Shown here: positions 1-58,359 of the stretch, in pieces | How positions within the stretch are numbered: the first letter of the stretch is position 1 | Layout of the letters: every line of letters begins with the position of its first letter | From: a virus | Taxonomy: Duplodnaviria > Caudoviricetes | Length of the DNA stretch: 58,359 nt | Reading direction: 5' to 3' (one strand) | Virus record (IMG/VR): IMGVR_UViG_3300017991_000124 | Coordinates: 1 to 58,359 of that record | Program-made: the position numbers and the translations under genes | Notes under the pieces: generated by a model | What the model saw: only the letters and a program-made list of their open reading frames with translations | The model's database searches: none | Told to the model about the DNA's origin: nothing

Positions 1-52
1 GAGGGTTGTGAACAAATTCATCATGCTCCGCAATCCGTGGTTCCTGGCCCAG

Positions 53-82
53 AGTATGCGCCAGGGCTGTAGCGAATGTCAA
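53..82 (-). promoter_or_regulatory. sigma70-like promoter TTGACA-N18-CATACT for a gene starting near position 24 and leaving the window
   Basis: Minus-strand hexamers at 82-77 and 58-53; ATGATG follows downstream. Confidence 0.5.
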
Positions 83-138
83 GCCGAGCGCACAACTTTT
101 TTGGGAATTGTCTGATTAGCGCGGGATTATCTAGGGGG

Positions 139-1359
139 TTAGAACTCGCGACCGCCCTGCTGATTTCCGTTCAGGGGCAGGGCACCCTGGGGCTCGGGGG
201 CGGGCTTCCGGTGCGGGTGCACGAACCGATCCTCGGGCCCGCCGCCGGGACAGCCGTTGTTCTGGCTGTGCTCGCTCCAGGGCTGGCCACACGCCGCGCA
301 GGCGGGATCCTCGGTGCTCGGGCCCGGGTCGGGCTGCTGCGCCTCCTGGGGCGCCCTGGGGGCGTCCTGCGGCGGTTCCTGCTCGGTTGCCGGCGGTTGG
401 GGGTCCGGCGCCTGTGCGGCCTCCTGCGGCCGGCTGACGGTCGTCTGGGCAGCCCCCCCGCGCTTGGCCGCCTGTGCCGCCATCGTCTCCTCGGTCGCGG
501 CGTCGATCGGGGGCAGCACCTCGGCCTCGCGCACCAGGGCGTAGTCCTTCCACTTGGCCTCGCCGCCCTTGATCGCCTCGTAGATGGCCCGCAGCTCCTG
601 GAAGTCGGTGTCCTCGTGGTCCACGGGGTGCGCCAGGTACGCCTCGAGCTGGGTGCGCGACACGCCGATCGCGGCGAACGCCCGGGTCACCCGCTGCGCC
701 GATCCGGCCCGGTCCTGCCGGTCGCGGTTGTGCAGCGTCTCCTGCGCGGTTTCGATCGCCTCGTCCACGACGTCCACCGGGATCAGGCGCAGCCCCTCGT
801 TGCGCAAAACCTTGGAGATCACCGCCGCCTCCTTGGTCGCCATCTCCTCCTCGGTCGCCAACACCACGTACACCTGCTCGTTGTAGCTGTTGGTGCGGAC
901 CGACACGACATCCCGCCCCTTGCGGCTCTTGCGCTCCACGGTCTTGTGGATCGTCGACTGCTTGCCGAACGCCACGTTGGTTTCCAGGTCGGTACAGGTC
1001 ACCTGGATGCGGCGCATGGTGTCGTCCTCGTAGATGGTGGTGACGTCGGTGCGCACGTTGCACCACTCGCGCAGGGCGAGCTCGGCGAACCGGATGGACG
1101 GTCCGCGCACGCTCCCCCCGCCGATCGGCTTGGAGTACTCCACGCGCTCGGCGAACGCCGGCCGGGTGCAGGCCTCCAGGATCCGCGCCCGGGATCGCTT
1201 GTAGTCCCGCGGGTTGCGCTGGGCCATCCCGTAGGCCGCCACCACCATCGCCCGGGCCGTCTCGGCGGCTGCGATGGCCCCCGGGCTGATCTCCGCGCCG
1301 CTCACCGCGAGATTGGTCCCCTAGCGCTCGGGCACGATCGCCTTGCTTTCTCCCTCCAT
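139..1359 (-). CDS. Putative ssDNA-annealing/recombination partner of YqaJ; in-frame TAG at codon 13 (open ORF from GTG 1305)
   Basis: AGGAGG SD then ATG at 1359, in frame with ORF 139..1305; YSKPIGGGSVRGPSIRFAE motif; directly downstream of YqaJ; P/Q/A-rich tail. Confidence 0.55.
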
Positions 1360-1379
1360 GGTCGTTTCCTCCTGTTGGG

Positions 1380-2330
1380 CTAGACCCCCTTCGGGGGGTA
1401 GTGTCTGAACATGGCGAACGGGTCGCCCCGCTCCTCGTACCTGCCGAGGTCGAGGTCCGGGTGCTCCGCTGCCAGCAGTTTCTTGTTGAACCGTGTGCGG
1501 CCGTCCTGCCAGGCGTGGATCACCTTGTGCCCGGCGCAGGCGATTTTTTCCAGCGACGCCCCGGCCATCATCGCCTTGAGGTTGGCCCGTGCCTCCTCGT
1601 GGTCGGCCTTCGCCGCGTCCAGCGCCTGCTTGGTGGTCAGCAGCGCGCCCACCGCCTCCTCCCACTCGGGCCCTTCCACGGTCACGTACTCGCTGGGCAC
1701 CTTGAGCCGGCGCGTCTCGGACCCCGCCGCCGCGGTCGGCGGCAGGCGCCCCTCCACAACCCGCTTCCACCAGTCCTCGACGTTGGCCGTCAGCGTGGCG
1801 ATCCGGGCGTCGTCCCGCTCCACCTCGAGGATGTGGTCCCGCACGCTCACGATGTCGTAGAGCACGAACCGGCACCCGGGGGCGTCCGGGCAGCACGCGA
1901 GCTGCGCCTGGATCTGCCAGTCGTAGATGTCGGGGATCCCCTTGTCGAGGTACTCGGCCAGCTTGTGTGGGCGCGGCGCCTTGGCCTCGGCCAGCCACCC
2001 GTCGTGGCACATGCCGTCCAGGGTCGCCCGCAGGTGCGGGGCGTCCGGTGCGGTGAAGCAGAACCGCCCGATGTCGTCGGCGGTGGCCGCCCGGTCGATG
2101 GCGATCCCGGTGGCCTCGGCGGCGAGCGCCAGGGCGAGAGCCTCGTATGCGTGGCCCCGGCGGAAGTCCGCCACGTCGTCGTCGGTCGGCTCCGACTTCC
2201 CGATCTTGTCCAGGTACAGCGTCAGCTCGTTCCTGCCGAACGCCTGCGCCCCCATGATGATCCCGGCCTCGCTGGCCCCCACGCCGCCCCGGCGCTCGGC
2301 CAGCCACTTCTGGTGTTGTAGGTCGTCCAT
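1380..2330 (-). CDS. YqaJ-like viral recombinase / lambda-type exonuclease
   Basis: WLAERRGGVGASE, GHAYE, LRATLDG, EAK and WQIQAQL motifs; AGGAGG SD. Confidence 0.9.
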   Translation of the reverse strand: MDDLQHQKWLAERRGGVGASEAGIIMGAQAFGRNELTLYLDKIGKSEPTDDDVADFRRGHAYEALALALAAEATGIAIDRAATADDIGRFCFTAPDAPHLRATLDGMCHDGWLAEAKAPRPHKLAEYLDKGIPDIYDWQIQAQLACCPDAPGCRFVLYDIVSVRDHILEVERDDARIATLTANVEDWWKRVVEGRLPPTAAAGSETRRLKVPSEYVTVEGPEWEEAVGALLTTKQALDAAKADHEEARANLKAMMAGASLEKIACAGHKVIHAWQDGRTRFNKKLLAAEHPDLDLGRYEERGDPFAMFRHYPPKGV

Positions 2331-2347
2331 GCTACCTCCTTCGGCGG

Positions 2348-2383
2348 TACTCTACCCCCGGCGCGCGAGGGTGGCAAGGTTGT
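2348..2383 (-). promoter_or_regulatory. Promoter TTGCCA-N17-TAGAGT preceded by GACAACC
   Basis: Intergenic, 17-nt spacing, upstream of yqaJ; shares CAACCTTG with other promoters. Confidence 0.5.
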
Positions 2384-2392
2384 CAGGCCAGA

Positions 2393-3094
2393 TTACCAGT
2401 CGCGTGTGACAGGATCGGTCGCAGGGGGGGGATCGGGAGCGGGGGCGCGTTCGGCGGGGGGCGGATCGATCACCGCTGGCGCGGGATCGGGGACCGGGGG
2501 ATCGGCGCGCGTCACCGGGCGCACCTCGATCGCGTCACCATCGGCCGGGGGCAGTGTCCGCCCCTCCTCCCGCTGGATCTGCGCCTCTACCATCTCCCGC
2601 AACTTGGCGGGGTCGTTCTCCACCAGGTGCCCCCATATCCGAAGCACCGTGTCGCTGACCCCGTGCTCGATGTGGATATGCTGCTCCTTGGGCGCCTCGG
2701 TGCCCTGGATGCGCGCCAGCACCTGCTCGAGGTTGGGCACCGCCGACCACTTGCCCGCCTTGCGCGCGTCGTGGATCTCGCCCCTGATGCGCGTCTCGGC
2801 CTCGATGGTGGCGTAGGGGCGTCGCTTGGCGTGCTCCTCGGCCAGTCGCGCGTAGGCCGCCTGGATGGCCACGTGGACGGCATTGCGGGTCATGCCGAAC
2901 TTGTCGGCCATCACCGCGTAGATCTCCTCGTGGGTCGGGGCGGTCACCAGCAGCCGCTCGAGCGCCAGACGGCGTGCGGTGCGCTCGGCGGGGGGCACGT
3001 ACCGCCGCGGCGGATCCGGGCGCTGCTGCTCGGCGGGCAGGTTGGGGCCGGCGTCGGCGTGTAGCAGTTCCTCGCGTTCGGCGTCGTCAATCAT
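2393..3094 (-). CDS. HTH protein, possibly terminase small subunit-like
   Basis: HTH-like segment (EIYAVMADKFGMTRNAVHVAI), helical region and EAPKEQHIHIEH tail reminiscent of TerS. Confidence 0.4.
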   Translation of the reverse strand: MIDDAEREELLHADAGPNLPAEQQRPDPPRRYVPPAERTARRLALERLLVTAPTHEEIYAVMADKFGMTRNAVHVAIQAAYARLAEEHAKRRPYATIEAETRIRGEIHDARKAGKWSAVPNLEQVLARIQGTEAPKEQHIHIEHGVSDTVLRIWGHLVENDPAKLREMVEAQIQREEGRTLPPADGDAIEVRPVTRADPPVPDPAPAVIDPPPAERAPAPDPPPATDPVTRDW

Positions 3095-4160
3095 GTTTCG
3101 ATCCTACCACGGGCACGCGCCGCAGTTCCACCCGCGCCTCCAACTGGCCGGCGTCGTTCTGCCTGGTGTTGATCCGCAGGTGCAGGTCGGGGCGCAGTTG
3201 GATCCGAGTCCACGGATCCTCCTCGGTGCTCATCGCCGGCACCGTGGGCTCGTCGACACGCCGGTCCGTGATCGTCGGTCGCGCCCACAGGGGCACCACC
3301 GTCCACCCCAGGGGGAGCGTGTCGAAGTACTCCTCCGGGCCGTCCTGGGGGAACATCGGCCAGGGGCATGGCGTCGGATCGCTCTCAGCGGCCCCCTGCG
3401 CCACGTCAGGCGGCGCCGAGGGCTCCGTGCCCTCGGATGCCTGTTTCCGTGCTTCGACCTCTTTCTGGTGCCTCTGGCGCACCCGGCGGCGCATCTTGGT
3501 CCGTGCGACCTTCGCAGCCTCACCTGATGGCTTGCCGACAACCTCAGCCAGGAACGCCGGCTGCTCCTCCACGGGAAACCGCAGGGCCTGGGCCAGCCGC
3601 GTCACACCCATCTCCTCCACCTGCTCCCGGGTGAACTGCTCGGTGACGCGGATCCAGCGCCGGGCCGCCGCGCGCCGCAATCCGATCTCCTCCTCCACGA
3701 AGTCGTAGAAGGATCGGAACCGGTGCAACCCGTACTGATCCAGGCGCAGACGCCACAGCCCGCGCTCCTGGATGTCCCGCAGCGCGAGCCCCATGTCGTA
3801 GGTCGAGACGCCCACCTGGGCGTCCATGCGCGCCACCCGTGCCACCGCCTCGTCCAGGTCGGCAACCGTGGCCCCCGGCTGCGGGAGCGGTTGCCCGTCG
3901 GCCGCCGTCAGGGCTTCATCCTTGGGCGGCGCCACCGCCTGGCCCGGCTCGCCGCAGTACGGACACTCGGGCAGGCGCGCGTCCGAGTCGCCCCCGCACT
4001 CGGAGCAGTTGGCCAAAACGATCGGCGGGTCGGTCTGCCGCCACAGGGACTGCAGCCGCGCCACGAGGGCCTCCGGGGATCCATTGGTGGGCAGTCGGTA
4101 GTAGACCAGGTAGGTCGCTACCAGATCGCGCTGGACCATCCCCATGTCGGGGCGCTTCAT
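3087..4160 (-). CDS. Hypothetical Zn-ribbon/helical DNA-binding protein
   Basis: CSEC...CPYC; helical segment FYDFVEEEIGLRRAAARRWI; ATGA-type overlaps with neighbours. Confidence 0.55.
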   Translation of the reverse strand: MKRPDMGMVQRDLVATYLVYYRLPTNGSPEALVARLQSLWRQTDPPIVLANCSECGGDSDARLPECPYCGEPGQAVAPPKDEALTAADGQPLPQPGATVADLDEAVARVARMDAQVGVSTYDMGLALRDIQERGLWRLRLDQYGLHRFRSFYDFVEEEIGLRRAAARRWIRVTEQFTREQVEEMGVTRLAQALRFPVEEQPAFLAEVVGKPSGEAAKVARTKMRRRVRQRHQKEVEARKQASEGTEPSAPPDVAQGAAESDPTPCPWPMFPQDGPEEYFDTLPLGWTVVPLWARPTITDRRVDEPTVPAMSTEEDPWTRIQLRPDLHLRINTRQNDAGQLEARVELRRVPVVGSKHD

Positions 4161-4375
4161 CCCCGGATCATCCCGTCGATCGCCGGCTGCAGGACGTGCC
4201 CGCGCGCGGCCAGCCGCTTGACCCACCGCCGCACGGTGTTGGGATCCACGTCGTACGCCGCCGCCACCGCAGCGCGATCGCCCCGGTGCTTGCGGAACGT
4301 TTTCAGCAGCTCGGCGAAGGCCCCGGCTGGGTCCGCCTGGATGGTGGTGCTCATGACGATCGGTCGGTAGCTCAT
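4157..4375 (-). CDS. Small Fis-like HTH protein
   Basis: HRGDRAAVAAAYDVDPNTVRRWVKRL; GGAGG SD before ATG 4375. Confidence 0.65.
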   Translation of the reverse strand: MSYRPIVMSTTIQADPAGAFAELLKTFRKHRGDRAAVAAAYDVDPNTVRRWVKRLAARGHVLQPAIDGMIRG

Positions 4376-4379
4376 TCGA

Positions 4380-4580
4380 TTACCTCCTGCGGTGTCGGTG
4401 TCGTTCTTGCCGCACCCGGTTGACCAGCGGCCAGAGGTGCCAGGCGCGGATCCAGTCGAACACGGTATCTCGACGCACGCCAAGTTCGTGCGCCACGCGC
4501 ACGATGACCCCGTGGTTTGCGATCAGCACGTCGGCCAGCACGTCCCGTGTCACCCCCCAGCGTTCTCCCATCTTGTACAC
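4380..4580 (-). CDS. Small Fis-like HTH protein
   Basis: NHGVIVRVAHELGVRRDTVFDWI. Confidence 0.65.
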   Translation of the reverse strand: MYKMGERWGVTRDVLADVLIANHGVIVRVAHELGVRRDTVFDWIRAWHLWPLVNRVRQERHRHRRR

Positions 4581-4586
4581 GGGTCG

Positions 4587-4621
4587 ATTATCGCCCGGGG
4601 AGTCGCGGTGTCAAGGTTGTC
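4587..4621 (-). promoter_or_regulatory. Promoter TTGACA-N16-GATAAT preceded by GACAACC
   Basis: Hexamers at 4614-4609 and 4592-4587; GTG start 6 nt after the -10. Confidence 0.6.
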
Positions 4622-4644
4622 GGTGTGGAAGGGGGGAGGATCGA

Positions 4645-5142
4645 TCAGTTGGAGCAGTCGACGTTGGCGCAGGGTTCCACCCCGCGTTTCAGGCGCTCCC
4701 GGTTGCGGCGCAGCAGGCGTTCGTACTCGCGCTCCCGGCGCTGCCGGTTGGGGATCGATTCGGTCACCCGGCGCGCCTCCTGGCTGGCGAACTGGTCGTG
4801 CTGCACGGACTGAATCTCGCCCACCGTCTTGGCCAACTTGAGGCCCTGCACCTCCACCGCCTTGATCGTCTCGGCCTGCTTGTCGACCTTCTGCTCGATC
4901 TTGGCATCGCGGTCGATGCTGGCCTGGGTGGCGGCCTTCTCGCAGCCGTCCACGTAGCCCTTGGTCGCCAGTTGGAATCCCCCGGCGGTCCCGCCTCCGA
5001 TGACGAGCGCCCCAAGCAGAGGAAGCACGAGTTTCCAGGGGACCGTCACGCCGCCCCCGGTGATGGTGGCGGCTGCGGCGTCGGTGTCCGTTGCGTGCGT
5101 TCCAGTCGGTTCGGCTGCGGGCGAAGCGGTAGGGTCCGGCAT
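4645..5142 (-). CDS. Single-TM coiled-coil membrane protein (possible lysis accessory)
   Basis: Hydrophobic LVLPLLGALVIGGG followed by coiled coil; AAGGAGG SD; after fibre genes. Confidence 0.55.
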   Translation of the reverse strand: MPDPTASPAAEPTGTHATDTDAAAATITGGGVTVPWKLVLPLLGALVIGGGTAGGFQLATKGYVDGCEKAATQASIDRDAKIEQKVDKQAETIKAVEVQGLKLAKTVGEIQSVQHDQFASQEARRVTESIPNRQRREREYERLLRRNRERLKRGVEPCANVDCSN

Positions 5143-5161
5143 GGGGGCACCTCCTTAGAGG

Positions 5162-5647
5162 CTAGTTTACCGCTTTCGGCCCCTCGGCGCTATCCCCGGG
5201 ATCCAGGAGCTCGAACGCCTGGCCCACCACCAGCGGCGAGGGGAAGGTCTTGGCGATCATGGTCTTGATCAGATCCACGTCCTTGGCCTCGATGGCGACG
5301 GTGCCTTCCGCCTGGTAGACCTGCTGCATCAGCATGTAGCGGCGCACCTTCTCCTTGCCGTTGGGGTCAGGCGCGCGGTTCTGGTTGGGCTGGTCCATGT
5401 ACCCCAGCCCGGTCAGGATCACGTCCCGCAGCGTCAGCGCCGCCGGCTCCATCTCCCAGATCGGATCTCCGGCGTCGTCCATCAACTGCGCTCCGTCAGC
5501 GCAGCAGCGCGGGATCTTCTCCCCGTCGGCGTCCCGCTTGGGCTCCATCTCGTTTGAGCGGAGCGGGTTGCCTTTCAAGTCCTTCAACACGGCGGTCACG
5601 TCGATCAGCATCTTGGGCCTCCTTCGCTTGATTTTGCGTCGACTCAT
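5162..5647 (-). CDS. Hypothetical protein (post-fibre, possible fibre chaperone)
   Basis: C-terminal 161 aa of ORF 5162..6058; promoter directly upstream. Confidence 0.6.
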   Translation of the reverse strand: MSRRKIKRRRPKMLIDVTAVLKDLKGNPLRSNEMEPKRDADGEKIPRCCADGAQLMDDAGDPIWEMEPAALTLRDVILTGLGYMDQPNQNRAPDPNGKEKVRRYMLMQQVYQAEGTVAIEAKDVDLIKTMIAKTFPSPLVVGQAFELLDPGDSAEGPKAVN

Positions 5648-5654
5648 GCTCCGG

Positions 5655-5690
5655 ACTATGGCCCCGGGAACGGCGGGTGTCAAGGTTGGC
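5655..5690 (-). promoter_or_regulatory. Promoter TTGACA-N17-CATAGT preceded by CCAACC
   Basis: Hexamers at 5683-5678 and 5660-5655; ATG 7 nt after the -10. Confidence 0.55.
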
Positions 5691-5697
5691 GCGTGGG

Positions 5698-8600
5698 CTA
5701 GGCGTAGGTGGCGGTCGAGTAGTGGTAATCGAACATCACGTAGCGGCTGGCCCCAATCCGGTTCTTGACCGCCACCGTGTTGCTGCCCGCGTCGTAGATG
5801 CAGTAGTAGGTGTCCGTGTCGGCATCGTCCACGTTGGCCGAATTGGCGATCAGGGTCACCGTCCCATCGGCCGCCCACGCCACCTGGGCGTAGCTGCCGT
5901 CGTTGTGGAAGTAGAACGTGCCCCAGCCGTACGAGTCCGCCGGCAGGGTAAAACTCGCGTCGTCGGCGAGCAGCACCGGGGCCTCGTGGTTGGTGACGTG
6001 GCTGCCGCTGCCGATCCCGCTGTAGGCGTCGGTCTGGTTGTGGGTGAACGAGCGCCACTCGGTTGCACTCTGGTTTGCGCTCTGGATGAACACGGTCGGG
6101 TCGGTTTCCAGGGCGTGCGCGAAGTCGTATCCCATGTCCGCCTTCTGGCAGACGATGAGCGCATTGGAATCCGTGCTGACGCCGAACAGCCAGGAGTCGG
6201 GTGTCTGCGTCGTGTCGTACTGGATCGCCGCGTTCGAGTCATCGCCGAACGCCCAGTTCATGTCGTCCTTGACCACCCCGCCGTAGTACGACGTGACCAC
6301 CCCTGCGGAACTGATCGCCAGTACACTCTTGTTCCGCATGCCGCGCGCGTCGGTTCCATATTGGACATGGAGCGAACCGTCTCCGCTGCCGTCCCCGTTG
6401 GTCTGCCGTCCGATGGCCCACTTGTTCTCGAACACCGTGCCGTCGACTTGCGCGAAACTGATCGCGCTGCCCCACGTCCCGGCGTCGGTGGACACGATCG
6501 TCACGCCGGCGTCGTCGCCGACCGCGGCGATCTGCGCGCTCGCGTCCGTGTCGTCCCAGCCGGTGCCGAGGTCCGCGGTTTGAACGTGTAGTTCGGTGAG
6601 CGGCGACGTGATGCCGAGCCCGGCCTTGCCTGCTTCATCGAGCGTGAAAACGATCGGGATGTCGTCATCGGCGATCGCCGTGTCCTTGGTGGCGAAGTGC
6701 AGCTTGCCTTGCGACTCGCCGCCAACTCGTTCGTGAATGATCGCCGCGCCGACGTTGCTCGTGTCGGTGCTGTTCCCGAACCCGATGCCGACGGCGTGAT
6801 TGTTGTCGTTCGCGTATCGGGTGACCACGAAACCCAGCTCGGAGACGTCGACGTCGGTTCCGCTCAACGCGTTCTCGTCCTGCATCGTATGGAAGTCGAA
6901 CTCAGGTGCCGTCATCCGCCCGCCGATGCGTGTGACCGTCCCGCCTGTTTCCTGTATCAGCGTCAGCGTATGACGTGCTGCCCCGTCTGCGGTGACTACA
7001 CCAAAATCGACGTGCGCCTGATCGCTTATCCGCCTGCCTGCCTTAATCTCGAGCCCTCGGTCGTTAGCGGTTCCGAATCGTGCCATCACGCCAGAGTCGT
7101 CGGCGTCGCCAGCTCCAACGACGTACAGCGCCGGCAGGTAGCTGCCGGTCGTCGATGTATCAGTCTGAACGTGGAGCATCGACGCTGTCGGAACCGGTGC
7201 GTTAGCCCAAGTCCCTGGCGTCATGGTGTTCACGCCGACGCTGCCGATCTTGTCGATCCTCACGCTCTCGGCGTAGGTGTCGCTGTCGGTGCGCCGCTGG
7301 ATCGCCAACTCTGAACCGGACAGCGTGTCGTCCGGCTGGATCGCGTTAAACGCAATCACCGAATTCTTGGCGTCGGCCCTTGCGTTGAGCACCAACGAGG
7401 AGAAGGTGTCATGCACCGCCCCGTCGGCGGCGTTGTAGATCATCGCCCCCTGCGTCGAGGGTACCGCCGTCGCACTGTACGCCGTGTCGCTGTCGACTTG
7501 GACTTCCAGCCGATACCCGCTATCAGCAGCGGTTCCAATCCCCAGGTTACCGCCGCTGTCGATGTACGAATATGTGCCCGCACAAAGTCGAACACCGACG
7601 TTCGCGCTCGCGTCGTATAGGTACAGCCGGGCGTGGTCGGAACTGTCTTGCGTGACCAACAACAGCGCGTCGGTGTCCTCGCTGTTCTCAATGCGCAGCG
7701 CGTTCGAACTGACGCCGCTGGACTTCACCTCCAGCATCGCCGTCGACGGCAGCATGCCAGCGCCGATCGCTCCGGTACGTGTGATCCCTGCAACGTCGCT
7801 CGCGCCGTTGTTCACCACGAACGGCACGGCGTCGTTGTCGTCACTGACGATCTGCAACACCCGGCTGCCGCTGCTCCAGTTCGTCCCCTGCGACTCCAGG
7901 CTGACGACGGTTTCCACGATGCCACCCGTCGGCGTCTGCACAACGGTCAGCAACCCGGCGGTGGTGTCGTCGTCCACGATGTTCACGGCCCCGGTGTCGG
8001 CCGTGATGGTGCGCCCCGCTCCCGCGCCCCCTGAATCGTAGGCGTCGTCAAGCGACACCCCCGCCGCCGCCGCCGCCGCCGTCGTGTCCACGTAGGTCTT
8101 GACCGCCCGCTCCGTCGGCAGCGCCGTGTCCGACGCCCCGCCCAGCGTCCCGTCGGTCGAGAACTCGTTGATCGTGGCGCCTGCCGCCATCGTGGCGCCC
8201 GTCGCCGAGATCGTCATCACCGTGCTGGTCGCCACGTTCAACAGCACGTTCGCAGCCCCATCCGCGATCACGTCCCCGCTGCCCGTGGTCTGCAACGTCA
8301 GGTCCGCCCCCGCCACGACGAAGTGCGACGCCTTGGCCGCGTCGATCTCCACCCCGCCGGCCGTCGCGTTGATGTCGACGGCGTTGGTCGGAGCGCCGTT
8401 GGTATTGATGATCACCGATGCGTTGGTCCCACCCGTCGCCGACAGGGTGAGCGCCTGACTCGCCCCCGACACGCTGAAGTTGGAGGACTGCGCGGCGTCG
8501 ATGCTCACCTGCCCGGCGGTAGCGTCGATGGTGACCGTGGTCGCCGCGTTGATGTCCACCACCGCCGCCGAGTCGATCACGATGTTGCCAGACGTTGTGG

Positions 8601-9603
8601 TCTGCACCGTGATGGTCCCGCTGTCGCGGGCGATCACCGCGCCCCGGCTCACCGTCAGCACGTCGGCTGCCCCGTCGTTGATCGCCAGCGGCACGGCGTC
8701 CGCGTCGTCGCTGATCAGTTGGAGCACCCGCGACCCCGCCGCCCAGTTGGTGCCCTGCGCCTCGATGCTGGTCACGATGTTGGTGGTCGGCGCCGGCGGC
8801 GTCTGCACCACCGACAGCAGTGTCACCACCGAATCCGTGCCCGGGATCGATACCGTGTCCCCGGTCATCAGCGGCGCCAGCACAGTGCCTGTCCGGTCCC
8901 ACCAGTAGATGTCCGAGTTGTCGACCTTCTGCCACACGGTGCCGTTGAAGATCGCCCAGTCGTTCTGCTCCCAGTCCGTGATGCCGTCCAGGTTCGTCGT
9001 CCCCGCCACGCTCACCACGTAGTAGTAGCCCTTGGTCCCGACCCCGCTGGCCAGGGCCGGGGTGTTGGTGTTGGCGTTCCACGTGCCCTGGTAGTTGACC
9101 GATCCCGCGATGAACGCCGCCGCCGACAGCGCATCCACGATCTCGTTCTGCGTCTCGCTCCACGTCTGCGCCGCGTACTGCGTGGATTCCGCCGGCACCA
9201 ACTTCCGCACGTTGGGCAGCAGCGTGGTGGTGCGAATCGACACCACGCGCTCGAACACGTGGTCGTCGCCGTCGAAGTGCGCCGTGCAGCGGAAGGTGTA
9301 GGAGTGCACCCCGGACCCCGGCAGGATGATGGTCGCGTTGCCGTTGGGGTTGGTCAGGTACTGCCGCGCCGTCCCGCTGTCCACGAACGTCAGCAGCGGG
9401 GCATCCTTTGACGCCAACGGGCTGTTCCCGTCGGTCGGGTCGTACACCTCGTACGTGACCGCCAGCGCGCCGCTGGGGCTGTTCTCCAGCGTCAACGTCA
9501 GCGTCTGGCTGTGCGTGCCGTCGAACCCCGGATCCCCGGTGACCGGATCCTCGGCCGGCGTTCCGTTGATCGTGAACTTCGCTTGCTCGGATAGGATCGT
9601 CAT
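5698..9603 (-). CDS. Large tail fibre / receptor-binding protein (about 1300 aa)
   Basis: T/A/G/D-rich beta-type composition, YQGTWNANTNTP module, GNLGIGT-type fibre repeats, position after baseplate genes. Confidence 0.8.
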   Translation of the reverse strand: MTILSEQAKFTINGTPAEDPVTGDPGFDGTHSQTLTLTLENSPSGALAVTYEVYDPTDGNSPLASKDAPLLTFVDSGTARQYLTNPNGNATIILPGSGVHSYTFRCTAHFDGDDHVFERVVSIRTTTLLPNVRKLVPAESTQYAAQTWSETQNEIVDALSAAAFIAGSVNYQGTWNANTNTPALASGVGTKGYYYVVSVAGTTNLDGITDWEQNDWAIFNGTVWQKVDNSDIYWWDRTGTVLAPLMTGDTVSIPGTDSVVTLLSVVQTPPAPTTNIVTSIEAQGTNWAAGSRVLQLISDDADAVPLAINDGAADVLTVSRGAVIARDSGTITVQTTTSGNIVIDSAAVVDINAATTVTIDATAGQVSIDAAQSSNFSVSGASQALTLSATGGTNASVIINTNGAPTNAVDINATAGGVEIDAAKASHFVVAGADLTLQTTGSGDVIADGAANVLLNVATSTVMTISATGATMAAGATINEFSTDGTLGGASDTALPTERAVKTYVDTTAAAAAAGVSLDDAYDSGGAGAGRTITADTGAVNIVDDDTTAGLLTVVQTPTGGIVETVVSLESQGTNWSSGSRVLQIVSDDNDAVPFVVNNGASDVAGITRTGAIGAGMLPSTAMLEVKSSGVSSNALRIENSEDTDALLLVTQDSSDHARLYLYDASANVGVRLCAGTYSYIDSGGNLGIGTAADSGYRLEVQVDSDTAYSATAVPSTQGAMIYNAADGAVHDTFSSLVLNARADAKNSVIAFNAIQPDDTLSGSELAIQRRTDSDTYAESVRIDKIGSVGVNTMTPGTWANAPVPTASMLHVQTDTSTTGSYLPALYVVGAGDADDSGVMARFGTANDRGLEIKAGRRISDQAHVDFGVVTADGAARHTLTLIQETGGTVTRIGGRMTAPEFDFHTMQDENALSGTDVDVSELGFVVTRYANDNNHAVGIGFGNSTDTSNVGAAIIHERVGGESQGKLHFATKDTAIADDDIPIVFTLDEAGKAGLGITSPLTELHVQTADLGTGWDDTDASAQIAAVGDDAGVTIVSTDAGTWGSAISFAQVDGTVFENKWAIGRQTNGDGSGDGSLHVQYGTDARGMRNKSVLAISSAGVVTSYYGGVVKDDMNWAFGDDSNAAIQYDTTQTPDSWLFGVSTDSNALIVCQKADMGYDFAHALETDPTVFIQSANQSATEWRSFTHNQTDAYSGIGSGSHVTNHEAPVLLADDASFTLPADSYGWGTFYFHNDGSYAQVAWAADGTVTLIANSANVDDADTDTYYCIYDAGSNTVAVKNRIGASRYVMFDYHYSTATYA

Positions 9604-9604
9604 C

Positions 9605-9988
9605 TCAGTTTCGCTCCCGCACGATGTCGTCGCCAAACGCATCGCCCTCGACCGTGATCACCAGGCGCCCCTGCCAGCGGTTGTGGTGGATCTCCCGCAC
9701 CAGCACCAGGTAGGTCCCGGCGCTGGGCACGGTGAACGTCCACGAGTCCGGCGGCGTCCGCCGGTGCACCTTGTACCGGTACCCATACGCCGCGCCCCCC
9801 TTCGAACCACCCGGTTGTAGGATGGTCTCGATCGGGCAGGCGATCCCCGACGGATCCGCGTCGCCGTAATCGATGTTGATGGTGATCGGCTTGAACGGCT
9901 GCAGCGGCTCGCTGCCCTCGTCCACGGTCAGCGTGATGCGATCCGCCTTGACGTAGGTTGGCGATAGGATGTCCAGCGTTGCCGGCAT
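9605..9988 (-). CDS. Small beta-rich structural/hypothetical protein
   Basis: GGAGG SD; tight packing between fibre genes. Confidence 0.65.
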   Translation of the reverse strand: MPATLDILSPTYVKADRITLTVDEGSEPLQPFKPITINIDYGDADPSGIACPIETILQPGGSKGGAAYGYRYKVHRRTPPDSWTFTVPSAGTYLVLVREIHHNRWQGRLVITVEGDAFGDDIVRERN

Positions 9989-10006
9989 GCGCGTACCTCC
10001 AGCACG

Positions 10007-11293
10007 CTAGACGCCCTCGGCATCCAGGTGCAAAATCCGGGTGCCCCCGTTCTCGCGGTACACCGCAAACGTGTAGTGGCCCGAGGCGGTGATCACCACG
10101 TCACGCACCGCCGACCACCCCGGGTCCGGGTAGACCGCCGGGGGGCCCGCCGACGGGTACTCGATACACACCATGTCGAACAGCTCGCCGCCCAGCAGCG
10201 AGTCCGGTAGCACCAGCCCGTTGACCGTGGCCGCGATCTGGATCCGTGCCGCCCCGCCCGCCGAGAACTGCGCCACCTGGAACGTCTGCGCCGCGAACCG
10301 CGAGGGGTTGACCCGCGACACCTCGCCCGCGCTCGCGTCCGCCGTGTCGTCGGTCCAATCCCGCCGCAGCATGTCCGCCCGCGTGTAGGTCGCCCGGTCC
10401 GTCCCGTCGGGGTCCAGCGTCTGGTAGGCGAAGTCCAGTTCCAGCGGGGACGGCCGCCGCGTCCACATCTGCATCGACGCCAGCGTGCCGTCCAGCCAGT
10501 CGGTCAGCCCGTCGCTGCTGCCGATGTAGCCCGCCGGGTCGCCCGCGTCGATCGCCGCGTCCGAGGCTGTCCCCGCCACGTCCACCGCCGCGTCCAGATC
10601 CATCGCCGCCGCCACCGCGCTCGTCCAGTACAGCGTCCAGAACCCGTCCAGCAGATCCGTCGGGCCGCCCACGCTCACCCCGTTGTGCCGGTACTCGTAC
10701 GTGCCCCCAGCGTTGATCCGCATGATCTCGAGGTTGGGGAACCCCAGCACGGTCTGGGTGCTGGTGTACACGTCGGCGATCCAGTCGAACGCAACGAACC
10801 ACTCCCCCGCCAGAATCCCGTAGTCCAGCGGGATCTTGAAGAACTGCTGCAAGGTGCGCTCGAACGTCGCGCGCTTGATCCCAGTCGCCGCCGAGACCGT
10901 CGGCCGGGCCGCCGCCGTGTCCTGGTACGGGTTGCCGAACCTCGGGGTGGTGATCACGTACTCGTCGTCCGTGTCCCAGTCGTTGTCCGTGCCCCCCGCC
11001 AGCGTCGCCGTGACCTTGACGTCCGTGTTGGCCGTGATGGCCCCCGCGCTCCCGTCGGTCACGTTGTAGATTGTGCACCCGACCAGTTCATCCGTCCCCC
11101 AGAACGCCGCGCCGTCCTCCAGCGCCGCCTGGTTGTTCGCCCCCGTGTGCGCCCCCGTGCGAACCGCCCGCGCCGGGGGTGCTACGTTCGTCCACAGCGA
11201 CCCGTCCAGCGCCAGTCCGGACTCGCGGCAGTCCAGCACCAACCCCTCAATGTCGGCGTAGTCGGTGCGGATCTTGGCGTCGAAGTTCGGCAT
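10007..11293 (-). CDS. Tail-associated protein with LamG/ConA-like region
   Basis: GYIGSS...WLDGTLASMQMWTRRPSPLEL resembles a LamG C-terminus; carries GGTDNDWD module. Confidence 0.65.
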   Translation of the reverse strand: MPNFDAKIRTDYADIEGLVLDCRESGLALDGSLWTNVAPPARAVRTGAHTGANNQAALEDGAAFWGTDELVGCTIYNVTDGSAGAITANTDVKVTATLAGGTDNDWDTDDEYVITTPRFGNPYQDTAAARPTVSAATGIKRATFERTLQQFFKIPLDYGILAGEWFVAFDWIADVYTSTQTVLGFPNLEIMRINAGGTYEYRHNGVSVGGPTDLLDGFWTLYWTSAVAAAMDLDAAVDVAGTASDAAIDAGDPAGYIGSSDGLTDWLDGTLASMQMWTRRPSPLELDFAYQTLDPDGTDRATYTRADMLRRDWTDDTADASAGEVSRVNPSRFAAQTFQVAQFSAGGAARIQIAATVNGLVLPDSLLGGELFDMVCIEYPSAGPPAVYPDPGWSAVRDVVITASGHYTFAVYRENGGTRILHLDAEGV

Positions 11294-12505
11294 CTACATG
11301 TAGCCCTTCACCATCACGCTGATCTCGCAGTTGGTGCCGCCGGCGTTTGGCACGATCAGGTTCCCCGCGTCGTCGTACAGGCTGAACGACATGGTTCCAA
11401 CCGCTTTCGATTTGTACACGCCGAACCACGACGCACCGGCCACCAATACGCCGATGTACACGGCGTAGGTGGTGTTCGCAAAATTGCGCTGGAAGGTGAC
11501 CGTGATCTGGGTCGCGTTGGACGTCACGGAACTCACGTTGTTATTATCCCCCATCGCCGGCGCCCCGCCCCCCGTGATCGTTGCCGAGCACCAGGTGTCC
11601 AGCAACTGGAACTTGTGGGTGTTGGCGCGCACCAGGAACTCAGCGTTGGTCGCCTCGTACCACAGATCCCCATCGCTCAGGCTGGTGGGATCCGCCGCCG
11701 CGCCCTGCATGCTGATGTTTGGGCCGCCCGCCGTGCGGACGGTGTGTACCGCAGAACCGGTTCCTGTGCCCTGGAACGCCCCACCGTTGCCGTTGGTGGC
11801 GCCGCCCACCCCCTCCACGCCGTTTGCGTCCGTGCCGCCGCCGGTGCCCTTGACACCCGCGCCCAGCCCCGCGCCCGTCCCCACAACACCGTAGCCGTTG
11901 GTCGCGCCGCCGTCCGCCGTCACCCCGTGCCCGTCCGACGCGCCCCCCTGGAACACGCCACCCTCGCCGGCACCCTGGCCGTAGCCCTCGACACCGTGGC
12001 CGCCTGCGACCCCGTGGCCCTCGACCCCGGTACCGCCGCCCGATCCGCCCTGGCCGTAGACCCCCGCCGTCGCACCGCCGCCGATCCCGCGCACGCCTTC
12101 GCCACCGCCGGCACCGCCGACCCCCCGCACCCCCTGCCCCGATCCCTGGCCCGTGCCCAGCACGCCGTGCCCGTTCGCCGTGCTGCCGGTGAAGTCTCCA
12201 CCGGGATCGCCGCCGGCCGCCCCCGCGACCGCAACCACCCCCGATCCGCTCGACCCGCCGGTGAAGTCGCCGCCCGGTTCTGTCCCCTTGCCGACGCCGG
12301 TAACCCCCGTAGCGTTCGCCGCCACCACCCCCGATGCGTCGAAGGTGGCTTCCTCGTTCCAGACAAGCGCCGCGCTGGGGTTGTACGTGCCGCCCGCGTA
12401 GCCGTCTACGGCCCTGGACTGGTTGATGTCGATCCCGTTGGCCTGGGCCGATGTGAGAATTTCAAAAGCCGCCCACCCGGCAGGATTCTGTCGCGAGAAG
12501 GTCAT
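11294..12505 (-). CDS. Glycine-rich tail fibre protein
   Basis: Repeated GxGVxGxG units; LSDGDLWY motif; C-terminal beta domain. Confidence 0.75.
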   Translation of the reverse strand: MTFSRQNPAGWAAFEILTSAQANGIDINQSRAVDGYAGGTYNPSAALVWNEEATFDASGVVAANATGVTGVGKGTEPGGDFTGGSSGSGVVAVAGAAGGDPGGDFTGSTANGHGVLGTGQGSGQGVRGVGGAGGGEGVRGIGGGATAGVYGQGGSGGGTGVEGHGVAGGHGVEGYGQGAGEGGVFQGGASDGHGVTADGGATNGYGVVGTGAGLGAGVKGTGGGTDANGVEGVGGATNGNGGAFQGTGTGSAVHTVRTAGGPNISMQGAAADPTSLSDGDLWYEATNAEFLVRANTHKFQLLDTWCSATITGGGAPAMGDNNNVSSVTSNATQITVTFQRNFANTTYAVYIGVLVAGASWFGVYKSKAVGTMSFSLYDDAGNLIVPNAGGTNCEISVMVKGYM

Positions 12506-12864
12506 CTCGTCACCTCATCGATTGGCACTGAACCGTAGACCGGATCCTTGAGTTGCCACCCGTTCCAGGCGCCGGTCACCTCGCCGCTGTCCTTGTCGAT
12601 CGCAACGTCGCTGTGATCGCGCCCAAACACGACCCTGCGCCGCGCGTCCACCGGGCGCCATCCGTCGGGCGTCTCCACCAGCAGCTTGCGCTCGACGAGC
12701 CCGTCCCATGCCCGGCAGATCATGGCGTCGGTGGCCTCGGGGTGCTGCGACGCGCGCACCAGATCCGCGACCTCCAGCGGCCCCTCGGCGGTGCGCCCGC
12801 TGATGGTCAGCAGGTTGTAGATCGTCATGGCGACGGTGCTGGTCGCGTAGGGTTCCTGTCTCAT
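12502..12864 (-). CDS. Hypothetical protein
   Basis: ATGA overlaps on both sides; C-terminal 120 aa of ORF 12502..13443. Confidence 0.5.
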   Translation of the reverse strand: MRQEPYATSTVAMTIYNLLTISGRTAEGPLEVADLVRASQHPEATDAMICRAWDGLVERKLLVETPDGWRPVDARRRVVFGRDHSDVAIDKDSGEVTGAWNGWQLKDPVYGSVPIDEVTR

Positions 12865-13580
12865 GATCCAAACGCTCCAAAGTCTAGCAGCGACTGGTCC
12901 AGTACGAACCCGGCGCTGGGGTTGGCGATGATCCGAAAGTCCACCCAGGCCGGCAGCACCTGGTTGAGGATGGCCTTGGCCTGCTCGATCCGACGCTTCT
13001 GCTCGGCCGACAGCGCCCCGGCAGCGACGTTGTACTGCACGATGCACACGAAGTCGTCGCTGAAGTTGGGGAACAGGGTGGAGTACCGGCCGCCCCCGAA
13101 CGCCGGGCCGCAAGCTGACGGATCGCTGGGGTCGAAGTCCTCGAATCCCCGGCCGGGGGTGGTGCTGGCCGAGGTGTCGCGGTCGCCGTCCAGGATGGAG
13201 AACAACGGGTCGACGCGCTGGAGCTCGGCCTCCAGATCCTCGGTCTCCGCGGTGACGGCCTGCACCCACCGGCGCAGGATCTCCTGCCGCCGCTCCTCGT
13301 CGCTGGACGCGCTGGGGGCGGTGATGTGCAGGATGTCCTCGTAGATGGCGATGGCGTCGGTCGCGCGATCGGGCCACACCTGGCACACGGCGCGCTCGTC
13401 GGCCACCCCGGCGGCGATCCCCCGGGCCAGCGCCCAGCGCCACGCGCCGTCCAGCGAATCGATGTCCCCGCAGTTATCCCGGCCGATCGCGTCGCGGAGC
13501 GCGTGGTACGCCCGCTCGGCCAACGACAGCCCCCCGCCGATCTGGCAGGGGATGGGGTTGCCGGCACCGATCTTCGCCAC
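12861..13580 (-). CDS. Baseplate wedge protein (Mu gp48/DUF2313-like)
   Basis: WPDRATDAIAIYEDIL...EERRQEI and ILNQVLPAW motifs; downstream of baseplate J. Confidence 0.7.
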   Translation of the reverse strand: MAKIGAGNPIPCQIGGGLSLAERAYHALRDAIGRDNCGDIDSLDGAWRWALARGIAAGVADERAVCQVWPDRATDAIAIYEDILHITAPSASSDEERRQEILRRWVQAVTAETEDLEAELQRVDPLFSILDGDRDTSASTTPGRGFEDFDPSDPSACGPAFGGGRYSTLFPNFSDDFVCIVQYNVAAGALSAEQKRRIEQAKAILNQVLPAWVDFRIIANPSAGFVLDQSLLDFGAFGS

Positions 13581-13595
13581 GCGCGCCTCCTTCGG

Positions 13596-14297
13596 TTACC
13601 AGATGGCCAACAGAAACTCGGACACCTCGGCCGGATCCCCGGCCGCATCCCGGAACACCACCGTGCCCGCGTAGTCGCTGGTGAGTTGGAGAATGCCCTC
13701 CAACTTGGCGTCCAGGATGATGTACTCGTCGTCGATGTCCCAGTCGTTGTCCGTGCCGCCGCCGAGCGCGCCGGTCACGGTGTCGGCCGTGTTGCTGACG
13801 ATCGTCGCCTGCGAACCGTCGGTCAGGTTGTAGATCTCCATCCCGGCGAACTCGTTGACCGTCCAACTCTGCGAGGTGTCGGTCAGCACCGCCACGTTGT
13901 CGAGCCCGTCGTGGGTTCCCGTCGCCGGCATCGCGTTGGTTGCGGCCACCATCCCGCCACGGAGCACCAACGCGATCGCTGCGCCGAGCTCGTTGTTGTA
14001 GGTGCTGGCGAATGCGAACTGGTAGACCCCCGCCGCGGCGTAGGTCCACGTGATCGCGGACAGCGCGCCGTCGGCGTCCCAGGCCAACCCCTGCACGTCG
14101 GTGGTCACCACGCCGCCCGAGACGCTGCACCGCAGCAGCGCCAGCGGGGACGACTGGCACAACCCCGCCAGTTGCCAGAAGTTGAGCTTGTAGGTTGAGG
14201 CTCCGATCTCGCGCTTCGGATCGATAACCGGGCGCTCGTCCTCGAGATCCGACGGCCCGAACGCCGACCGGTTGCTTCGTGTGGGAAATCCTGCCAT
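13596..14297 (-). CDS. Baseplate/tail-associated protein with GGTDNDWD module
   Basis: ATG 14297 with GAGGTAGGA upstream; synteny. Confidence 0.65.
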   Translation of the reverse strand: MAGFPTRSNRSAFGPSDLEDERPVIDPKREIGASTYKLNFWQLAGLCQSSPLALLRCSVSGGVVTTDVQGLAWDADGALSAITWTYAAAGVYQFAFASTYNNELGAAIALVLRGGMVAATNAMPATGTHDGLDNVAVLTDTSQSWTVNEFAGMEIYNLTDGSQATIVSNTADTVTGALGGGTDNDWDIDDEYIILDAKLEGILQLTSDYAGTVVFRDAAGDPAEVSEFLLAIW

Positions 14298-14310
14298 CGG
14301 TCCTACCTCA

Positions 14311-15906
14311 TCACAGCGGGTAAAGCGCAACCCGTCCCAGGGTCACGATGTTGGGCCCGTCGATCACGTCGCCGGGCAGGTCGGGTTCGCTCCTCGAGAT
14401 GGACGTGAGCTCCGCGTTCGGCGCCACCCCGCCCAGCGCGTCGATCACCCGGCTCACCACGAGCTGGCCTGCGATCGACGGATACTGCTCCGACGGCGGC
14501 GGGTACCGGAACGCCCGCGCCGCTCGCGCGTCGGTGTCCAGGTCCACAACCTCGCCCGGCCCCAACTCGTCGAAATAGTCCGACAGCGCGTCGGCAATGA
14601 TAGTGAGGCGATCGGTTCCAGGGGACAGGTACTGCCCGGTGGCGATGGTCATCGTGGGGGCTGCGTTCAACTTGATCGTGGCGATCGGAGAACTGAACGA
14701 CACCTCCGACACGTCCAGTTCCTCCCACGCGCTGTTGTCCTCGTCCCAGAGCATCAGGCTGGGCACGTCGTCGCCGGTCAAGGTCGCAGCCCCGCCCGGG
14801 AGGGTTACATTCGTTTGCACCGTGAACTGCGTCTGCGAAGCGACGCCGTTTACCGTGACCGCCGGGTAGCTGCTGGAGTAGGTCGGCCAGGGCGAGGTGT
14901 CGGTCCAGCCGCCGGTTGTGCCGTACCCCATGCTAAGTCGCATCACCAGGTCGGAGTCCTGCTCGTTGGGTGGCACGCAGACGACGTAGGCCCGCTGCGG
15001 GGTGACCGGGCTGTCGGGTGGCACCAGGTAATTCCGGGCAGCGATCAGGGTAGCCGGCGCCACGTCGGTGCGCGCCTCGGGGCCCAGGGTGCTGCCCCGC
15101 TTCTGGAGCACGCAGACCATCAGGGATCCCGCGTGGAACACGCAGGGATAGACGAATGCAGACTCGATCGCGTTGCTGGCCGCGCGCGCCCAGTTGACGA
15201 AGTGCGCGGCGTTCCCGCAGGCCGGGCGGTAGGCGATGAACTGCTCGATCCGCGAGGCGTACTCGGTGTCCGTTTCGACGTCGAACCCGCCGGTGAAGTC
15301 CTCGTCCACCTCGGCGTCGTCCTGTGCGCCGACCGGCTTGTTGACGCTCCATGTCAACGTGGTAGTGGCCGGGGGGTTGGTGTCCGATCCGGTGTCGATC
15401 GCCCCCATCTCCAACGCGACCTGCGCGGATCCTGCGGGAACCGTGCCCGTGACCAGCACCTGATACTGCACGCCGTTCTGATCGACGGCGACACACGCCG
15501 TCGGGTCGCCCAGGGTAGTCGATCCGGTGAACACCGTGCCCGCCGGTCCGTAGGCCACCACCGGCCCGCTGCCGCCGGTGGCCGGCAGCTTGGATCCCTG
15601 CCCCAGCCAGAGCGGCCCGTGGAAGTTCTCCAGGAACGCGGTGTTGCTCCACGCCGGCCGCAGTTGGTTTGCCAGATACCGCGCGCGCGACTGCGATGCT
15701 TGCAGCGCCAAGTCCAGGCAATCGGCTTCGATGAAGAACGCGGACCCGCGCTGGGTCACTTCGATTACCGTGTCCTCGGTGAACAGCGCGGCGGTGTCCG
15801 GGTCGATCATCACCCGCAGCGCGTTGCGCAGGTTGCTCAGAACCACATCGTCGCGGATGTCGCCCCGGCGGAACAGGATGAACTGGCGTTCGTCTGCGGT
15901 GGTCAC
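14311..15906 (-). CDS. Baseplate J-like protein (Mu gp47-like)
   Basis: FTGGFDVETDTEYASRI...PACGNAAHFVNWA motif. Confidence 0.85.
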   Translation of the reverse strand: MTTADERQFILFRRGDIRDDVVLSNLRNALRVMIDPDTAALFTEDTVIEVTQRGSAFFIEADCLDLALQASQSRARYLANQLRPAWSNTAFLENFHGPLWLGQGSKLPATGGSGPVVAYGPAGTVFTGSTTLGDPTACVAVDQNGVQYQVLVTGTVPAGSAQVALEMGAIDTGSDTNPPATTTLTWSVNKPVGAQDDAEVDEDFTGGFDVETDTEYASRIEQFIAYRPACGNAAHFVNWARAASNAIESAFVYPCVFHAGSLMVCVLQKRGSTLGPEARTDVAPATLIAARNYLVPPDSPVTPQRAYVVCVPPNEQDSDLVMRLSMGYGTTGGWTDTSPWPTYSSSYPAVTVNGVASQTQFTVQTNVTLPGGAATLTGDDVPSLMLWDEDNSAWEELDVSEVSFSSPIATIKLNAAPTMTIATGQYLSPGTDRLTIIADALSDYFDELGPGEVVDLDTDARAARAFRYPPPSEQYPSIAGQLVVSRVIDALGGVAPNAELTSISRSEPDLPGDVIDGPNIVTLGRVALYPL

Positions 15907-16355
15907 GCGCTCGCCTCCGTGATGCTCTGCGTGGACCCCTTGGGCGCGCGCAGATTGACGTACTCGACTCGGAACTGCTGGGTCTGGTTGGTGCGGTCCG
16001 CGTCGTTGAAGAACACCCCGACCAGGCGGATGTCCTTATTGCGCCGCAGGCGGGCCAGCGCAGTGTTCACCTCGCTGCGAATGTCGTCCTGCATCGAGGC
16101 GGCCATGTGGCGAATCTTGTGCAACTGCGTGCCCTCGTCCGACACCGCCGGGCCATTCCAGCGGATCAGCGACAGCGCCAGCACCACCTGCGCGTCGATG
16201 GGATCCATGCCCCGGGTCAGGCTATCCCAGTCCCTGGTCATCGGGTTCCAGATCCGCGCCTTGAGCGGCGAAGGGGATTGGAGCGGGTCGGTGGCAAAGA
16301 CCAGAGCGCCCACGGGTTGCGCGGTGGACGGCAGGGCGATGCGGATGATCGTCAT
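15903..16355 (-). CDS. Baseplate wedge/sheath initiator (gp25/Mu gp46-like)
   Basis: 150 aa immediately upstream of baseplate J; C-terminal FRVEYVNLR. Confidence 0.6.
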   Translation of the reverse strand: MTIIRIALPSTAQPVGALVFATDPLQSPSPLKARIWNPMTRDWDSLTRGMDPIDAQVVLALSLIRWNGPAVSDEGTQLHKIRHMAASMQDDIRSEVNTALARLRRNKDIRLVGVFFNDADRTNQTQQFRVEYVNLRAPKGSTQSITEASA

Positions 16356-16361
16356 GGGCCA

Positions 16362-16390
16362 ATCCTATCATCAGCCGTGACGGCGGGCAA
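16362..16390 (-). promoter_or_regulatory. Promoter TTGCCC-N17-TAGGAT, probably leaderless
   Basis: -10 followed by TGGCCC-ATG; near-identical arrangement at 27741-27769. Confidence 0.5.
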
Positions 16391-16427
16391 ACGAGACGAA
16401 CGGGGGGGGCGGGACGATGGGGCGGGG

Positions 16428-16916
16428 TTACTTCTCGGTCTTGGGCAGGGGCAGTTGCGCGCGCACCCGCTTGGATTCCACGCGCGCCGCTCCAATGACC
16501 GCCGCCGTGACCTGGGCTACATGGTCCGCACGGCGTTGGCTCTCCTCGCTCATGCGCGCCCGATCCGACGAGGTGACCACCGCGCTCCCGCGCTTCACCG
16601 CCCGTAGACCCCCGCGATATTTAGAGGATCCGTGATCTACGCGCTCGTCCGGCGACAGCACCTTGAACCCGACGCCACGCTCGACGCCTACCAGTACGTT
16701 GTACTCCCGCCAGAGCACCGACCGCCATCGATCGGTGACCGTCTTGAACCGGGTGCTCTCCCGGGGCGTTCCGATCAGTTCCGCGATCTCGGCGTAGGGG
16801 ATCACTTGCCCCTCTTCGGGCACCTGATACCGCTCGCGCAGTCGCGCCAGTTCGATGTCGGTGGGCACGCCACCGAAGTACAACCCATCATCTTTTTGCT
16901 GATCATTCATCACCAC
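16428..16916 (-). CDS. Accessory protein of the RAMP/pentamer-array cassette (possible winged-helix)
   Basis: GGAGG SD just after last hairpin; YFGGVPTD...IPYAEIAELIG...RGVGFKVL. Confidence 0.7.
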   Translation of the reverse strand: MVMNDQQKDDGLYFGGVPTDIELARLRERYQVPEEGQVIPYAEIAELIGTPRESTRFKTVTDRWRSVLWREYNVLVGVERGVGFKVLSPDERVDHGSSKYRGGLRAVKRGSAVVTSSDRARMSEESQRRADHVAQVTAAVIGAARVESKRVRAQLPLPKTEK

Positions 16917-16925
16917 CTCCGTCGG

Positions 16926-17186
16926 TTAGAAATGCACCATTGGTGCCCATGCCAAGCCCGGCCAAGCCGCGCCGCGCCGAGCCCCGCCGCGCCGGGCCCG
17001 GCCGCGCTCCTAGTTGCGCCATTGGCGCCCTTGCCTCGCCTCGCCACGCCCAGCCGTGCCACGCCCTGCCGAGCCATGCCACGCTCCGTGCTAGTTGTCC
17101 CATTGGGACCCATGCCTTGCCCCGCCCGGCCCAGCCGCGCCTTGCCCAGCATGGCCTTGCCCCGCCGGGCCAGGCCAAGCCCCGAT
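16926..17186 (-). ncRNA. Putative guide-RNA array: three (GGC-NN)n tracts of 14, 11 and 12 pentamers, each ended by a 5-bp hairpin
   Basis: Tracts 17181-17112, 17085-17031, 17008-16949; hairpins GTCCC-AAT-GGGAC, GCGCC-AAT-GGCGC, GCACC-AAT-GGTGC; AACTAG linkers. The repeat is directly visible; the RNA role is inferred. Confidence 0.7.
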
Positions 17187-17193
17187 CCATGCA

Positions 17194-17898
17194 TCAGACC
17201 TGCGTCACGGTCGCCGCGAACTTGCCGAACACCCCCGGCGACTGCTTCGAACTCGGGCGCCAGTCGCACAACCCGCAGTACGCACCGCCGAGATCGAAGA
17301 ACTCCCGCACCACCTCGATCGGCAGCTTTTTGTCGTCCAGCACCGTCAGCGATCCGCGCGCCGTCCAGTTGCGAAATCGCGGGCGCACCCGGATGTGCTT
17401 CGCGCTCTTGACCCGCGCCCGCTTCACCAGCAGGTCGTAGCCCAGCGACCGCACCAGATCGATGTGCTTGGAGAATTGCCCCTCGTCGATCAACCCGGTG
17501 ATGTCGTCCCAAAGCACGGGGCGCCCGTTGGCCTCGATCGGCCAAATCTGCTCGTTGATCAGGATGCTCGACTGGCTCAGTTTCTTGTAGGTTGTTTGCC
17601 CCTTCAAGATCTTCATCGCCCCCGCCTCGCGCAACATGGTCATGAGGTTGTCGGCGGGGATGCCGACGACCGTTCCGTCGTGGTAGACGTTGCCGAGCCA
17701 CCGCCAGGGAGGGGACCGATCGTCGCCCGCCTTGCTCTCGGTCTTGTTGTCCGCGTTCTTGGCCCACGCCTCCATCTGATCGCCCCACACCACGTTGTCC
17801 TGGTGCATGAGCAGATCCGTGCCGCCCACGTCCGCAGAGCCGACAAGGTTGTCAAGGCAGACGGGGCGATTTGATGGAACAATTGCGAAACCAGACAT
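17194..17898 (-). CDS. Stand-alone RAMP/Cas7-like protein (start uncertain)
   Basis: GTDLLMH, VGIPADNLMTMLREAG, RVRPRFRNWTARGSL and C-terminal G-rich loop GGAYCGLCDWRP...GVFGKF occur in RAMP order. Confidence 0.7.
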   Translation of the reverse strand: MSGFAIVPSNRPVCLDNLVGSADVGGTDLLMHQDNVVWGDQMEAWAKNADNKTESKAGDDRSPPWRWLGNVYHDGTVVGIPADNLMTMLREAGAMKILKGQTTYKKLSQSSILINEQIWPIEANGRPVLWDDITGLIDEGQFSKHIDLVRSLGYDLLVKRARVKSAKHIRVRPRFRNWTARGSLTVLDDKKLPIEVVREFFDLGGAYCGLCDWRPSSKQSPGVFGKFAATVTQV

Positions 17899-17913
17899 TC
17901 ACAGTCGCGTAGT

Positions 17914-18201
17914 TCAGCAACGGAATACTACCTCACAGCACGTCTTTGCCTCCCGTGCCTCGCGGATCTGCCGCACCAGTCGCTCCCGTTGTTGCGGTGT
18001 CATCTTTCTCTTTTCTGCCGCTTCCCTGCGCAGTAGCAGCATGCCAAGACGGATTGCCAGGTCTGTCTCCTCACCGGTCATGCCAAACCGCTCCTGCATC
18101 TCCGCGCGGACCTCATCGGTGAACGGGTTGGTCAGCATCAGCCGCTCCAGCGCCTTCGTGCGGCGCCGTAGTGCCTCTTGCGAACAGTTCTTTTTCCCCA
18201 T
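17914..18201 (-). CDS. Small basic hypothetical protein, first gene of the inserted cassette
   Basis: GAGGAGG SD; TATAGT -10 upstream at about 18224-18229. Confidence 0.5.
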   Translation of the reverse strand: MGKKNCSQEALRRRTKALERLMLTNPFTDEVRAEMQERFGMTGEETDLAIRLGMLLLRREAAEKRKMTPQQRERLVRQIREAREAKTCCEVVFRC

Positions 18202-18261
18202 GGCGTTTCCCCTCCTCACACATACTATACCCCTGCTACCCGCTGCCGGGTAAAAGGTATG

Positions 18262-18573
18262 CTAGAGCGGGTCGAGGGGGCAGTAGAGCGAGGGGATAGA
18301 AAACGTCGGGATCGACGGCAACGGGATCGCCGGTAGTGCGAACGCCGGCAACGGGATCGCGGGGATACCCGGTAGGCTGGGCAGCGATGGGATGGTGAAG
18401 CTCGGGATCGACGGCAACGGGATTGCCGGCAGTGCGAACGCGGGGAGGGGGATCGCGGGAATCCCTGGAAGGCTTGGCAGTGTGGGGATCGTGAAGTTCG
18501 GGATGCTCGGCAGGGGAATCGCCGGGAGCGCGAAGCTCGGTAGCGGGATCGGCGGGAAAGCGCAGTTGGTCAT
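18262..18573 (-). CDS. Proline/aliphatic periodic-repeat protein
   Basis: About 2.8 copies of a 32-aa (96-nt) unit; TAATG coupling to upstream gene. Confidence 0.6.
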   Translation of the reverse strand: MTNCAFPPIPLPSFALPAIPLPSIPNFTIPTLPSLPGIPAIPLPAFALPAIPLPSIPSFTIPSLPSLPGIPAIPLPAFALPAIPLPSIPTFSIPSLYCPLDPL

Positions 18574-18866
18574 TAGCTGATGGTGCCGGTGCTGCTGGTG
18601 TTGGCGGTGTCCCCACCGCTGGTTACGTTGGCCGCGGTGCCGGTGGTGGTCACTTCAGCGTTGGCCACGACGTAGTTGACTATGACCTGCCCGATCGATT
18701 CGCACAGGTCGGCGACTTGCTGCTTCGCCGTCGCCAATTGCGCACCGGTCAGCGTGCCGTAACTGATCTTCGCATCGTAGTCTTGGAACACCGCATAGGC
18801 GCACCCGCTGCCGCTGTCGGCTCCGGTGCCAGGATCGATGGTGATGCTGCCGGGGTCCAAGGACAT
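18573..18866 (-). CDS. Small spike-associated protein
   Basis: AGGAGG SD; follows spike gene. Confidence 0.6.
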   Translation of the reverse strand: MSLDPGSITIDPGTGADSGSGCAYAVFQDYDAKISYGTLTGAQLATAKQQVADLCESIGQVIVNYVVANAEVTTTGTAANVTSGGDTANTSSTGTIS

Positions 18867-18875
18867 CGCATCCTC

Positions 18876-19670
18876 CTATGGGGTTGGCGACAGGAACAGC
18901 CGCGGGCAGGGGGCCGATGCCGGTCCCGCCAGTAGCGGCACGCCCAGGTTGGGGTCGCCGATTTTCACCGTGCCGTTGATCACGATCTGGTCGGCCTGCA
19001 GGTTGATCTCTCCAGGCTTCAGCGTGACCACCGCCACCTTGAGCCCCGACCCGGACGGGGAGTCCGGGCTTTGCAGTTGCACCGATCCCCCAAGCAGATC
19101 GTCTTGGAGCAGGATCGCCGCCCCGTTGGCGTGCACCACGCTGATCGACTCGTTGCCGCTGGTCGGGTCCAGGGTGATGACGTGCGCCTTCTGCGCCACG
19201 CCCGCAGCGTTGAAGTCGTAGGGGCAGTAGATCACCTGGATTGCCCCCTTGGTCAGATCGTCGTTGTCCACGGGGCTGATGGCGTGGTAGCCCCCGCCGT
19301 ACCCTACCAGTGCCACCGTGCCCTCGTTGGGGGCGTCGCCGAACATCCGCGCCCGCACGTCGCGCGAGGCGATGGGGATCAGCGAGTCCCCGAAGCGCAC
19401 GCACACTGCCTCGGCGTGGTCGCCGTCCGTGTCGTCATCGGGGGGCAGCGGCCGGCACACGATCCCGATCTGGCCGTACACGTCGCCGTCGTCCACCTCG
19501 CCCCCGCCGCCGTCGACCGTGGCCTCGTCCTCGTCGGCGGCCAGATCCAGGCCAGGCACCCCCTCCACCTGGTACTGTACCGGCCGCTTGGACCCCTGCA
19601 CGGCCTCGACCAGGCTGCTGCCCACCACGCGGCAGAACTGAAACACGGCATCGGCGGTGGTGCGCAGCAT
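18876..19670 (-). CDS. Baseplate spike (Mu gp45/gpV-like)
   Basis: YGQIGIVCRP...AEAVCV N-domain; C-terminal beta repeats INLQADQIVINGTVKIG. Confidence 0.7.
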   Translation of the reverse strand: MLRTTADAVFQFCRVVGSSLVEAVQGSKRPVQYQVEGVPGLDLAADEDEATVDGGGGEVDDGDVYGQIGIVCRPLPPDDDTDGDHAEAVCVRFGDSLIPIASRDVRARMFGDAPNEGTVALVGYGGGYHAISPVDNDDLTKGAIQVIYCPYDFNAAGVAQKAHVITLDPTSGNESISVVHANGAAILLQDDLLGGSVQLQSPDSPSGSGLKVAVVTLKPGEINLQADQIVINGTVKIGDPNLGVPLLAGPASAPCPRLFLSPTP

Positions 19671-20413
19671 CAGTCGATCCCCCGGACGCAGATCACCCGC
19701 GCGCCGATCGCGTCACCGTAGGCGAGGATTGCGGTTGTGATGTAATTGATCGTCCATCGTTGGCCCAGCACATCGGTTCGGATCGACCCGCTGCGGACAT
19801 CACCAAACCCGCACCCGTCCCCGAACGCCGCCGGCCAGTAGCAGCCGCCCGTCGGGCCGTCCCATGGCGCGCACCCGGTGCAGTCCTCCGCGTCGGCCTC
19901 GTCCAGCCACAGGGGGTCGCTCAGGGCGCACCCGTCGTCGCAGGGGGTGGCCAGCGCCCAGCGGAGCTCGTCGATAGTCGGCAGCCGCCAGCCGGATCCC
20001 AAAGCCGAGCAGTAGGCCGTAGCATCGGCGTGGTCGAGCAGCGTAGGTGCCGGGGCAGCCCAGCACCGGGCGCCGTCCTCCCAGAAGCAGTCCGCGTCCG
20101 TGTCGGTGTCGGGCCCGGGGTCACCGTCGGGCGCCCCGTCCGGCCCAGCGTCGGCGACAATTCCAGCGTCGCTATCCGTGTCGGTGTCGCCGTCCACGTC
20201 GCCGTCCGCATCCGTGTCGGTGTCGCCGTCGGCGCCCGAATCCGTGGCTGCGTCGCCAGCAGCGGCATCGCTGCCCGCGTCCTCCCCCGGGGCGGCATCC
20301 CAGGCCCCGGCATCCGTTCCGCCGTCTGGGGGCCATCCTGGGCCGTCTGACGGGTATGTCCCGTCGCACCCCGCCGCCGCCAGCACCAATAAAATCGCCA
20401 AATGTTTCATCAA
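19670..20413 (-). CDS. Lipoprotein with Asp-rich linker and DUF1566/Lcl-like domain
   Basis: Signal peptide plus lipobox (LVLAAAG-C); DTDTDADGD repeats; AYCSALGSGWRLPTIDELR; terminal VICVR. Confidence 0.75.
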   Translation of the reverse strand: MMKHLAILLVLAAAGCDGTYPSDGPGWPPDGGTDAGAWDAAPGEDAGSDAAAGDAATDSGADGDTDTDADGDVDGDTDTDSDAGIVADAGPDGAPDGDPGPDTDTDADCFWEDGARCWAAPAPTLLDHADATAYCSALGSGWRLPTIDELRWALATPCDDGCALSDPLWLDEADAEDCTGCAPWDGPTGGCYWPAAFGDGCGFGDVRSGSIRTDVLGQRWTINYITTAILAYGDAIGARVICVRGID

Positions 20414-21534
20414 CTGAGCACCCAGATCCCTTTCTTCAGCAGCGACAGGTTGGTGGCATCGCCTCCTGCCGGGTCACGCCTCAACGTAACCCCATGCACA
20501 AAGTATGCCCCCAGGGTGCCCCCGAGTACATCGGACTCGACCGCTACCACACAATCGACCCCCCAGTTGACGTTCCGGTAGCCGTCCCACCACGACAGCC
20601 CGTCCAGTTCCACGGTAATCGCGTCCTTGCCCTTGGACCGGGCGGCCAGTTCGCGCTTGATGGCGATCCGCGCCTCCTCGACGGAGCGCACCCCTTCGGC
20701 CTGCATCACGATCGGCCGATAGAACCCGGCGTCGGACACGTCCCGAACCCGGGCCATCTGGCTGACCCGCTTGCGCCCCCGGCCCTTGGGCACCTGGATC
20801 CCGGTCATCTGGATGCTGGAGGGGATGCCGGACCAGTCCTGGCCCCGGGTGATGCCCCGCACGTTGTTGCCCTGGCCCGCCGGCCCTCGGTTGGCCCGCA
20901 GGGTGTAGATCGGCGCCTGCGTGTCGTTGGGGGCGCCAACGAGGATCTTGCCGTCGGGGCTGTCCCAGTGGATCAGCCCGTGCCGGCGCAGGTGCCGGTC
21001 CGCCGCACCGTAGATGGTCTCGCCCGGCTGCACCTTGGCCTTCTGGGCGTTGACCTTCTTGAAGTCTGGCCCCGGACTCTGGCCCGTGGTGTCGCGCCCG
21101 GTCAGCAGGTTGCGGCCCAGCGCCTGGTCGTCGCCGATGAAGTCGGACGCGGTGTATCCCAGCGGTGCGTAGAGGGACAGCAGCAGATCCTTCAACGTCA
21201 TGTTCTTCTGGATGACGCCCGGGCTGGCCCCCGCGTACATGGCGTCCGCCAGCTTGGTGCGGACGGTGAACCGGACCACCGACCCCCCGGCCGCGTCCAG
21301 CGGGGCGTCGTTGAGCTCCACGCGCCCGGTGAGCCGCAGCCGGTCGTTGACGATCACCCGGTACTGCGTGCCGTGCGCCACCCGGTCGCTAATCTGACCC
21401 CAGGTGCCCGCGTTGCCCAACTCGAACGCCGCCTCGCTGGGGACCATCATGTCGTTGGTGATTTCGAAGCTGGTGAAGTTGTCCAGCGTCGGACCGCCGA
21501 CGATCTCCACCCGCGCGGTATCAGGCAGTCGCAT
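20410..21534 (-). CDS. Baseplate hub (Mu gp44-like)
   Basis: KVQPGETI...WDSPDGKILVG motif; synteny. Confidence 0.8.
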   Translation of the reverse strand: MRLPDTARVEIVGGPTLDNFTSFEITNDMMVPSEAAFELGNAGTWGQISDRVAHGTQYRVIVNDRLRLTGRVELNDAPLDAAGGSVVRFTVRTKLADAMYAGASPGVIQKNMTLKDLLLSLYAPLGYTASDFIGDDQALGRNLLTGRDTTGQSPGPDFKKVNAQKAKVQPGETIYGAADRHLRRHGLIHWDSPDGKILVGAPNDTQAPIYTLRANRGPAGQGNNVRGITRGQDWSGIPSSIQMTGIQVPKGRGRKRVSQMARVRDVSDAGFYRPIVMQAEGVRSVEEARIAIKRELAARSKGKDAITVELDGLSWWDGYRNVNWGVDCVVAVESDVLGGTLGAYFVHGVTLRRDPAGGDATNLSLLKKGIWVLS

Positions 21535-22489
21535 CGGCGAACACCCGCACCGGGGTGCCGGGCGGGATCTCCATCAGGTCGGCGATCTGCGGGTTGATCT
21601 CGATCAGCAGCGAGGCGTCCTGCTCCACGTCGGCCGCCACCAGGAAGATCGAGGTGGATACCTTGTAGCGCCGGGTCACCTGCCGGGGGAGTCCGCGTCG
21701 GGCACTCTGCCGCGACTTGCCGGCGATCTCCTTCTGGCGGTTGAGCTTGCGTTGCACGCCGGCCGAATCTGGGTCCAGCAGGATGTCGCGCCCCTCCTCG
21801 GCGGTGTTGGACCACGCCCTCACCACCCGGTCGTGCGCCCCCATCACCATCGCCGCCTGCTGCTCGTAGTCCTGCATCGTGTCGCCGGGCAGGTTGGCGA
21901 TCCCCTCCAGGTTGGCGGCCAGTTCGTTGAGATCTTGCAGGCTGCCGTCCCACATGCCCTCGGACTGCTCGGCGAACTCCGCGGCCTCGGCCAGTTCGTA
22001 GGCGTTGGCCGACACGGATGGCGCGACGAAGCTCGCCGCGTCCACGTTGTCCTCGTTGTCCTGCTTGAACACCAGGTCCACGCGCTCGCAGTCGCGCTCG
22101 GACCCCTCGGCCGACCGGTTCCAGGTCCAGGCCCGCGCACGGATGGTGCCGATGTTGGGCACGGTCAGGTCGCCCGTCTCGTGTTCTTCGAAGGCGTAGA
22201 TCAGCAGGTTGAGCACGTCCGGGTAGAGCTGCAACGAACCGTTGGTCTGCCGCAGCCCGGGCTCGGCGTTGCTATTCTCCTGCAACGAGTTCTCGAAAAT
22301 GCAGGACAGGTTGATCACCAACGCCTCGGCGCCCGTGTCGTCCAGCTTGGCCCCGTCCCGGTAGGGGCGCACCTGGTCGATGATCCGGTTGCCCCCGGTG
22401 ATGGTGATGCGCTCCACCGGGAACGCGATCTTGTTGCCCCCTACGGCCCAGGCGGCCGACGGGTACTGCTCGAAGGTGCCGCGCTGCAT
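21521..22489 (-). CDS. Mu gp43-like DNA circularisation/tube initiator protein with LysM-like end
   Basis: RPYRDGAKLDDTG N-domain; LIEINPQIADLMEIPPGTPVRV C-terminus; follows tape measure. Confidence 0.75.
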   Translation of the reverse strand: MQRGTFEQYPSAAWAVGGNKIAFPVERITITGGNRIIDQVRPYRDGAKLDDTGAEALVINLSCIFENSLQENSNAEPGLRQTNGSLQLYPDVLNLLIYAFEEHETGDLTVPNIGTIRARAWTWNRSAEGSERDCERVDLVFKQDNEDNVDAASFVAPSVSANAYELAEAAEFAEQSEGMWDGSLQDLNELAANLEGIANLPGDTMQDYEQQAAMVMGAHDRVVRAWSNTAEEGRDILLDPDSAGVQRKLNRQKEIAGKSRQSARRGLPRQVTRRYKVSTSIFLVAADVEQDASLLIEINPQIADLMEIPPGTPVRVFADATA

Positions 22490-22498
22490 CGTCTCCTC

Positions 22499-24598
22499 CT
22501 AGCCCGGTGGCGTGTATGACCCAGGTTGGTTGCTGAGTCCGCTCTTGCCCCCCCGGGCGCCGCCACCCTTGGCGGGATCCGTTCCCCCTCCCCCCCCGCT
22601 GTTCTTCGCCAGTTTTTCTGCCGCCGCAGCCATTTTATCGGCGGCCTTCAACTGACGGTCCTGGGTCTTGGCCAGCAGGCGGATCGTTTCCTTGGCGTCA
22701 TCAAACGACGTGCGCCCCCCCGTCATCATGGCGATCGCGTCACCGAACTCGGTGGCAAAATCGCGGTTGATGGCTTTCTTGAACACCACGTCTTTTTCTT
22801 TTTCTAGGCTCGAGATACTCTTCCCCATCATCTCGATCCCCTTGGAACCGCCGACCTCCTTGGCTTGACGCTCAATGTCCCGCGCCTTGTCCAGAGCAGA
22901 TCGCCGCCCCGCCTCGCGCTCATCGTACTTCGCGCTGGCTTCGTCGATCTTGCTTTCCAACATCTTGCCCAGCGCGTACCCCATGGACGCGGCCCCAGCC
23001 AATGACGCCGCCGCCCCCATGGCACTCTGGTTCAGTTTCCAGAAACCGCCCTTCTTGCCACTCATTTCCTTGACGGCGGCAATCTCCATACGTCGCGCCC
23101 GGTTCAGGCGCATGGTTTCCTCTCGGCTGAGCTTCTGGCCCGCGAGCGCCTTCCGCTGCGCATCAACCGCCTTGGGATCAAACCGCGCGAGGCCGCCGAA
23201 TTTGCCGCCGCCACCTGCACCGCCCGCCCCGCCGCCGCCGAACCCACCCCCGGCCCCCGCTGCCAGCATTTCCCCGCCCCCGCCCAACGTGTTCATCATC
23301 GCCGGCAGCCCCAACCGCATCCCCGCCGCCATCCCCGCCGCACCCAACGGGTTACTGGTAATGAATTCCATCAGCGATGCGATCCCGTCGGCCAATGTCG
23401 GCAGAAGGTCTGCCAGACGCTCAATCGCGCTCAGCATCTTGGGCTGCGTGAACGCCTTCTGTACTTTGGTAATCGCCGCCCGCAGTTTGACCGTGGGATC
23501 CTCGTCCATGCGCTTCTCGTAGCGCGTCTGGAGTTTCTCCCATGTATAGTCGGTCTTGCTTACCGCCGTGACCATCTTATCGTAGGCGGACAGCCCCGCC
23601 TGGATCGCTTCCTGTTCGGACGCCCGCGCCTCAATCGCCTGCTCGTACGCCTCCACGAACGGCTTGCGCAACTCGTCAAACGAGGACCGCGCCGTCTCAG
23701 TGAACACCTTGAGCGACTCCTCGTGCATCTTGGGGTTCTTGAGGATCGTGCGGATTTTTTCGAACGGCGTGGAGTCCGCCTCGAACTTGATCTTGCCCGC
23801 CTTCTCCAACTGCTGCATCTGGGTGGTGCCCTCTTTCATGTACATCAGCATGGTCTTCAGACCACGGGCACCCATCCCCGCTCCCATCCGCGCGTCCAAC
23901 AGTTCTAGCGTGCCGAACAGTTCGGACACGTTCATCCCGGCCGCCGCCGCCTCACCAGCGGCGATGTCCATCCGCGACGACAGCTCGTCAATCCCCAACC
24001 CGCCGCGGTCGAGCTTCTCGAGGAACTGCGCCATCAACTGGTTCATGTTCTCGCTGGTGGCCCCCCACTTCCGGCGCAGCATGTGGGCGATGGTGGCCAA
24101 CTCGCTGGTGCTCTTGCCGGTGGCCGTGGCCGCGATTCCGATACTGTCGATCGCCCCCTTGGTGTACTCCAGATCCCCGGTGGCCGAGTACACCTCCTTG
24201 AACGCCGATGCCATGTCGCCGATGGTCTGCCCCGCGCGCATTGCCGAGTCGGTCACCAACTCCTGCGCCGCCTTCCAGTCCATCGTCTGCCCCGGGATCC
24301 GCTCTACCAGAAACGAGATGTCACGGAATTGCTTCTGCAGGTCGATCGAGTTTTTGATCATGCCGCCGATGGCGAACGCCCCGCCAAACGTCGCCATGGT
24401 CTTGATGCTGCCGGCGATCTGGCGGTCCATCCCCTTCATCACCGACTGCATCTTCTTACCAGCCGTGACGAACCCACGGCTCATGGCCGCGCTCATCTTG
24501 TGCCCGGCCTTCTGCACGTCGGCCGTCATGCGCTTCACGCCAGCCTGGAAGTCTCCACGCTTCAGGCTGACCCGAATGCCCGCTTCACGCATTGCCAT
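22499..24598 (-). CDS. Tape measure protein
   Basis: 699 aa helical A/M/K-rich protein after the chaperones. Confidence 0.85.
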   Translation of the reverse strand: MAMREAGIRVSLKRGDFQAGVKRMTADVQKAGHKMSAAMSRGFVTAGKKMQSVMKGMDRQIAGSIKTMATFGGAFAIGGMIKNSIDLQKQFRDISFLVERIPGQTMDWKAAQELVTDSAMRAGQTIGDMASAFKEVYSATGDLEYTKGAIDSIGIAATATGKSTSELATIAHMLRRKWGATSENMNQLMAQFLEKLDRGGLGIDELSSRMDIAAGEAAAAGMNVSELFGTLELLDARMGAGMGARGLKTMLMYMKEGTTQMQQLEKAGKIKFEADSTPFEKIRTILKNPKMHEESLKVFTETARSSFDELRKPFVEAYEQAIEARASEQEAIQAGLSAYDKMVTAVSKTDYTWEKLQTRYEKRMDEDPTVKLRAAITKVQKAFTQPKMLSAIERLADLLPTLADGIASLMEFITSNPLGAAGMAAGMRLGLPAMMNTLGGGGEMLAAGAGGGFGGGGAGGAGGGGKFGGLARFDPKAVDAQRKALAGQKLSREETMRLNRARRMEIAAVKEMSGKKGGFWKLNQSAMGAAASLAGAASMGYALGKMLESKIDEASAKYDEREAGRRSALDKARDIERQAKEVGGSKGIEMMGKSISSLEKEKDVVFKKAINRDFATEFGDAIAMMTGGRTSFDDAKETIRLLAKTQDRQLKAADKMAAAAEKLAKNSGGGGGTDPAKGGGARGGKSGLSNQPGSYTPPG

Positions 24599-24836
24599 CG
24601 TCGCCGGCCTTTCGTCGTCCCCCCGTCAAGCGCTCTTCGATATTATTCCACAAAGCCTCGATGGCGGAAAGGTCCGCCCCCCGGAGTATATCGTTCCATG
24701 CATGAGGCGGGAGCGCCCCTGAGTCTATTGCTCTGACGAATCCGAGGATGACTTCGACAGAAGTACAGGCACTAGCAGGTCGGCCATAGAAAGAATGAAG
24801 GAATTCTGCGCTCCTGGCCCGTATACGGCTAAAGGG
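24585..24836 (-). CDS. Frameshifted (GT-like) extension of tail assembly chaperone
   Basis: -1 frame from slippery C-CCT-TTA reads PFSRIRARSAEFLHSFYGRP... up to the TMP start. Confidence 0.6.
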   Translation of the reverse strand, partial: PFSRIRARSAEFLHSFYGRPASACTSVEVILGFVRAIDSGALPPHAWNDILRGADLSAIEALWNNIEERLTGGRRKAGDDGNA

Positions 24837-25354
24837 CTGATGTCCCGCTCCCGGACGATCTTCGCCACCAGCGCGATCATCTCCCCCTCGCTGATCTGGT
24901 CGGGGCTCGGGTCCACCACACGGCAGAGGTGCTCCAGTTTCGTGTACAGTTGTTGCAGGGACTCCCGATCGTAGTGCTGCTCCAGCGATTCGGGGAACGG
25001 ATCCCACTGCGTGTCGGGCTTGTCCGGGTCCATCATGGCCAGCGACAACTGGCAGATCACTTCCAGATTGTCGAACTGAACGCGGTCATCGGGAAGTCGC
25101 ATGCCTTCGCGCTCGAAAATCTCACGCGCCTTCAGCCGCGCCTGACGGATTTCGGGTTCCCTGAGCACACGCATCAGCACCGGGATTGCCTTGAATCCCC
25201 CCCCCGACTGACGCTTGTACAGGTGCTCCGGGAATAGCAGTCTGCCGTCCTGCTCGAGCACCTCGAGGTCACCCCAGTCCTTGCCCAGCAACCGATCTGC
25301 CACATGGTCGGGCACGTCGCTCGGAAGCTTCAGCGGCTTGTCGGTCTCGGCCAT
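24725..25354 (-). CDS. Tail assembly chaperone (G-like)
   Basis: Between tube and TMP; contains slippery heptamer at 24830-24836. Confidence 0.75.
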   Translation of the reverse strand: MAETDKPLKLPSDVPDHVADRLLGKDWGDLEVLEQDGRLLFPEHLYKRQSGGGFKAIPVLMRVLREPEIRQARLKAREIFEREGMRLPDDRVQFDNLEVICQLSLAMMDPDKPDTQWDPFPESLEQHYDRESLQQLYTKLEHLCRVVDPSPDQISEGEMIALVAKIVRERDISPLAVYGPGAQNSFILSMADLLVPVLLSKSSSDSSEQ

Positions 25355-25357
25355 GCG

Positions 25358-25732
25358 CTAGGTGACGGAGATGCTGCCGACGAAGTTGAGCGACTCGGTG
25401 ATCTCGCTGTCGGACGTGAAGTCCAAATCGTTCGAGGTGAACACGCCCTCGCAGACCACCGTCTTGCCCGGGAACTTGCCCCGCAATTGCGTGGGCTCCG
25501 CGGTCAGGATCTTCTTCAGCGTGTCCAGATCCTGGCCCTCGGACCCGATGGCCGCCTGGTAGCTGACCGTGCACTCGATGTTGCCGCGCACCGTCCCCGC
25601 CGGCGAGCGCGAGATCGTATGCACCTGCTTGGCGTTGTTGTTGACCGAAATTTTGAAGTTCTGGACGTGCACCAGCTCCCCCGCGCCTGCGGCCAGGAAC
25701 CCGCGCCCGAACGTCTCCGTCGAAGTGCCCAT
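25358..25732 (-). CDS. Tail tube protein
   Basis: 124 aa beta-rich protein directly after sheath; AGGAGG SD. Confidence 0.8.
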   Translation of the reverse strand: MGTSTETFGRGFLAAGAGELVHVQNFKISVNNNAKQVHTISRSPAGTVRGNIECTVSYQAAIGSEGQDLDTLKKILTAEPTQLRGKFPGKTVVCEGVFTSNDLDFTSDSEITESLNFVGSISVT

Positions 25733-25742
25733 CGGTTACCTC

Positions 25743-27290
25743 CTAGCTCGGGATGCGAGCCACCTCCATGCCGATCTTGGCGAGCGGCTGGATGATCTCG
25801 AACGGGATGTAGGTGTCCACCTGCGTCGCGTCGCTGGCGTTGATCTGCACGATCAGCTCGTCGTTCTCGAGGATCTCGTCGAAGCCTTCGCCGTACACCA
25901 CGCCCTGCCCCTCCCAGTACCGGATCCGCGACACGATGAACGCCTTGATGTCGCGCTCCTCGCTGACGTTGGGCGGCAGCGGGGTAGTGGGGTCTGTGCG
26001 GTCGGGCATGATCTTCGCGCCCTCGAACTGGATGGGGGTCTGGCTGCGCAGGTCGCGCGCCACCACGAAGGTGCCGTCCACGTTCTGCGTGTCCAGCAGC
26101 CGGCGATCCGCGCCCCCCGCGCTGTCCTGGCTGTGCGTGGTGATGCCCCGGATCAGGTACTCGGCGTCCTGTGCCGTGTAGCCCACGATCGACACCCCGG
26201 CCCCCAGCGCCTGCTCCACCTCGGTGCTGGTCGGCTGGTCGGCGATTTTGTCGTGCGCGCCGTACAGGCCGACGTACTCCTCGCCGATCCGGTTGTAGGC
26301 CGGGTCCACGGAGATGGCGGCGATCCGCGCCCCCGCTTCCTCGGCGCCGAACTCGCCCGGCAGCGACCGCCCGTTGATGCACAGCAGGCACTCGCCGTAC
26401 TCGCTGTTGCTGCCCGCGTTGGAGTGCGGGGCCGCCGCGATGGCGGTGGCCAGCGACCCGGTGTACCCATACACCGTCTGCTGGAGCTTGGCGTTCTTGC
26501 CCTCGTTGTAGAGTTCGATGTGGTCGATGATCTTGGACACGTTGTTCGCGGTGCCCGTGTTGGCGATGTCGGTGTTGGACAAGACCGGCACGATGAAGTG
26601 GTACTCCTTGCCCGCCAGCGCCGCCAGGGCGTTGGTCAGGTTGGGATCCGTGGTGCCGCCGGTGAGCTTGGTGGTCCACGCGGTCGCGCCGCCCACCGCC
26701 TCCGTGCCCTGCTGGTCGCGCACGTCGCAGTGGATGTAGATGTCGTTCCCGATGTTGCCAGTGATCTTGGACGTCACGGTGCAGACTCCTGCGCCGCCGC
26801 TGGCCGCCGTGACCGGCAGGTCGTTTCCTCGGGCGTTAATGGCGTCGATCAGGGCGGTGGCGAAATCGGCCAGGCTGACGCCTGCTCCCCACACTACCTC
26901 GAACGATCGCCCCGCGATGTCCACGTCCACCACGCTGTCCACCGACGTGGCGCCGCTGGCGGTGATGGAGGCGGTGGCCGCCGTTGCTCCAGCCACGGGG
27001 GAGATCGCATCGATCACGGCCGCGCCGTAGCGGGAAAACAGGCGTCGCGCCGCCAAGTCGCCGGGCGTGCCAGGCCCGAACGACGTGGCCGATCCGCTCG
27101 CGTCCGTGCCGGTGCCGCTCAGGGTCCGCACCTCGGTGTCGTCCGTCAGGTCGCCCGAACTGCCCTTGGTGGCGACCAAGGCGATGCGCAGGGTGCCCGT
27201 CCCGGGGCTCGCCGCCCCCGCGAGCAGGTTGACCGACAGGTACAGCCCGGGGCCCAGAATGCTGGGACTCACAACAGGGGTCAGGGACAT
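25743..27290 (-). CDS. Tail sheath protein (Mu gpL-like)
   Basis: PGLYLSVN, LTGGTTDPNLTNAL, LIRGITT and QINASDATQVD motifs. Confidence 0.9.
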   Translation of the reverse strand: MSLTPVVSPSILGPGLYLSVNLLAGAASPGTGTLRIALVATKGSSGDLTDDTEVRTLSGTGTDASGSATSFGPGTPGDLAARRLFSRYGAAVIDAISPVAGATAATASITASGATSVDSVVDVDIAGRSFEVVWGAGVSLADFATALIDAINARGNDLPVTAASGGAGVCTVTSKITGNIGNDIYIHCDVRDQQGTEAVGGATAWTTKLTGGTTDPNLTNALAALAGKEYHFIVPVLSNTDIANTGTANNVSKIIDHIELYNEGKNAKLQQTVYGYTGSLATAIAAAPHSNAGSNSEYGECLLCINGRSLPGEFGAEEAGARIAAISVDPAYNRIGEEYVGLYGAHDKIADQPTSTEVEQALGAGVSIVGYTAQDAEYLIRGITTHSQDSAGGADRRLLDTQNVDGTFVVARDLRSQTPIQFEGAKIMPDRTDPTTPLPPNVSEERDIKAFIVSRIRYWEGQGVVYGEGFDEILENDELIVQINASDATQVDTYIPFEIIQPLAKIGMEVARIPS

Positions 27291-27293
27291 GAT

Positions 27294-27734
27294 CTATTCC
27301 TCCTCGTCGTCGGCGGCGTTCTCGCGCCGTCCGTCCTGCTCGTCGTGCTTCGCTGTCGGGTCCGCCGCCGGGGACGGTTGGTTCTGCTTGTCCTTCTGCT
27401 TTTTCTTCTTGGCGGCGCGCCTGGTCTGCGCGGTGCCCTTGGTCGGGGGCGCCTCCGGGCGCTCATGCTTGGGGGGGGGGCCGTGACGACGCTCCTGCTC
27501 TGCGTCGTACTCCTCCCGCGTGCGCTCGATCAGCGCCCCCTCGCGCAGCGCCCGACTGTACTCCCGGTGGTACCGGATCATCTGCGTCTTGGGGATGGCC
27601 ACCACAGCCTGCGGATCCCAGACCCATCCATGTTCGGGATCCCGCTGCACACCGATGAACAACTGGCCGCTGCCAAAGCGCGCGACCACGTGGCCCTCGA
27701 CGCAGGAAAAATATCGGTAATCTTCGTTGGTCAT
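27294..27734 (-). CDS. Hypothetical protein upstream of sheath
   Basis: Fills the gap exactly; charged C-terminal tail. Confidence 0.6.
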   Translation of the reverse strand: MTNEDYRYFSCVEGHVVARFGSGQLFIGVQRDPEHGWVWDPQAVVAIPKTQMIRYHREYSRALREGALIERTREEYDAEQERRHGPPPKHERPEAPPTKGTAQTRRAAKKKKQKDKQNQPSPAADPTAKHDEQDGRRENAADDEEE

Positions 27735-27740
27735 GGCCCA

Positions 27741-27769
27741 ATCCTAGCGCACGTTAGACCGTCTGTCTA
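27741..27769 (-). promoter_or_regulatory. Promoter TAGACA-N17-TAGGAT, probably leaderless
   Basis: -10 followed by TGGGCC-ATG. Confidence 0.5.
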
Positions 27770-28735
27770 TCAATCGCACTCCACCTCCATCCCGGGCAGT
27801 CCCAGCGACCCGTCGCCCACGATGGCAATGTCCCCCTGGTTGGGGAGTGCCGGATCTTGCGGTTTCACGATGTCGTACACCACCTCGGCCAGCGTCTCGA
27901 ACGTGCGGGCGTCGGTCATGTGGTAGACCCTCATCGCCGACACTTGCAGCCCGTAGATGTAGTAGGGCAGCGACCCCTTGGTGTCGGGGATCTCGCGGCG
28001 GAACCGCTGCTGCACCTGCAGGCCGCTGGGGTAACTGATCAATCCCCCGTCAAAGTCCACCCGGCTGGTGAGCAGCCCGGTGATCGCATCCAAGATGTAG
28101 AGCCCCTGCAGACGCCGCATGTGGTCGGACTCCGCTCGGTTGGACACCACCAACACCTGGAAGGTCTCGTGGTACATGGTCGCCGTGCCGGACACGCGGC
28201 GCTGGGTGGTCTGGTCCACCGCCGCCCCGTCGGCCGGTTCCGATCCCATCCAACTGATCAGGATCCCGGGGAACTCCTTGATGCCGCTGCGCACCATGTC
28301 CAGCGACGCCGCCGACGCGCGGAACTGCTCGTAGAGCACCATCGACTTGACGGCCGCCAGCCCGGTGGGCGCCGCCCCCCCGGAAAACCCGGTCTTGACC
28401 ACGCACGTGTCGATCCCGTCCAGCGGCGGGTCGATCAGCAGTTCGGTGCCGGCGATCAGGGTGTTGTGCGGCACGCCACCGATGTTGGCCACGCAGTCCA
28501 CGTCCACCCCGCCCGCCGTGATGGTCCACCCCGCCTGGTAGTCGTCGCTGGGCTTCGATTTCACCACAAGGTCCGGGCGGTACTGCCCGCCCAACCGAGG
28601 CACCAGGTAAGTCGCCGCCGGCAGTTCCACGTCGGCTCCGCTGGCGGTGATCGTCACCACTCCCGTGGCGCGGGTTCCGGTAACCGGCGACATGACCGCC
28701 ATGATGTCGCGGCCGGTATCGATGATCGTGCTCAT
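27770..28735 (-). CDS. Tail terminator/neck protein (Mu gp37-like) with N-terminal extension
   Basis: FPGILISWMG...LYILDAITGLL; synteny. Confidence 0.6.
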   Translation of the reverse strand: MSTIIDTGRDIMAVMSPVTGTRATGVVTITASGADVELPAATYLVPRLGGQYRPDLVVKSKPSDDYQAGWTITAGGVDVDCVANIGGVPHNTLIAGTELLIDPPLDGIDTCVVKTGFSGGAAPTGLAAVKSMVLYEQFRASAASLDMVRSGIKEFPGILISWMGSEPADGAAVDQTTQRRVSGTATMYHETFQVLVVSNRAESDHMRRLQGLYILDAITGLLTSRVDFDGGLISYPSGLQVQQRFRREIPDTKGSLPYYIYGLQVSAMRVYHMTDARTFETLAEVVYDIVKPQDPALPNQGDIAIVGDGSLGLPGMEVECD

Positions 28736-28738
28736 GCG

Positions 28739-29182
28739 TTACTCCACCGCCATCGCGGAGACGATCCGCGCGACGTCCTCCACCACCGCATCCAGGTCGA
28801 TGCCCAGCAGGTCGCGCTGCGGCATCCCGCGATCGCTGTGCACCCACCCGCGCACCTTGCTGGTCCCCGTGTGATGGAAGATCGCGTAGGGCGCGGGGCT
28901 GCGCACCATCGCCCAGTCGGGGCCGGTGGTGGTCTGGTAGGCGGACAGGACATTCGTGCGCCCCTGCAACAGTTTGCCACCCCGTCGGTACGGGTGTAGC
29001 ACCAGGGTCACGTCCGACAGCGCCTCCCACTGCCCGTTGCCCTCGCTGTCCAGCAGGTCACTCATCGCTGTTGAGATGCCCTCGCCCAGCACCTCCATCG
29101 GGATGTGCGCCACCCGGCCGCCAATGCGTTCCAGCTCGCGGACCAGCGCGCTGACGTCAACCTGGACCGAAGGACCCGGCAC
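28739..29182 (-). CDS. Virion morphogenesis/tail completion protein (Mu gpG/P2 gpS-like)
   Basis: GQWEALS, PYAIFHHTGT and MPQRDLLG motifs. Confidence 0.8.
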   Translation of the reverse strand: MPGPSVQVDVSALVRELERIGGRVAHIPMEVLGEGISTAMSDLLDSEGNGQWEALSDVTLVLHPYRRGGKLLQGRTNVLSAYQTTTGPDWAMVRSPAPYAIFHHTGTSKVRGWVHSDRGMPQRDLLGIDLDAVVEDVARIVSAMAVE

Positions 29183-29184
29183 CT

Positions 29185-29682
29185 CTAGTAGCCTCCATGG
29201 CCAGTGGGGGAGTTGTTGTCGGGGGCGAACACAAAGCGCGGGGTGTCCTCGTCGGTCTGCACGGGTTGGATCGCTCCACCCTGCTGTAGGTTGCCACCCG
29301 CCTCGGACTCTGCGCGGGACCGCCGGCGCCCCTTGCCCATCGCGATGAACGCTTCCTTGGCGCGCTCGTACTGCGCCCAGTAGTGCCCCTTGCCGTCGTC
29401 CCCCGTGAACTCCGGGCGCCGCTCCACCGCGAACTCCAGCGCCACCCACGCGCAGTGGCCGACGAAAATCTGGTCCTCGGCGGCCATGGCGATGATCCCG
29501 TCCACGCTGCTGAACGCATTGAGCAGGTACGAGTAGGCGAACGCCTCGGCCTCGTTCAGCACCTCGGCCACCTGGGTGCTCTCGTCCGCGATGCTGCCGT
29601 CCACGTCGTCGTCGAAATACTGCTGAACGCGGGCCTCGCCCACCTTGTTGTAGAGGTCTTGGAGCGTCAAGAAGTCGGCCAT
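29185..29682 (-). CDS. Head-tail connector (Mu gp36/DUF1320-like)
   Basis: FLTLQDL...VLNEAEAFAYSYL...QYERAKEAF. Confidence 0.75.
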   Translation of the reverse strand: MADFLTLQDLYNKVGEARVQQYFDDDVDGSIADESTQVAEVLNEAEAFAYSYLLNAFSSVDGIIAMAAEDQIFVGHCAWVALEFAVERRPEFTGDDGKGHYWAQYERAKEAFIAMGKGRRRSRAESEAGGNLQQGGAIQPVQTDEDTPRFVFAPDNNSPTGHGGY

Positions 29683-29700
29683 GATCCACTCCGTTCCCGG

Positions 29701-30231
29701 TTACACCGGTTCGATGGCGTTCTGCGCCAGCAGGTGCGCGATCTGCTCAGGCGTTGCGTCCTCGGGCAGCAAATTGCCCCGGTCGATCGGTTGCCCGTTC
29801 AGCGTGATGCCGCAGATCAACCGGTAGCGGACCACCGGCTGGTCGAACGGATCGGGGGGCGGATCGGCCACCGGGGCGGCCGGCACGGGCGTCGGTGGCG
29901 CGGGGGCAGCCGGGGGGATCGGTCCGGGATCGGGATCCGCATCCTCCACCGGGATCGGCGCAATCGTCACCTCGTCGTCCTCGGTGCCCAGCGCACCGTC
30001 GTCGCCCGGGTCCACCGTGGCCCGCATGATCCCCACGTCCACCGTCAGCGGTTCGTCGGCCGCCGTGGTCCCGTCCTCGGGCGCATCCGGCTGGACCGCC
30101 TCCGGGACAGGATCCGCCACGGGTTCGGGCTGCTCGGCCAGAATGCGTTCCATCTGCGCCTTGTTCCAACGTTTGGAGACTGCGACGCCCCGCGCTTCCA
30201 ACGCTTCGATCAGTTCCTTGCGGGTTGGCAT
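29701..30231 (-). CDS. Hypothetical protein with HeH-like N-terminus and Pro/Asp linker
   Basis: TRKELIEALEARGV...NKAQM; GAGGAGG SD; TTGTCG-N17-TATCGT upstream. Confidence 0.6.
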   Translation of the reverse strand: MPTRKELIEALEARGVAVSKRWNKAQMERILAEQPEPVADPVPEAVQPDAPEDGTTAADEPLTVDVGIMRATVDPGDDGALGTEDDEVTIAPIPVEDADPDPGPIPPAAPAPPTPVPAAPVADPPPDPFDQPVVRYRLICGITLNGQPIDRGNLLPEDATPEQIAHLLAQNAIEPV

Positions 30232-30345
30232 GGGTTCCTCCTCGGGGTTGCTGCTGACCCTACGATAGCAGATCGCCAGAAACGCGACAATCGCGGTGCG
30301 GTCAGAATGGTAAGACGGTCTGGTGCGGCGGTACGCCGCTACAGG

Positions 30346-31389
30346 CTAGGTGTAGATGCCGGTGATGATGCCGCCGGCATAGGTCGAGACGAACTTGTGG
30401 TTGGAGGCCTCGGACACCACCACCATGTTGCCGCCCCTCGGCCCGCGTCCGTTGACGAACCACTCGCGCGTCTCCCAGCCGGTTCCGTTCGCGCCCTTGC
30501 GCCGGAACGTCGCGGCCGACATGATCTCCATCCCGTCGGTCGGCGGGGTGGGCGGACCGCTGATGAGCACGACCACCGCGCCCAGGCAGTAGGTCATGGT
30601 GCCGCTCGACAGGTACCGGCTCTTGATCACGTGGAACGGCGGCAGGCCCGGGATCTGGAAGTCGGTGATCACCCCGCCCTGGCCGATCGGCGGCGGGTTG
30701 TCCCCGTAGAACTGGCGCATGTGGTCCTTCGTCTGCGGGTGCCGCAGGAAGATGTGCGCCGCCTTCTCGTTCAGCCAGAGGCCGGTGACCTCTTGGTACG
30801 ACTTCTCGATCGCCGTCATCACGTCGGTGACCGGCGTCCCCAGGGTCTCGTCGGTCCACACGTTGCCGGCCGCCGTGCGCACCGCCGCGTTCCAGTTGGT
30901 GTTGGTGCCCAGCAGCGTCGTGATGTCGATCTCCATGTCCAGGTAGATCGCATCCGCGCAGCGGGCCGCGGTCCGCGTCCGCACGCCGTAGGTCGCCTGC
31001 TCCTCGGTCACCGTGGGGATGAACCCGCCGATGAACCGGTCGACCACCGTGTAGTCGTCCAGCGAGCTGGTAGCGTCGATCTCGGGCGGCGCGCTCTGGA
31101 TCGAGGCCTTGACCTCGACGTGCTCGAACGCGTTGTCCGAGGAGAACACCCGGAACTTGTCCGTGTCCTTGTCCACCGGCACCACCGGGCACATCTCCGT
31201 GCCGCGGTACTTGAACGGCTTGTAGCCGAACAGGTACTCGGGGAGCTCGGACGGGTCGTGGACGTCCGAGGGGGTGAGCGTCAGGGTCACGCGCTGGTCG
31301 CCGACCATCGCCTCGACCTCGCCGCCGTGGAAGTTGCGCCCCATGCCGCTCAGGAATCGGACGGGCTCGTTCATATTGAGTTGCGTCAT
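30346..31389 (-). CDS. Major capsid protein
   Basis: 347 aa after protease and decoration genes; CPVVPVDK motif; C-terminal AGGIITG; AAGGAGG SD. Confidence 0.85.
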   Translation of the reverse strand: MTQLNMNEPVRFLSGMGRNFHGGEVEAMVGDQRVTLTLTPSDVHDPSELPEYLFGYKPFKYRGTEMCPVVPVDKDTDKFRVFSSDNAFEHVEVKASIQSAPPEIDATSSLDDYTVVDRFIGGFIPTVTEEQATYGVRTRTAARCADAIYLDMEIDITTLLGTNTNWNAAVRTAAGNVWTDETLGTPVTDVMTAIEKSYQEVTGLWLNEKAAHIFLRHPQTKDHMRQFYGDNPPPIGQGGVITDFQIPGLPPFHVIKSRYLSSGTMTYCLGAVVVLISGPPTPPTDGMEIMSAATFRRKGANGTGWETREWFVNGRGPRGGNMVVVSEASNHKFVSTYAGGIITGIYT

Positions 31390-31399
31390 GGCGTCCTCC

Positions 31400-31801
31400 T
31401 TACGGCATCGCGGCGCCGCAACCGGCACCGAGCTCGACTTCCATGTAGGCCGACGCGGCGCCGACCGTGACGGCGGTCCCCACGATGGAGTTGCCGCTGG
31501 TCGCCTTGAGCGCCTTGGCGCCCGTGGTCGGCATCACCTGCTCGCCCTCGGCGATGGTGCCCCCGGCCAGCACGATGGCGCGCCCTGCGATCTGGCAGTC
31601 GCCCCGGCTGGCGTCGGCGATGTCGTTCACCAGCACGCCGTACACGTTGTCCGTGTTGCCGGCGGCGGCCTCGATCTCGCCCTTGTAGGTCGCGCTCGCC
31701 TTGAGCTTGACGAAGGTCCCCTTCGACAACGTGCCGCCGGTCCCGTTGTACACCTGGCGCACGCCCTTCTCGGGAACGATTGCGGTAAGCACTGCGGTCA
31801 T
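31400..31801 (-). CDS. Capsid decoration/cement protein (DUF2190-like)
   Basis: VLAGGTIAEGEQV...VGTAVT; between scaffold and MCP. Confidence 0.75.
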   Translation of the reverse strand: MTAVLTAIVPEKGVRQVYNGTGGTLSKGTFVKLKASATYKGEIEAAAGNTDNVYGVLVNDIADASRGDCQIAGRAIVLAGGTIAEGEQVMPTTGAKALKATSGNSIVGTAVTVGAASAYMEVELGAGCGAAMP

Positions 31802-31838
31802 TTCGTTCTCCTTTGTAGCTGGCGTTCAGCCAGACGTG

Positions 31839-33881
31839 TTACTCGATCACCTGGTTGGTGCGGAGCAGCTCGTAGGCGCGCCGCCCCAACTCCTTCTCGT
31901 CGAACTTGTCCGCCCCGTCCACCGTGGCCGCGATGAACTGCTTGGCCCGGTGGGTGAGGTTGCGGCCCTCGTAGGCCCGGAGGTCGATGACCTTCGGCCC
32001 GTCGGGCTCGCCGTCGCCCTCCTTCTTCTTGGGCTTGGCCAGGAGCGGGGCCACGAGCCGCTGCTGCTTGGGGTCCAGCGGCGGGTACTGCTTGGCGAAC
32101 TCCTCGGGCTGCTGCGTGCGGAACAGCAGCAGCGCCGCCTTCGTGTCCTCGGGCAGCCCCCGGGACGCGATCACGGCCTCGACGTCGGCCTCGGCCATCG
32201 CCTTGTCGCGCTCCTCGGCCTCCTTGGCCAGCGCCTCGTACTTGGGCTTGAGGTCGGCCAGTTCCTTCGAGGCGGTCACGAGCTCGGCCACCTTGGCCAC
32301 GGTGGCCTTGTGGTCGGCGGTGCCCAGGGCCTCGCGCACCTGCGTCAGGTGCACGGTGTCCTCCTGCACCCGCTTGGCGCGGGCCAGGATCTCGTCGTTG
32401 CTGTCGCGCTCGAGACCCAACGCCTGGGACACGCCGCCGCGCAGTTCGATCGCCTCGTCGACCGCGTCGAGCACCGCATCCTCGGCGTCCCGCACGCGCA
32501 GGCGCTTCGCAAGGTCGCTCAAAATCGTCATCTCTTCCTCCTCATGTTTGCGATTGGCCGCCGTGGCCGAGTTCGTTCCGAACGTGTCGCTGGTCCCCGC
32601 GAAGGGCCAGTATCCGTTTTCCATTACCGCCGGTTCCGGTTTTGCCAACTCCGGCGGGGCGGCCTGCCCCGCCTGTGCCGCGCGCTCCTCGAGCACCCGC
32701 GCCGCGATGGACGCCGCGCTCCGCAGCACCTCGGTGGCGCTGATGAGTGCGCTCAGTTTCAGGATCTGCCGCAGGGCCCCGATGATGGCGTCCATGTCGA
32801 TCCCCGGGGGGGTGGTGCCGGTGTCCATCCACTGCGCGCATTGCGCCAAACTGCTCTGTACCACTCCGAGGTCGGTCAGCATCGGCAGCCCGAACAGATC
32901 CTTCATGGCCTCCACCGCCTCGGTCGCGGTTTCGGCCTCGCCGTAGTAGTGCATCCGTGACGCCACCAGTTTGTTCATGCCCTCGATGAACGGATCGTTG
33001 GTCATGGCGATGCTCAACACCCGGGCGCCGACGCGCTCGCCGGACTCCCCGTCGATGGCGTTGAGATCCATCGACACCGATGCGCCCTGGTAGCGTCCCT
33101 CTTTGATGTAGGTCGCCGCCGGCTCCAGCCACCGGGTCAGCGCCCAGAGTTCGTCGCGGCCGTCCGCTCCGGTGCGGATCTCCATGTCGCGCGTCCACCC
33201 CTGCGCCGGCGCGCCGTCGGCGGCAATCGCCCCGGCCGGCATCGCGCTGGCGTGCTCGAAATCCCACGGGATGACGTCGGCGGTTCCCACCCCGTCGGCC
33301 CCGGCTTGGAAGCTCGGGTGCGCGTGCAGGTTGCGGATCGCCTGCTCAAAGGTGACCCGGGTGAATCGGAACGGCAAGTCGCCGCCCTTGTAGCCCAGGT
33401 AGTCACCGGCGCGGGCCACCTGCACCCACACCACCCGTTCGTCCCCGGTTGCCTCGGTGGCCAGTTTGACCACCTGTCCGCGCGCCGCGCGCGCCTGCGC
33501 CTTGCTCGCCTTGTACTTGGGCAACTGGTCCTCCTCGATCCCGGCCTTTTTCAGGTACCGGATGGCGTTGTCGTATGCCGCCTGCCGCACGGCGTCGGGC
33601 ACCGCGAGCGGCGCGCGCGACCCGTTGATCGCTCCGATCGCCTGGCTGATCTGCGCCTGCACCGCCTTCAGCGTCCCGTCGAACATCCGCGCGATCGGCA
33701 GCTTGTAGCCGGCCTTGACCTCAGCGTTGTCGGGATCGTGGATCAGGTGCGCCTTGCGGTAGCGCGCCCAGTCGTCCTCGCCGAGCACTGCGTTCATCAG
33801 GGCCGGCGCACCCTCCCCGTCGGGATCCCAGGCGTCATCCGTGACGGGGAGGTTGGCGAACGGTGTGGCTTCCCAGGACAT
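31839..33881 (-). CDS. Mu-like prohead protease/scaffold; probable nested scaffold start at 32531
   Basis: IPWDFEH, APAQGW, IKEGRYQGAS and AMTNDPFI motifs; internal GAGGAGGAAGAG-ATG. Confidence 0.85.
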   Translation of the reverse strand: MSWEATPFANLPVTDDAWDPDGEGAPALMNAVLGEDDWARYRKAHLIHDPDNAEVKAGYKLPIARMFDGTLKAVQAQISQAIGAINGSRAPLAVPDAVRQAAYDNAIRYLKKAGIEEDQLPKYKASKAQARAARGQVVKLATEATGDERVVWVQVARAGDYLGYKGGDLPFRFTRVTFEQAIRNLHAHPSFQAGADGVGTADVIPWDFEHASAMPAGAIAADGAPAQGWTRDMEIRTGADGRDELWALTRWLEPAATYIKEGRYQGASVSMDLNAIDGESGERVGARVLSIAMTNDPFIEGMNKLVASRMHYYGEAETATEAVEAMKDLFGLPMLTDLGVVQSSLAQCAQWMDTGTTPPGIDMDAIIGALRQILKLSALISATEVLRSAASIAARVLEERAAQAGQAAPPELAKPEPAVMENGYWPFAGTSDTFGTNSATAANRKHEEEEMTILSDLAKRLRVRDAEDAVLDAVDEAIELRGGVSQALGLERDSNDEILARAKRVQEDTVHLTQVREALGTADHKATVAKVAELVTASKELADLKPKYEALAKEAEERDKAMAEADVEAVIASRGLPEDTKAALLLFRTQQPEEFAKQYPPLDPKQQRLVAPLLAKPKKKEGDGEPDGPKVIDLRAYEGRNLTHRAKQFIAATVDGADKFDEKELGRRAYELLRTNQVIE

Positions 33882-33885
33882 CGGA

Positions 33886-36084
33886 TTAGGCGCTCCAGGT
33901 GGCCGAGTCGCTCTGGCAGTCGACCACCACGCACCCGGCCGCCGCCGAGGCGAACCCGCCCCGGGTCGTGGAGGCCGAGAAGTAGTTGGTCTCGTCGGCC
34001 GCGTTGCTCAACGCGCCCTCGTACAGCCCCGTGGCGTCGGTGGTGACGATGGCCGAAGCCGCGCCGCTGCCGACCACCAGCGTGCCAGTGGAGGCCGCAC
34101 CGAACTGGCAGGTGCCCGCCGCGTCCAGGTCGCCCGCGAGGTCGGTGTCGGAGATGTCCAGCCGCAGTTGCACCGCGCGCCCGATGGCGTTGCCGGCCAG
34201 GTCGTTAACCTGCACCGAGATGGTGCCGGCCGTCGCGCCGCCCGATCCGCCGGTTGCGGTGATGACCACCTGCACCAGCCGGTGGTTGATGATGTCGCCG
34301 CCCCCGTCCATGTCGATGTCCCCGGTGCCCAGGAACTCGAACGTGGTGTTGTTGGTCACGTTGCCGAAGGCCAAGGCCACGGTGTTGTCCGCGCCGATGG
34401 CGATCGACCCGTCGGTCCCCGCGCCACCGCCGCCGCTGGCACCGCCCGCACCCGCGTTGATCGTGACGTCGCCACCGTCGCCGCCGGCCGCTCCCGCGGA
34501 TCCGGCACCACCCGCGCCACCGGTCACCGTGGCGTCGGCACCGTCGCCGCCCGCCACCGCCGTGTGCGCCGCGCCGCCCGCACCACCAGCCAACCCGGCC
34601 GCCGCTCCGTTGGCCGCCGCGTCGGTACCGTCGGATGCACCGCCGTCACCACCTTCCAGCAGCAACGCACCGCCGGCCGCCGCCGCCGAACCGGCTCCCG
34701 CCGCCGCACCCGCGCCACCGATGATGGTGACCGTCGCGCCCGCCGTGGTCGATCCGGCCGCGTCCGCCGCCGGCTGGATGAGTTGGTTGCCCAGCCCGTT
34801 GACCGTGAGGATCGGGATCGTGACCGTGCCCGTGCCCAAGAACGTGGTGCCGGGGTTGTCGGTCGCGTTGCCGATCTGGATCGCCCCGGTGTTCGCCGCG
34901 CCGATGGTCACGTTGCCGTCCGCACCGGGACCGGCACCGCCGTCGGCACCACCCGCGCCGGCATTCAGCACAGCGTCGCCGCCCGCGCCACCCAGCGCAC
35001 CGACCGAGCCCGCGCCGCCGTTGCCGCCGAGCACCCGCACCACCGCGCCGTCGCCGCCCACGACCGCCGTGTTGGCGGCACCACCGGCGCCACCCGCGAT
35101 CGTCATCGCCCCGCCGAGCCCCGCCGCGTCGGTGCCGTCCGACGCACCGCCCACGCCGCCGGTGAACGACGCCGCGCCACCGTTGGCACCCGCGACCGCG
35201 CCGCCCGCTGCCGAACCTGCGCCGCAGGTCAGCGTAATGTTCGCACCCACCGTGCCGCCGCCGCCGGCCTGCGCCGAGGGCGTGATGGCCTGGTTGCCGA
35301 GGCCGTTCACCAGCAGGTTGGGCATGGTGACCAGGCCCGTGCCGAGGAAGGTCGTCGCCGGGTTGTCCGTGGCGTTCGCGATCTGGATGGCCGCCGTGTT
35401 GGCCGAACCGATCTGGACCGTGCCGTCGGTACCGCCACCGCCACCGCCGTCCGCACCGCCGGCTCCCGCGTTCAGCAGCGCGTTCCCACCGTCGCCACCC
35501 GCGGCGCCAGCCGAACCCGCACCACCGGCACCACCGGCGAGCGTGGCCGCCGCGCCGTTCGCACCCGCGATCGCGCCGCTGGCCGCACCACCAGCGCCCG
35601 CCGTCAGGCTGGCCGCACCGCCGTTGGCGGCGGCATCCGTGCCGTCGCTCGCTCCACCAGCGCCCGCCGCCATGGTGAGCGCGCCACCGGCCGCACCGGC
35701 CGTGCCGCCGCTGGCCGCCGCGCCGGCGCCCGCCGTGATCGGGATCTGCGTGCCGGCGGTCCCGCTGCCCGCGGTTTGCGCCGCCGGGGTCAGGTCGCCC
35801 TGCACCACGTCCCACCCGGTACCGTTCCACGTCAGACGCTCGCCCGGCAGGAACGACTGCCCGGTGTTGGTCTTGGTTGCGTCGTTGTCGGTAACCGCTG
35901 CGGTGGCCATGTAGGTATCACCGGTGCCGACCGCCGCGCTAGTCGGGAAGTCGCTGTTGACCGCGACCCCCCCCTTGTAGTCCATCGGCCCGGTCAACCC
36001 GATCTGCGCAGCCGTCACGCTGTGCGGATTGCTGACGTTGACCATGTGGGCGACCATCTGGCGGATTCGGTGGTAAAAGGCCAT
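33886..36084 (-). CDS. Gly/Ala-rich repetitive virion protein (possible head fibre)
   Basis: Three long repeats ending in NxTxNxxxxFLGTG; SNPHSVTAAQIGL N-terminal motif. Confidence 0.7.
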   Translation of the reverse strand: MAFYHRIRQMVAHMVNVSNPHSVTAAQIGLTGPMDYKGGVAVNSDFPTSAAVGTGDTYMATAAVTDNDATKTNTGQSFLPGERLTWNGTGWDVVQGDLTPAAQTAGSGTAGTQIPITAGAGAAASGGTAGAAGGALTMAAGAGGASDGTDAAANGGAASLTAGAGGAASGAIAGANGAAATLAGGAGGAGSAGAAGGDGGNALLNAGAGGADGGGGGGTDGTVQIGSANTAAIQIANATDNPATTFLGTGLVTMPNLLVNGLGNQAITPSAQAGGGGTVGANITLTCGAGSAAGGAVAGANGGAASFTGGVGGASDGTDAAGLGGAMTIAGGAGGAANTAVVGGDGAVVRVLGGNGGAGSVGALGGAGGDAVLNAGAGGADGGAGPGADGNVTIGAANTGAIQIGNATDNPGTTFLGTGTVTIPILTVNGLGNQLIQPAADAAGSTTAGATVTIIGGAGAAAGAGSAAAAGGALLLEGGDGGASDGTDAAANGAAAGLAGGAGGAAHTAVAGGDGADATVTGGAGGAGSAGAAGGDGGDVTINAGAGGASGGGGAGTDGSIAIGADNTVALAFGNVTNNTTFEFLGTGDIDMDGGGDIINHRLVQVVITATGGSGGATAGTISVQVNDLAGNAIGRAVQLRLDISDTDLAGDLDAAGTCQFGAASTGTLVVGSGAASAIVTTDATGLYEGALSNAADETNYFSASTTRGGFASAAAGCVVVDCQSDSATWSA

Positions 36085-36292
36085 CGCGTACCCCTTTCGT
36101 CAGGATACGACCGGGCGCCGATCGGGCGCCGAGTCGATGTTGTGCCAACGGATTTTGTTGACGTGTTGCATCGCCTCTATATTGGCGCGAGCAACCAGAT
36201 CGCGGAATGGCCAGCCTATATGGCTATTTGATTGTGCCATGCTCCTCGCCGGATATAATGGGGGGCAGGCGGACACACCACTGAGGATAAAA

Positions 36293-36481
36293 ATGGCCTT
36301 CGAAAAACGACCGGTGAGGGACGAGATGATCCGATTCCTGGTGACCCCCGAGGAGCGGGAGATCATCCAAGCGGCGGCCGAACAGGACGGGATCACCGTG
36401 TCGGAATATATCCGGGCGACCCTTCAGCGTGCGATGGCGCACACCGCAAAATCAGAGCGCCGACCGAAATCTAATCGCTAG
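36293..36481 (+). CDS. Ribbon-helix-helix regulator (DUF1778/MobC-like)
   Basis: IRFLVTPEEREIIQAAAEQDGITVSEYIR; GAGGA SD; TATAAT at 36254. Confidence 0.75.
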   Translation: MAFEKRPVRDEMIRFLVTPEEREIIQAAAEQDGITVSEYIRATLQRAMAHTAKSERRPKSNR

Positions 36482-39324
36482 ATCAGCGAGGGAATGCCCG
36501 CCACGAATCCAGGGTCAGGTAATCCGGTGATGCTTGACCCCGGAACCACCTGGGACAGGTACGTGGCCGGGCGACTGATCACCCGACAGCGGCAGTTGAA
36601 ACCCACCGGTGGGTAAATTGTCTGCCAGATGGGATCGTTCGCTAGGATCATCTTGCCGTTGGCCCCAAGGTGCGTCGGGCGGGTCCGCTTGTCGGCGACA
36701 GCCCGGTACTCCCACACCGGGAATGCACGGAGCACCGTCGGCTGCGTGGCGTTGGCCACCCGGCCGCCGTTGTACGTGTTGAGCACGTTTGTTCTGAATA
36801 CCGTCTCCACGTGCCCAGCCCCCAGCGTGCGCCCGTCGGCAGACGGGATCATGCCCGCCGATTTGAGGCGATCGGACATGAACTGCTGGAACGATCGGAG
36901 GTCCGCGCCGGCACCCACCTGCTTTGCGAGCTCGTCGTGGATCACGTCCAGCATCTGCTGGGCCTGCACCCCGGCCACGGTGAACGCCCGCCGCTTCAGG
37001 TCGGCGGTGAGCCGGTCGAACTGCGCCCTCGGCATCACGTCCTTGGCGCGGAACCACCGCATGGCCTCGGCGAACGGCATCAGCGAGAAGTCGCGCAGCC
37101 GGATCGGCGTGGTGCCCCGTTCGCGCGCGGCTGTGGCGAACTCCTCGTCTGCCTCCTCGGTGACGTCGGCGTTGGCGTCCAGCCAGCCGATCTCCATGGC
37201 GTGATCCAGAATGCCCAGCGCGCACGACTGCCGGGTGCGGCGCTCCAGCGGACGGGAGTAGGCGTTGAGGTCCAGATCCTCGGCCGCCCGGTTCACCGCG
37301 TTGTAGATGTCCAGCGGGCGGTCCAAGCCCTCCACCGCATCGGAGAAGGTCTCGGCCCAGCCCTTGGTCGCGCGCCACAGTTCGCGCTCGCCCCGGCGCA
37401 TGATCTGTTCGGGCGATCCGAACGCGGTGCGGGGCTGTTCGTGGTCGGGACCGCAGCACACGGCGTGCGCATCGCGGTGGGCCCGAATCCGTTCGTCGGC
37501 CGCCGTGCACCGCTGGCTGGCGATGGCCATCAGGGAGGCTGCGATCTCCTCTGACTCCACCTCGGGGGGCGGCGTCAGCGCGGGCTCATCCGGGGTTGGC
37601 GCTTGCGGTGCTGCGGGTTTCGGTTGCGCGCCTTCGGCCGGTGCCTTGAGCATGGCCTCGAACTGGTAGATGGTCAGGTTACCGTTGGGATCGTCGGTGC
37701 CGTCCGGCAGTTTCAGCGGTCCCAGCCCCTGGCCGGCGCGTGCCTCGTTGACCGTCACATACTTCGAGGCGTCGGAGATGGACACCACCACACCGCTGGG
37801 CTCCTCGATTTCCTCTTTGCCAACCCCCGTGCCCGCGACCGACGGGATCGGCTGCTGCTCGCCGGCCTCGGGCGACCTTCCGTGAGGATACACCTCGACC
37901 GGACGCGGAGGCGGCGGTTGCAGGCCCAGCGGCGGGGTCGGCGGCTGGTCGATCTTGATCACCGCCTCGTCCGGTTCGGGTTGCCGGAACCCGCTCACCT
38001 CGTAGGCCTCCGCACGCGCGATGGCCAGCCCGGCGTCCTCGGCAAGCTTCAGTCGCTCGAGCTCCTTGGACCGGTCGGCGGGCTTGTCGTACCGCAGCAC
38101 GAACCGCGGGGCGTAGCCCAACTCGGCGGCGGTGTAATTCACCTCGATGATCGCGTCGGTTACCTGGTCCTCGATCATCTCCGACAGCGCCCGGGCGTCC
38201 CGCTGTAGGATGCCGTACTGCTCGTCCTGCATCACCAGCGATTGCTTGGAGTTCATGCCGGCGTTGACCGGATCCGTGGTGCCGGTCTGCCCGAGCACCA
38301 GCTTGCTGATCTGGCGGTCCGCCTCGGCGATGACGTCGCTGTGCACCTGGCCCGCGTTCTGCCCCGGCTGCGTCAGGTTCAGGTGCGTGCCGCGCGGCAT
38401 GCGCACCGACTGCGATCCGCCGAGCGCGTCCACGGCCTCGTCCGCCGCCAGCAGGTCGTCGATGCTCGCGGTGCTCTCTTCTTCCACCTCCACCACGCGG
38501 AACGGCTTGCCGAACAGCTCCATCAGGATCATGCGCTCGCGCTGACCGAACCTCTTGAAGAACGACCAGATCATGCATCTCGGCCCCAGCCCGTCGCGCT
38601 CCTGGTAGTCGCAGAACAGGTGCGGGGTCCACTGCACGTACTTGCGCCACAGACGATCCCGCACCAGATCCTTCGCCGCCAGCGATTGCCCAACCTCGGG
38701 GAACCGCCCGGCCACCGTGTAGTCGTCGTCGGTAACCCGCAGCTCCCGGTAGGGGCCGTAGTGGATGCGCCGAGGGTGGATCCAATCCATCCGCCCCAGC
38801 AGCATGGTGACGGGCTTGATCTTCTTTCCCTCCACCGGGCGCACCGTGGGGATCCACTGCATCTCCATCACCGCGCGGTTGTCGAACATGCCCCACGCCA
38901 TGCGCGCCAGGGCCTCGCGGAAATTCGCCAGGTTGGCCAGTTGCTCCCGGGCGATCAGCGCGTAGGTGAACGCCTTGGCCTTGTCGATGCCGTAGCCCTC
39001 GGCCGGGTGCACCTCGTAGGGGAGCGACGCCGCGGCGCCGAACCGCTTCTGCAACACCGCCGCCAGGTGCGGGTCGGTGTCCACCGTCTCCCGGCAGATG
39101 TCGGTCATGGTCCGCATCACGCCCAGGTAGGATTGCCGCAGCGCCAACTCGATCACGTCCATGTTCACGGCGCGGCCGAACCGCTGCCGCGTGGCGAGCT
39201 GGGCGTTCTGCTGGGCCAAACGCGGGTTGCGCAGGGTGGATACCGGCGGGACGGGGGGCACCCGCTCGGGCGGGTTGGCCTGGGCCACGACCAGCGCGGA
39301 ATCACGGGGGGTGTAGCGCGGCAT
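36478..39324 (-). CDS. Portal (Mu gp29/DUF935-like) fused to Mu gpF-like minor head domain
   Basis: ELFGKPFR and ISKLVLGQTGT portal motifs; C-terminal RAFTVAG, DKRTRPTH, YPPVGFNCRC. Confidence 0.9.
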   Translation of the reverse strand: MPRYTPRDSALVVAQANPPERVPPVPPVSTLRNPRLAQQNAQLATRQRFGRAVNMDVIELALRQSYLGVMRTMTDICRETVDTDPHLAAVLQKRFGAAASLPYEVHPAEGYGIDKAKAFTYALIAREQLANLANFREALARMAWGMFDNRAVMEMQWIPTVRPVEGKKIKPVTMLLGRMDWIHPRRIHYGPYRELRVTDDDYTVAGRFPEVGQSLAAKDLVRDRLWRKYVQWTPHLFCDYQERDGLGPRCMIWSFFKRFGQRERMILMELFGKPFRVVEVEEESTASIDDLLAADEAVDALGGSQSVRMPRGTHLNLTQPGQNAGQVHSDVIAEADRQISKLVLGQTGTTDPVNAGMNSKQSLVMQDEQYGILQRDARALSEMIEDQVTDAIIEVNYTAAELGYAPRFVLRYDKPADRSKELERLKLAEDAGLAIARAEAYEVSGFRQPEPDEAVIKIDQPPTPPLGLQPPPPRPVEVYPHGRSPEAGEQQPIPSVAGTGVGKEEIEEPSGVVVSISDASKYVTVNEARAGQGLGPLKLPDGTDDPNGNLTIYQFEAMLKAPAEGAQPKPAAPQAPTPDEPALTPPPEVESEEIAASLMAIASQRCTAADERIRAHRDAHAVCCGPDHEQPRTAFGSPEQIMRRGERELWRATKGWAETFSDAVEGLDRPLDIYNAVNRAAEDLDLNAYSRPLERRTRQSCALGILDHAMEIGWLDANADVTEEADEEFATAARERGTTPIRLRDFSLMPFAEAMRWFRAKDVMPRAQFDRLTADLKRRAFTVAGVQAQQMLDVIHDELAKQVGAGADLRSFQQFMSDRLKSAGMIPSADGRTLGAGHVETVFRTNVLNTYNGGRVANATQPTVLRAFPVWEYRAVADKRTRPTHLGANGKMILANDPIWQTIYPPVGFNCRCRVISRPATYLSQVVPGSSITGLPDPGFVAGIPSLI

Positions 39325-39341
39325 CGGCGATCTCCTGTCCG

Positions 39342-39719
39342 CTAATCCTTCAACGCCCCCATCATCGCACCGCGCAGCCGATCGCGCAAGGTTCGCCGCG
39401 TGGCCGGGCGCTGGGCCACCGCCTGGCCGAGGTGCCGCGTTCCCTCGGCACGCGCCTTCCCTGCTGCGGCGGTCAACTGGCCGAGGATCTCCTTGACCTG
39501 CGCTGCCCACTGCACCAACCCGTCTAGGTTCGCCTGCACCTGTGGATTGCGCTCGGCCTCCGATTGGCAGGCCTCGACCCACTGATCGATCCACGCCGAC
39601 AACTGCTGGACGCTGGACGCCATCCCGTCCGCCCGCCCCGCGTGCAGGCCCGCCATGTAAAGCAGGTAGTCGCGGCCCTTCAACGTCAGCGTCTGCACCT
39701 CGGGGGTGGGTTTGTCCAC
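39342..39719 (-). CDS. Hypothetical helical protein
   Basis: AGGAGGAG SD before GTG 39719. Confidence 0.6.
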   Translation of the reverse strand: MDKPTPEVQTLTLKGRDYLLYMAGLHAGRADGMASSVQQLSAWIDQWVEACQSEAERNPQVQANLDGLVQWAAQVKEILGQLTAAAGKARAEGTRHLGQAVAQRPATRRTLRDRLRGAMMGALKD

Positions 39720-39732
39720 GATCTCCTCCTGA

Positions 39733-41391
39733 TCAGTAGGTGGACCAGTCGCGGGCGGCGAACCGGCGCTTGCCGGCGGTCGGCCTGGGATCCGTGCGGT
39801 GTACCCGGCGGGCACCCTCTCGGGCCAGCCACGAGCTCATAAGGTAGTCCCCGGTGTGATGGTGCGGCTGGTAGAACAGGCAATCGTCGATCCATGCCTG
39901 GACCTCCGAATGACAGCGCCCGGAATTGTCGCAGGGGATGATCCACATGCCCTGCTCGATCTCGGTGAACACCGACTCCACGCCGAACTCCTGGCTCTGC
40001 TTGTTGGCCCGGGTGGTGGTGTGCGCCTGGATCGTGAGGCCCTTGCGCGCCTGCTGGGCGAACTGTCGCAGGTAGGCCTGCGCCTGATTGGTCTCTACTC
40101 GCACGATGGAGCCAAACGCCTCGGCGATGCGCACCAGCCGGCGCACGATCTCCGGGCCTTCCCATCGCCCGCTTTCGATGTGCAGGATCTTCTTGCGCTG
40201 GTCCGGTCGCAGCTCGAGCGTGAAGAACACGGTCTTGTCGTTGGCGCGCCCCTGGCCGATGCCCAGGTCCAGCCCGGTGTACGTGGGGTTGGGGCCGCGA
40301 TATTCGCTGACCAGCGTCTGCCCCATGCCGTCCACCTTGCACTTCTCAATCCACCCGCGCTGGCATTTGCTGTCCTCGAGGGACATCGGTTCGCAGAGCA
40401 GCAGGCGCGCGAATTCGTGCGGGGTGTACTCCTCCCGCAGCGCGTCGACCCGGGCCCGGGGATAGATTTCGGGCCAGAGCGTGGTGACCTCCTCGGGGTC
40501 GGGGTCGTGCGCGCGCAGGCGATACCAATCGTGCAGCTTGCCGGTCCGGGTGCGCGCGGGCCGGAGGTGCGCGTCCAGCGCCTGCCGCAACCAGACCGCG
40601 TTGGCGTTCGAGGTGCGCACGAACCCGTAGATGTCCATGGTCAGCGTCGGCCAGCCGCGGGACTCCAACTCGTAGGTCAGATCCTCACGGTTCCACGGTG
40701 TGTTGGTCACCACGCAGCGCGACTTGTGCACGTCCAGCCGGGACAGGAACCGGGACTCGAACTGCTCGCGGAGCGCCGTGCGCTGCTCAGGGGTCGCGGA
40801 GTTCTGGTTGTTGATCAGGTCGTCGCAGACGATGTTAGTGATCCGCGCACCCTCGATCGTGGTCCCCACGCCAACCGCGTGCACCGATGGGTCACGGATG
40901 GCGGCGGGGCGGTCGATGGCGATCCGTTCCGTCGTCCACGCATCGCCCTCCCGAGGTGAACGGCGCAGTTTGGGGAACACCATGTGCAACGGACCGTTCA
41001 GCGAATCCTCGGTGATGTAGTCCTTGATCATGCCCAGGATCTTCTTGGCCTGCGCCTGGGTGTTGGACACGATCATGTTTCGCGCGGTGGCGTCGCGGCC
41101 GAGCAGCCAGAGCAGGAACGTGGCGGCGCTGAAGGTCTTACCGCTGTAAATCGGCTGGCGGATGACGCACCGCCGGTGGGCGTACATGAACGAGTAGAGC
41201 AGCGCCTGGTGCGGGGCGGTGGTCAGCGCCTGCTGCGTCTGCTCCTCCCTGATCACCAGTTCAAAGAAGGTTGTCAGCGACTCGCGCCCCTGCGCGTAGT
41301 GGTTACGGATCGCGCGTGTGATCAGCGCGGGGTCGGCGTCCAGCCCCTCCAGCGGGTTGACCGCGGCGGCTGGATCAACGGTGCGGGGCAT
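39733..41391 (-). CDS. terL: Terminase large subunit
   Basis: PIYSGKT Walker A, IVCDD Walker B, TNTPWN, GLDLG nuclease motif, HTGDYLMS. Confidence 0.92.
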   Translation of the reverse strand: MPRTVDPAAAVNPLEGLDADPALITRAIRNHYAQGRESLTTFFELVIREEQTQQALTTAPHQALLYSFMYAHRRCVIRQPIYSGKTFSAATFLLWLLGRDATARNMIVSNTQAQAKKILGMIKDYITEDSLNGPLHMVFPKLRRSPREGDAWTTERIAIDRPAAIRDPSVHAVGVGTTIEGARITNIVCDDLINNQNSATPEQRTALREQFESRFLSRLDVHKSRCVVTNTPWNREDLTYELESRGWPTLTMDIYGFVRTSNANAVWLRQALDAHLRPARTRTGKLHDWYRLRAHDPDPEEVTTLWPEIYPRARVDALREEYTPHEFARLLLCEPMSLEDSKCQRGWIEKCKVDGMGQTLVSEYRGPNPTYTGLDLGIGQGRANDKTVFFTLELRPDQRKKILHIESGRWEGPEIVRRLVRIAEAFGSIVRVETNQAQAYLRQFAQQARKGLTIQAHTTTRANKQSQEFGVESVFTEIEQGMWIIPCDNSGRCHSEVQAWIDDCLFYQPHHHTGDYLMSSWLAREGARRVHRTDPRPTAGKRRFAARDWSTY

Positions 41392-41425
41392 CGGATCTCC
41401 GGGGGGCGGTGTCAAGCATGATCCC

Positions 41426-41454
41426 CTTATACCCCGGGGCGGGGAGCGGGGCAA
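41426..41454 (-). promoter_or_regulatory. Promoter TTGCCC-N17-TATAAG upstream of terL
   Basis: 17-nt spacing directly after the recombinase stop codon. Confidence 0.5.
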
Positions 41455-42135
41455 CTAGGCGGCGGCGAGCATGCGCTGGATCTGGATGGCCTGGAAGGCG
41501 GTGCCGGTGCGGGTGCGGTGCCCGGCGGCGGTCAGGGCGCGGGCGATGGAGTTGGGGCAGAGGCCGTCCTCGTCGCGCAGCGCCCGGGCGGCGGCCACGG
41601 TGGCCTGCTCGTCGGCGTCGGGGGTCAGGGTGCCGTCCTCGGTGCGCCGGTATCCGTAGGGGGCGTGGCCGCCCGTGTAGCGCCCCTGCGCGCGCAGGTG
41701 CTGCATCGCTGCGGCGGTGCGCTCGCCGATCACCTCGCGCTCCCACTGCGACACGGAGGCCATGATGTGGAGCACCAGCCGGCCGACCGCCGAGCGCGTG
41801 TCGAACTGCTCGGACACCGACACCAGCGACCAGCGATCACCGGAGAAGTAGGTTTCCAGCAGGTGGCCGAGGTCGCGCACCGACCGCGTGAGCCGGTCCA
41901 GTTTCACCACCAGCAGGGCCTCGGCCTCGCCGTCCTTCAAGGCTGCCAGGGCGCGCTGCAACGCGGGGCGGTCCAGCGTCTTGGCCGATGCCCCGGCGTC
42001 CTCCTCGATGCACACGATCTCCAGGTCGTAGAGCTCGGCGTAGGCTTCGACCTTGGCGCGCTGGGCGTCCAGGGAGATGCCGTGCTCGGATTGCTTGTCG
42101 GTGCTTACTCGGATGTAGGCGATCGTGCGGGTCAT
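41455..42135 (-). CDS. Serine recombinase (resolvase family, 226 aa)
   Basis: AYIRVSTDKQ, DRPALQ, KLDRLTRS, EREVIGERT, GGHAPYGY. Confidence 0.92.
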   Translation of the reverse strand: MTRTIAYIRVSTDKQSEHGISLDAQRAKVEAYAELYDLEIVCIEEDAGASAKTLDRPALQRALAALKDGEAEALLVVKLDRLTRSVRDLGHLLETYFSGDRWSLVSVSEQFDTRSAVGRLVLHIMASVSQWEREVIGERTAAAMQHLRAQGRYTGGHAPYGYRRTEDGTLTPDADEQATVAAARALRDEDGLCPNSIARALTAAGHRTRTGTAFQAIQIQRMLAAA

Positions 42136-42290
42136 CGGGATCCCTCCTCTGCTAGTTTGCGGGCCGCGCGCTCCAGTTCCGTCGCTCGGCGTACGAGGTC
42201 CGCCGCGTCCCGGTCCAACCGGCGGCGCCGGCCCTCGGCCATGCGCGCCTGCCACCGGGCGGCGGCGGGGCGCTTGGCGGCAACCTCCAT
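42132..42290 (-). CDS. Small Arg-rich hypothetical protein
   Basis: Fills gap; ATGA overlap with the recombinase. Confidence 0.4.
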   Translation of the reverse strand: MEVAAKRPAAARWQARMAEGRRRRLDRDAADLVRRATELERAARKLAEEGSR

Positions 42291-42292
42291 CG

Positions 42293-42685
42293 TTAGAACG
42301 TCCCTTCTTCGATCGGCTCCCCGTCGTGGCGCAGCACACTGTACTTGCAGGTGCCGGCGTAGTCCCGCACGTAGGGCCACGCATCGATGGCGGCGGCGTG
42401 GAAGTCGTCGCAGTCGTCGTGCACATCCACCTCGTAGTCGGTCGTGCCGTTGGTCATCGCCAGCGTGCAGACCTCGGTGAGCCCCGCGATGAACTCGCGG
42501 CGCAGGTGCGCCATGTAGTCCTCGCGGTCCATGATGTCGGGGTGCGGCGTTTCCACCTCGCCGTCCTCCCAGTCGTCGGCGTACATCTCGAACGTCGGCC
42601 GCATCTCGTCGGCCAGCGCCTCGAATGACTCCGTGTCGAACGGCCCGCAGTCCCCGTATTCATCGTTGTTGTTGTAGACTCTCAT
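42293..42685 (-). CDS. Highly acidic small protein (alternative start 42715)
   Basis: About a quarter D/E; GGAGG SD. Confidence 0.65.
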   Translation of the reverse strand: MRVYNNNDEYGDCGPFDTESFEALADEMRPTFEMYADDWEDGEVETPHPDIMDREDYMAHLRREFIAGLTEVCTLAMTNGTTDYEVDVHDDCDDFHAAAIDAWPYVRDYAGTCKYSVLRHDGEPIEEGTF

Positions 42686-42989
42686 CGTACCCTCCGTGTG
42701 TTGCGTCGCGTCCATGCCCCAATATAATGCAATCGCCGTGCCGGGATCCAGCCCCGCGTTGCCCCCGTTCGCCCCCGCAATCGGCCCGATCTGGCCCGTG
42801 ATTCCACCGTGCCTGCATTAGCGATGTGTTGCACTTCTGCAATGCGACATCTTTGTCATACCAGCGAAACGCCCGTAACCGTGCGGGATCCCGCCTGGAT
42901 TGCCGGGAAGTTATGCTATGACATGAATGTCCGGGCATTCCTGTCACTCCGTAAGTGTGCGGAACGACGGCGCAATCGGCGCCAACGAA

Positions 42990-44327
42990 TTACACTGCGA
43001 CATCTGGATCAGGTGGAATTGCCGCTTGCAGTTCCGACCAGGTGGCACGCTCCTCGCCGCGCTCCCGCACCGGATCCTGCCCCGTGTGCTCGGCCCAGCG
43101 AGCCACGCAGACGTCGCAGTATGCGGGGTCGATCTCCATCGCGTAGCAGCGGCGCCCCAAGTTCTCGGCGGCGATCAGCGCCGTGCCAGACCCGGCAAAC
43201 GGATCACAGATGATCTCCCCTTCGCGGCTACTGTTTCCCATCGCGCGTTCGTACAACCCGACGGGCTTCATCGTGGGGTGCAGTTTCGACTGATGCGGGC
43301 GGTCGATCGCCCACAGCGACGTCTCACCAGTGCCGCCATAGAACCGATGCCCGGCGCCCTCGACCCATCCGTAGATGATCGGTTCGTGCTTGTAGTTGTA
43401 ATCCGCCCGACCCAGAACGTGGTTGTTCTTAGCCCAGATCAACATGTGCCGCAGCGGAAACCCAACTTGGATCAGCGTTTGCAGCAGCAGCAGCAGCAGT
43501 TCTCCACCTTGAGGTCCGGTCACGTAGTACCCGGCCCCCGGCTTGGCGAACTGACGCACCGCTCCAAATGCCTTGCGCCAGAAGGATTCCATCTCATCGG
43601 GAGATTGGTGGTCGCTCGCTATCGGTACCTGAATGCGGTTGGCCGGGGCAACCACATTCAGGTACCGATTCTTGTCCGCATAGCTCACGCCGTACGGTGG
43701 GTCGGTGACGAGCAGTTCGTATCGCTCCTGTTGGAACAGCGCGGTAAGCGATTGTGCATCGGCGCAGTCCCCGCACAGCAGCCAGTGGTCGCCGAGGGTC
43801 CACAGATCGCCCGGCTTGGTGATCGGTGTCGCTGGCGGGGCGCCGGGTGCCGTGTCTTGCCCCGGCTGCGCGGTCCGCAAAATCGCCTTGCGGTCGGAGT
43901 CGCTGTACCCGGTCAGGTCCATCTCCATCAGGCCGGTGTCTAGTTCCAGCAGCTCCTCGCGCAGCAACCCCCGGTCCACCTCCCCGAGCTCGGCGATGCG
44001 GTTGTCGGCCAGGCGGTCGGCGCGCTCGTCCTCCTCGGATGAGTAGTTTTGGTGATCGACGGGCACCTGCTGCAGCCCCAATTGTGCGGCCGCTTCACGA
44101 CGCGCGTGGCCGCGCACGATGTAGCCTGACTGGTTGCTGACGGTGATGGGGTAGCGCCAGCCGTGGTGGCGGATCAGTTTGGCGAGGGCGGCGATCTGGT
44201 CGGCGGGGTGCTGCTTGGCGTTGCGGGGGTAGGGGCGCAGGTTGTCCAGGGGGACGATCGCCGTGTGGGCGCAGTGCACGGGCACGCCGTCGGCGGTTGG
44301 GATCTGCTGTTGGTCGGGGTCGCTCAT
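42990..44327 (-). CDS. ParB-like N-domain fused to N6/N4 DNA methyltransferase
   Basis: LRPYPRNAK...RGHAR; TDPPYGV; HPTMKP; DPFAGSGT. Confidence 0.92.
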   Translation of the reverse strand: MSDPDQQQIPTADGVPVHCAHTAIVPLDNLRPYPRNAKQHPADQIAALAKLIRHHGWRYPITVSNQSGYIVRGHARREAAAQLGLQQVPVDHQNYSSEEDERADRLADNRIAELGEVDRGLLREELLELDTGLMEMDLTGYSDSDRKAILRTAQPGQDTAPGAPPATPITKPGDLWTLGDHWLLCGDCADAQSLTALFQQERYELLVTDPPYGVSYADKNRYLNVVAPANRIQVPIASDHQSPDEMESFWRKAFGAVRQFAKPGAGYYVTGPQGGELLLLLLQTLIQVGFPLRHMLIWAKNNHVLGRADYNYKHEPIIYGWVEGAGHRFYGGTGETSLWAIDRPHQSKLHPTMKPVGLYERAMGNSSREGEIICDPFAGSGTALIAAENLGRRCYAMEIDPAYCDVCVARWAEHTGQDPVRERGEERATWSELQAAIPPDPDVAV

Positions 44328-44626
44328 CGTAGTTGCTCCTCGGCCCCCGGCACCATGCCCGGGAGCAGGAATGTGGTGATGGTCTTGCGGTGTCGGTCGT
44401 AGCAGGCGACCGCGGGCACGTCGTCTGGTGGCAGTAGTACGAGGAATCGTCCGACGCGGTTGGAGGTGTCGTCGAGGTGGCGCGCGGAGTTGGACTGGAT
44501 CTGCCGGACGATGGTGTCGAGGTCGGCTGGTGTGAGGTCGAGGTCGAACCGCTCGAGTGCGCGCCGGATGGCGTGGGTCTGCTGGGCGTGGGCCTTGGGG
44601 CGGCGCTTGCGGGAGGTGCGGCTCAT
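44324..44626 (-). CDS. Hypothetical protein
   Basis: HAIRRALERF...YDRHRKTITTFL; ATGA overlaps. Confidence 0.6.
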   Translation of the reverse strand: MSRTSRKRRPKAHAQQTHAIRRALERFDLDLTPADLDTIVRQIQSNSARHLDDTSNRVGRFLVLLPPDDVPAVACYDRHRKTITTFLLPGMVPGAEEQLR

Positions 44627-46953
44627 CGGCCCCCCCTTTTCATTTCGCTGTCGATCCGCTCGCCGATCCAGCGCATCACCGGCACGGCCATGGAGTTGCC
44701 GATGGCCATGTAGCGCGGACCGTCTGGACACTCGGATGGTGGCTTGCCGCGCCAAGGGATCTGCGTCCATCCGCTACTAACGGTCAGATCGCAGACGAAT
44801 GAATTCGCGTGTTGTATTTCGGCTGGAATGAATGAACCGATGACAGTCCACACATAGGAGCACAAGATTGCCAGGTTCAAGCCTGAGTTCTGGAAACTTG
44901 ACCCAACTTCCGACGTGGTGGACGTGGAATGTTGGATCAGTTGTTGTATGCACTGCGCCGCACCGCCGGCATGTTCTTCTATCTCTGGCCCATACAGATT
45001 GACAACATGATTTCCATTCTTTGCTTGTGAAAAACAGTTGTTGCTCTGATGTGATTCCGCCTTTCCATTGGGAACTGCCCTCCCCAGTTTGTGCAGCATA
45101 AGCGCAAGCGTGTGAACAAAACCGCCTGGTAGCATAAGCCGGTGACACGCGCTTTCGATGTCCACACCATTCACAGACAACGACCACTTTCCGATCCTGA
45201 GTCGCAGACGAGGCTCTGGCTCGCAATTGATCAGCGCACTGACGCCCACACGTTCTCGCTGGTCTGGATGGGGGACGACTGAATGACCGACCACAGACCT
45301 CACACTTCCGGGTGATTTTCTTGCGTCTACACGCGAGACATTGTTTGGCAACTTGGGACATCTCTGCCCCACAGCCGCATCGTTGTTTTGACGGTCTGAG
45401 CATACAACTATCGTAACAGTCCTCGCTACCTCTGGGAATCCTTGCAGCCGCTCGCACTCCACCGGCATCAGGCGTCGCACGCGCATCAAAGCACCCTGCA
45501 TCTCTGGTGTTTCCGAGCCTTCGCTTATGCACGGAAAACCTTGCCCGGGTTTACCACCGCCGCACTTGAGGGAACCCATGAGAACATTGGTTTCAACCTC
45601 GCCGCGCTGATTTTCATGCACGGCAACGGGATGCACCACGGCACCGGGCCCATCGCTGCACAGCGCATCGCTCTTCCCATCGAACTTCAAGCCCACCTGA
45701 TTCGACGACTCGCTGTTGCGTAGCTGGCGGGGGTTGGCGAAGAAGTCCTCGGGGCGGTCTGGGGTGGCCACCAACGTTCGCGTCGATCCCCCAGATGCTG
45801 CCCTGATATTGGCAAGATTGTCAGGATCGACCTCGGGAACGTTTCCCTCCTCTCGACCGCGCATGTTGAAGGCTATCGGTTCTTCGCTTGGTTGCAGCAC
45901 GGCCGGCGGATCCCCTTTGCTTCCGCAGCGGAGAGTTGGCGACATTGTGTCTGGATCCTGTCGGGCGTTGAACGCGCAAACCTGTAGCGATTCTGCGGTG
46001 TCCACGTCGGTGCCCGGTGGTCGATCTCCACCCGTGCGATTACCACCAGCGCGCAGAGTCGGCACCAAGTTCTGGCACTCGTCCCCGCTGGGGCCGTCGG
46101 TGCCCTTTGCCCACTTGGAGGTCACGACGTCAGACAACCTTGACACGGCAACCCCGGGATCGCCTTCTTCTTCTCGATCAGCATCGCACAACATACCGGG
46201 CACACCTTCGGTAACGAGTTGTCCTGCGGCGGCTTCGTCGGCCCCGACTCGGTGGCCACCGCCCGGAGAGCATCCCGCAAGCGTGCCGGTAGTTCTCTCC
46301 CGCGCTTCTTCGCCCGACGGATGATCCCCGCGCATGCCCTCGCACTCAAGAAGTACTTCTCCGGGATCGAACCCCGCACGAGCACTTGCGACAACGAACA
46401 CGCGCTTGCGTCGCTGGGCGAGTCCGAAATGTTGGGCGTCGAGGACGCGCCAGGCAATTGTTCGCGCTGGTCCAAGCACGACACCAGCGTGCGTCCATCT
46501 TTCCCCTGACGGGACGAGTGGATCATCCTCGCCGGCCAGCGCGCCCAGGAGGCATCCAAGTGGGTTGTCACCGTGGCTGAGCACACCGGGCACGTTTTCC
46601 CAGACGATGACGATGGGCGGTTGGCCTCGCCGAAGTCGAACAGCGTCGATTGCCTCGGCAAGCCGCACAAAGGACAGGGTAAGGTTTCCTCGTTCATCCT
46701 GCAGTCCCTTTCTCAGCCCCGCCACGCTGAACGACTGGCAGGGCGTCCCCCCGACCAGCACGTCGATGTCGGCGCACTCCTCGGGGTCCAGTTCGGTCAT
46801 GTCCCCGAGGTTGGGGACGTCGGGGTAGTGATGGGCGAGCACGGCGCTGGGGAAGGGTTCGATCTCGCTGACCCACGCGCACTCCCAGCCCAGCGGAAGC
46901 CACGCCACACTCGCGGCCTCGATGCCCGAGCATACCGACCCGAATCTGATCAT
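44623..46953 (-). CDS. DNA (cytosine-5) methyltransferase with large in-frame insertion
   Basis: SVCSGIEA, GGTPCQSFS, WENVPG, AQRRKRVF, ECERLQGFP, AIGNSMAVPV. Confidence 0.9.
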   Translation of the reverse strand: MIRFGSVCSGIEAASVAWLPLGWECAWVSEIEPFPSAVLAHHYPDVPNLGDMTELDPEECADIDVLVGGTPCQSFSVAGLRKGLQDERGNLTLSFVRLAEAIDAVRLRRGQPPIVIVWENVPGVLSHGDNPLGCLLGALAGEDDPLVPSGERWTHAGVVLGPARTIAWRVLDAQHFGLAQRRKRVFVVASARAGFDPGEVLLECEGMRGDHPSGEEARERTTGTLAGCSPGGGHRVGADEAAAGQLVTEGVPGMLCDADREEEGDPGVAVSRLSDVVTSKWAKGTDGPSGDECQNLVPTLRAGGNRTGGDRPPGTDVDTAESLQVCAFNARQDPDTMSPTLRCGSKGDPPAVLQPSEEPIAFNMRGREEGNVPEVDPDNLANIRAASGGSTRTLVATPDRPEDFFANPRQLRNSESSNQVGLKFDGKSDALCSDGPGAVVHPVAVHENQRGEVETNVLMGSLKCGGGKPGQGFPCISEGSETPEMQGALMRVRRLMPVECERLQGFPEVARTVTIVVCSDRQNNDAAVGQRCPKLPNNVSRVDARKSPGSVRSVVGHSVVPHPDQRERVGVSALINCEPEPRLRLRIGKWSLSVNGVDIESACHRLMLPGGFVHTLALMLHKLGRAVPNGKAESHQSNNCFSQAKNGNHVVNLYGPEIEEHAGGAAQCIQQLIQHSTSTTSEVGSSFQNSGLNLAILCSYVWTVIGSFIPAEIQHANSFVCDLTVSSGWTQIPWRGKPPSECPDGPRYMAIGNSMAVPVMRWIGERIDSEMKRGGR
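44777..45403 (-). CDS. Zn-finger HNH endonuclease nested in an alternative frame of the C5 MTase
   Basis: Multiple CxxC; WKGG; RDRRTCRRCG...HVHH...NLVLLCVDCHRFIH. Confidence 0.85.
   Translation of the reverse strand: MLRPSKQRCGCGAEMSQVAKQCLACRRKKITRKCEVCGRSFSRPPSRPARTCGRQCADQLRARASSATQDRKVVVVCEWCGHRKRVSPAYATRRFCSHACAYAAQTGEGSSQWKGGITSEQQLFFTSKEWKSCCQSVWARDRRTCRRCGAVHTTTDPTFHVHHVGSWVKFPELRLEPGNLVLLCVDCHRFIHSSRNTTREFIRLRSDR
46122..46697 (-). CDS. Alternative-frame ORF inside C5 MTase (possible beta-type subunit)
   Basis: SLSQVL...PEKYFLSARACAGIIRRAKKRGRELP motif; AGG before ATG. Confidence 0.6.
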   Translation of the reverse strand: MNEETLPCPLCGLPRQSTLFDFGEANRPSSSSGKTCPVCSATVTTHLDASWARWPARMIHSSRQGKDGRTLVSCLDQREQLPGASSTPNISDSPSDASACSLSQVLVRGSIPEKYFLSARACAGIIRRAKKRGRELPARLRDALRAVATESGPTKPPQDNSLPKVCPVCCAMLIEKKKAIPGLPCQGCLTS

Positions 46954-47342
46954 CCGATCGGGTCCGCCAGTGGGCCGCCGCAGACCAGTTCCATCGCGTG
47001 CGCCCGCACCGGCCCGTCGGTCGCGTCCGGCACGAACACCGTGGCCACCGGGCAGCCCTCGGGCGCCGCCGGGTGATGCACCAGGATCTCGAACCCCTGC
47101 CGCAGCCCGAGCCGTTCGCGCTTGATCATCATGGCGATCCCGCGCACGTTGAACCGCACCTCGTCCCGGGTGTGATCCCAGCGTTCGGTGTCGACGGTGA
47201 TCGGGGTCTGCGCCTCGCGTAGCGCGTTCCACAGGCCGATCACCCGGGAGCGCACGGCGGCCAGTTGGGCCTCCCGCCGCGCGAGCTGGGCGTGCACGTC
47301 CGGGCACTGCGGCTGGTGATCGAGGTCACTGTTGGCTGGCAT
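46950..47342 (-). CDS. Hypothetical protein
   Basis: Coupled by ATGA to the MTase start. Confidence 0.55.
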   Translation of the reverse strand: MPANSDLDHQPQCPDVHAQLARREAQLAAVRSRVIGLWNALREAQTPITVDTERWDHTRDEVRFNVRGIAMMIKRERLGLRQGFEILVHHPAAPEGCPVATVFVPDATDGPVRAHAMELVCGGPLADPIG

Positions 47343-47718
47343 TGCTCACCCCTTCCCGGGCCTTGGCCCAGCGTGCGCGCAGGTCGCCCCGCGCGTCGTC
47401 CTCGCCGATACCGCTGGCGTCGATCCGCAGGTCGCAGGCGCGGCACCGCACGCGGTAGTCTACCACCTGGCCGTCGGCGCGCGTCGCTCGATCCACGGGC
47501 AGTTCGCGCCCACACCGCGGGCACGGGATCGACCGTAGCACGGCCCCCGTCCGCAGGCGCGTGTTCTCAGCGGCCAGCGCGCTCAACCTCTCCTCCAGGT
47601 CCGCGATCGTCCGCAGGTGTCGCTGCCGCTCCGTGGTCAGATGCTCGACCAGCGCCCGGTGTCGGTCCGGGGCGCGGGCCTCCGTGATCGTCGCTGCCGT
47701 GTTCATGACCGCCTCCAT
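47326..47718 (-). CDS. Coiled-coil plus Zn-ribbon protein (Lar-like)
   Basis: PCPRCG...VRCRAC...ARW. Confidence 0.55.
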   Translation of the reverse strand: MEAVMNTAATITEARAPDRHRALVEHLTTERQRHLRTIADLEERLSALAAENTRLRTGAVLRSIPCPRCGRELPVDRATRADGQVVDYRVRCRACDLRIDASGIGEDDARGDLRARWAKAREGVSNASQQ

Positions 47719-47851
47719 TCCATACGCGCGGGGCCAGGTCTCCGTCTAATATCCGCCGCAGCAATTCGGACACCGGGATCTCCCGCTGCTGTGCCGCACG
47801 ATATAGACCTTGATACTGCGAATCCGTGACCGTGACGGCAAATCGTTTCAT
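47567..47851 (-). CDS. Small ribbon-helix-helix protein
   Basis: MKRFAVTVTDSQYQGLYRAAQQREIPVSELLRRIL; C-terminal part overlaps next gene. Confidence 0.5.
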   Translation of the reverse strand: MKRFAVTVTDSQYQGLYRAAQQREIPVSELLRRILDGDLAPRVWNGGGHEHGSDDHGGPRPGPTPGAGRASDHGAAATPADDRGPGGEVERAGR

Positions 47852-47860
47852 GATTAGATT

Positions 47861-48910
47861 CTACTCCCCGATCGTGTGATGGTCAATGTTGATCGCATCT
47901 GATCTGTTTGCGCCCCATCCGGTGGTCACACCGGAGCCAGCCCCCACCCGTATCCGCATCCACGGGTGCGCCCCGGGCAGTCGCCGCGCCCCGGCCTCGG
48001 CAACGTCCCGCGCCGACCGCCCTCCGAAATCCAGTTCGCCGGTGTCGGCCAGCGGGTGATCGCCAAGCGCACCCCGCACGGCATCCATCACGAGAACCGC
48101 GGCGGCTGCCGCCCGTATCTCCTCGACCCCCCGCCGCCGGCGCCACCCCGCCTCCAGCCGCACGTCACGCGCCACCCAGTCCGCGCAGTCGACGTTGACC
48201 GCCCGGGCCGGTACGGATACCGACACGGGGCACCACGGGGATACAGGGTCCGGCAGCCCTAACTCAACCTGCGTCCCGAGCACCCGATGGCTGCGACACC
48301 ACGGACGCAACGGGCACCGCGGGCACTCCACGCGCTCGGGCCTACACCTGATCGCCCCCATGTCCATCACGGCACTGGCCACCTCATAGGCTGGCGGGCG
48401 TCCGGTCACCGACCCGAAGGTGTCGGCGGCGCGTAGCAGTTCGTTCGTCCACCGGCCCGGGTCTGCATCGCGCGCCGCCCGACTGGCCACACGATCGATG
48501 TTGCTGTCGATGGGGACAGCATGCGACCCGTGCAGCAGCGCCACCATCGCCGCCGCGTACGGCCCCAGCCCCTTGGTCGCCACCATCGCCTGCGGCCAGA
48601 GCACGGTGATCCCCTCGTCGGTGGCCTCGGCGATCCCGTCCACCGCCTGCCGCTTCTGCTTCCCTAGTCCCATCGGTGTCAGCCTGCGGTCGCGCTCCTC
48701 GCCGGGGAGCTCGAGCCAGTCGGTCCCCGTCCGCACGCCGTCGAAGATCACCTCGTACCGATCAGCGACCGACCGCGCCCGTGTCTGCGCCAGTAGCCCC
48801 TCGACCATCGCCACGCGCACCAGCGGCTCGCCAGGGCGCCTCCACGGTAGACGTCGGTCCTCGCAATGCTGCGCGTAGTACCGGAGCAGAGCTGCCGCGT
48901 GTGGTGTCAT
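47861..48910 (-). CDS. HhH-GPD DNA glycosylase with 4Fe-4S motif (MutY/MIG-like)
   Basis: RRLPWR, EGLLAQT, KGLGPYAA, PIDSNIDRV, CRPERVECPRCPLRPWC. Confidence 0.85.
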   Translation of the reverse strand: MTPHAAALLRYYAQHCEDRRLPWRRPGEPLVRVAMVEGLLAQTRARSVADRYEVIFDGVRTGTDWLELPGEERDRRLTPMGLGKQKRQAVDGIAEATDEGITVLWPQAMVATKGLGPYAAAMVALLHGSHAVPIDSNIDRVASRAARDADPGRWTNELLRAADTFGSVTGRPPAYEVASAVMDMGAIRCRPERVECPRCPLRPWCRSHRVLGTQVELGLPDPVSPWCPVSVSVPARAVNVDCADWVARDVRLEAGWRRRRGVEEIRAAAAAVLVMDAVRGALGDHPLADTGELDFGGRSARDVAEAGARRLPGAHPWMRIRVGAGSGVTTGWGANRSDAINIDHHTIGE

Positions 48911-49002
48911 CGCAGGGGAGGGTGCCCGACCGGCGGCAGGGAGGGACCAACCGCCGGCCGGGCGATGCAGGGTCGAGACGCTGTCGTTACGCTGTCCATA
49001 TC

Positions 49003-49581
49003 CTACTCGTCGTCGGTGCCGGAAGCAACACCGTTGCCCCGTGTCCCGTTGATGTCGGTCCAGGCGAGGGCCACGGCCAGCGCGCTGAAAGCGTGCCCCT
49101 TGACGCCGTACAGCGGGCCAGGGTTGGCCTTCACGCCGATCTCGGGGGTCTTGCCGCCGCCCGTCGCCGGGAACCGCTCGAGCAGGGCCGCGCGGATGTG
49201 CTTGTCCTTCACGCCCACCTGGGCGCCGGTCCGGGGATCGCGGTAGGTGGACCCGCCGCAGATCACGGTCTTGATGTCGCGGCGGTTGAGGTAGGAGAAC
49301 GGGCGCTCGTAGTGTTCGCCTCCCGAGTGCGCCCAGGCGTAGTCGAACCGCCCCATCCACTTGACCGTCTCAAACGTCGACTTGCCGACCGCCATGCCGT
49401 AGCTCACGATGTCCTCGATCACCAGGTGGTCCGCCGTGTATGGGCCGGGGCCAGCCGTCTCCAGTTCGCCGATCAATTCACCGTTGTCCATCTCGCAAGC
49501 GAGCTCGACGGCGTGCTCGTCGCTGTCGTAGATCACGACGCCGCTGGACTCGGGCCCGGGGTCGATGGCTAGGATCCGCAT
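49003..49581 (-). CDS. RuvC-like Holliday junction resolvase
   Basis: MRILAIDPG...LVIE...SALAVAL. Confidence 0.8.
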   Translation of the reverse strand: MRILAIDPGPESSGVVIYDSDEHAVELACEMDNGELIGELETAGPGPYTADHLVIEDIVSYGMAVGKSTFETVKWMGRFDYAWAHSGGEHYERPFSYLNRRDIKTVICGGSTYRDPRTGAQVGVKDKHIRAALLERFPATGGGKTPEIGVKANPGPLYGVKGHAFSALAVALAWTDINGTRGNGVASGTDDE

Positions 49582-49584
49582 CGG

Positions 49585-50487
49585 CTACTCCTTATCTATC
49601 TGCGCCGCCGCATCTTCGATCTGGGTGATCGCGCGGTCCAGTTGTTTGCGGCTGCGCTGCAACTGACGCGCCAACCCGGTCAACTGTCCTGCCTGCACGG
49701 TGTGCCCGCGCAACGCTTCTCGCAGTTGGTTCTTCGCCCCCCACGTCCCGAGGTCCACGCCCAGCACCTCCTTCACCGCCTCGTACGCCTTTCGGTAGTG
49801 CTGCACCTCGGGGTCGGTCGCCAGCACCTTCTGGGTGACCTGGGCTCTGATGGCCTCGGCCTGGGCATCGCTGCCAACCTTGCCGAACCGCGCGTTGACC
49901 AACCGCTGGATCTGGGTTTCCGTCAGGTCGCGGCCCGCTACACGCCAGAACATCCTCGGCCACTTCGTGTCGCGGTGGTAGTAGCTGCGCTCCGGGTCCG
50001 CGCTGTACATTTCCTCGTGTTTGCGCAGCAACCGCAGCACCAGCGGCCATGCCCACTGCGGACGCTCCCGCTGCTTCGGCTGCTTGGTGATGCTGACCGT
50101 GCCGTTGGCGCGCACCTCAAGCAAGCCCCACCCCTCGGGCACCTCGTCCTTCTCCACCAGTCCCTGCGGCACCGCGAACAGACACTCGCCAGCCAGCCGC
50201 TCGCATGCCAGCCTCTTGCTCGGGTCTTCGATCTCGCGAGCAAAATCCTTGCGGTCGACCTTGACCTCGTAGGCCACCACCCGCCCGTGCGATGGCCACC
50301 GGTGCACGGCCACCACATCAACCCGGCGATCGCGTCGGCGGTGCCCCGTCTGGTCGCGTTCGCTGACCACCGGCACCGTGAACTCCGGGATCGTGATCCA
50401 CTGGTCAGGTGGGTGCTTGGCACGAACCGCTCCGAGCACTGCGCTCGTGCGCTGATGTGGTGCCAGTTCTGCCCACCAGTCCGCCAT
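49585..50487 (-). CDS. PD-(D/E)XK nuclease-fold protein (MmcB-like)
   Basis: RVDVV...YEVKVDRKDF...EVPEGWGLL. Confidence 0.75.
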   Translation of the reverse strand: MADWWAELAPHQRTSAVLGAVRAKHPPDQWITIPEFTVPVVSERDQTGHRRRDRRVDVVAVHRWPSHGRVVAYEVKVDRKDFAREIEDPSKRLACERLAGECLFAVPQGLVEKDEVPEGWGLLEVRANGTVSITKQPKQRERPQWAWPLVLRLLRKHEEMYSADPERSYYHRDTKWPRMFWRVAGRDLTETQIQRLVNARFGKVGSDAQAEAIRAQVTQKVLATDPEVQHYRKAYEAVKEVLGVDLGTWGAKNQLREALRGHTVQAGQLTGLARQLQRSRKQLDRAITQIEDAAAQIDKE

Positions 50488-50490
50488 CGT

Positions 50491-51141
50491 CTACTCCTCC
50501 GCTCTCCCCCACCCCTTGGGGTGCGGGCAGTCCAGAAACCCGTCGGTGCACCAGTCGCGCCCGACGTTGGTCAGGAACCGCGCCAGCGCCGGCCCCGGCC
50601 AGACCACCGCCATGTACTCGCGCATGTCCCGGGTCGCCGTCGATTTGGTGCTGGCCACGAACCCGGGACGCGGGCGGATCGTCCGCTTGGCGATCGGCCG
50701 GTAGCGCGCCCAGAAGTCCACCCGGGATCGCGCCCCGTTGAACCCGGTCTGGAGCAGCATCACGATCAGGCCCCAATGGTTGACCACCGCGTGCGCCCGC
50801 TCGACGAACTCCTGCGCCAGACTGTAGGGCGGGTTGGTGATCACCAGGTCGAACGGGTGCGTCGAACCGAACTGGTTGGGGTTGGTGAAATCGCAGTTGG
50901 GGTGCCACCCGAACTCCGGGTCCGGGCGCGGGTAGTCGCCCAACTCCACCCCCACGCAGTCCGCGATCGGCCCGATCAACTGGTCCGCCGCGCGCAGGAA
51001 CGGGGCGTGCTTGCCAGCGCCTGGTTCGAGGATGGTCACCCCGTGCTCCCTCGTCGGCGGCCACATCGACAGCGCCCACCGGGTGATCTCCGTGGCGAGC
51101 AAAGGCGGCGTGGGGTACTCGTCGGATGCGCGCTGTCCCAT
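50491..51141 (-). CDS. Small N6-adenine DNA methyltransferase
   Basis: DEYPTP, ILEPGAG, VITNPPY. Confidence 0.85.
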   Translation of the reverse strand: MGQRASDEYPTPPLLATEITRWALSMWPPTREHGVTILEPGAGKHAPFLRAADQLIGPIADCVGVELGDYPRPDPEFGWHPNCDFTNPNQFGSTHPFDLVITNPPYSLAQEFVERAHAVVNHWGLIVMLLQTGFNGARSRVDFWARYRPIAKRTIRPRPGFVASTKSTATRDMREYMAVVWPGPALARFLTNVGRDWCTDGFLDCPHPKGWGRAEE

Positions 51142-51143
51142 GA

Positions 51144-52406
51144 CTACTCCTTCACCTCTCCGTCCTCGATCACGACCGTCGCCCCCTCGCCGTCCGACAC
51201 CCGCTCGATCCACACCTGGGCGCCGTGCGCCTGCGCCTGCTCGGAGATGGCCCGCAGGTTGTCCGCGTCCAGCAGCGACCCGTCGCGGATCAGCAGCACT
51301 CTCAGGTCGGGGTTGGCCGCCAGCCCCATCGCCACCGACACCCGGATCTGCTCGGCCTGCGAGCACTGGTCGAACGGCACGCCGCCGAACGTGACCACTC
51401 CCTCGGCGTCCAGGGCGAGCCCGTCGATCGGCATCGTGGCCTCGGCGATGGCCGCCTCGCGCTGTCGGTCGCAGTCCTCGATCTGCGTGGTCAAGGCCAG
51501 CACTTCGGTGTTGTGCTTGCCGACGGCGAGCTCCAGGGCGTCGCGTTCTGCGTTGGCGCGCACCTGGCTGTTGATCTCGCTGACGTCGACCAACCGCTGG
51601 CGGGCCGCTGCCACGTCGACATCCTGCAGCGCGTCCACGTCGACCTTCAACTCGCGCCCCCGCTGGTTGAGGGATTCCAGCGCCGCGCGGTGCTCGGCGA
51701 CCTGCTGCTCCAGCCGCTCCAGGGCGGCAGCGCGCTGGTCGTACTCCGCGCGCAGTTCCTCGAGCGCCTTGCGCTTGGCGGCGTTCGCCTTGTTGGCGCG
51801 CTCGGCCTCGTCGATCTCTGCCATCAGGTCGGCGGCGTTGACCTCAGCGTCGGGGGCGTCGGGGTAGTGGGGCAGTTTGTCCAGGCGCGCCCGTGCGGCC
51901 TTGAGTTCCCGGTTGACCTCGGTGCGGGTGTTGTATGCCGCCTCGCGGTCGGCGTCGATCTGGGCGGTGTCCAGGCCCGCCAGTTGGCGCAGGCGCTCGG
52001 CCTGGGCGCGGCGGTCCAGCCGGGTGAAGGCCAAGGGGTCGAACGACAGCTCGCCGGTCAGTTGGTCCAGCACCGTCTGGGGCTTGGGCACCGTGACCCC
52101 GGGCTTGCGGCTGATCGTCAACTGGCCGCCCCCGGCGGCGGTGATGGTGCGCTTGATGATCAGTGCCTCGGTTTCGATTTCGATCACCGCCTTGTCGGCG
52201 CCGTCGCGCACCGGCCGGTCGGGGATTGCTCGCTTGCCAGCCAGGGCGTACATCACCGAATCGAGCACCGAGCTCTTGCCCTGGGCGTTCCTGCCGGCCA
52301 CGACCACCAGGGCGCCGGTCGGGGTCACGCGCACGGCCTTCAGCCGCTTCACGTTCGCGGCCTCCAGGCGCACGATGGTCTGGGGGTCATCAACGACACG
52401 AGGCAT
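51144..52406 (-). CDS. SMC/RecN-like ABC ATPase
   Basis: GRNAQGKSS, long coiled coil, CSQAEQ, LLIRDGSLLD. Confidence 0.88.
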   Translation of the reverse strand: MPRVVDDPQTIVRLEAANVKRLKAVRVTPTGALVVVAGRNAQGKSSVLDSVMYALAGKRAIPDRPVRDGADKAVIEIETEALIIKRTITAAGGGQLTISRKPGVTVPKPQTVLDQLTGELSFDPLAFTRLDRRAQAERLRQLAGLDTAQIDADREAAYNTRTEVNRELKAARARLDKLPHYPDAPDAEVNAADLMAEIDEAERANKANAAKRKALEELRAEYDQRAAALERLEQQVAEHRAALESLNQRGRELKVDVDALQDVDVAAARQRLVDVSEINSQVRANAERDALELAVGKHNTEVLALTTQIEDCDRQREAAIAEATMPIDGLALDAEGVVTFGGVPFDQCSQAEQIRVSVAMGLAANPDLRVLLIRDGSLLDADNLRAISEQAQAHGAQVWIERVSDGEGATVVIEDGEVKE

Positions 52407-52761
52407 GGGGATCTCCTTTCAGCCCGGGGTCGTCCGGGCAATCGTCGCGTTGCAATGTGCGGGCCACCAACTCCCGCTTGTATTTGATCATCAGGTCCAG
52501 GGCGTCCGCCAGGAAGGCTGCCAGGGTTTCGAAGTCACCGTCCCGCCGCATGGCGATCTCCTTGCGGGCGCGCGTGTGGCAAGGCAGGCAGACCCGGGCC
52601 ACGCGCTCGTCGTCGCCCTTGCTCCCCATGCCGCCGCTGCCGAAGTGGTGCAGTTGCTCCCACCGCCGCTGACGGCACAGGCAGCACTGGCCGGGTTGCC
52701 GATGCGCCCACGCGAGGAACTCGGGATCCTTGACCCGGGGATGGCGGGGGCCGAGCGCCAT
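52390..52761 (-). CDS. Small Zn-binding HNH-like protein (DUF968/Ref-like)
   Basis: CCLC...LHH...GMGSKGDD...CLPCH. Confidence 0.7.
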   Translation of the reverse strand: MALGPRHPRVKDPEFLAWAHRQPGQCCLCRQRRWEQLHHFGSGGMGSKGDDERVARVCLPCHTRARKEIAMRRDGDFETLAAFLADALDLMIKYKRELVARTLQRDDCPDDPGLKGDPHASCR

Positions 52762-53300
52762 CAGAACGGCTCCGGGGCGGTGTTGTCCAGCGCGTTCATC
52801 TGCTGGTCCACCCGGATCTGTACTTCGGGTGGCAGCGTCCACAACCCCTGCTTGCCGCCGCACACCACCGGCTCGGGCAGGATGTCGGTCGGGCCGAGCA
52901 CCCAGTGCACCTCACCGGGGGCCGCCCACGGGGACCAGGACTCCCGGGTCACGTCGGCGAGGGTGGCAACCGCGACGATCGCGCTGCGCACGACGGTGCT
53001 GCCGTCGCACACCAGATCGCCGCCCTCCATCGGCACCACGAACCCCTCGCCGTCTTTCGCAAACTCGCCGACCATCGGCAACAGGTACCCCGCACGCTCG
53101 GCCATGAACCGCAGATCATCGAACGCCTTTCGCCGCACCTCGATCCCGGGCCGGCCGCCGATCGTCTTGCCCGCGTGGATGGCGAACCGATCGCCGATCT
53201 GCAACCCGCGCCGACGCGGATCCCATCGACGGTTCTCCACATTCTTGCCGAGGTGCACGATCGCCCAGCACCACTCGGGCCAGATGGTCAGCGCCTTCAT
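52761..53300 (-). CDS. ASCH domain protein
   Basis: MKALTIWPEWCWAIVHLGKNVENR...AIHAG...GKQGLW. Confidence 0.85.
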   Translation of the reverse strand: MKALTIWPEWCWAIVHLGKNVENRRWDPRRRGLQIGDRFAIHAGKTIGGRPGIEVRRKAFDDLRFMAERAGYLLPMVGEFAKDGEGFVVPMEGGDLVCDGSTVVRSAIVAVATLADVTRESWSPWAAPGEVHWVLGPTDILPEPVVCGGKQGLWTLPPEVQIRVDQQMNALDNTAPEPF

Positions 53301-53767
53301 CGGTCGTCTACTCCGCGCACGTAGTGGTTGGCTGATTCTGCCCGCTCCCGCCACCGAAGCGCGTCACGATTGGCTGCTTTCAACTCACCATCCAGCCGGC
53401 AGCATTCGGCCTCTAGGTGGTTGATCTTGCTGACGTCCGGAGTGAACATTTTGATGCGCCGTTCTAGTTCGACAACCTTGTTGGACAGCCCCACATCGCT
53501 ATCTTCCAGTTGTCGAATCCTTGCACGCATTCGCACCAGCGGTTCAATCCCGTTGAGCACGGGGCACATGCGACACCAGTCGTCGGTGTCGGCATCGCAC
53601 TCGTCGCACGGATCCGAGCGGCGTTGCACAGCCTGTAGTTTTCGCACCTCTTGCCGCAGATCGTCGATGGTCGCCACGAGCGCCAGTTCGGCCCGACTGG
53701 CCGGGTGCCGCCGGACCTCCTCCACCCCGCCGGGAGTGAGCGGTTCCACCGAAATGTGATCAGACAT
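53297..53767 (-). CDS. Coiled-coil hypothetical protein with Cys cluster
   Basis: CDEC...CRMC; coupled to neighbours. Confidence 0.55.
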   Translation of the reverse strand: MSDHISVEPLTPGGVEEVRRHPASRAELALVATIDDLRQEVRKLQAVQRRSDPCDECDADTDDWCRMCPVLNGIEPLVRMRARIRQLEDSDVGLSNKVVELERRIKMFTPDVSKINHLEAECCRLDGELKAANRDALRWRERAESANHYVRGVDDR

Positions 53768-53978
53768 CGTACACCTCCACAATCTCCGTCTCCTCCATGT
53801 GCAGCACCGTCCGGTACGCCGCTGCCACCATCCTCATCTTGTCCGCCAGATCCGAGAGGCTAATCGTGTCGGCGCACGCCTCGAACCGCTCGGCGGTTTC
53901 GCGCAGATACGCCCGAAACTTCGCCTGCTCGTACGCCGTGAGTTGAACAGACATCGCATTTCTCGACACGTCGCTCAT
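53760..53978 (-). CDS. Hypothetical protein
   Basis: ATGA overlap upstream; 72 aa. Confidence 0.5.
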   Translation of the reverse strand: MSDVSRNAMSVQLTAYEQAKFRAYLRETAERFEACADTISLSDLADKMRMVAAAYRTVLHMEETEIVEVYDV

Positions 53979-54355
53979 CGCCGCGCCCCCAGGTAGTTGA
54001 CCCACGCCAGCGCCTCCTGCAACTGCTCGAACAGCCCCTGCATGCCCAGCGGGCAGAGCGTCCGCCCGGGGATGTGCTCGCTGCGATCCTCCTCGTCCTC
54101 GTCCGTCGGGTCCACCAGGCAGATTCCTCGGAACCGGCTGACGGGTTCGTAGGCCGGGCACGGTTCGCCGCCGCAGACGCACAGCCCTCTCGCCCGGTGA
54201 TGCCAGCCGTAGGACGGGATCGCCCGCTTGCCGTTGCCGCAGTCCAGCGTGCCCAGCGTGCCGGATCCGATCGGCGGGGGTTCGTCGCCCCGCACCGGCC
54301 GGGTATCGTCCTTCGCCCGAGATCGGGCCCGCTCCACCGCCTCGCGCGTGTTCAT
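53975..54355 (-). CDS. Cys-rich hypothetical protein
   Basis: GGAGG SD; ATGA overlaps. Confidence 0.5.
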   Translation of the reverse strand: MNTREAVERARSRAKDDTRPVRGDEPPPIGSGTLGTLDCGNGKRAIPSYGWHHRARGLCVCGGEPCPAYEPVSRFRGICLVDPTDEDEEDRSEHIPGRTLCPLGMQGLFEQLQEALAWVNYLGARR

Positions 54356-55008
54356 CGCTCCTCCAAGTCGTAGGCCCAGACCCACGGGTTCGCCGCCCAC
54401 GGGAACCCGCGATCGGCGTTCAGGGCGTCCCAGCCCCGCTCGTACCATCCCCGGGGGTTGGGGTAGTCCGACAGCCACCGGTCCGGGCAGCCCTCGGCTA
54501 CCGCGTCCTCGGCGCTGATCTGCTGCACCCGCTGCACGCGCACCCGGGCCACCGTGCGCTCGATGCGGGACCACCTGCGCTTCATGTAGATCGGCGACAT
54601 CCACCGGACCGCCTCGTGGGTGTAGCGCAGGTACACCGCGCTCTCGTCGGTGCGGTAGACGATCACCTGGTGCGGTTCGCGTCCAAACCCCTGCGGCTCC
54701 TCGGTCACCGCAAACCCCTCGCGCATCCACACCAGATCGCCGGCTGCGACCACGGGCGTGATGCGGTGCATGGCGCCCGGCTCGTAGGGACTGCGATCCA
54801 GTTCGGCTGCAATCAGCGCCGGCCCCTGCTCCCGGTCCGGGGTGGCCGTGTCCAGGTCCAGAATATCCCACAGGCGCCGTAGGTACTTCCCGCCCTTGCC
54901 GTCCACCCGGCTGTTCCCCGGGGCGACCACGCGCCGGGTCTGCGACTTGCGCCCGGCCTGGAACGCGCGGATCGAGTCGGCGCCAAAGATCATGCCCCGG
55001 GCGGTCAT
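54352..55008 (-). CDS. ASCH/PUA-like phage protein
   Basis: GRKSQTRR, GDLVWMRE, SPIYMKR, DAVAEG, WAANPWVW. Confidence 0.8.
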   Translation of the reverse strand: MTARGMIFGADSIRAFQAGRKSQTRRVVAPGNSRVDGKGGKYLRRLWDILDLDTATPDREQGPALIAAELDRSPYEPGAMHRITPVVAAGDLVWMREGFAVTEEPQGFGREPHQVIVYRTDESAVYLRYTHEAVRWMSPIYMKRRWSRIERTVARVRVQRVQQISAEDAVAEGCPDRWLSDYPNPRGWYERGWDALNADRGFPWAANPWVWAYDLEER

Positions 55009-55769
55009 GCGGGCACCCCCGCGCGCTCGAGCAGGTCGGCCTTCACCACCACCAGCTTGCCCTCGCCGCGCAGCAGCGTCCGCACGCGCCGGTAGTACGC
55101 GGGCCAGTCGATGTCGTTCGCGCGCTTGTCGTAGTTCCACGCGCCCAGCTTGTAGGTGTCCACGTACGGCAGCGACGCCAGGATCATCGCCACGGACTGC
55201 CCGGGGGCGATCACCGGCTCGATGCTGGCCCAGGTCGGGATGCCCCGGGCGTGCGCCTGCTTCAACACATCGATCCTATCGGACGGCATCGCCGCCCCTG
55301 GTTCCCACTCCCGCGAGTCCGCCTCGGAGGCGAAGGTCAGCGTGCAGCCGAAGGCGTCGTGCTCGTCGAGCAGGTCCAGATCGCGCGTCGCCCGCAGTCC
55401 GCCCTTGGTCAGGATCGACACCCGCTGCCCGTGGTGCTTCAGGATGCGGACCGCCTGGCGCGTCAATGAGTGCTCGGTGCCGTACCGCTCGCCGAGTAGC
55501 GCGTCCATCAGCATGTAGGGGTCGTGCGTGAAGCTCAACAACACGGGCCGCGTGTTCCCCGCCTCCTCCAAGTCGATCGCGTCCAGGGTCAATCTGGAGA
55601 TCAACCCGGGGCGCTGTGCGGGCACCACAAACTCCTCGCGCTTCATCTTCAAGACGTTGGGCGAGTAGCAGTAGGCACAGCGATGATCGCACCCCCGGTA
55701 CAGCGACACCGCCAGTTCGGCGTACTCGCGCGCCCGGCCCTTGGGTTCGTAGATCACCCGCAGCTTCAT
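55005..55769 (-). CDS. Radical SAM protein (SplB-like phage family)
   Basis: YRGCDHRCAYCY (CxxxCxxC); DPY; ILTK; WASIEP. Confidence 0.88.
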   Translation of the reverse strand: MKLRVIYEPKGRAREYAELAVSLYRGCDHRCAYCYSPNVLKMKREEFVVPAQRPGLISRLTLDAIDLEEAGNTRPVLLSFTHDPYMLMDALLGERYGTEHSLTRQAVRILKHHGQRVSILTKGGLRATRDLDLLDEHDAFGCTLTFASEADSREWEPGAAMPSDRIDVLKQAHARGIPTWASIEPVIAPGQSVAMILASLPYVDTYKLGAWNYDKRANDIDWPAYYRRVRTLLRGEGKLVVVKADLLERAGVPA

Positions 55770-56401
55770 CGCTCGCCCCCCCCCGGCACCGGCCGGTCGG
55801 GGTACACCTCCGACCACTGGCGCCAGCCAGTATCGTTCTTCCCCTCGCGGTATCCGAGCAAAGGGTTCCAGTCGTGTTCGCCTGGGTTTATTTCGTCCGG
55901 CACGTCAACCTTGATCACGCCGACCGTCGCCGCAATCTCGCGCCCGAGAAACGTATTCTCGCCGACAGCCGTGACCAAAACAACACTGCGCCGGAGACAT
56001 CCGGTTCCGAATGGGTAGTGAGTGTTGACAAGAACGTCCCCGGACCGCACCACCGTACCGTTCGGCAGGGTCAGCGTGCGGTCGCCCAATCTGACAACGT
56101 AGAACGGCTCCGGGTCTCGCAGCCACTTCTCGAAGTGCTCGCGCAGTCGCTCTAGCTGGTCTGCGTCGAGAGTCCCGCTGTCGACTACCACCCGCATAGC
56201 GTTCGCCCAATCGTGCCCCCGTGTCAGGTATGCGATCTCCTCCCGCAGCCGCCGCACCTCGGCGATCAGCGCGCGTGCGTTCCTGGCTTCGACAGGGCCG
56301 TCGCTGTCCGCCCAGTTCTCTGCCGAGTATGCACGCTCCAGCCGCGCCAGTTCCGCGTCCGTCATCGGCTTGTGCTCGGTTGTGCCGTCATCCCTAGTCA
56401 T
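55766..56401 (-). CDS. Hypothetical protein
   Basis: AAGGAGG SD; ALIAEVRRLR motif; ATGA overlaps. Confidence 0.55.
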   Translation of the reverse strand: MTRDDGTTEHKPMTDAELARLERAYSAENWADSDGPVEARNARALIAEVRRLREEIAYLTRGHDWANAMRVVVDSGTLDADQLERLREHFEKWLRDPEPFYVVRLGDRTLTLPNGTVVRSGDVLVNTHYPFGTGCLRRSVVLVTAVGENTFLGREIAATVGVIKVDVPDEINPGEHDWNPLLGYREGKNDTGWRQWSEVYPDRPVPGGGER

Positions 56402-57078
56402 CGGGATTCCTCCTTGATCTCAATCGGTGGCAGCAAGTGCGCCCCGGGGTGGTAGTGGGGATCGCGCGTGTAGCGCGCACACCCCGCGCGGTACTGCTCG
56501 GTGGTCAGCGTGACGACGATCCCCCCGGCCTCCCGGCAGTTGTGGTGCGTCCCATCGTCGGCCGCCGCCGCCCCGTAGTAGCAGCACCCCTCGCACCCGA
56601 TCATCGCGCGCCCGGCATCGGGCACCAGCACCACGATTTCCCGCTCATGGCGCCGGTCGAAGTAGGCCACGATGTGATCGCGCGGGATGCGCCGCTCCAC
56701 CACCCGACGCCCGTGGCGCTCGGCGAATAGCGCGGCCACCGTGCGGTCCAGCGTCCACGAGATCACCGCGTCCAGATCCTCGCCGTCCCGCGTCGCCCGG
56801 TAGGCCACCACCACCGGGGGCAGGTCGCGCCACACCCGGCGGTCCTTTTTCTTCATCAGCTTCCAGCGACCGCGCCGGTTGACCTCGAACAGCGGGCGCC
56901 ACCGATCGAGTTCCAGCACGCGCCCCGCCTTGATCCACGCCGTCCCGAGCAACTGCCAGTAGATCGCGTCGTCGTGCACGGTGGGCAGCAGCCGCAGGGC
57001 AGCCGCCCGGAACGCGGGTAGGTGGTGTTCGTGCCGAATCAGCTCGTAAGCGATCGCGCTGTCGTGTTGGTTGGTCAC
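56398..57078 (-). CDS. ADP-ribosyltransferase-like protein with Cys-rich tail
   Basis: AYR...ISWT...HERE (R-S-E order). Confidence 0.5.
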   Translation of the reverse strand: MTNQHDSAIAYELIRHEHHLPAFRAAALRLLPTVHDDAIYWQLLGTAWIKAGRVLELDRWRPLFEVNRRGRWKLMKKKDRRVWRDLPPVVVAYRATRDGEDLDAVISWTLDRTVAALFAERHGRRVVERRIPRDHIVAYFDRRHEREIVVLVPDAGRAMIGCEGCCYYGAAAADDGTHHNCREAGGIVVTLTTEQYRAGCARYTRDPHYHPGAHLLPPIEIKEESR

Positions 57079-57683
57079 TTCGCCCCCCGCCTCCGCTCGA
57101 ACCACCGCACGATCTGCTTGCTCTCGTGCTTGGTCATCCCGCCGTGCTCGATGGTGATCCGCTTCGACTCCAGGTGCTTCCGCACCACGCGCAGGTCCGC
57201 CGCCCGCAATCCGTACGCGCGCAGGCCCTCGGCGAGCTCGGCCGGCGTCCACAGGATGCGCCCGGCCAGCGCCTGGCTCACCTCCATGTTGACCTCGAGC
57301 GCCTCGGCCTCGATCCGCGCCCGCTTGGCCCGGTCCAGGTAGCCGGTCAAAAACCCGTCGGGATCCTTCCTCCACTGGCGAACGTGGTGCATCTCGTGGC
57401 CCACCGTGCAGATGTGCCCGATCAACTGCAACCGCGTGCCCTTGTCCGCCAACCGGAACGGCAGGTAGACGGTGGGCTTGGTGACCAGCAGCGGTGGCAC
57501 CAGCGTCGTGGCGTAGGCCTCCATGAACCGGTCGGCGGCGCCGATCTTCAGCGCCTTGAGGAACGCCTGCACCGCGCGCATCTGCGCCGCGTCCCGCTTG
57601 CGCACGATCCGGGCGTGATGGTTGCGGGCCAGGTACCGGGCCACCCCCTTCACCTCGGCCGGCGTGATCGCGTAGTTGGTCAT
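57075..57683 (-). CDS. HExxH metallopeptidase-like protein
   Basis: GHEMHHVRQW...IEAEA. Confidence 0.6.
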   Translation of the reverse strand: MTNYAITPAEVKGVARYLARNHHARIVRKRDAAQMRAVQAFLKALKIGAADRFMEAYATTLVPPLLVTKPTVYLPFRLADKGTRLQLIGHICTVGHEMHHVRQWRKDPDGFLTGYLDRAKRARIEAEALEVNMEVSQALAGRILWTPAELAEGLRAYGLRAADLRVVRKHLESKRITIEHGGMTKHESKQIVRWFERRRGAK

Positions 57684-58359
57684 GACGCACCCCCGTCCGC
57701 CGCGCCGCCGAAAAATTGCTCGTATTCCTTGTTCCCGTACTGTCCCTGTGTAGCCTCGATCACTTCGCGCACCGTGTACTTGCTTTTCAGTTTGCCGTGC
57801 GTCTGCACGAAATTACGCACCCCAGCCTCACACGCCCCGGTGATCACCCGGTAGCTTTCGATGGCCTCGCGCGCCGTGATCTCCCGGTCCAGTGCCCACC
57901 CCTCGTAGGCGCTCTTGTCGCGCTCGCCAATCTTATACAGCAGCGACTCGCGCGCCTCTTTGATCGTGTCGCCGTGTGAATAGGTGCCGTCGGCCTCAAT
58001 GCAGTAGGTTGCCTTCGACTGGCCCACGGTGACGACCTTGTGGATTTTCACCCCGCCCTTCGACACCTTCGTCGCAACGATCCTGGACAGAATGTCGTCG
58101 GCAAACAAATATCCCTGACGCCGGAATGCCTCTGTTACCTGCCTTTTAGCGAACCGATTGCCAACTCCCGATTGCACATTCACCGGCAGCGACACGTCCG
58201 ACGCACCCCGCAGGTAGAGGTAGCCCCCCACGGTGGCCAGCACCGGCATCGACACGTCCGACGCACCCTCCAGGTAGAGGGAGCCGCCCACGGTGGCCAG
58301 CACCGGCATCGACACGTCCGACGCACCCCGCAGGTCGAGGGAGCCGCCCACGGTGGCCA
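57680..58359 (-). CDS. Solenoid-repeat phage protein, 5' truncated by window edge
   Basis: 20-aa repeats LATVGGSLxLxGASDVSMPV; C-terminal YRVITGACEAG. Confidence 0.75.
   Translation of the reverse strand, partial: ATVGGSLDLRGASDVSMPVLATVGGSLYLEGASDVSMPVLATVGGYLYLRGASDVSLPVNVQSGVGNRFAKRQVTEAFRRQGYLFADDILSRIVATKVSKGGVKIHKVVTVGQSKATYCIEADGTYSHGDTIKEARESLLYKIGERDKSAYEGWALDREITAREAIESYRVITGACEAGVRNFVQTHGKLKSKYTVREVIEATQGQYGNKEYEQFFGGAADGGAS
58181..58359. repeat. 60-nt tandem coding repeat, three copies visible
   Basis: caccggcatcgacacgtccgacgcacc... recurring at 58181, 58241, 58301. Confidence 0.9.

What the first reader, a model, noticed from the sequence alone, without database searches (positions are those of the whole stretch)
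16926..17898. Stand-alone RAMP/Cas7-like gene plus (GGC-NN)n array: candidate RNA-guided system with a non-contiguous code
Seen: 12 nt after the stop of a 234-aa gene, the minus strand carries 37 in-register pentamers in three tracts. Each has a constant triplet (34 GGC, 2 AGC, 1 TGC) and a freely varying dinucleotide. I found no CRISPR array or other cas gene in the window. Knowledge: the protein's motif order (GTDLLMH, IPADNL..MLREA, RPRF..W, G-rich loop GLCDWRP..FGKF) parallels RAMP/Cas7 backbone subunits, which polymerise on RNA with a fixed step. Inference: one subunit binds each GGC and displays NN for pairing, giving three programmable guides. From memory this resembles recently reported phage 'VIPR' GGY/NN systems; I cannot verify that here.
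Basis: partly seen in the sequence, partly recalled or inferred. Interest (0 to 1): 0.95.

Follow-up and report, generated by a model that had tools for sequence, protein, structure and literature searches.

The report
Phage VIPR guide-RNA locus
This uncultured phage carries a VIPR system, a CRISPR-related RNA-guided DNA silencer first described in 2026, made of a small Cas7-like protein, three guide RNAs written in five-base units and a helper gene, so it is a real but already known kind of system.

Summary
Twelve bases after the stop of the 234-aa gene (17194-17898, minus strand) lie three tracts of 14, 11 and 12 NN-GGC pentamers. Simulated sequence never gave runs longer than 5 units.

- **Relatives:** 108 of 114 related loci carry GGY-NN arrays on the gene strand, and none carry them on the other strand.
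- **Partner gene:** a 160-aa downstream gene is co-conserved in 91 of 114 loci and weakly resembles the gene after vipr in the SUSP1-like phage wV8.
- **Guide ends:** each guide ends in a 5-bp hairpin supported by covariation, not the SUSP1 pseudoknot. Arrays in this clade end with a GG-purine unit.
- **Context:** the contig is a contractile-tailed phage with no cas genes and no CRISPR array.

No natural target and no RNA data were found. Verdict: a new member of a known kind.

The parts
17194..17898 (-). vipr gene: 234-aa Cas7-like RAMP protein (Vipr). Residues 1-11 are modelled as disordered. The first ~20 residues differ from the 98%-identical relative P0001.
17091..17183 (-). vrRNA 1 (boundaries approximate, no RNA data). 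14 NN-GGC units at 17114-17183, one degenerate (CATGC). Then a GG-purine unit AUGGG, a hairpin GUCCC-AAU-GGGAC at 17097-17109, and AACUAG.
17011..17087 (-). vrRNA 2 (boundaries approximate). 11 units at 17033-17087, the first being GGAGC. Then AAGGG, a hairpin GCGCC-AAU-GGCGC at 17016-17028, and AACUAG.
16928..17010 (-). vrRNA 3 (boundaries approximate). 12 units at 16951-17010, the first being GGAGC. Then AUGGG, a hairpin GCACC-AAU-GGUGC at 16934-16946, and an A/U-rich stretch that runs into the ribosome-binding site of the next gene.
16428..16910 (-). Candidate vipr-accessory (vap-like) gene, 160 aa from the ATG at 16910 (162 aa if the GTG at 16916 is used). Fold and function are not established.
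   Evidence: tblastn homologue next to vipr, on the same strand, in 91 of 114 related loci. Alignment A4. hhalign to wV8 gp94, the gene after vipr there: probability 76.4%, E 2.2e-5, 103 columns. No PDB or Pfam match. phrog_5926 of unknown function. Atlas gives only viral hypothetical clusters, with a weak TM of 0.33 to Trans_reg_C over residues 17-87.

Best explanation
This is a VIPR (Viral Interference Programmable Repeat) locus in the tail-gene region of an uncultured contractile-tailed phage. It reads vipr, then three vrRNAs, then a vap-like gene, all on the minus strand.

Proposed mechanism:
1. The three repeat tracts are transcribed and become three guide RNAs of about 80-95 nt (inferred).
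2. One Vipr protomer binds each GGC-NN unit. H32, R172, D212 and W213 hold the two G's, and the C sits in a pocket that excludes purines. The protein forms a helical filament that flips out GGC and presents the 11-14 NN dinucleotides. This is shown for SUSP1 Vipr in the cited preprints and inferred here from homology and conserved contact residues.
3. The filament reads double-stranded DNA in which each NN is followed by one skipped base, so it tracks codon periodicity, and silences transcription of a competing mobile element. This is shown for SUSP1 and not tested for this clade.
4. The tract ends at a GG-purine unit followed by a 5-bp hairpin that caps the 3' end, in place of the SUSP1 pseudoknot. 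The hairpin is supported by covariation. Its capping role is inferred.
5. The 160-aa partner probably helps at the DNA, as Vap1 does in SUSP1 (inferred; weak homology only).
For: Homology:
- PDB 36pp_D 'SUSP1 Vipr protein' is the best sequence match (E 0.0011 alone; E 1.2e-16 with the family profile, covering profile positions 1-211 of 219 and chain residues 1-184 of 202).
- hhalign of the profile against gp95 of the SUSP1-like phage wV8 gives 99.3% probability, E 7.6e-21, 189 columns.

Contact residues. The SUSP1 residues named in 10.64898/2026.04.26.720927 (sections 5-6) are H17, R138, D177, W178, R179, C173 and K33. They align to H32, R172, D212, W213, R214, C208 and K47 (printed alignments). 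H32, R172, D212, W213 and R214 are invariant in 38 family members.

RNA:
- 37 GGC-NN units in tracts of 14, 11 and 12 units, within the published 9-16 range.
- NN entropy is about 2 bits against about 0 bits at GGC.
- There is no codon signature: G+C by codon position is 0.72/0.74/0.70 over the arrays against 0.65/0.49/0.91 in ten structural genes.
- Tail hairpin: 98.1% of cells paired, 3 of 5 pairs with changes on both sides, 0 of 500 shuffles as high.

Family:
- Arrays of 6 or more units lie on the gene strand in 108 of 114 related loci and on the opposite strand in 0 of 114.
- The vap-like gene is present in 91 of 114 loci.
- 3,263 cluster representatives match the family profile at E<=1e-3.

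Context. Terminase, portal, major head, sheath, tape-measure and baseplate genes are present. There are no cas genes and no CRISPR array. No self-target reaches 80% identity, and the best self matches equal the shuffled-guide null, as the paper reports for its own systems.
Against: - No natural target was found for any of the three guides. The 1-nt-skip rule and DNA silencing are therefore untested for this clade.
- A test of 377 relatives' guides against 652 kb of related loci showed no enrichment for any skip rule. That target set is small.
- No RNA evidence exists, so the transcripts and their ends are inferred.
- Foldseek alone gave no match at E<=0.001 (best 5e-3).
- The two helix-1 residues that shape the pyrimidine pocket in SUSP1 (E71, M72) are not conserved. 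They align to D83-N84 or N84-L85, depending on the aligner.
- The first ~20 residues differ from the 98%-identical relative P0001 and are modelled at low confidence.
- Homology of the partner gene to the SUSP1-type vap is weak (76% probability), and its fold could not be predicted.
Confidence: 0.92

Rival explanations
1. It is a VIPR-family locus that works by a different rule or on a different substrate than SUSP1, for example another skip length, RNA targets, or destruction rather than silencing.
For: No target matching the 1-nt-skip code was found. No skip rule was enriched among relatives' guides on the small set available. The helix-1 pocket residues and the 3' tail differ from SUSP1. Vipr identity to SUSP1-type proteins is only about 21%. 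The paper itself describes seven types with different accessory genes.
Against: The GG-contact residues and K47, the counterpart of the residue that contacts the backbone at the skipped base in SUSP1, are conserved. The repeat unit is the canonical GGY-NN. The partner gene has no nuclease or helicase signature in Pfam or PADLOC. The failed target search covered only exact 8-10-unit seeds in two collections.
Confidence: 0.06
2. The locus is a decaying or inactive VIPR remnant carried passively by the phage.
For: The N-terminal ~20 residues differ from the near-identical relative and are modelled poorly. Each tract has one degenerate unit (TGC or AGC). No target was found.
Against: The ORF is intact, and all invariant family residues listed are present. 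34 of 37 units are perfect GGC. The three hairpins keep pairing through compensatory changes. The vap-like ORF is intact. Internal degenerate units are described as frequent in functional vrRNAs.
Confidence: 0.015
3. The pentamer tracts are part of a protein-coding gene (a Gly/Ala/Arg/Trp-rich repeat peptide, ORF 16903-17190) or are DNA-level protein-binding repeats, unrelated to the upstream gene.
For: A 95-aa ORF is open across the tracts. Only 5 of 165 long arrays in relatives have stops in all three sense frames, so stop codons alone do not exclude coding.
Against: A period of 5 cannot be kept by codon selection. G+C is flat across codon positions. The three tracts are in three registers. 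Arrays lie only on the vipr strand in 108 of 114 loci, which argues for an RNA made with the gene. The tail hairpin covaries. The homologous SUSP1 arrays are shown to be RNAs bound by Vipr.
Confidence: 0.005

Closest known systems
VIPR systems of Escherichia phage SUSP1 and the Pseudomonas fulva prophage (type II; bioRxiv 10.64898/2026.04.26.720920, 10.64898/2026.04.26.720927, 10.64898/2026.10.15.759431)
   Same: A stand-alone Cas7-like Vipr protein with the same GG-contact residues. Guide RNAs of 9-16 GGY-NN units followed by a structured 3' tail that begins AUGGG, also seen in the SUSP1-like phage wV8. A small second gene. A phage context. No CRISPR array, no cas genes and no self-targets.
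   Different: Only about 21% identity to the SUSP1-type protein. Y is always C here, whereas wV8 uses T. The tail is a 5-bp hairpin with an AAU loop and not a pseudoknot. All three guides lie between vipr and the partner gene and none lies upstream. The partner gene is only weakly similar. Targets are unknown. I could not assign one of the seven published types, because the figures and supplements were not available.
Related uncultured-phage VIPR loci found here (e.g. L001, L003, L042, L093, L098)
   Same: 43-55% identical Vipr, the same vap-like gene, and GGC-NN arrays on the gene strand. 13 of 97 loci searched share the same hairpin tail.
   Different: Most relatives separate successive guides by a bare GGAAC or GGATC unit (185 and 34 of 537 arrays). 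These may be the 'staggered arrays' of the paper. Many also have arrays upstream of vipr. In the window the hairpin sits inside that motif (AUGG[hairpin]AACUAG).
Cas7 backbone subunits of class 1 CRISPR effectors (Csm3 of type III-A, Cas7 of type VII, Cas7-11)
   Different: No Pfam RAMP or Cas7 model matches. There is no CRISPR array, no Cas5, Cas6, Cas10 or small subunit, and no adaptation genes. The step is 5 nt with 3 bases flipped out and a gapped target, instead of 6 nt with 1 base flipped.

Membership tests
VIPR system | Vipr protein homologous to an experimentally characterised Vipr | tested here: met
   Family profile against PDB 36pp_D SUSP1 Vipr: E 1.2e-16, near full length. hhalign 99.3% against wV8 gp95. 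The single sequence gives E 0.0011.
VIPR system | Residues that bind the GGY motif (SUSP1 H17, R138, D177, W178, R179) | tested here: met
   They align to H32, R172, D212, W213 and R214. All five are invariant in 38 family members. The pocket residues E71 and M72 are not conserved.
VIPR system | Adjacent tandem YNNGG/GGY-NN repeats (4 or more units; 9-16 in characterised vrRNAs) with fixed GGY and hypervariable NN | tested here: met
   14, 11 and 12 units, starting 12 nt after the stop, on the same strand. Entropy 0.19/0/0 against 1.98/1.99 bits. Simulations gave 5 units or fewer.
VIPR system | Conserved structured 3' tail after the repeat tract | tested here: met
   A 5-bp hairpin after each tract. 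Covariation over 21 tails from the window and 11 loci: 98.1% paired, 13 cells changed on both sides, 0 of 500 shuffles as high. The shape differs from the SUSP1 pseudoknot.
VIPR system | Minimal locus of vipr plus an accessory vap gene, with no CRISPR array and no other cas genes | tested here: met
   The 160-aa gene is co-conserved in 91 of 114 loci and weakly similar to the gene after vipr in wV8. No cas hits in 44 of 55 ORFs scanned. No CRISPR-like repeats.
VIPR system | Arrays travel with the protein across the family | tested here: met
   108 of 114 related loci have arrays of 6 or more units on the gene strand, and 0 of 114 have them on the other strand. The six without (L050, L096, L105, L106, L111, L114) include short or cut loci. 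Two of them (L050, L111) still hold tail hairpins.
VIPR system | vrRNAs are expressed and bound by Vipr | not testable with these tools
   No RNA run holds the stretch. This needs sRNA-seq and a pull-down.
VIPR system | Guides match natural DNA targets under the 1-nt-skip rule (80% or more NN identity) | tested here: inconclusive
   Searches with exact seeds of 8-10 units in viral contigs and one in metagenome contigs gave only chance-level extensions. A mismatch-tolerant search of whole collections was not possible.
CRISPR-Cas class 1 effector (Cas7) | CRISPR repeat-spacer array and partner cas genes (Cas5, Cas6, large and small subunits) | tested here: not met
   None in the 58-kb contig. 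No Pfam RAMP family at E<=1. The fold is shared but the locus is not a CRISPR-Cas system.

The most novel reading that the evidence does not exclude
In this large uncultured-phage branch of VIPR, the end of each guide is written in the repeat code itself. The tract stops at a GG-purine unit that the pyrimidine pocket of Vipr cannot accept: 3 of 3 in the window, and 439 of 527 arrays in relatives against 36 of 524 units before arrays. The 3' cap ranges from a bare GGAAC to a 13-nt hairpin inserted into that same motif (GG^AAC). If so, the elaborate SUSP1 pseudoknot is dispensable. A one-base change (Y to R) would then set guide length and filament end, which would be a simple design rule for minimal programmable vrRNAs. 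The main texts of the two preprints I read do not mention this ('GGR' and 'terminat' have 0 occurrences in 10.64898/2026.04.26.720927). Their figures and supplements, which I could not see, may.
Probability: 0.4. Interest if true: 0.45.

Novelty: new member of a known kind. Interest (0 to 1): 0.35.

Why it matters
VIPR is a newly described class of RNA-guided DNA recognition that may pre-date CRISPR, and only SUSP1-type and P. fulva-type systems have been studied at the bench.

This locus adds a compact, canonical GGC-NN example from a distant, high-G+C environmental phage. It has an intact protein, three guides and a very small hairpin tail. Its family is large (3,263 cluster representatives).

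It is useful as comparative material for three questions: which residues and RNA features are truly required, how guides are terminated, and what the conserved 160-aa partner does. It does not open a new category. The same scan has already met several VIPR loci on other DNA.

Tried and rejected
1. **Natural targets.** Each GGC was replaced by one wildcard, following the paper's query form.
   - The full 10-unit core of guide 2 and a 9-unit 3' seed of guide 1 gave 0 hits in viral contigs.
   - 8-unit 3' seeds of guides 1-3 gave 21, 22 and 23 hits. 8-unit 5' seeds of guides 1-2 gave 24 and 12 hits.
   - Extension over the full guide was at chance level. The best scores were 21/28, 19/22 and 20/24, where 16 matches were forced by the seed.
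   - A 9-unit seed of guide 1 in metagenome contigs gave 21 hits. The best was 22/28 with 18 forced, and 17 of the 21 loci had G+C of 0.54 or lower.
   - Guide 1 with up to 3 mismatches in five whole records behind related loci gave 0 hits.
   - In the window and the 114 related loci, nothing reached 80% for guides 1 and 2. For guide 3 the best was 18 of 22 under the 0- and 3-nt skip rules and 17 of 22 under the 1-nt rule, so no rule stood out. Self hits equalled the shuffled-guide null.
2. **Skip rule for the clade.** I tested 377 unique guides of relatives against 652 kb of loci. Skips of 0-3 were indistinguishable. The target set is too small to say anything.
3. **RNA evidence.** No RNA holder is listed. 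Laying four DNA metagenome runs showed the exact contig over 16400-17814 in X1-X3, which may be the source of this DNA. Many other contigs aligned only to the array part.
4. **Rfam.** No family matched in 16000-19000 at E<=1 or in the whole window at gathering score, so there is no hammerhead between guides. No tRNAs were found.
5. **Promoters and terminators.** The scan of 16300-18700 found no promoter-like site and one terminator-like site, at 18304-18317 and outside the locus. The host's promoter type is unknown.
6. **vap-like protein.** It has no PDB, Pfam or PADLOC match. Structure prediction was not accepted. The Atlas gave only viral hypothetical clusters. I therefore do not call it a winged-helix protein.
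7. **Host.** The terminase has only relatives below 30% identity among cultured phages.
9. **Stop codons.** I rejected them as an argument against coding, because only 5 of 165 long arrays have stops in all three frames.
Full report
**1. What is there**

On the minus strand, a 234-aa ORF (17194-17898) ends in TGA. Twelve bases later the first of three pentamer tracts begins.

In NN-GGY register the tracts are:
- 17114-17183: 14 units, one of them TGC.
- 17033-17087: 11 units, the first AGC.
- 16951-17010: 12 units, the first AGC.

Each tract is in register internally, but the three tracts are in different global registers.

They are the only runs of 5 or more units in the 58,359-base window on either strand. 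Sixty first-order Markov simulations never gave a perfect run longer than 5 units, against 11 observed.

Over 35 units read in GGY-NN register, the fixed positions carry 0.19, 0 and 0 bits of entropy. The NN positions carry 1.98 and 1.99 bits, with 15 different dinucleotides, although the genome is 67.3% G+C.

G+C by codon position is flat over the tracts (0.72/0.74/0.70). Ten structural genes of the same contig average 0.65/0.49/0.91. The open 95-aa frame across the tracts therefore has no coding signature.

**2. The tails**

Each tract is followed by A(U/A)GGG, a 5-bp hairpin with an AAU loop, and, for tracts 1 and 2, AACUAG. The stems are GUCCC/GGGAC, GCGCC/GGCGC and GCACC/GGUGC. The three copies differ by compensatory changes at two stem positions.

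The same hairpin follows arrays in a minority of related loci. I aligned 21 tails: 3 from the window and 18 from 11 loci. I left out two with 4-bp stems, exact duplicates, and background CAATGG hits that do not follow an array.

On that alignment, 98.1% of cells pair, 3 of 5 pairs change on both sides, 13 cells are compensatory, and 0 of 500 shuffles reach these values. Slid controls pair at 28-40%.

A covariance model built from this alignment found 45 matches. They lie in the window and in 13 of 97 loci searched, all on the gene strand. Seventeen duplicate or near-duplicate loci were left out, and most matches are in the loci the model was built from.

Rfam has no family here.

**3. The protein**

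Pfam gives nothing, and PHROGs gives phrog_4652 of unknown function.

Against PDB sequences, the best hit of the single sequence is 36pp_D 'SUSP1 Vipr protein' (E 0.0011, residues 157-216). A profile of 38 family members (A1) matches that chain at E 1.2e-16, over profile positions 1-211 of 219 and chain residues 1-184 of 202. It is the only hit at E<=1.

The same profile aligns to gp95 of the SUSP1-like phage wV8 with 99.3% probability, E 7.6e-21, over 189 columns.

The structural preprint (sections 5 and 6 read) names H17, D177, R138 and W178 as holding the two guanines. It names R179 and C173 as part of the pyrimidine pocket, and K33 as contacting the target backbone at the skipped base. In the printed alignments these fall on H32, D212, R172, W213, R214, C208 and K47. 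H32, R172, D212, W213 and R214 are invariant in A1. The helix-1 pocket residues E71 and M72 are not conserved, and their register differs between the two aligners.

AlphaFold2 on A1 gave pLDDT 86.7 and pTM 0.83, with residues 1-11 disordered. Foldseek against the PDB found no match at E<=0.001. Its top rows (best E 5e-3) are nevertheless all CRISPR Csm, type VII or Cas7-11 chains.

The solved Vipr entry is in the sequence copy of the PDB. It did not appear in the fold library, which stops at April 2026.

**4. The family**

The search for homologous proteins returned 966 proteins at E<=1e-3, one 98% identical and the rest about 50%. The exhaustive profile search found 3,263 cluster representatives at E<=1e-3, 617 at E<=1e-10 and 268 at E<=1e-30.

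I fetched 80 viral loci (189 were confirmed; the best 80 were kept) and 34 genome loci. Arrays of 6 or more NNGGY units lie on the gene strand in 108 of 114 loci and on the opposite strand in 0 of 114. Two of the six loci without arrays still hold tail hairpins.

The 160-aa gene downstream of the window's arrays (16428-16910) has a homologue next to vipr, on the same strand, in 91 of 114 loci. The 101-aa gene upstream has a homologue in 0 of 114.

A profile of 30 of these partner proteins (A4) aligns to wV8 gp94, the gene that follows vipr there, at 76.4% probability, E 2.2e-5, over 103 columns. It has no PDB or Pfam match. The Atlas lists only viral hypothetical clusters, with a weak TM of 0.33 to an OmpR-type winged helix. 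I treat it as a candidate vap of unknown fold.

**5. Context**

The 'genome' held for this window is the window itself, a virus record. PHROGs identifies:
- large terminase (39733-41454)
- portal-containing protein (36478-39594)
- protease (31839-33881)
- major head protein (30346-31428)
- tail sheath (25743-27290)
- tape measure (22499-24598)
- baseplate hub (20410-22489)
- baseplate wedge (14311-15906)
- serine integrase or invertase (41455-42426)
- RecE-like exonuclease (1380-2330)

The VIPR locus sits between baseplate genes, on the same strand as nearly all genes.

PADLOC finds no cas protein in 44 of 55 ORFs scanned. No CRISPR-like repeat family exists. Cultured phages are very distant: the terminase is below 30% identical to any of them.

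The DNA occurs in sediment and seawater metagenomes, and some of those runs may be its source.

**6. Comparison with what is known**

The literature search listed three VIPR preprints.
- For 10.64898/2026.04.26.720920 I read the outline and abstract, all of the Results, Methods sections 18, 20, 26 and 27, and passages found by term search.
- For 10.64898/2026.04.26.720927 I read the outline, sections 5, 6 and 8, and found passages.
- For 10.64898/2026.10.15.759431 I read the outline, abstract and Methods section 17.

The papers define VIPR by the following:
- a Vipr RAMP protein
- vrRNAs of 9-16 YNNGG repeats with a 3' tail
- usually one vap gene
- a mostly viral or proviral location
- no CRISPR array
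- recognition of double-stranded DNA in which each NN is followed by one skipped base
- transcriptional silencing of competing elements

Every sequence-level criterion is met here (see Membership tests). The functional criteria could not be tested.

The differences from SUSP1 type II are:
- about 21% protein identity
- C only at the Y position
- a hairpin and not a pseudoknot
- all guides between vipr and the partner gene

**7. Targets**

Following the papers' query form, I searched for NNx-coded matches. Details are in Tried and rejected.
- Nothing above chance was found in viral contigs or metagenome contigs with exact 8-10-unit seeds.
- Nothing was found in five whole related records with up to 3 mismatches.
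- In the 114 loci, guides 1 and 2 stayed below 80% under every skip rule. Guide 3 reached 18 of 22 under the 0- and 3-nt skips and 17 of 22 under the 1-nt skip, so no rule stood out.
- In the window itself, the best self hits equal the shuffled-guide null.

Absence of self-targets agrees with the paper. The seed searches cannot see targets with scattered mismatches, so this is no evidence against targeting.

The NN positions are about half A+T in a 67% G+C phage. That fits first and second codon positions of a high-G+C target, but this is only an inference.

**8. Noted beyond the finding**

In relatives, successive guides are mostly separated by a bare GGAAC (185 of 537 arrays) or GGATC (34 of 537). 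In the window the hairpin sits inside that motif: AUGG[hairpin]AACUAG and AAGG[hairpin]AACUAG.

More generally, the unit after the last GGY unit is NN-GG-purine in 439 of 527 arrays of 112 distinct loci. The unit before an array is NN-GG-purine in only 36 of 524. It is also GG-purine in 3 of 3 window tracts and in wV8.

Since the pyrimidine pocket excludes purines, a GG-purine unit may mark the end of the filament. This is my inference. The main text of the structural preprint has no occurrence of 'GGR' or 'terminat'. I did not see the figures or supplements.

**9. Verdict**

The system belongs to a kind published in 2026, so it is a new member of a known kind. Earlier agents of this scan reached the same verdict for other VIPR loci on other DNA. 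Confidence that it is a VIPR locus is 0.92. Interest is 0.35.

Noticed in passing
window 16928-17120 and loci L001, L003, L042, L093, L098: The two tail classes are related. Most relatives punctuate guides with a bare GGAAC or GGATC. The window and 13 of 97 loci searched carry a 13-nt hairpin inserted into that motif (GG^AAC). The hairpin class is not found in the closest Vipr relatives (L001-L003, 50-55% identity) but appears in more distant ones (37-45%). Tail type therefore looks patchy on the protein tree.
   Followed up: partly
related loci L001-L114; window 16946-16950, 17028-17032, 17109-17113: Arrays end with an in-register NN-GG-purine unit in 439 of 527 arrays, against 36 of 524 units before arrays. 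This is a possible built-in stop for Vipr polymerisation.
   Followed up: partly
window 17785-17898: The first ~20 codons of vipr differ from the otherwise 98%-identical protein P0001 (MSGFAIVPSNRPVCLDNLVG... against MYRLEVELNG...). Metagenome contigs break or branch at 17785-17868. This suggests strain-level variation or recombination at the 5' end of the gene.
   Followed up: partly
window 16912-17167, in runs X1-X3 and X5: In the metagenomes that hold this contig, many other contigs align at 80-90% to the array part only and then run on unlike it. Other GGC-NN arrays are therefore common in the same samples.
   Followed up: no
window 18262-18573 (-): A 103-aa ORF just upstream of the locus is made of three 96-nt tandem repeats encoding a proline-rich IPLPS-type repeat. 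It has no PHROG family.
   Followed up: no
window 33886-36084 (-): A 732-aa ORF between the portal and protease genes contains nine copies of a 66-nt-spaced G+C-rich repeat (family D1). It has no PHROG family. It may be a Gly/Ala-rich repeat protein of the head module.
   Followed up: no
window 58181-58359: Three 60-nt tandem repeats, 92-93% identical, run into the end of the contig inside ORF 57680-58351.
   Followed up: no
window 42990-44327 (-) and 41455-42426 (-): A ParB-like domain fused to a DNA methyltransferase (phrog_498, E 1.5e-126) lies close upstream of a serine integrase or invertase gene, which directly abuts the large terminase gene.
   Followed up: no
P0032 (relative of Vipr): Its called N-terminal extension (MAWFGSAGRGKARLGMAR...) looks like a translated upstream GGC-NN array. 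Gene callers sometimes swallow vrRNA arrays into the vipr ORF.
   Followed up: no
phages collection: H15 Pseudomonas phage vB_Pae_LESphi2 4900-5451; H14 Gordonia phage MakoManhole 59251-59793: These two are the only cultured-phage proteins with near full-length similarity to the window Vipr (24-25% identity, E 2e-6 and 3e-6). Both are annotated as hypothetical. About 120 Felixounavirus-type records match weakly.
   Followed up: no

Follow-up and report, generated by a model that had tools for sequence, protein, structure and literature searches.

The GGC-NN pentamer tracts on the minus strand of this contig are best read as part of a VIPR locus (Viral Interference Programmable Repeat). Its carrier is an uncultured phage, myovirus-like and probably temperate, from sediment or seawater metagenomes, and the locus would act by analogy with that of Escherichia phage SUSP1; we put the probability of this reading at about 0.93. 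The window, one whole IMG/VR virus contig of 58,359 bases (67% GC, estimated 72% complete), carries in order a vipr gene, three vrRNAs, and a candidate vap gene, all on the minus strand. VIPR, first described in 2026, is a DNA silencer that phages carry and that is related to CRISPR; in the accessible text of three preprints of that year, vrRNAs guide a Vipr filament to DNA (10.64898/2026.04.26.720920; 10.64898/2026.04.26.720927; 10.64898/2026.10.15.759431). As described there, VIPR loci are mostly phage-borne and comprise a minimal RAMP protein (Vipr), usually one vap gene, and vrRNAs of 9-16 GGY-NN units with a conserved structured tail, which co-purify with Vipr (10.64898/2026.04.26.720920). 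The identification came from the match of the window protein to PDB entry 36pp_D: a search for the name Vipr led from this entry to the preprints and hence to the identity of the window locus. The results obtained here are the sequence anatomy, the homology of Vipr, its RAMP fold, the covariation of the tails, the co-occurrence of arrays with vipr and vap, and the absence of self-targets. The feature is real and its decoding in the preliminary description is right in substance; a guide-code logic published only in 2026 was recovered there from raw sequence alone, and the kind of system, the code, and the structure are already described.

Parsing of the sequence revealed three tracts between two co-oriented genes, at 17181..16949 on the minus strand. 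The guide tract of vrRNA 1 (17112..17181) has 14 units, 13 of them GGC-NN and the seventh TGC-NN, whereas those of vrRNA 2 (17031..17085, 11 units) and vrRNA 3 (16949..17008, 12 units) both start with an AGC-NN unit. GGC begins 34 of the 37 units, the exceptions being TGC, AGC, and AGC, and the counts of 14, 11, and 12 fall inside the published range of 9-16. With at most one mismatch, the pattern (GGCNN)5GGC matches 25 times with overlaps, in each case on the minus strand within 16946-17181, compared to none in 100 dinucleotide-preserving shuffles, and no further GGC-NN tract was found elsewhere in the 58,359-base window. All 37 NN pairs agree letter for letter with those given in the preliminary description, with 10, 8, and 7 distinct pairs in tracts 1, 2, and 3, respectively. 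Rfam cmscan of 16400-17700, with E up to 10, gave three chance-level matches only, outside the tracts, and a literature text search for 'GGCNN' returned nothing relevant among the matches listed.

The same region is spanned by a 95-aa ORF rich in W, R, G, and A (17190..16903), which runs from shortly behind the vipr stop to slightly beyond the start of the next gene, and could be taken for coding sequence or for a slippage-prone microsatellite. Two of the three frames are open because GGC-NN units can form a stop only as TAG. Conservation follows the pentamer, with GGC in all three codon phases, a pattern given by no coding constraint, and relatives punctuate their arrays with 4-nt phase shifts. 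Slippage would have no identical repeat to act on, because the NN pairs vary among units. Both candidates were rejected on the pentamer-phase conservation and the unit-to-unit NN differences, and we regard them as scarcely credible.

The period and the fixed triplet recur widely. An exact search of IMG/VR for eight GGC-NN units returned at least 139 loci, and the matches listed (139 loci) contain 324 distinct arrays, mostly of 9-13 units (range 6-83). In these listed arrays, with GGC fixed, position 5 has even base frequencies (A.27, C.26, G.23, T.25) and position 4 is purine-biased. In close relatives (Vipr 47-50% identical), GGC and the punctuation are retained, whereas the NN strings are wholly different. 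The view that the NN pairs are spacer-like and not the product of a slippage microsatellite is borne out by these observations. None of the 139 loci among the matches listed has arrays on both strands. Relative to the upstream gene, the array is on the same strand in 31 listed loci, on the opposite strand in 8, and ambiguous in 37 (n=76); for the downstream gene the corresponding numbers are 29, 5, and 34 (n=68). The family phrog_4652, to which the window Vipr belongs, accounts for 16 of the 66 ORFs examined (out of 101) just downstream of arrays, and it is encoded in 39/50 array-bearing IMG/VR contigs, in 7/8 of those at least 90% complete, and in 0/14 control genomes.

Some of the IMG/VR matches deserve separate mention. 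Unbroken GGC-NN runs of 54-83 units, compared to the published 9-16, are seen at L018 961-1665 and L053 936-2508, in contigs with a phrog_4652 match beside the runs; they could be staggered arrays, or else filament templates of exceptional length. The search pattern also picked up a perfect (GGCCC)9 microsatellite at L030 1001-1045, and since its contig (G025) has no phrog_4652 match, it is probably unrelated to VIPR. At L046, L051, L085, and L137, the ORFs directly downstream of the arrays belong to phrog_15946 (about 150 aa, function not assigned), which may be another vap family.

Each guide tract of the window is followed by a tail that begins with GG and forms a 5-bp hairpin with an AAU loop. 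In the tail of vrRNA 1 (17091..17111, minus strand), the stem pairs 17109-17105 with 17101-17097 around the loop at 17104-17102, followed by AACUAG. The tail of vrRNA 2 (17010..17030, minus strand) pairs 17028-17024 with 17020-17016 and likewise continues with AACUAG, and that of vrRNA 3 (16934..16948, minus strand) pairs 16946-16942 with 16938-16934, with the ribosome-binding site of the next gene after it. The three stems differ by compensatory changes. In an alignment of 14 tails from the window and three relatives (L174, L177, L178), all 70 cells of the five pairs are paired and three of the five pairs changed on both sides. This covariation score was reached by none of 500 shuffles, and slid registers did not come near it. 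The last NN of the 14 tails is AT, AA, GA, AG, or GT, with the first letter always a purine, and the most frequent last pairs in the 324 listed IMG/VR arrays are AG (139), AA (56), GA (27), and AT (26). The suggestion that the last NN is structural is therefore supported as far as a constraint goes, but the pair is neither fixed nor always AT or AA across arrays.

The vipr gene (17194..17898, minus strand) lies upstream of the tracts as a 234-aa ORF encoding a RAMP/Cas7-like protein; judged from relatives, its true start may lie some 14-20 codons further in. The protein matches phrog_4652 (E=6.2e-14), a family named only 'hypothetical protein' in the sources, and no Pfam family was matched. 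A profile of 33 Vipr homologues matches PDB 36pp_D, 'SUSP1 Vipr protein', over its full length (residues 1-191) with E=4.5e-41; with the single window sequence the E-value is 1.1e-3, i.e. the relation is distant. The AF2 model of the window Vipr has a pLDDT of 90.8, and its best Foldseek matches are Csm3 subunits of type III-A CRISPR complexes (6ifn_F, E=4e-4). Window residues H32, R172, D212, W213, and R214 align with SUSP1 H17, R138, D177, W178, and R179, with H32 sitting in an LLMH motif and aligned to H17 via the profile. The GDWRP G-loop and the thumb arginine are conserved in Vipr homologues, and W213, R214, and P215 are present in 22/22 clade sequences. In the 33-homologue alignment, the window Vipr is about 20% identical to the other phrog_4652 branches. 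An extra segment at 17433-17538 (Vipr residues about 121-156) is found in the window clade and absent from the other phrog_4652 branches, and SUSP1 Vipr lacks part of it; the AF2 model predicts two helices there, H131-138 and H142-151.

The identity of this neighbour bears on whether the tracts serve as guides at all. A period of 5, a fixed triplet, a same-strand intergenic position, and folding of the 301-nt stretch with the tracts that is modestly better than that of shuffles (z=-2.8) would also suit a periodic protein-binding RNA or DNA leader without a guide role, be it TRAP-like, an autoregulatory operator, or a G2N3 G-quadruplex tuning the baseplate operon. TRAP binds GAG or UAG triplets with spacers of 2-3 bases. 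Against such a leader, the neighbouring gene encodes a Vipr homologue in which the GGY-holding residues are present, a quadruplex needs no fixed C at position 3, and in relatives a change of the NN pairs alone retargets transcriptional silencing, according to the accessible text of the preprint (10.64898/2026.04.26.720920). A leader of this kind appears very improbable to us. A TRAP-like site, a G-quadruplex, an R-loop leader, and a type III toxin-antitoxin array were all dropped as candidates because the neighbour is a Vipr homologue.

On the other side of the tracts, the candidate vap gene (16428..16910, minus strand) encodes 160 aa matching phrog_5926 (E=1.2e-5). Its AF2 model (pLDDT 88.7) consists of a winged helix followed by a long helical hairpin, and the Foldseek matches are weak (E 8e-3 to 0.1) and nearly all to winged-helix DNA-binding domains, so that the predicted fold suggests that the window Vap is probably DNA-binding. 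Homologues of this vap adjoin vipr on the same strand at 26 loci in tblastn searches (18/28 genome loci, 4/4 loci of the IMG/VR clade, and 4 other IMG/VR loci). By hhalign, the candidate Vap shows a weak resemblance to the product of the gene after vipr in Pseudomonas phage LESphi2 (69% probability, E=4.5e-5). [quoted passage not shown]

Beyond IMG/VR, vipr genes of the window clade were found at 28 loci of prokaryote genome contigs, at 37-53% identity, in MAGs and isolates of many phyla; 26 of the 28 have same-strand arrays beside vipr and none has opposite-strand arrays. Relatives of the window's branch occur in MAGs of at least ten phyla. A single-protein scan of prokaryote genome contigs gave no relative of the window Vipr. 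The 28 loci, at no more than 53% identity and spread over many phyla, point to no particular host of the window phage.

Two cultured phages also have arrays just upstream of a vipr homologue, three tracts in Pseudomonas phage LESphi2 and one worn tract in Gordonia phage MakoManhole. Each of the LESphi2 tracts (vB_Pae_LESphi2, OQ594955.1; L150 2560-2880) is followed by a GGGCUG...CAGC hairpin; the tracts lie just downstream of cI, with an annotated sigma-factor gene on one side and the vipr homologue P21_9 on the other. LESphi2 is thus a case of a VIPR locus in a cultured prophage, from a clinical P. aeruginosa strain, with its proteins annotated as hypothetical only. In MakoManhole (L151 1650-1760) and near 1250 of L033, a T-arm-like hairpin with a GGTTCGACTCC loop adjoins the pentamer tract, which may be a tRNA-like processing signal for the vrRNA.

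The window genes matched in PHROG include those for the terminase, portal, protease, major head, sheath, tape measure, baseplate hub, and baseplate J proteins, a myovirus-type set, together with a serine recombinase/integrase, a ParB-methyltransferase, and a RecE-like exonuclease. Nearly all of the annotated phage genes are on the minus strand. The VIPR locus has the baseplate hub genes (22489..20413) on one side and baseplate J (15906..14311) on the other, and comes after four small genes without assigned function; in other phages, the VIPR module is near early, recombination, or lysogeny genes. No sigma-70-like promoter was found in window 16300-18400 and no terminator-like site between vipr and vap, and the locus may therefore be read with the late genes. 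PHROG annotation of the 46 further window ORFs gave no cas gene, and TRF and repeat scans of the window gave the 5-nt periodic tracts but no CRISPR array (identical direct repeats with unique spacers). At 18287-18558, 2.8 copies of a 96-nt tandem repeat (79% matches) lie inside a 103-aa minus-strand ORF (18573..18262), two genes upstream of vipr, which encodes a proline-rich IPLPS/AFALPAIPLPSIP repeat protein.

The locus is unchanged in contigs of two probable source runs and present as fragments in a third, an observation with no bearing on expression or guide turnover. When contigs of three metagenome runs were placed at 80% likeness, the summed depth rose over the tracts (window 16912-17167). 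The rise was at most about 1.7-fold in X1, and it reached about 6-fold in X3 and more than 10-fold in X5. The contigs placed at the tracts include many short foreign ones that end in other GGC-NN sequence. The depth rise and these contig ends together point to many other VIPR arrays in the same communities.

For the mode of action, we turn to the characterized members. In the accessible text of the preprints, VIPR targets are double-stranded DNA reading NN-x-NN on either strand, and the bases passed over under this 1-nt skip rule are mostly those at codon wobble positions. For SUSP1 and a Pseudomonas fulva prophage, the rule was shown by in vitro binding, by GFP repression, and by a search of pangenomes; the natural targets are satellites, prophages, and other VIPR systems (10.64898/2026.04.26.720920). 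One Vipr protomer binds each unit, with GGY sequestered by H17, D177, R138, W178, and R179, and NN base-pairs with the target with one target base flipped out, which is the structural basis of the skip rule; the SUSP1 R-loop starts at the 3' tail and extends in the 5' direction (10.64898/2026.04.26.720927). RNA expression and processing, filament formation, the 1-nt skip, and silencing come from this literature on other members only, and the expression, processing sites, activity, and targets of the window locus would follow by analogy.

Carried over to the window, the region 17181..16934 would be transcribed and cut into three vrRNAs, each with 11-14 GGC-NN units and a GG-hairpin tail. One Vipr protomer would bind each unit and sequester its GGC, the G's being held by the residues aligned with SUSP1 H17, D177, R138, and W178 and the C sitting in the pocket of the next protomer. 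The Vipr-vrRNA complex would thereby form a helical filament presenting the NN pairs, which would base-pair with a DNA strand of the form NN-x-NN-x..., skipping one base per unit. The gapped R-loop ('R-loop triplex') would then block transcription of a rival phage, satellite, or prophage, and the winged-helix Vap probably helps at the DNA. The earlier idea that one target base is skipped per NN, so that wobble positions are ignored, coincides with the rule published for SUSP1 and the P. fulva prophage in the accessible text, and would apply here by the same analogy.

We searched for targets of the three guides with a scan-and-null procedure that follows the Methods of 10.64898/2026.10.15.759431 as given in its accessible text. 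Against their own contig, with skips of 0-3, the best identities were 0.61-0.75 and never exceeded those of 200 shuffled guides. Self-matches below 80% at all these skips agree with the absence, in the accessible text of the preprint, of guides matching their own contig at 80% or more (10.64898/2026.04.26.720920). In IMG/VR, we searched with a 1-nt skip for exact 18-base seeds from the middle and the 3' end of each guide (six seeds). The middle and 3' seeds matched 4 and 0 loci for guide 1, 0 and 0 for guide 2, and 1 and 1 for guide 3, which is chance-level. Extension to the full guide gave 18/24 and 19/24 for guide 3, and, for guide 1, 19/28 at one locus and 23/28 in three contigs of one shared sequence. 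In metagenome contigs, searched with the 3' seed of guide 1 only, 26 loci were found; the best of them extended to 23/28, and the extensions as a whole followed a binomial chance model. The search pattern that had been suggested for guide 2 contains the middle seed with 0 loci, so it has no exact IMG/VR match either.

Pooled tests of guides from many homologous arrays against targets showed no enrichment at any skip, with 258 guides on 263 kb and 272 guides on 496 kb, targets too small for a fair test; this space is minute compared to the pangenomes of the preprint, and the result therefore has no bearing on the skip rule. Similarly, neither the window, scanned with 37 clade guides, nor the loci of six relatives, scanned with the window guides, gave anything above shuffles in what is an underpowered comparison.

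A single candidate target emerged, for guide 1. The match covers NN 2-12 (11 of 14 NN), an unbroken run of 22 informative bases, and falls on the final codons of phrog_2581, a virion structural gene of 163 aa located between a Neck1/tail-completion gene and a small gene preceding the tail sheath. The contigs belong to an unrelated myovirus of 57-64% GC from three metagenomes, with no real homology to the window in tblastx. From the seed-hit rate, we estimate that chance alone would yield tens of 23/28 matches in IMG/VR, compared to about 0.02-0.05 runs of 22 contiguous informative bases over the three guides under uniform base composition; the match is suggestive, and is for this reason kept as a weak candidate only. 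Three features argue against it: the two 3'-most NN, where SUSP1 R-loops start, are unmatched, the skip falls on codon position 2, and the contigs lack homology to the window. Reading the NN strings as target patterns agrees with the published rule, and the VIPR membership tests that were run favour the locus, but no target above chance was found save this weak candidate, and the three patterns stand as predictions.

These scans also have to be weighed for the possibility that the tracts give VIPR-type RNAs that are not active anti-rival guides, being worn, decoy, or host- or self-regulatory and following rules unlike those of SUSP1, such as another register or a looser 3' end. This would suit the lack of a target above chance in the scans, the departure from GGY of the first units of tracts 2 and 3 and of unit 7 of tract 1, and a sole candidate limited to NN 2-12 of guide 1, with its skip at codon position 2 and its 3'-end mismatches; satellites carry decoy-directing vrRNAs as well, in the accessible text of 10.64898/2026.10.15.759431. 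However, 34 of the 37 units are perfect GGC, the three tails are intact with compensatory changes, and vipr and vap are intact ORFs with the key residues conserved. The scans needed exact 18-base seeds and the rivals of the uncultured host were out of view, so the blank is weak evidence, and we consider the loss or change of the guide role distinctly unlikely.

Under the preferred reading of a VIPR locus acting like that of SUSP1, the window branch could further be an uncharacterised VIPR subtype for which the guide 1 match is a real target. We hold this joint proposal to be rather unlikely, and the typing in the preprint may already include the branch. The features that may define such a subtype are the GG-hairpin(AAU) tail, the two-helix insertion in Vipr, a Vap with winged helix and coiled coil, and the position in a late baseplate operon. 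If the guide 1 target were true, the branch would tolerate 3'-end mismatches and a non-wobble skip register, departing from the SUSP1 rule. The window locus in any case adds an environmental, high-GC (67%) phage member to a widespread VIPR branch; its tail is a simple hairpin, and its place among the baseplate genes is unusual. It also provides three concrete guides, the targets of which could reveal elements competing with the window phage.

Four known systems are informative for comparison. ToxIN, a type III toxin-antitoxin system, consists of tandem RNA repeats beside a small RNA-binding protein, ToxI being made of near-identical 36-nt units cut by the toxin. The likeness lies in non-coding RNA units arrayed in tandem next to a gene of about 200 aa for a protein that binds them. 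In contrast, GGC and the tail are all that the window units have in common, the protein belongs to the RAMPs and is not a ToxN-type nuclease, and Pfam, PHROG, and profile searches gave no ToxIN homology at the locus. The backbone filaments of class 1 CRISPR complexes (Cas7 family, e.g. Csm3 of type III-A) have in common with VIPR the RRM/RAMP fold, a G-rich loop, and a thumb, one protomer per fixed step of guide RNA, and bases flipped out periodically. The window differs from class 1 CRISPR in lacking cas1/cas2, any other cas gene, and a CRISPR array. The VIPR step, as given in the accessible text of the preprints, is 5 nt with 3 sequestered and 2 pairing, compared to 6 nt with 5 pairing in class 1 CRISPR, and the constant part lies inside every VIPR unit instead of in a repeat handle.

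The relatives at L160-L163 share the Vipr clade (47-50% identity), the GGC-NN units, and the vap family with the window, and resemble the staggered or punctuated vrRNA arrays mentioned in the fig. S18 legend of the preprint. They have 3 to 17 tracts, mostly end to end and separated by GGAAC or GGATC plus two bases or by an 18-nt spacer, whereas the window has three, each with a full hairpin tail; their tracts often flank vipr on both sides and follow vap.

Of the seven published VIPR types, type II includes SUSP1 and the P. fulva prophage, and the vrRNA tail of the SUSP1 clade is a pseudoknot, according to the accessible text (10.64898/2026.04.26.720920). Compared to SUSP1, the window Vipr is distant (single-sequence E=1.1e-3) and has extra residues at roughly 121-156, modelled as two helices, and the tail is GG with a 5-bp hairpin and an AAU loop instead of a pseudoknot. 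In contrast to SUSP1-type systems, the three vrRNAs of the window are all between vipr and vap, and the locus is inside the baseplate genes and not near early or lysogeny genes. The shared features are a lone homologous RAMP, GGY-NN units with a structured 3' tail, a same-strand array beside vipr, a small accessory gene for a predicted DNA-binding protein, carriage by a phage, and guides without a self-target.
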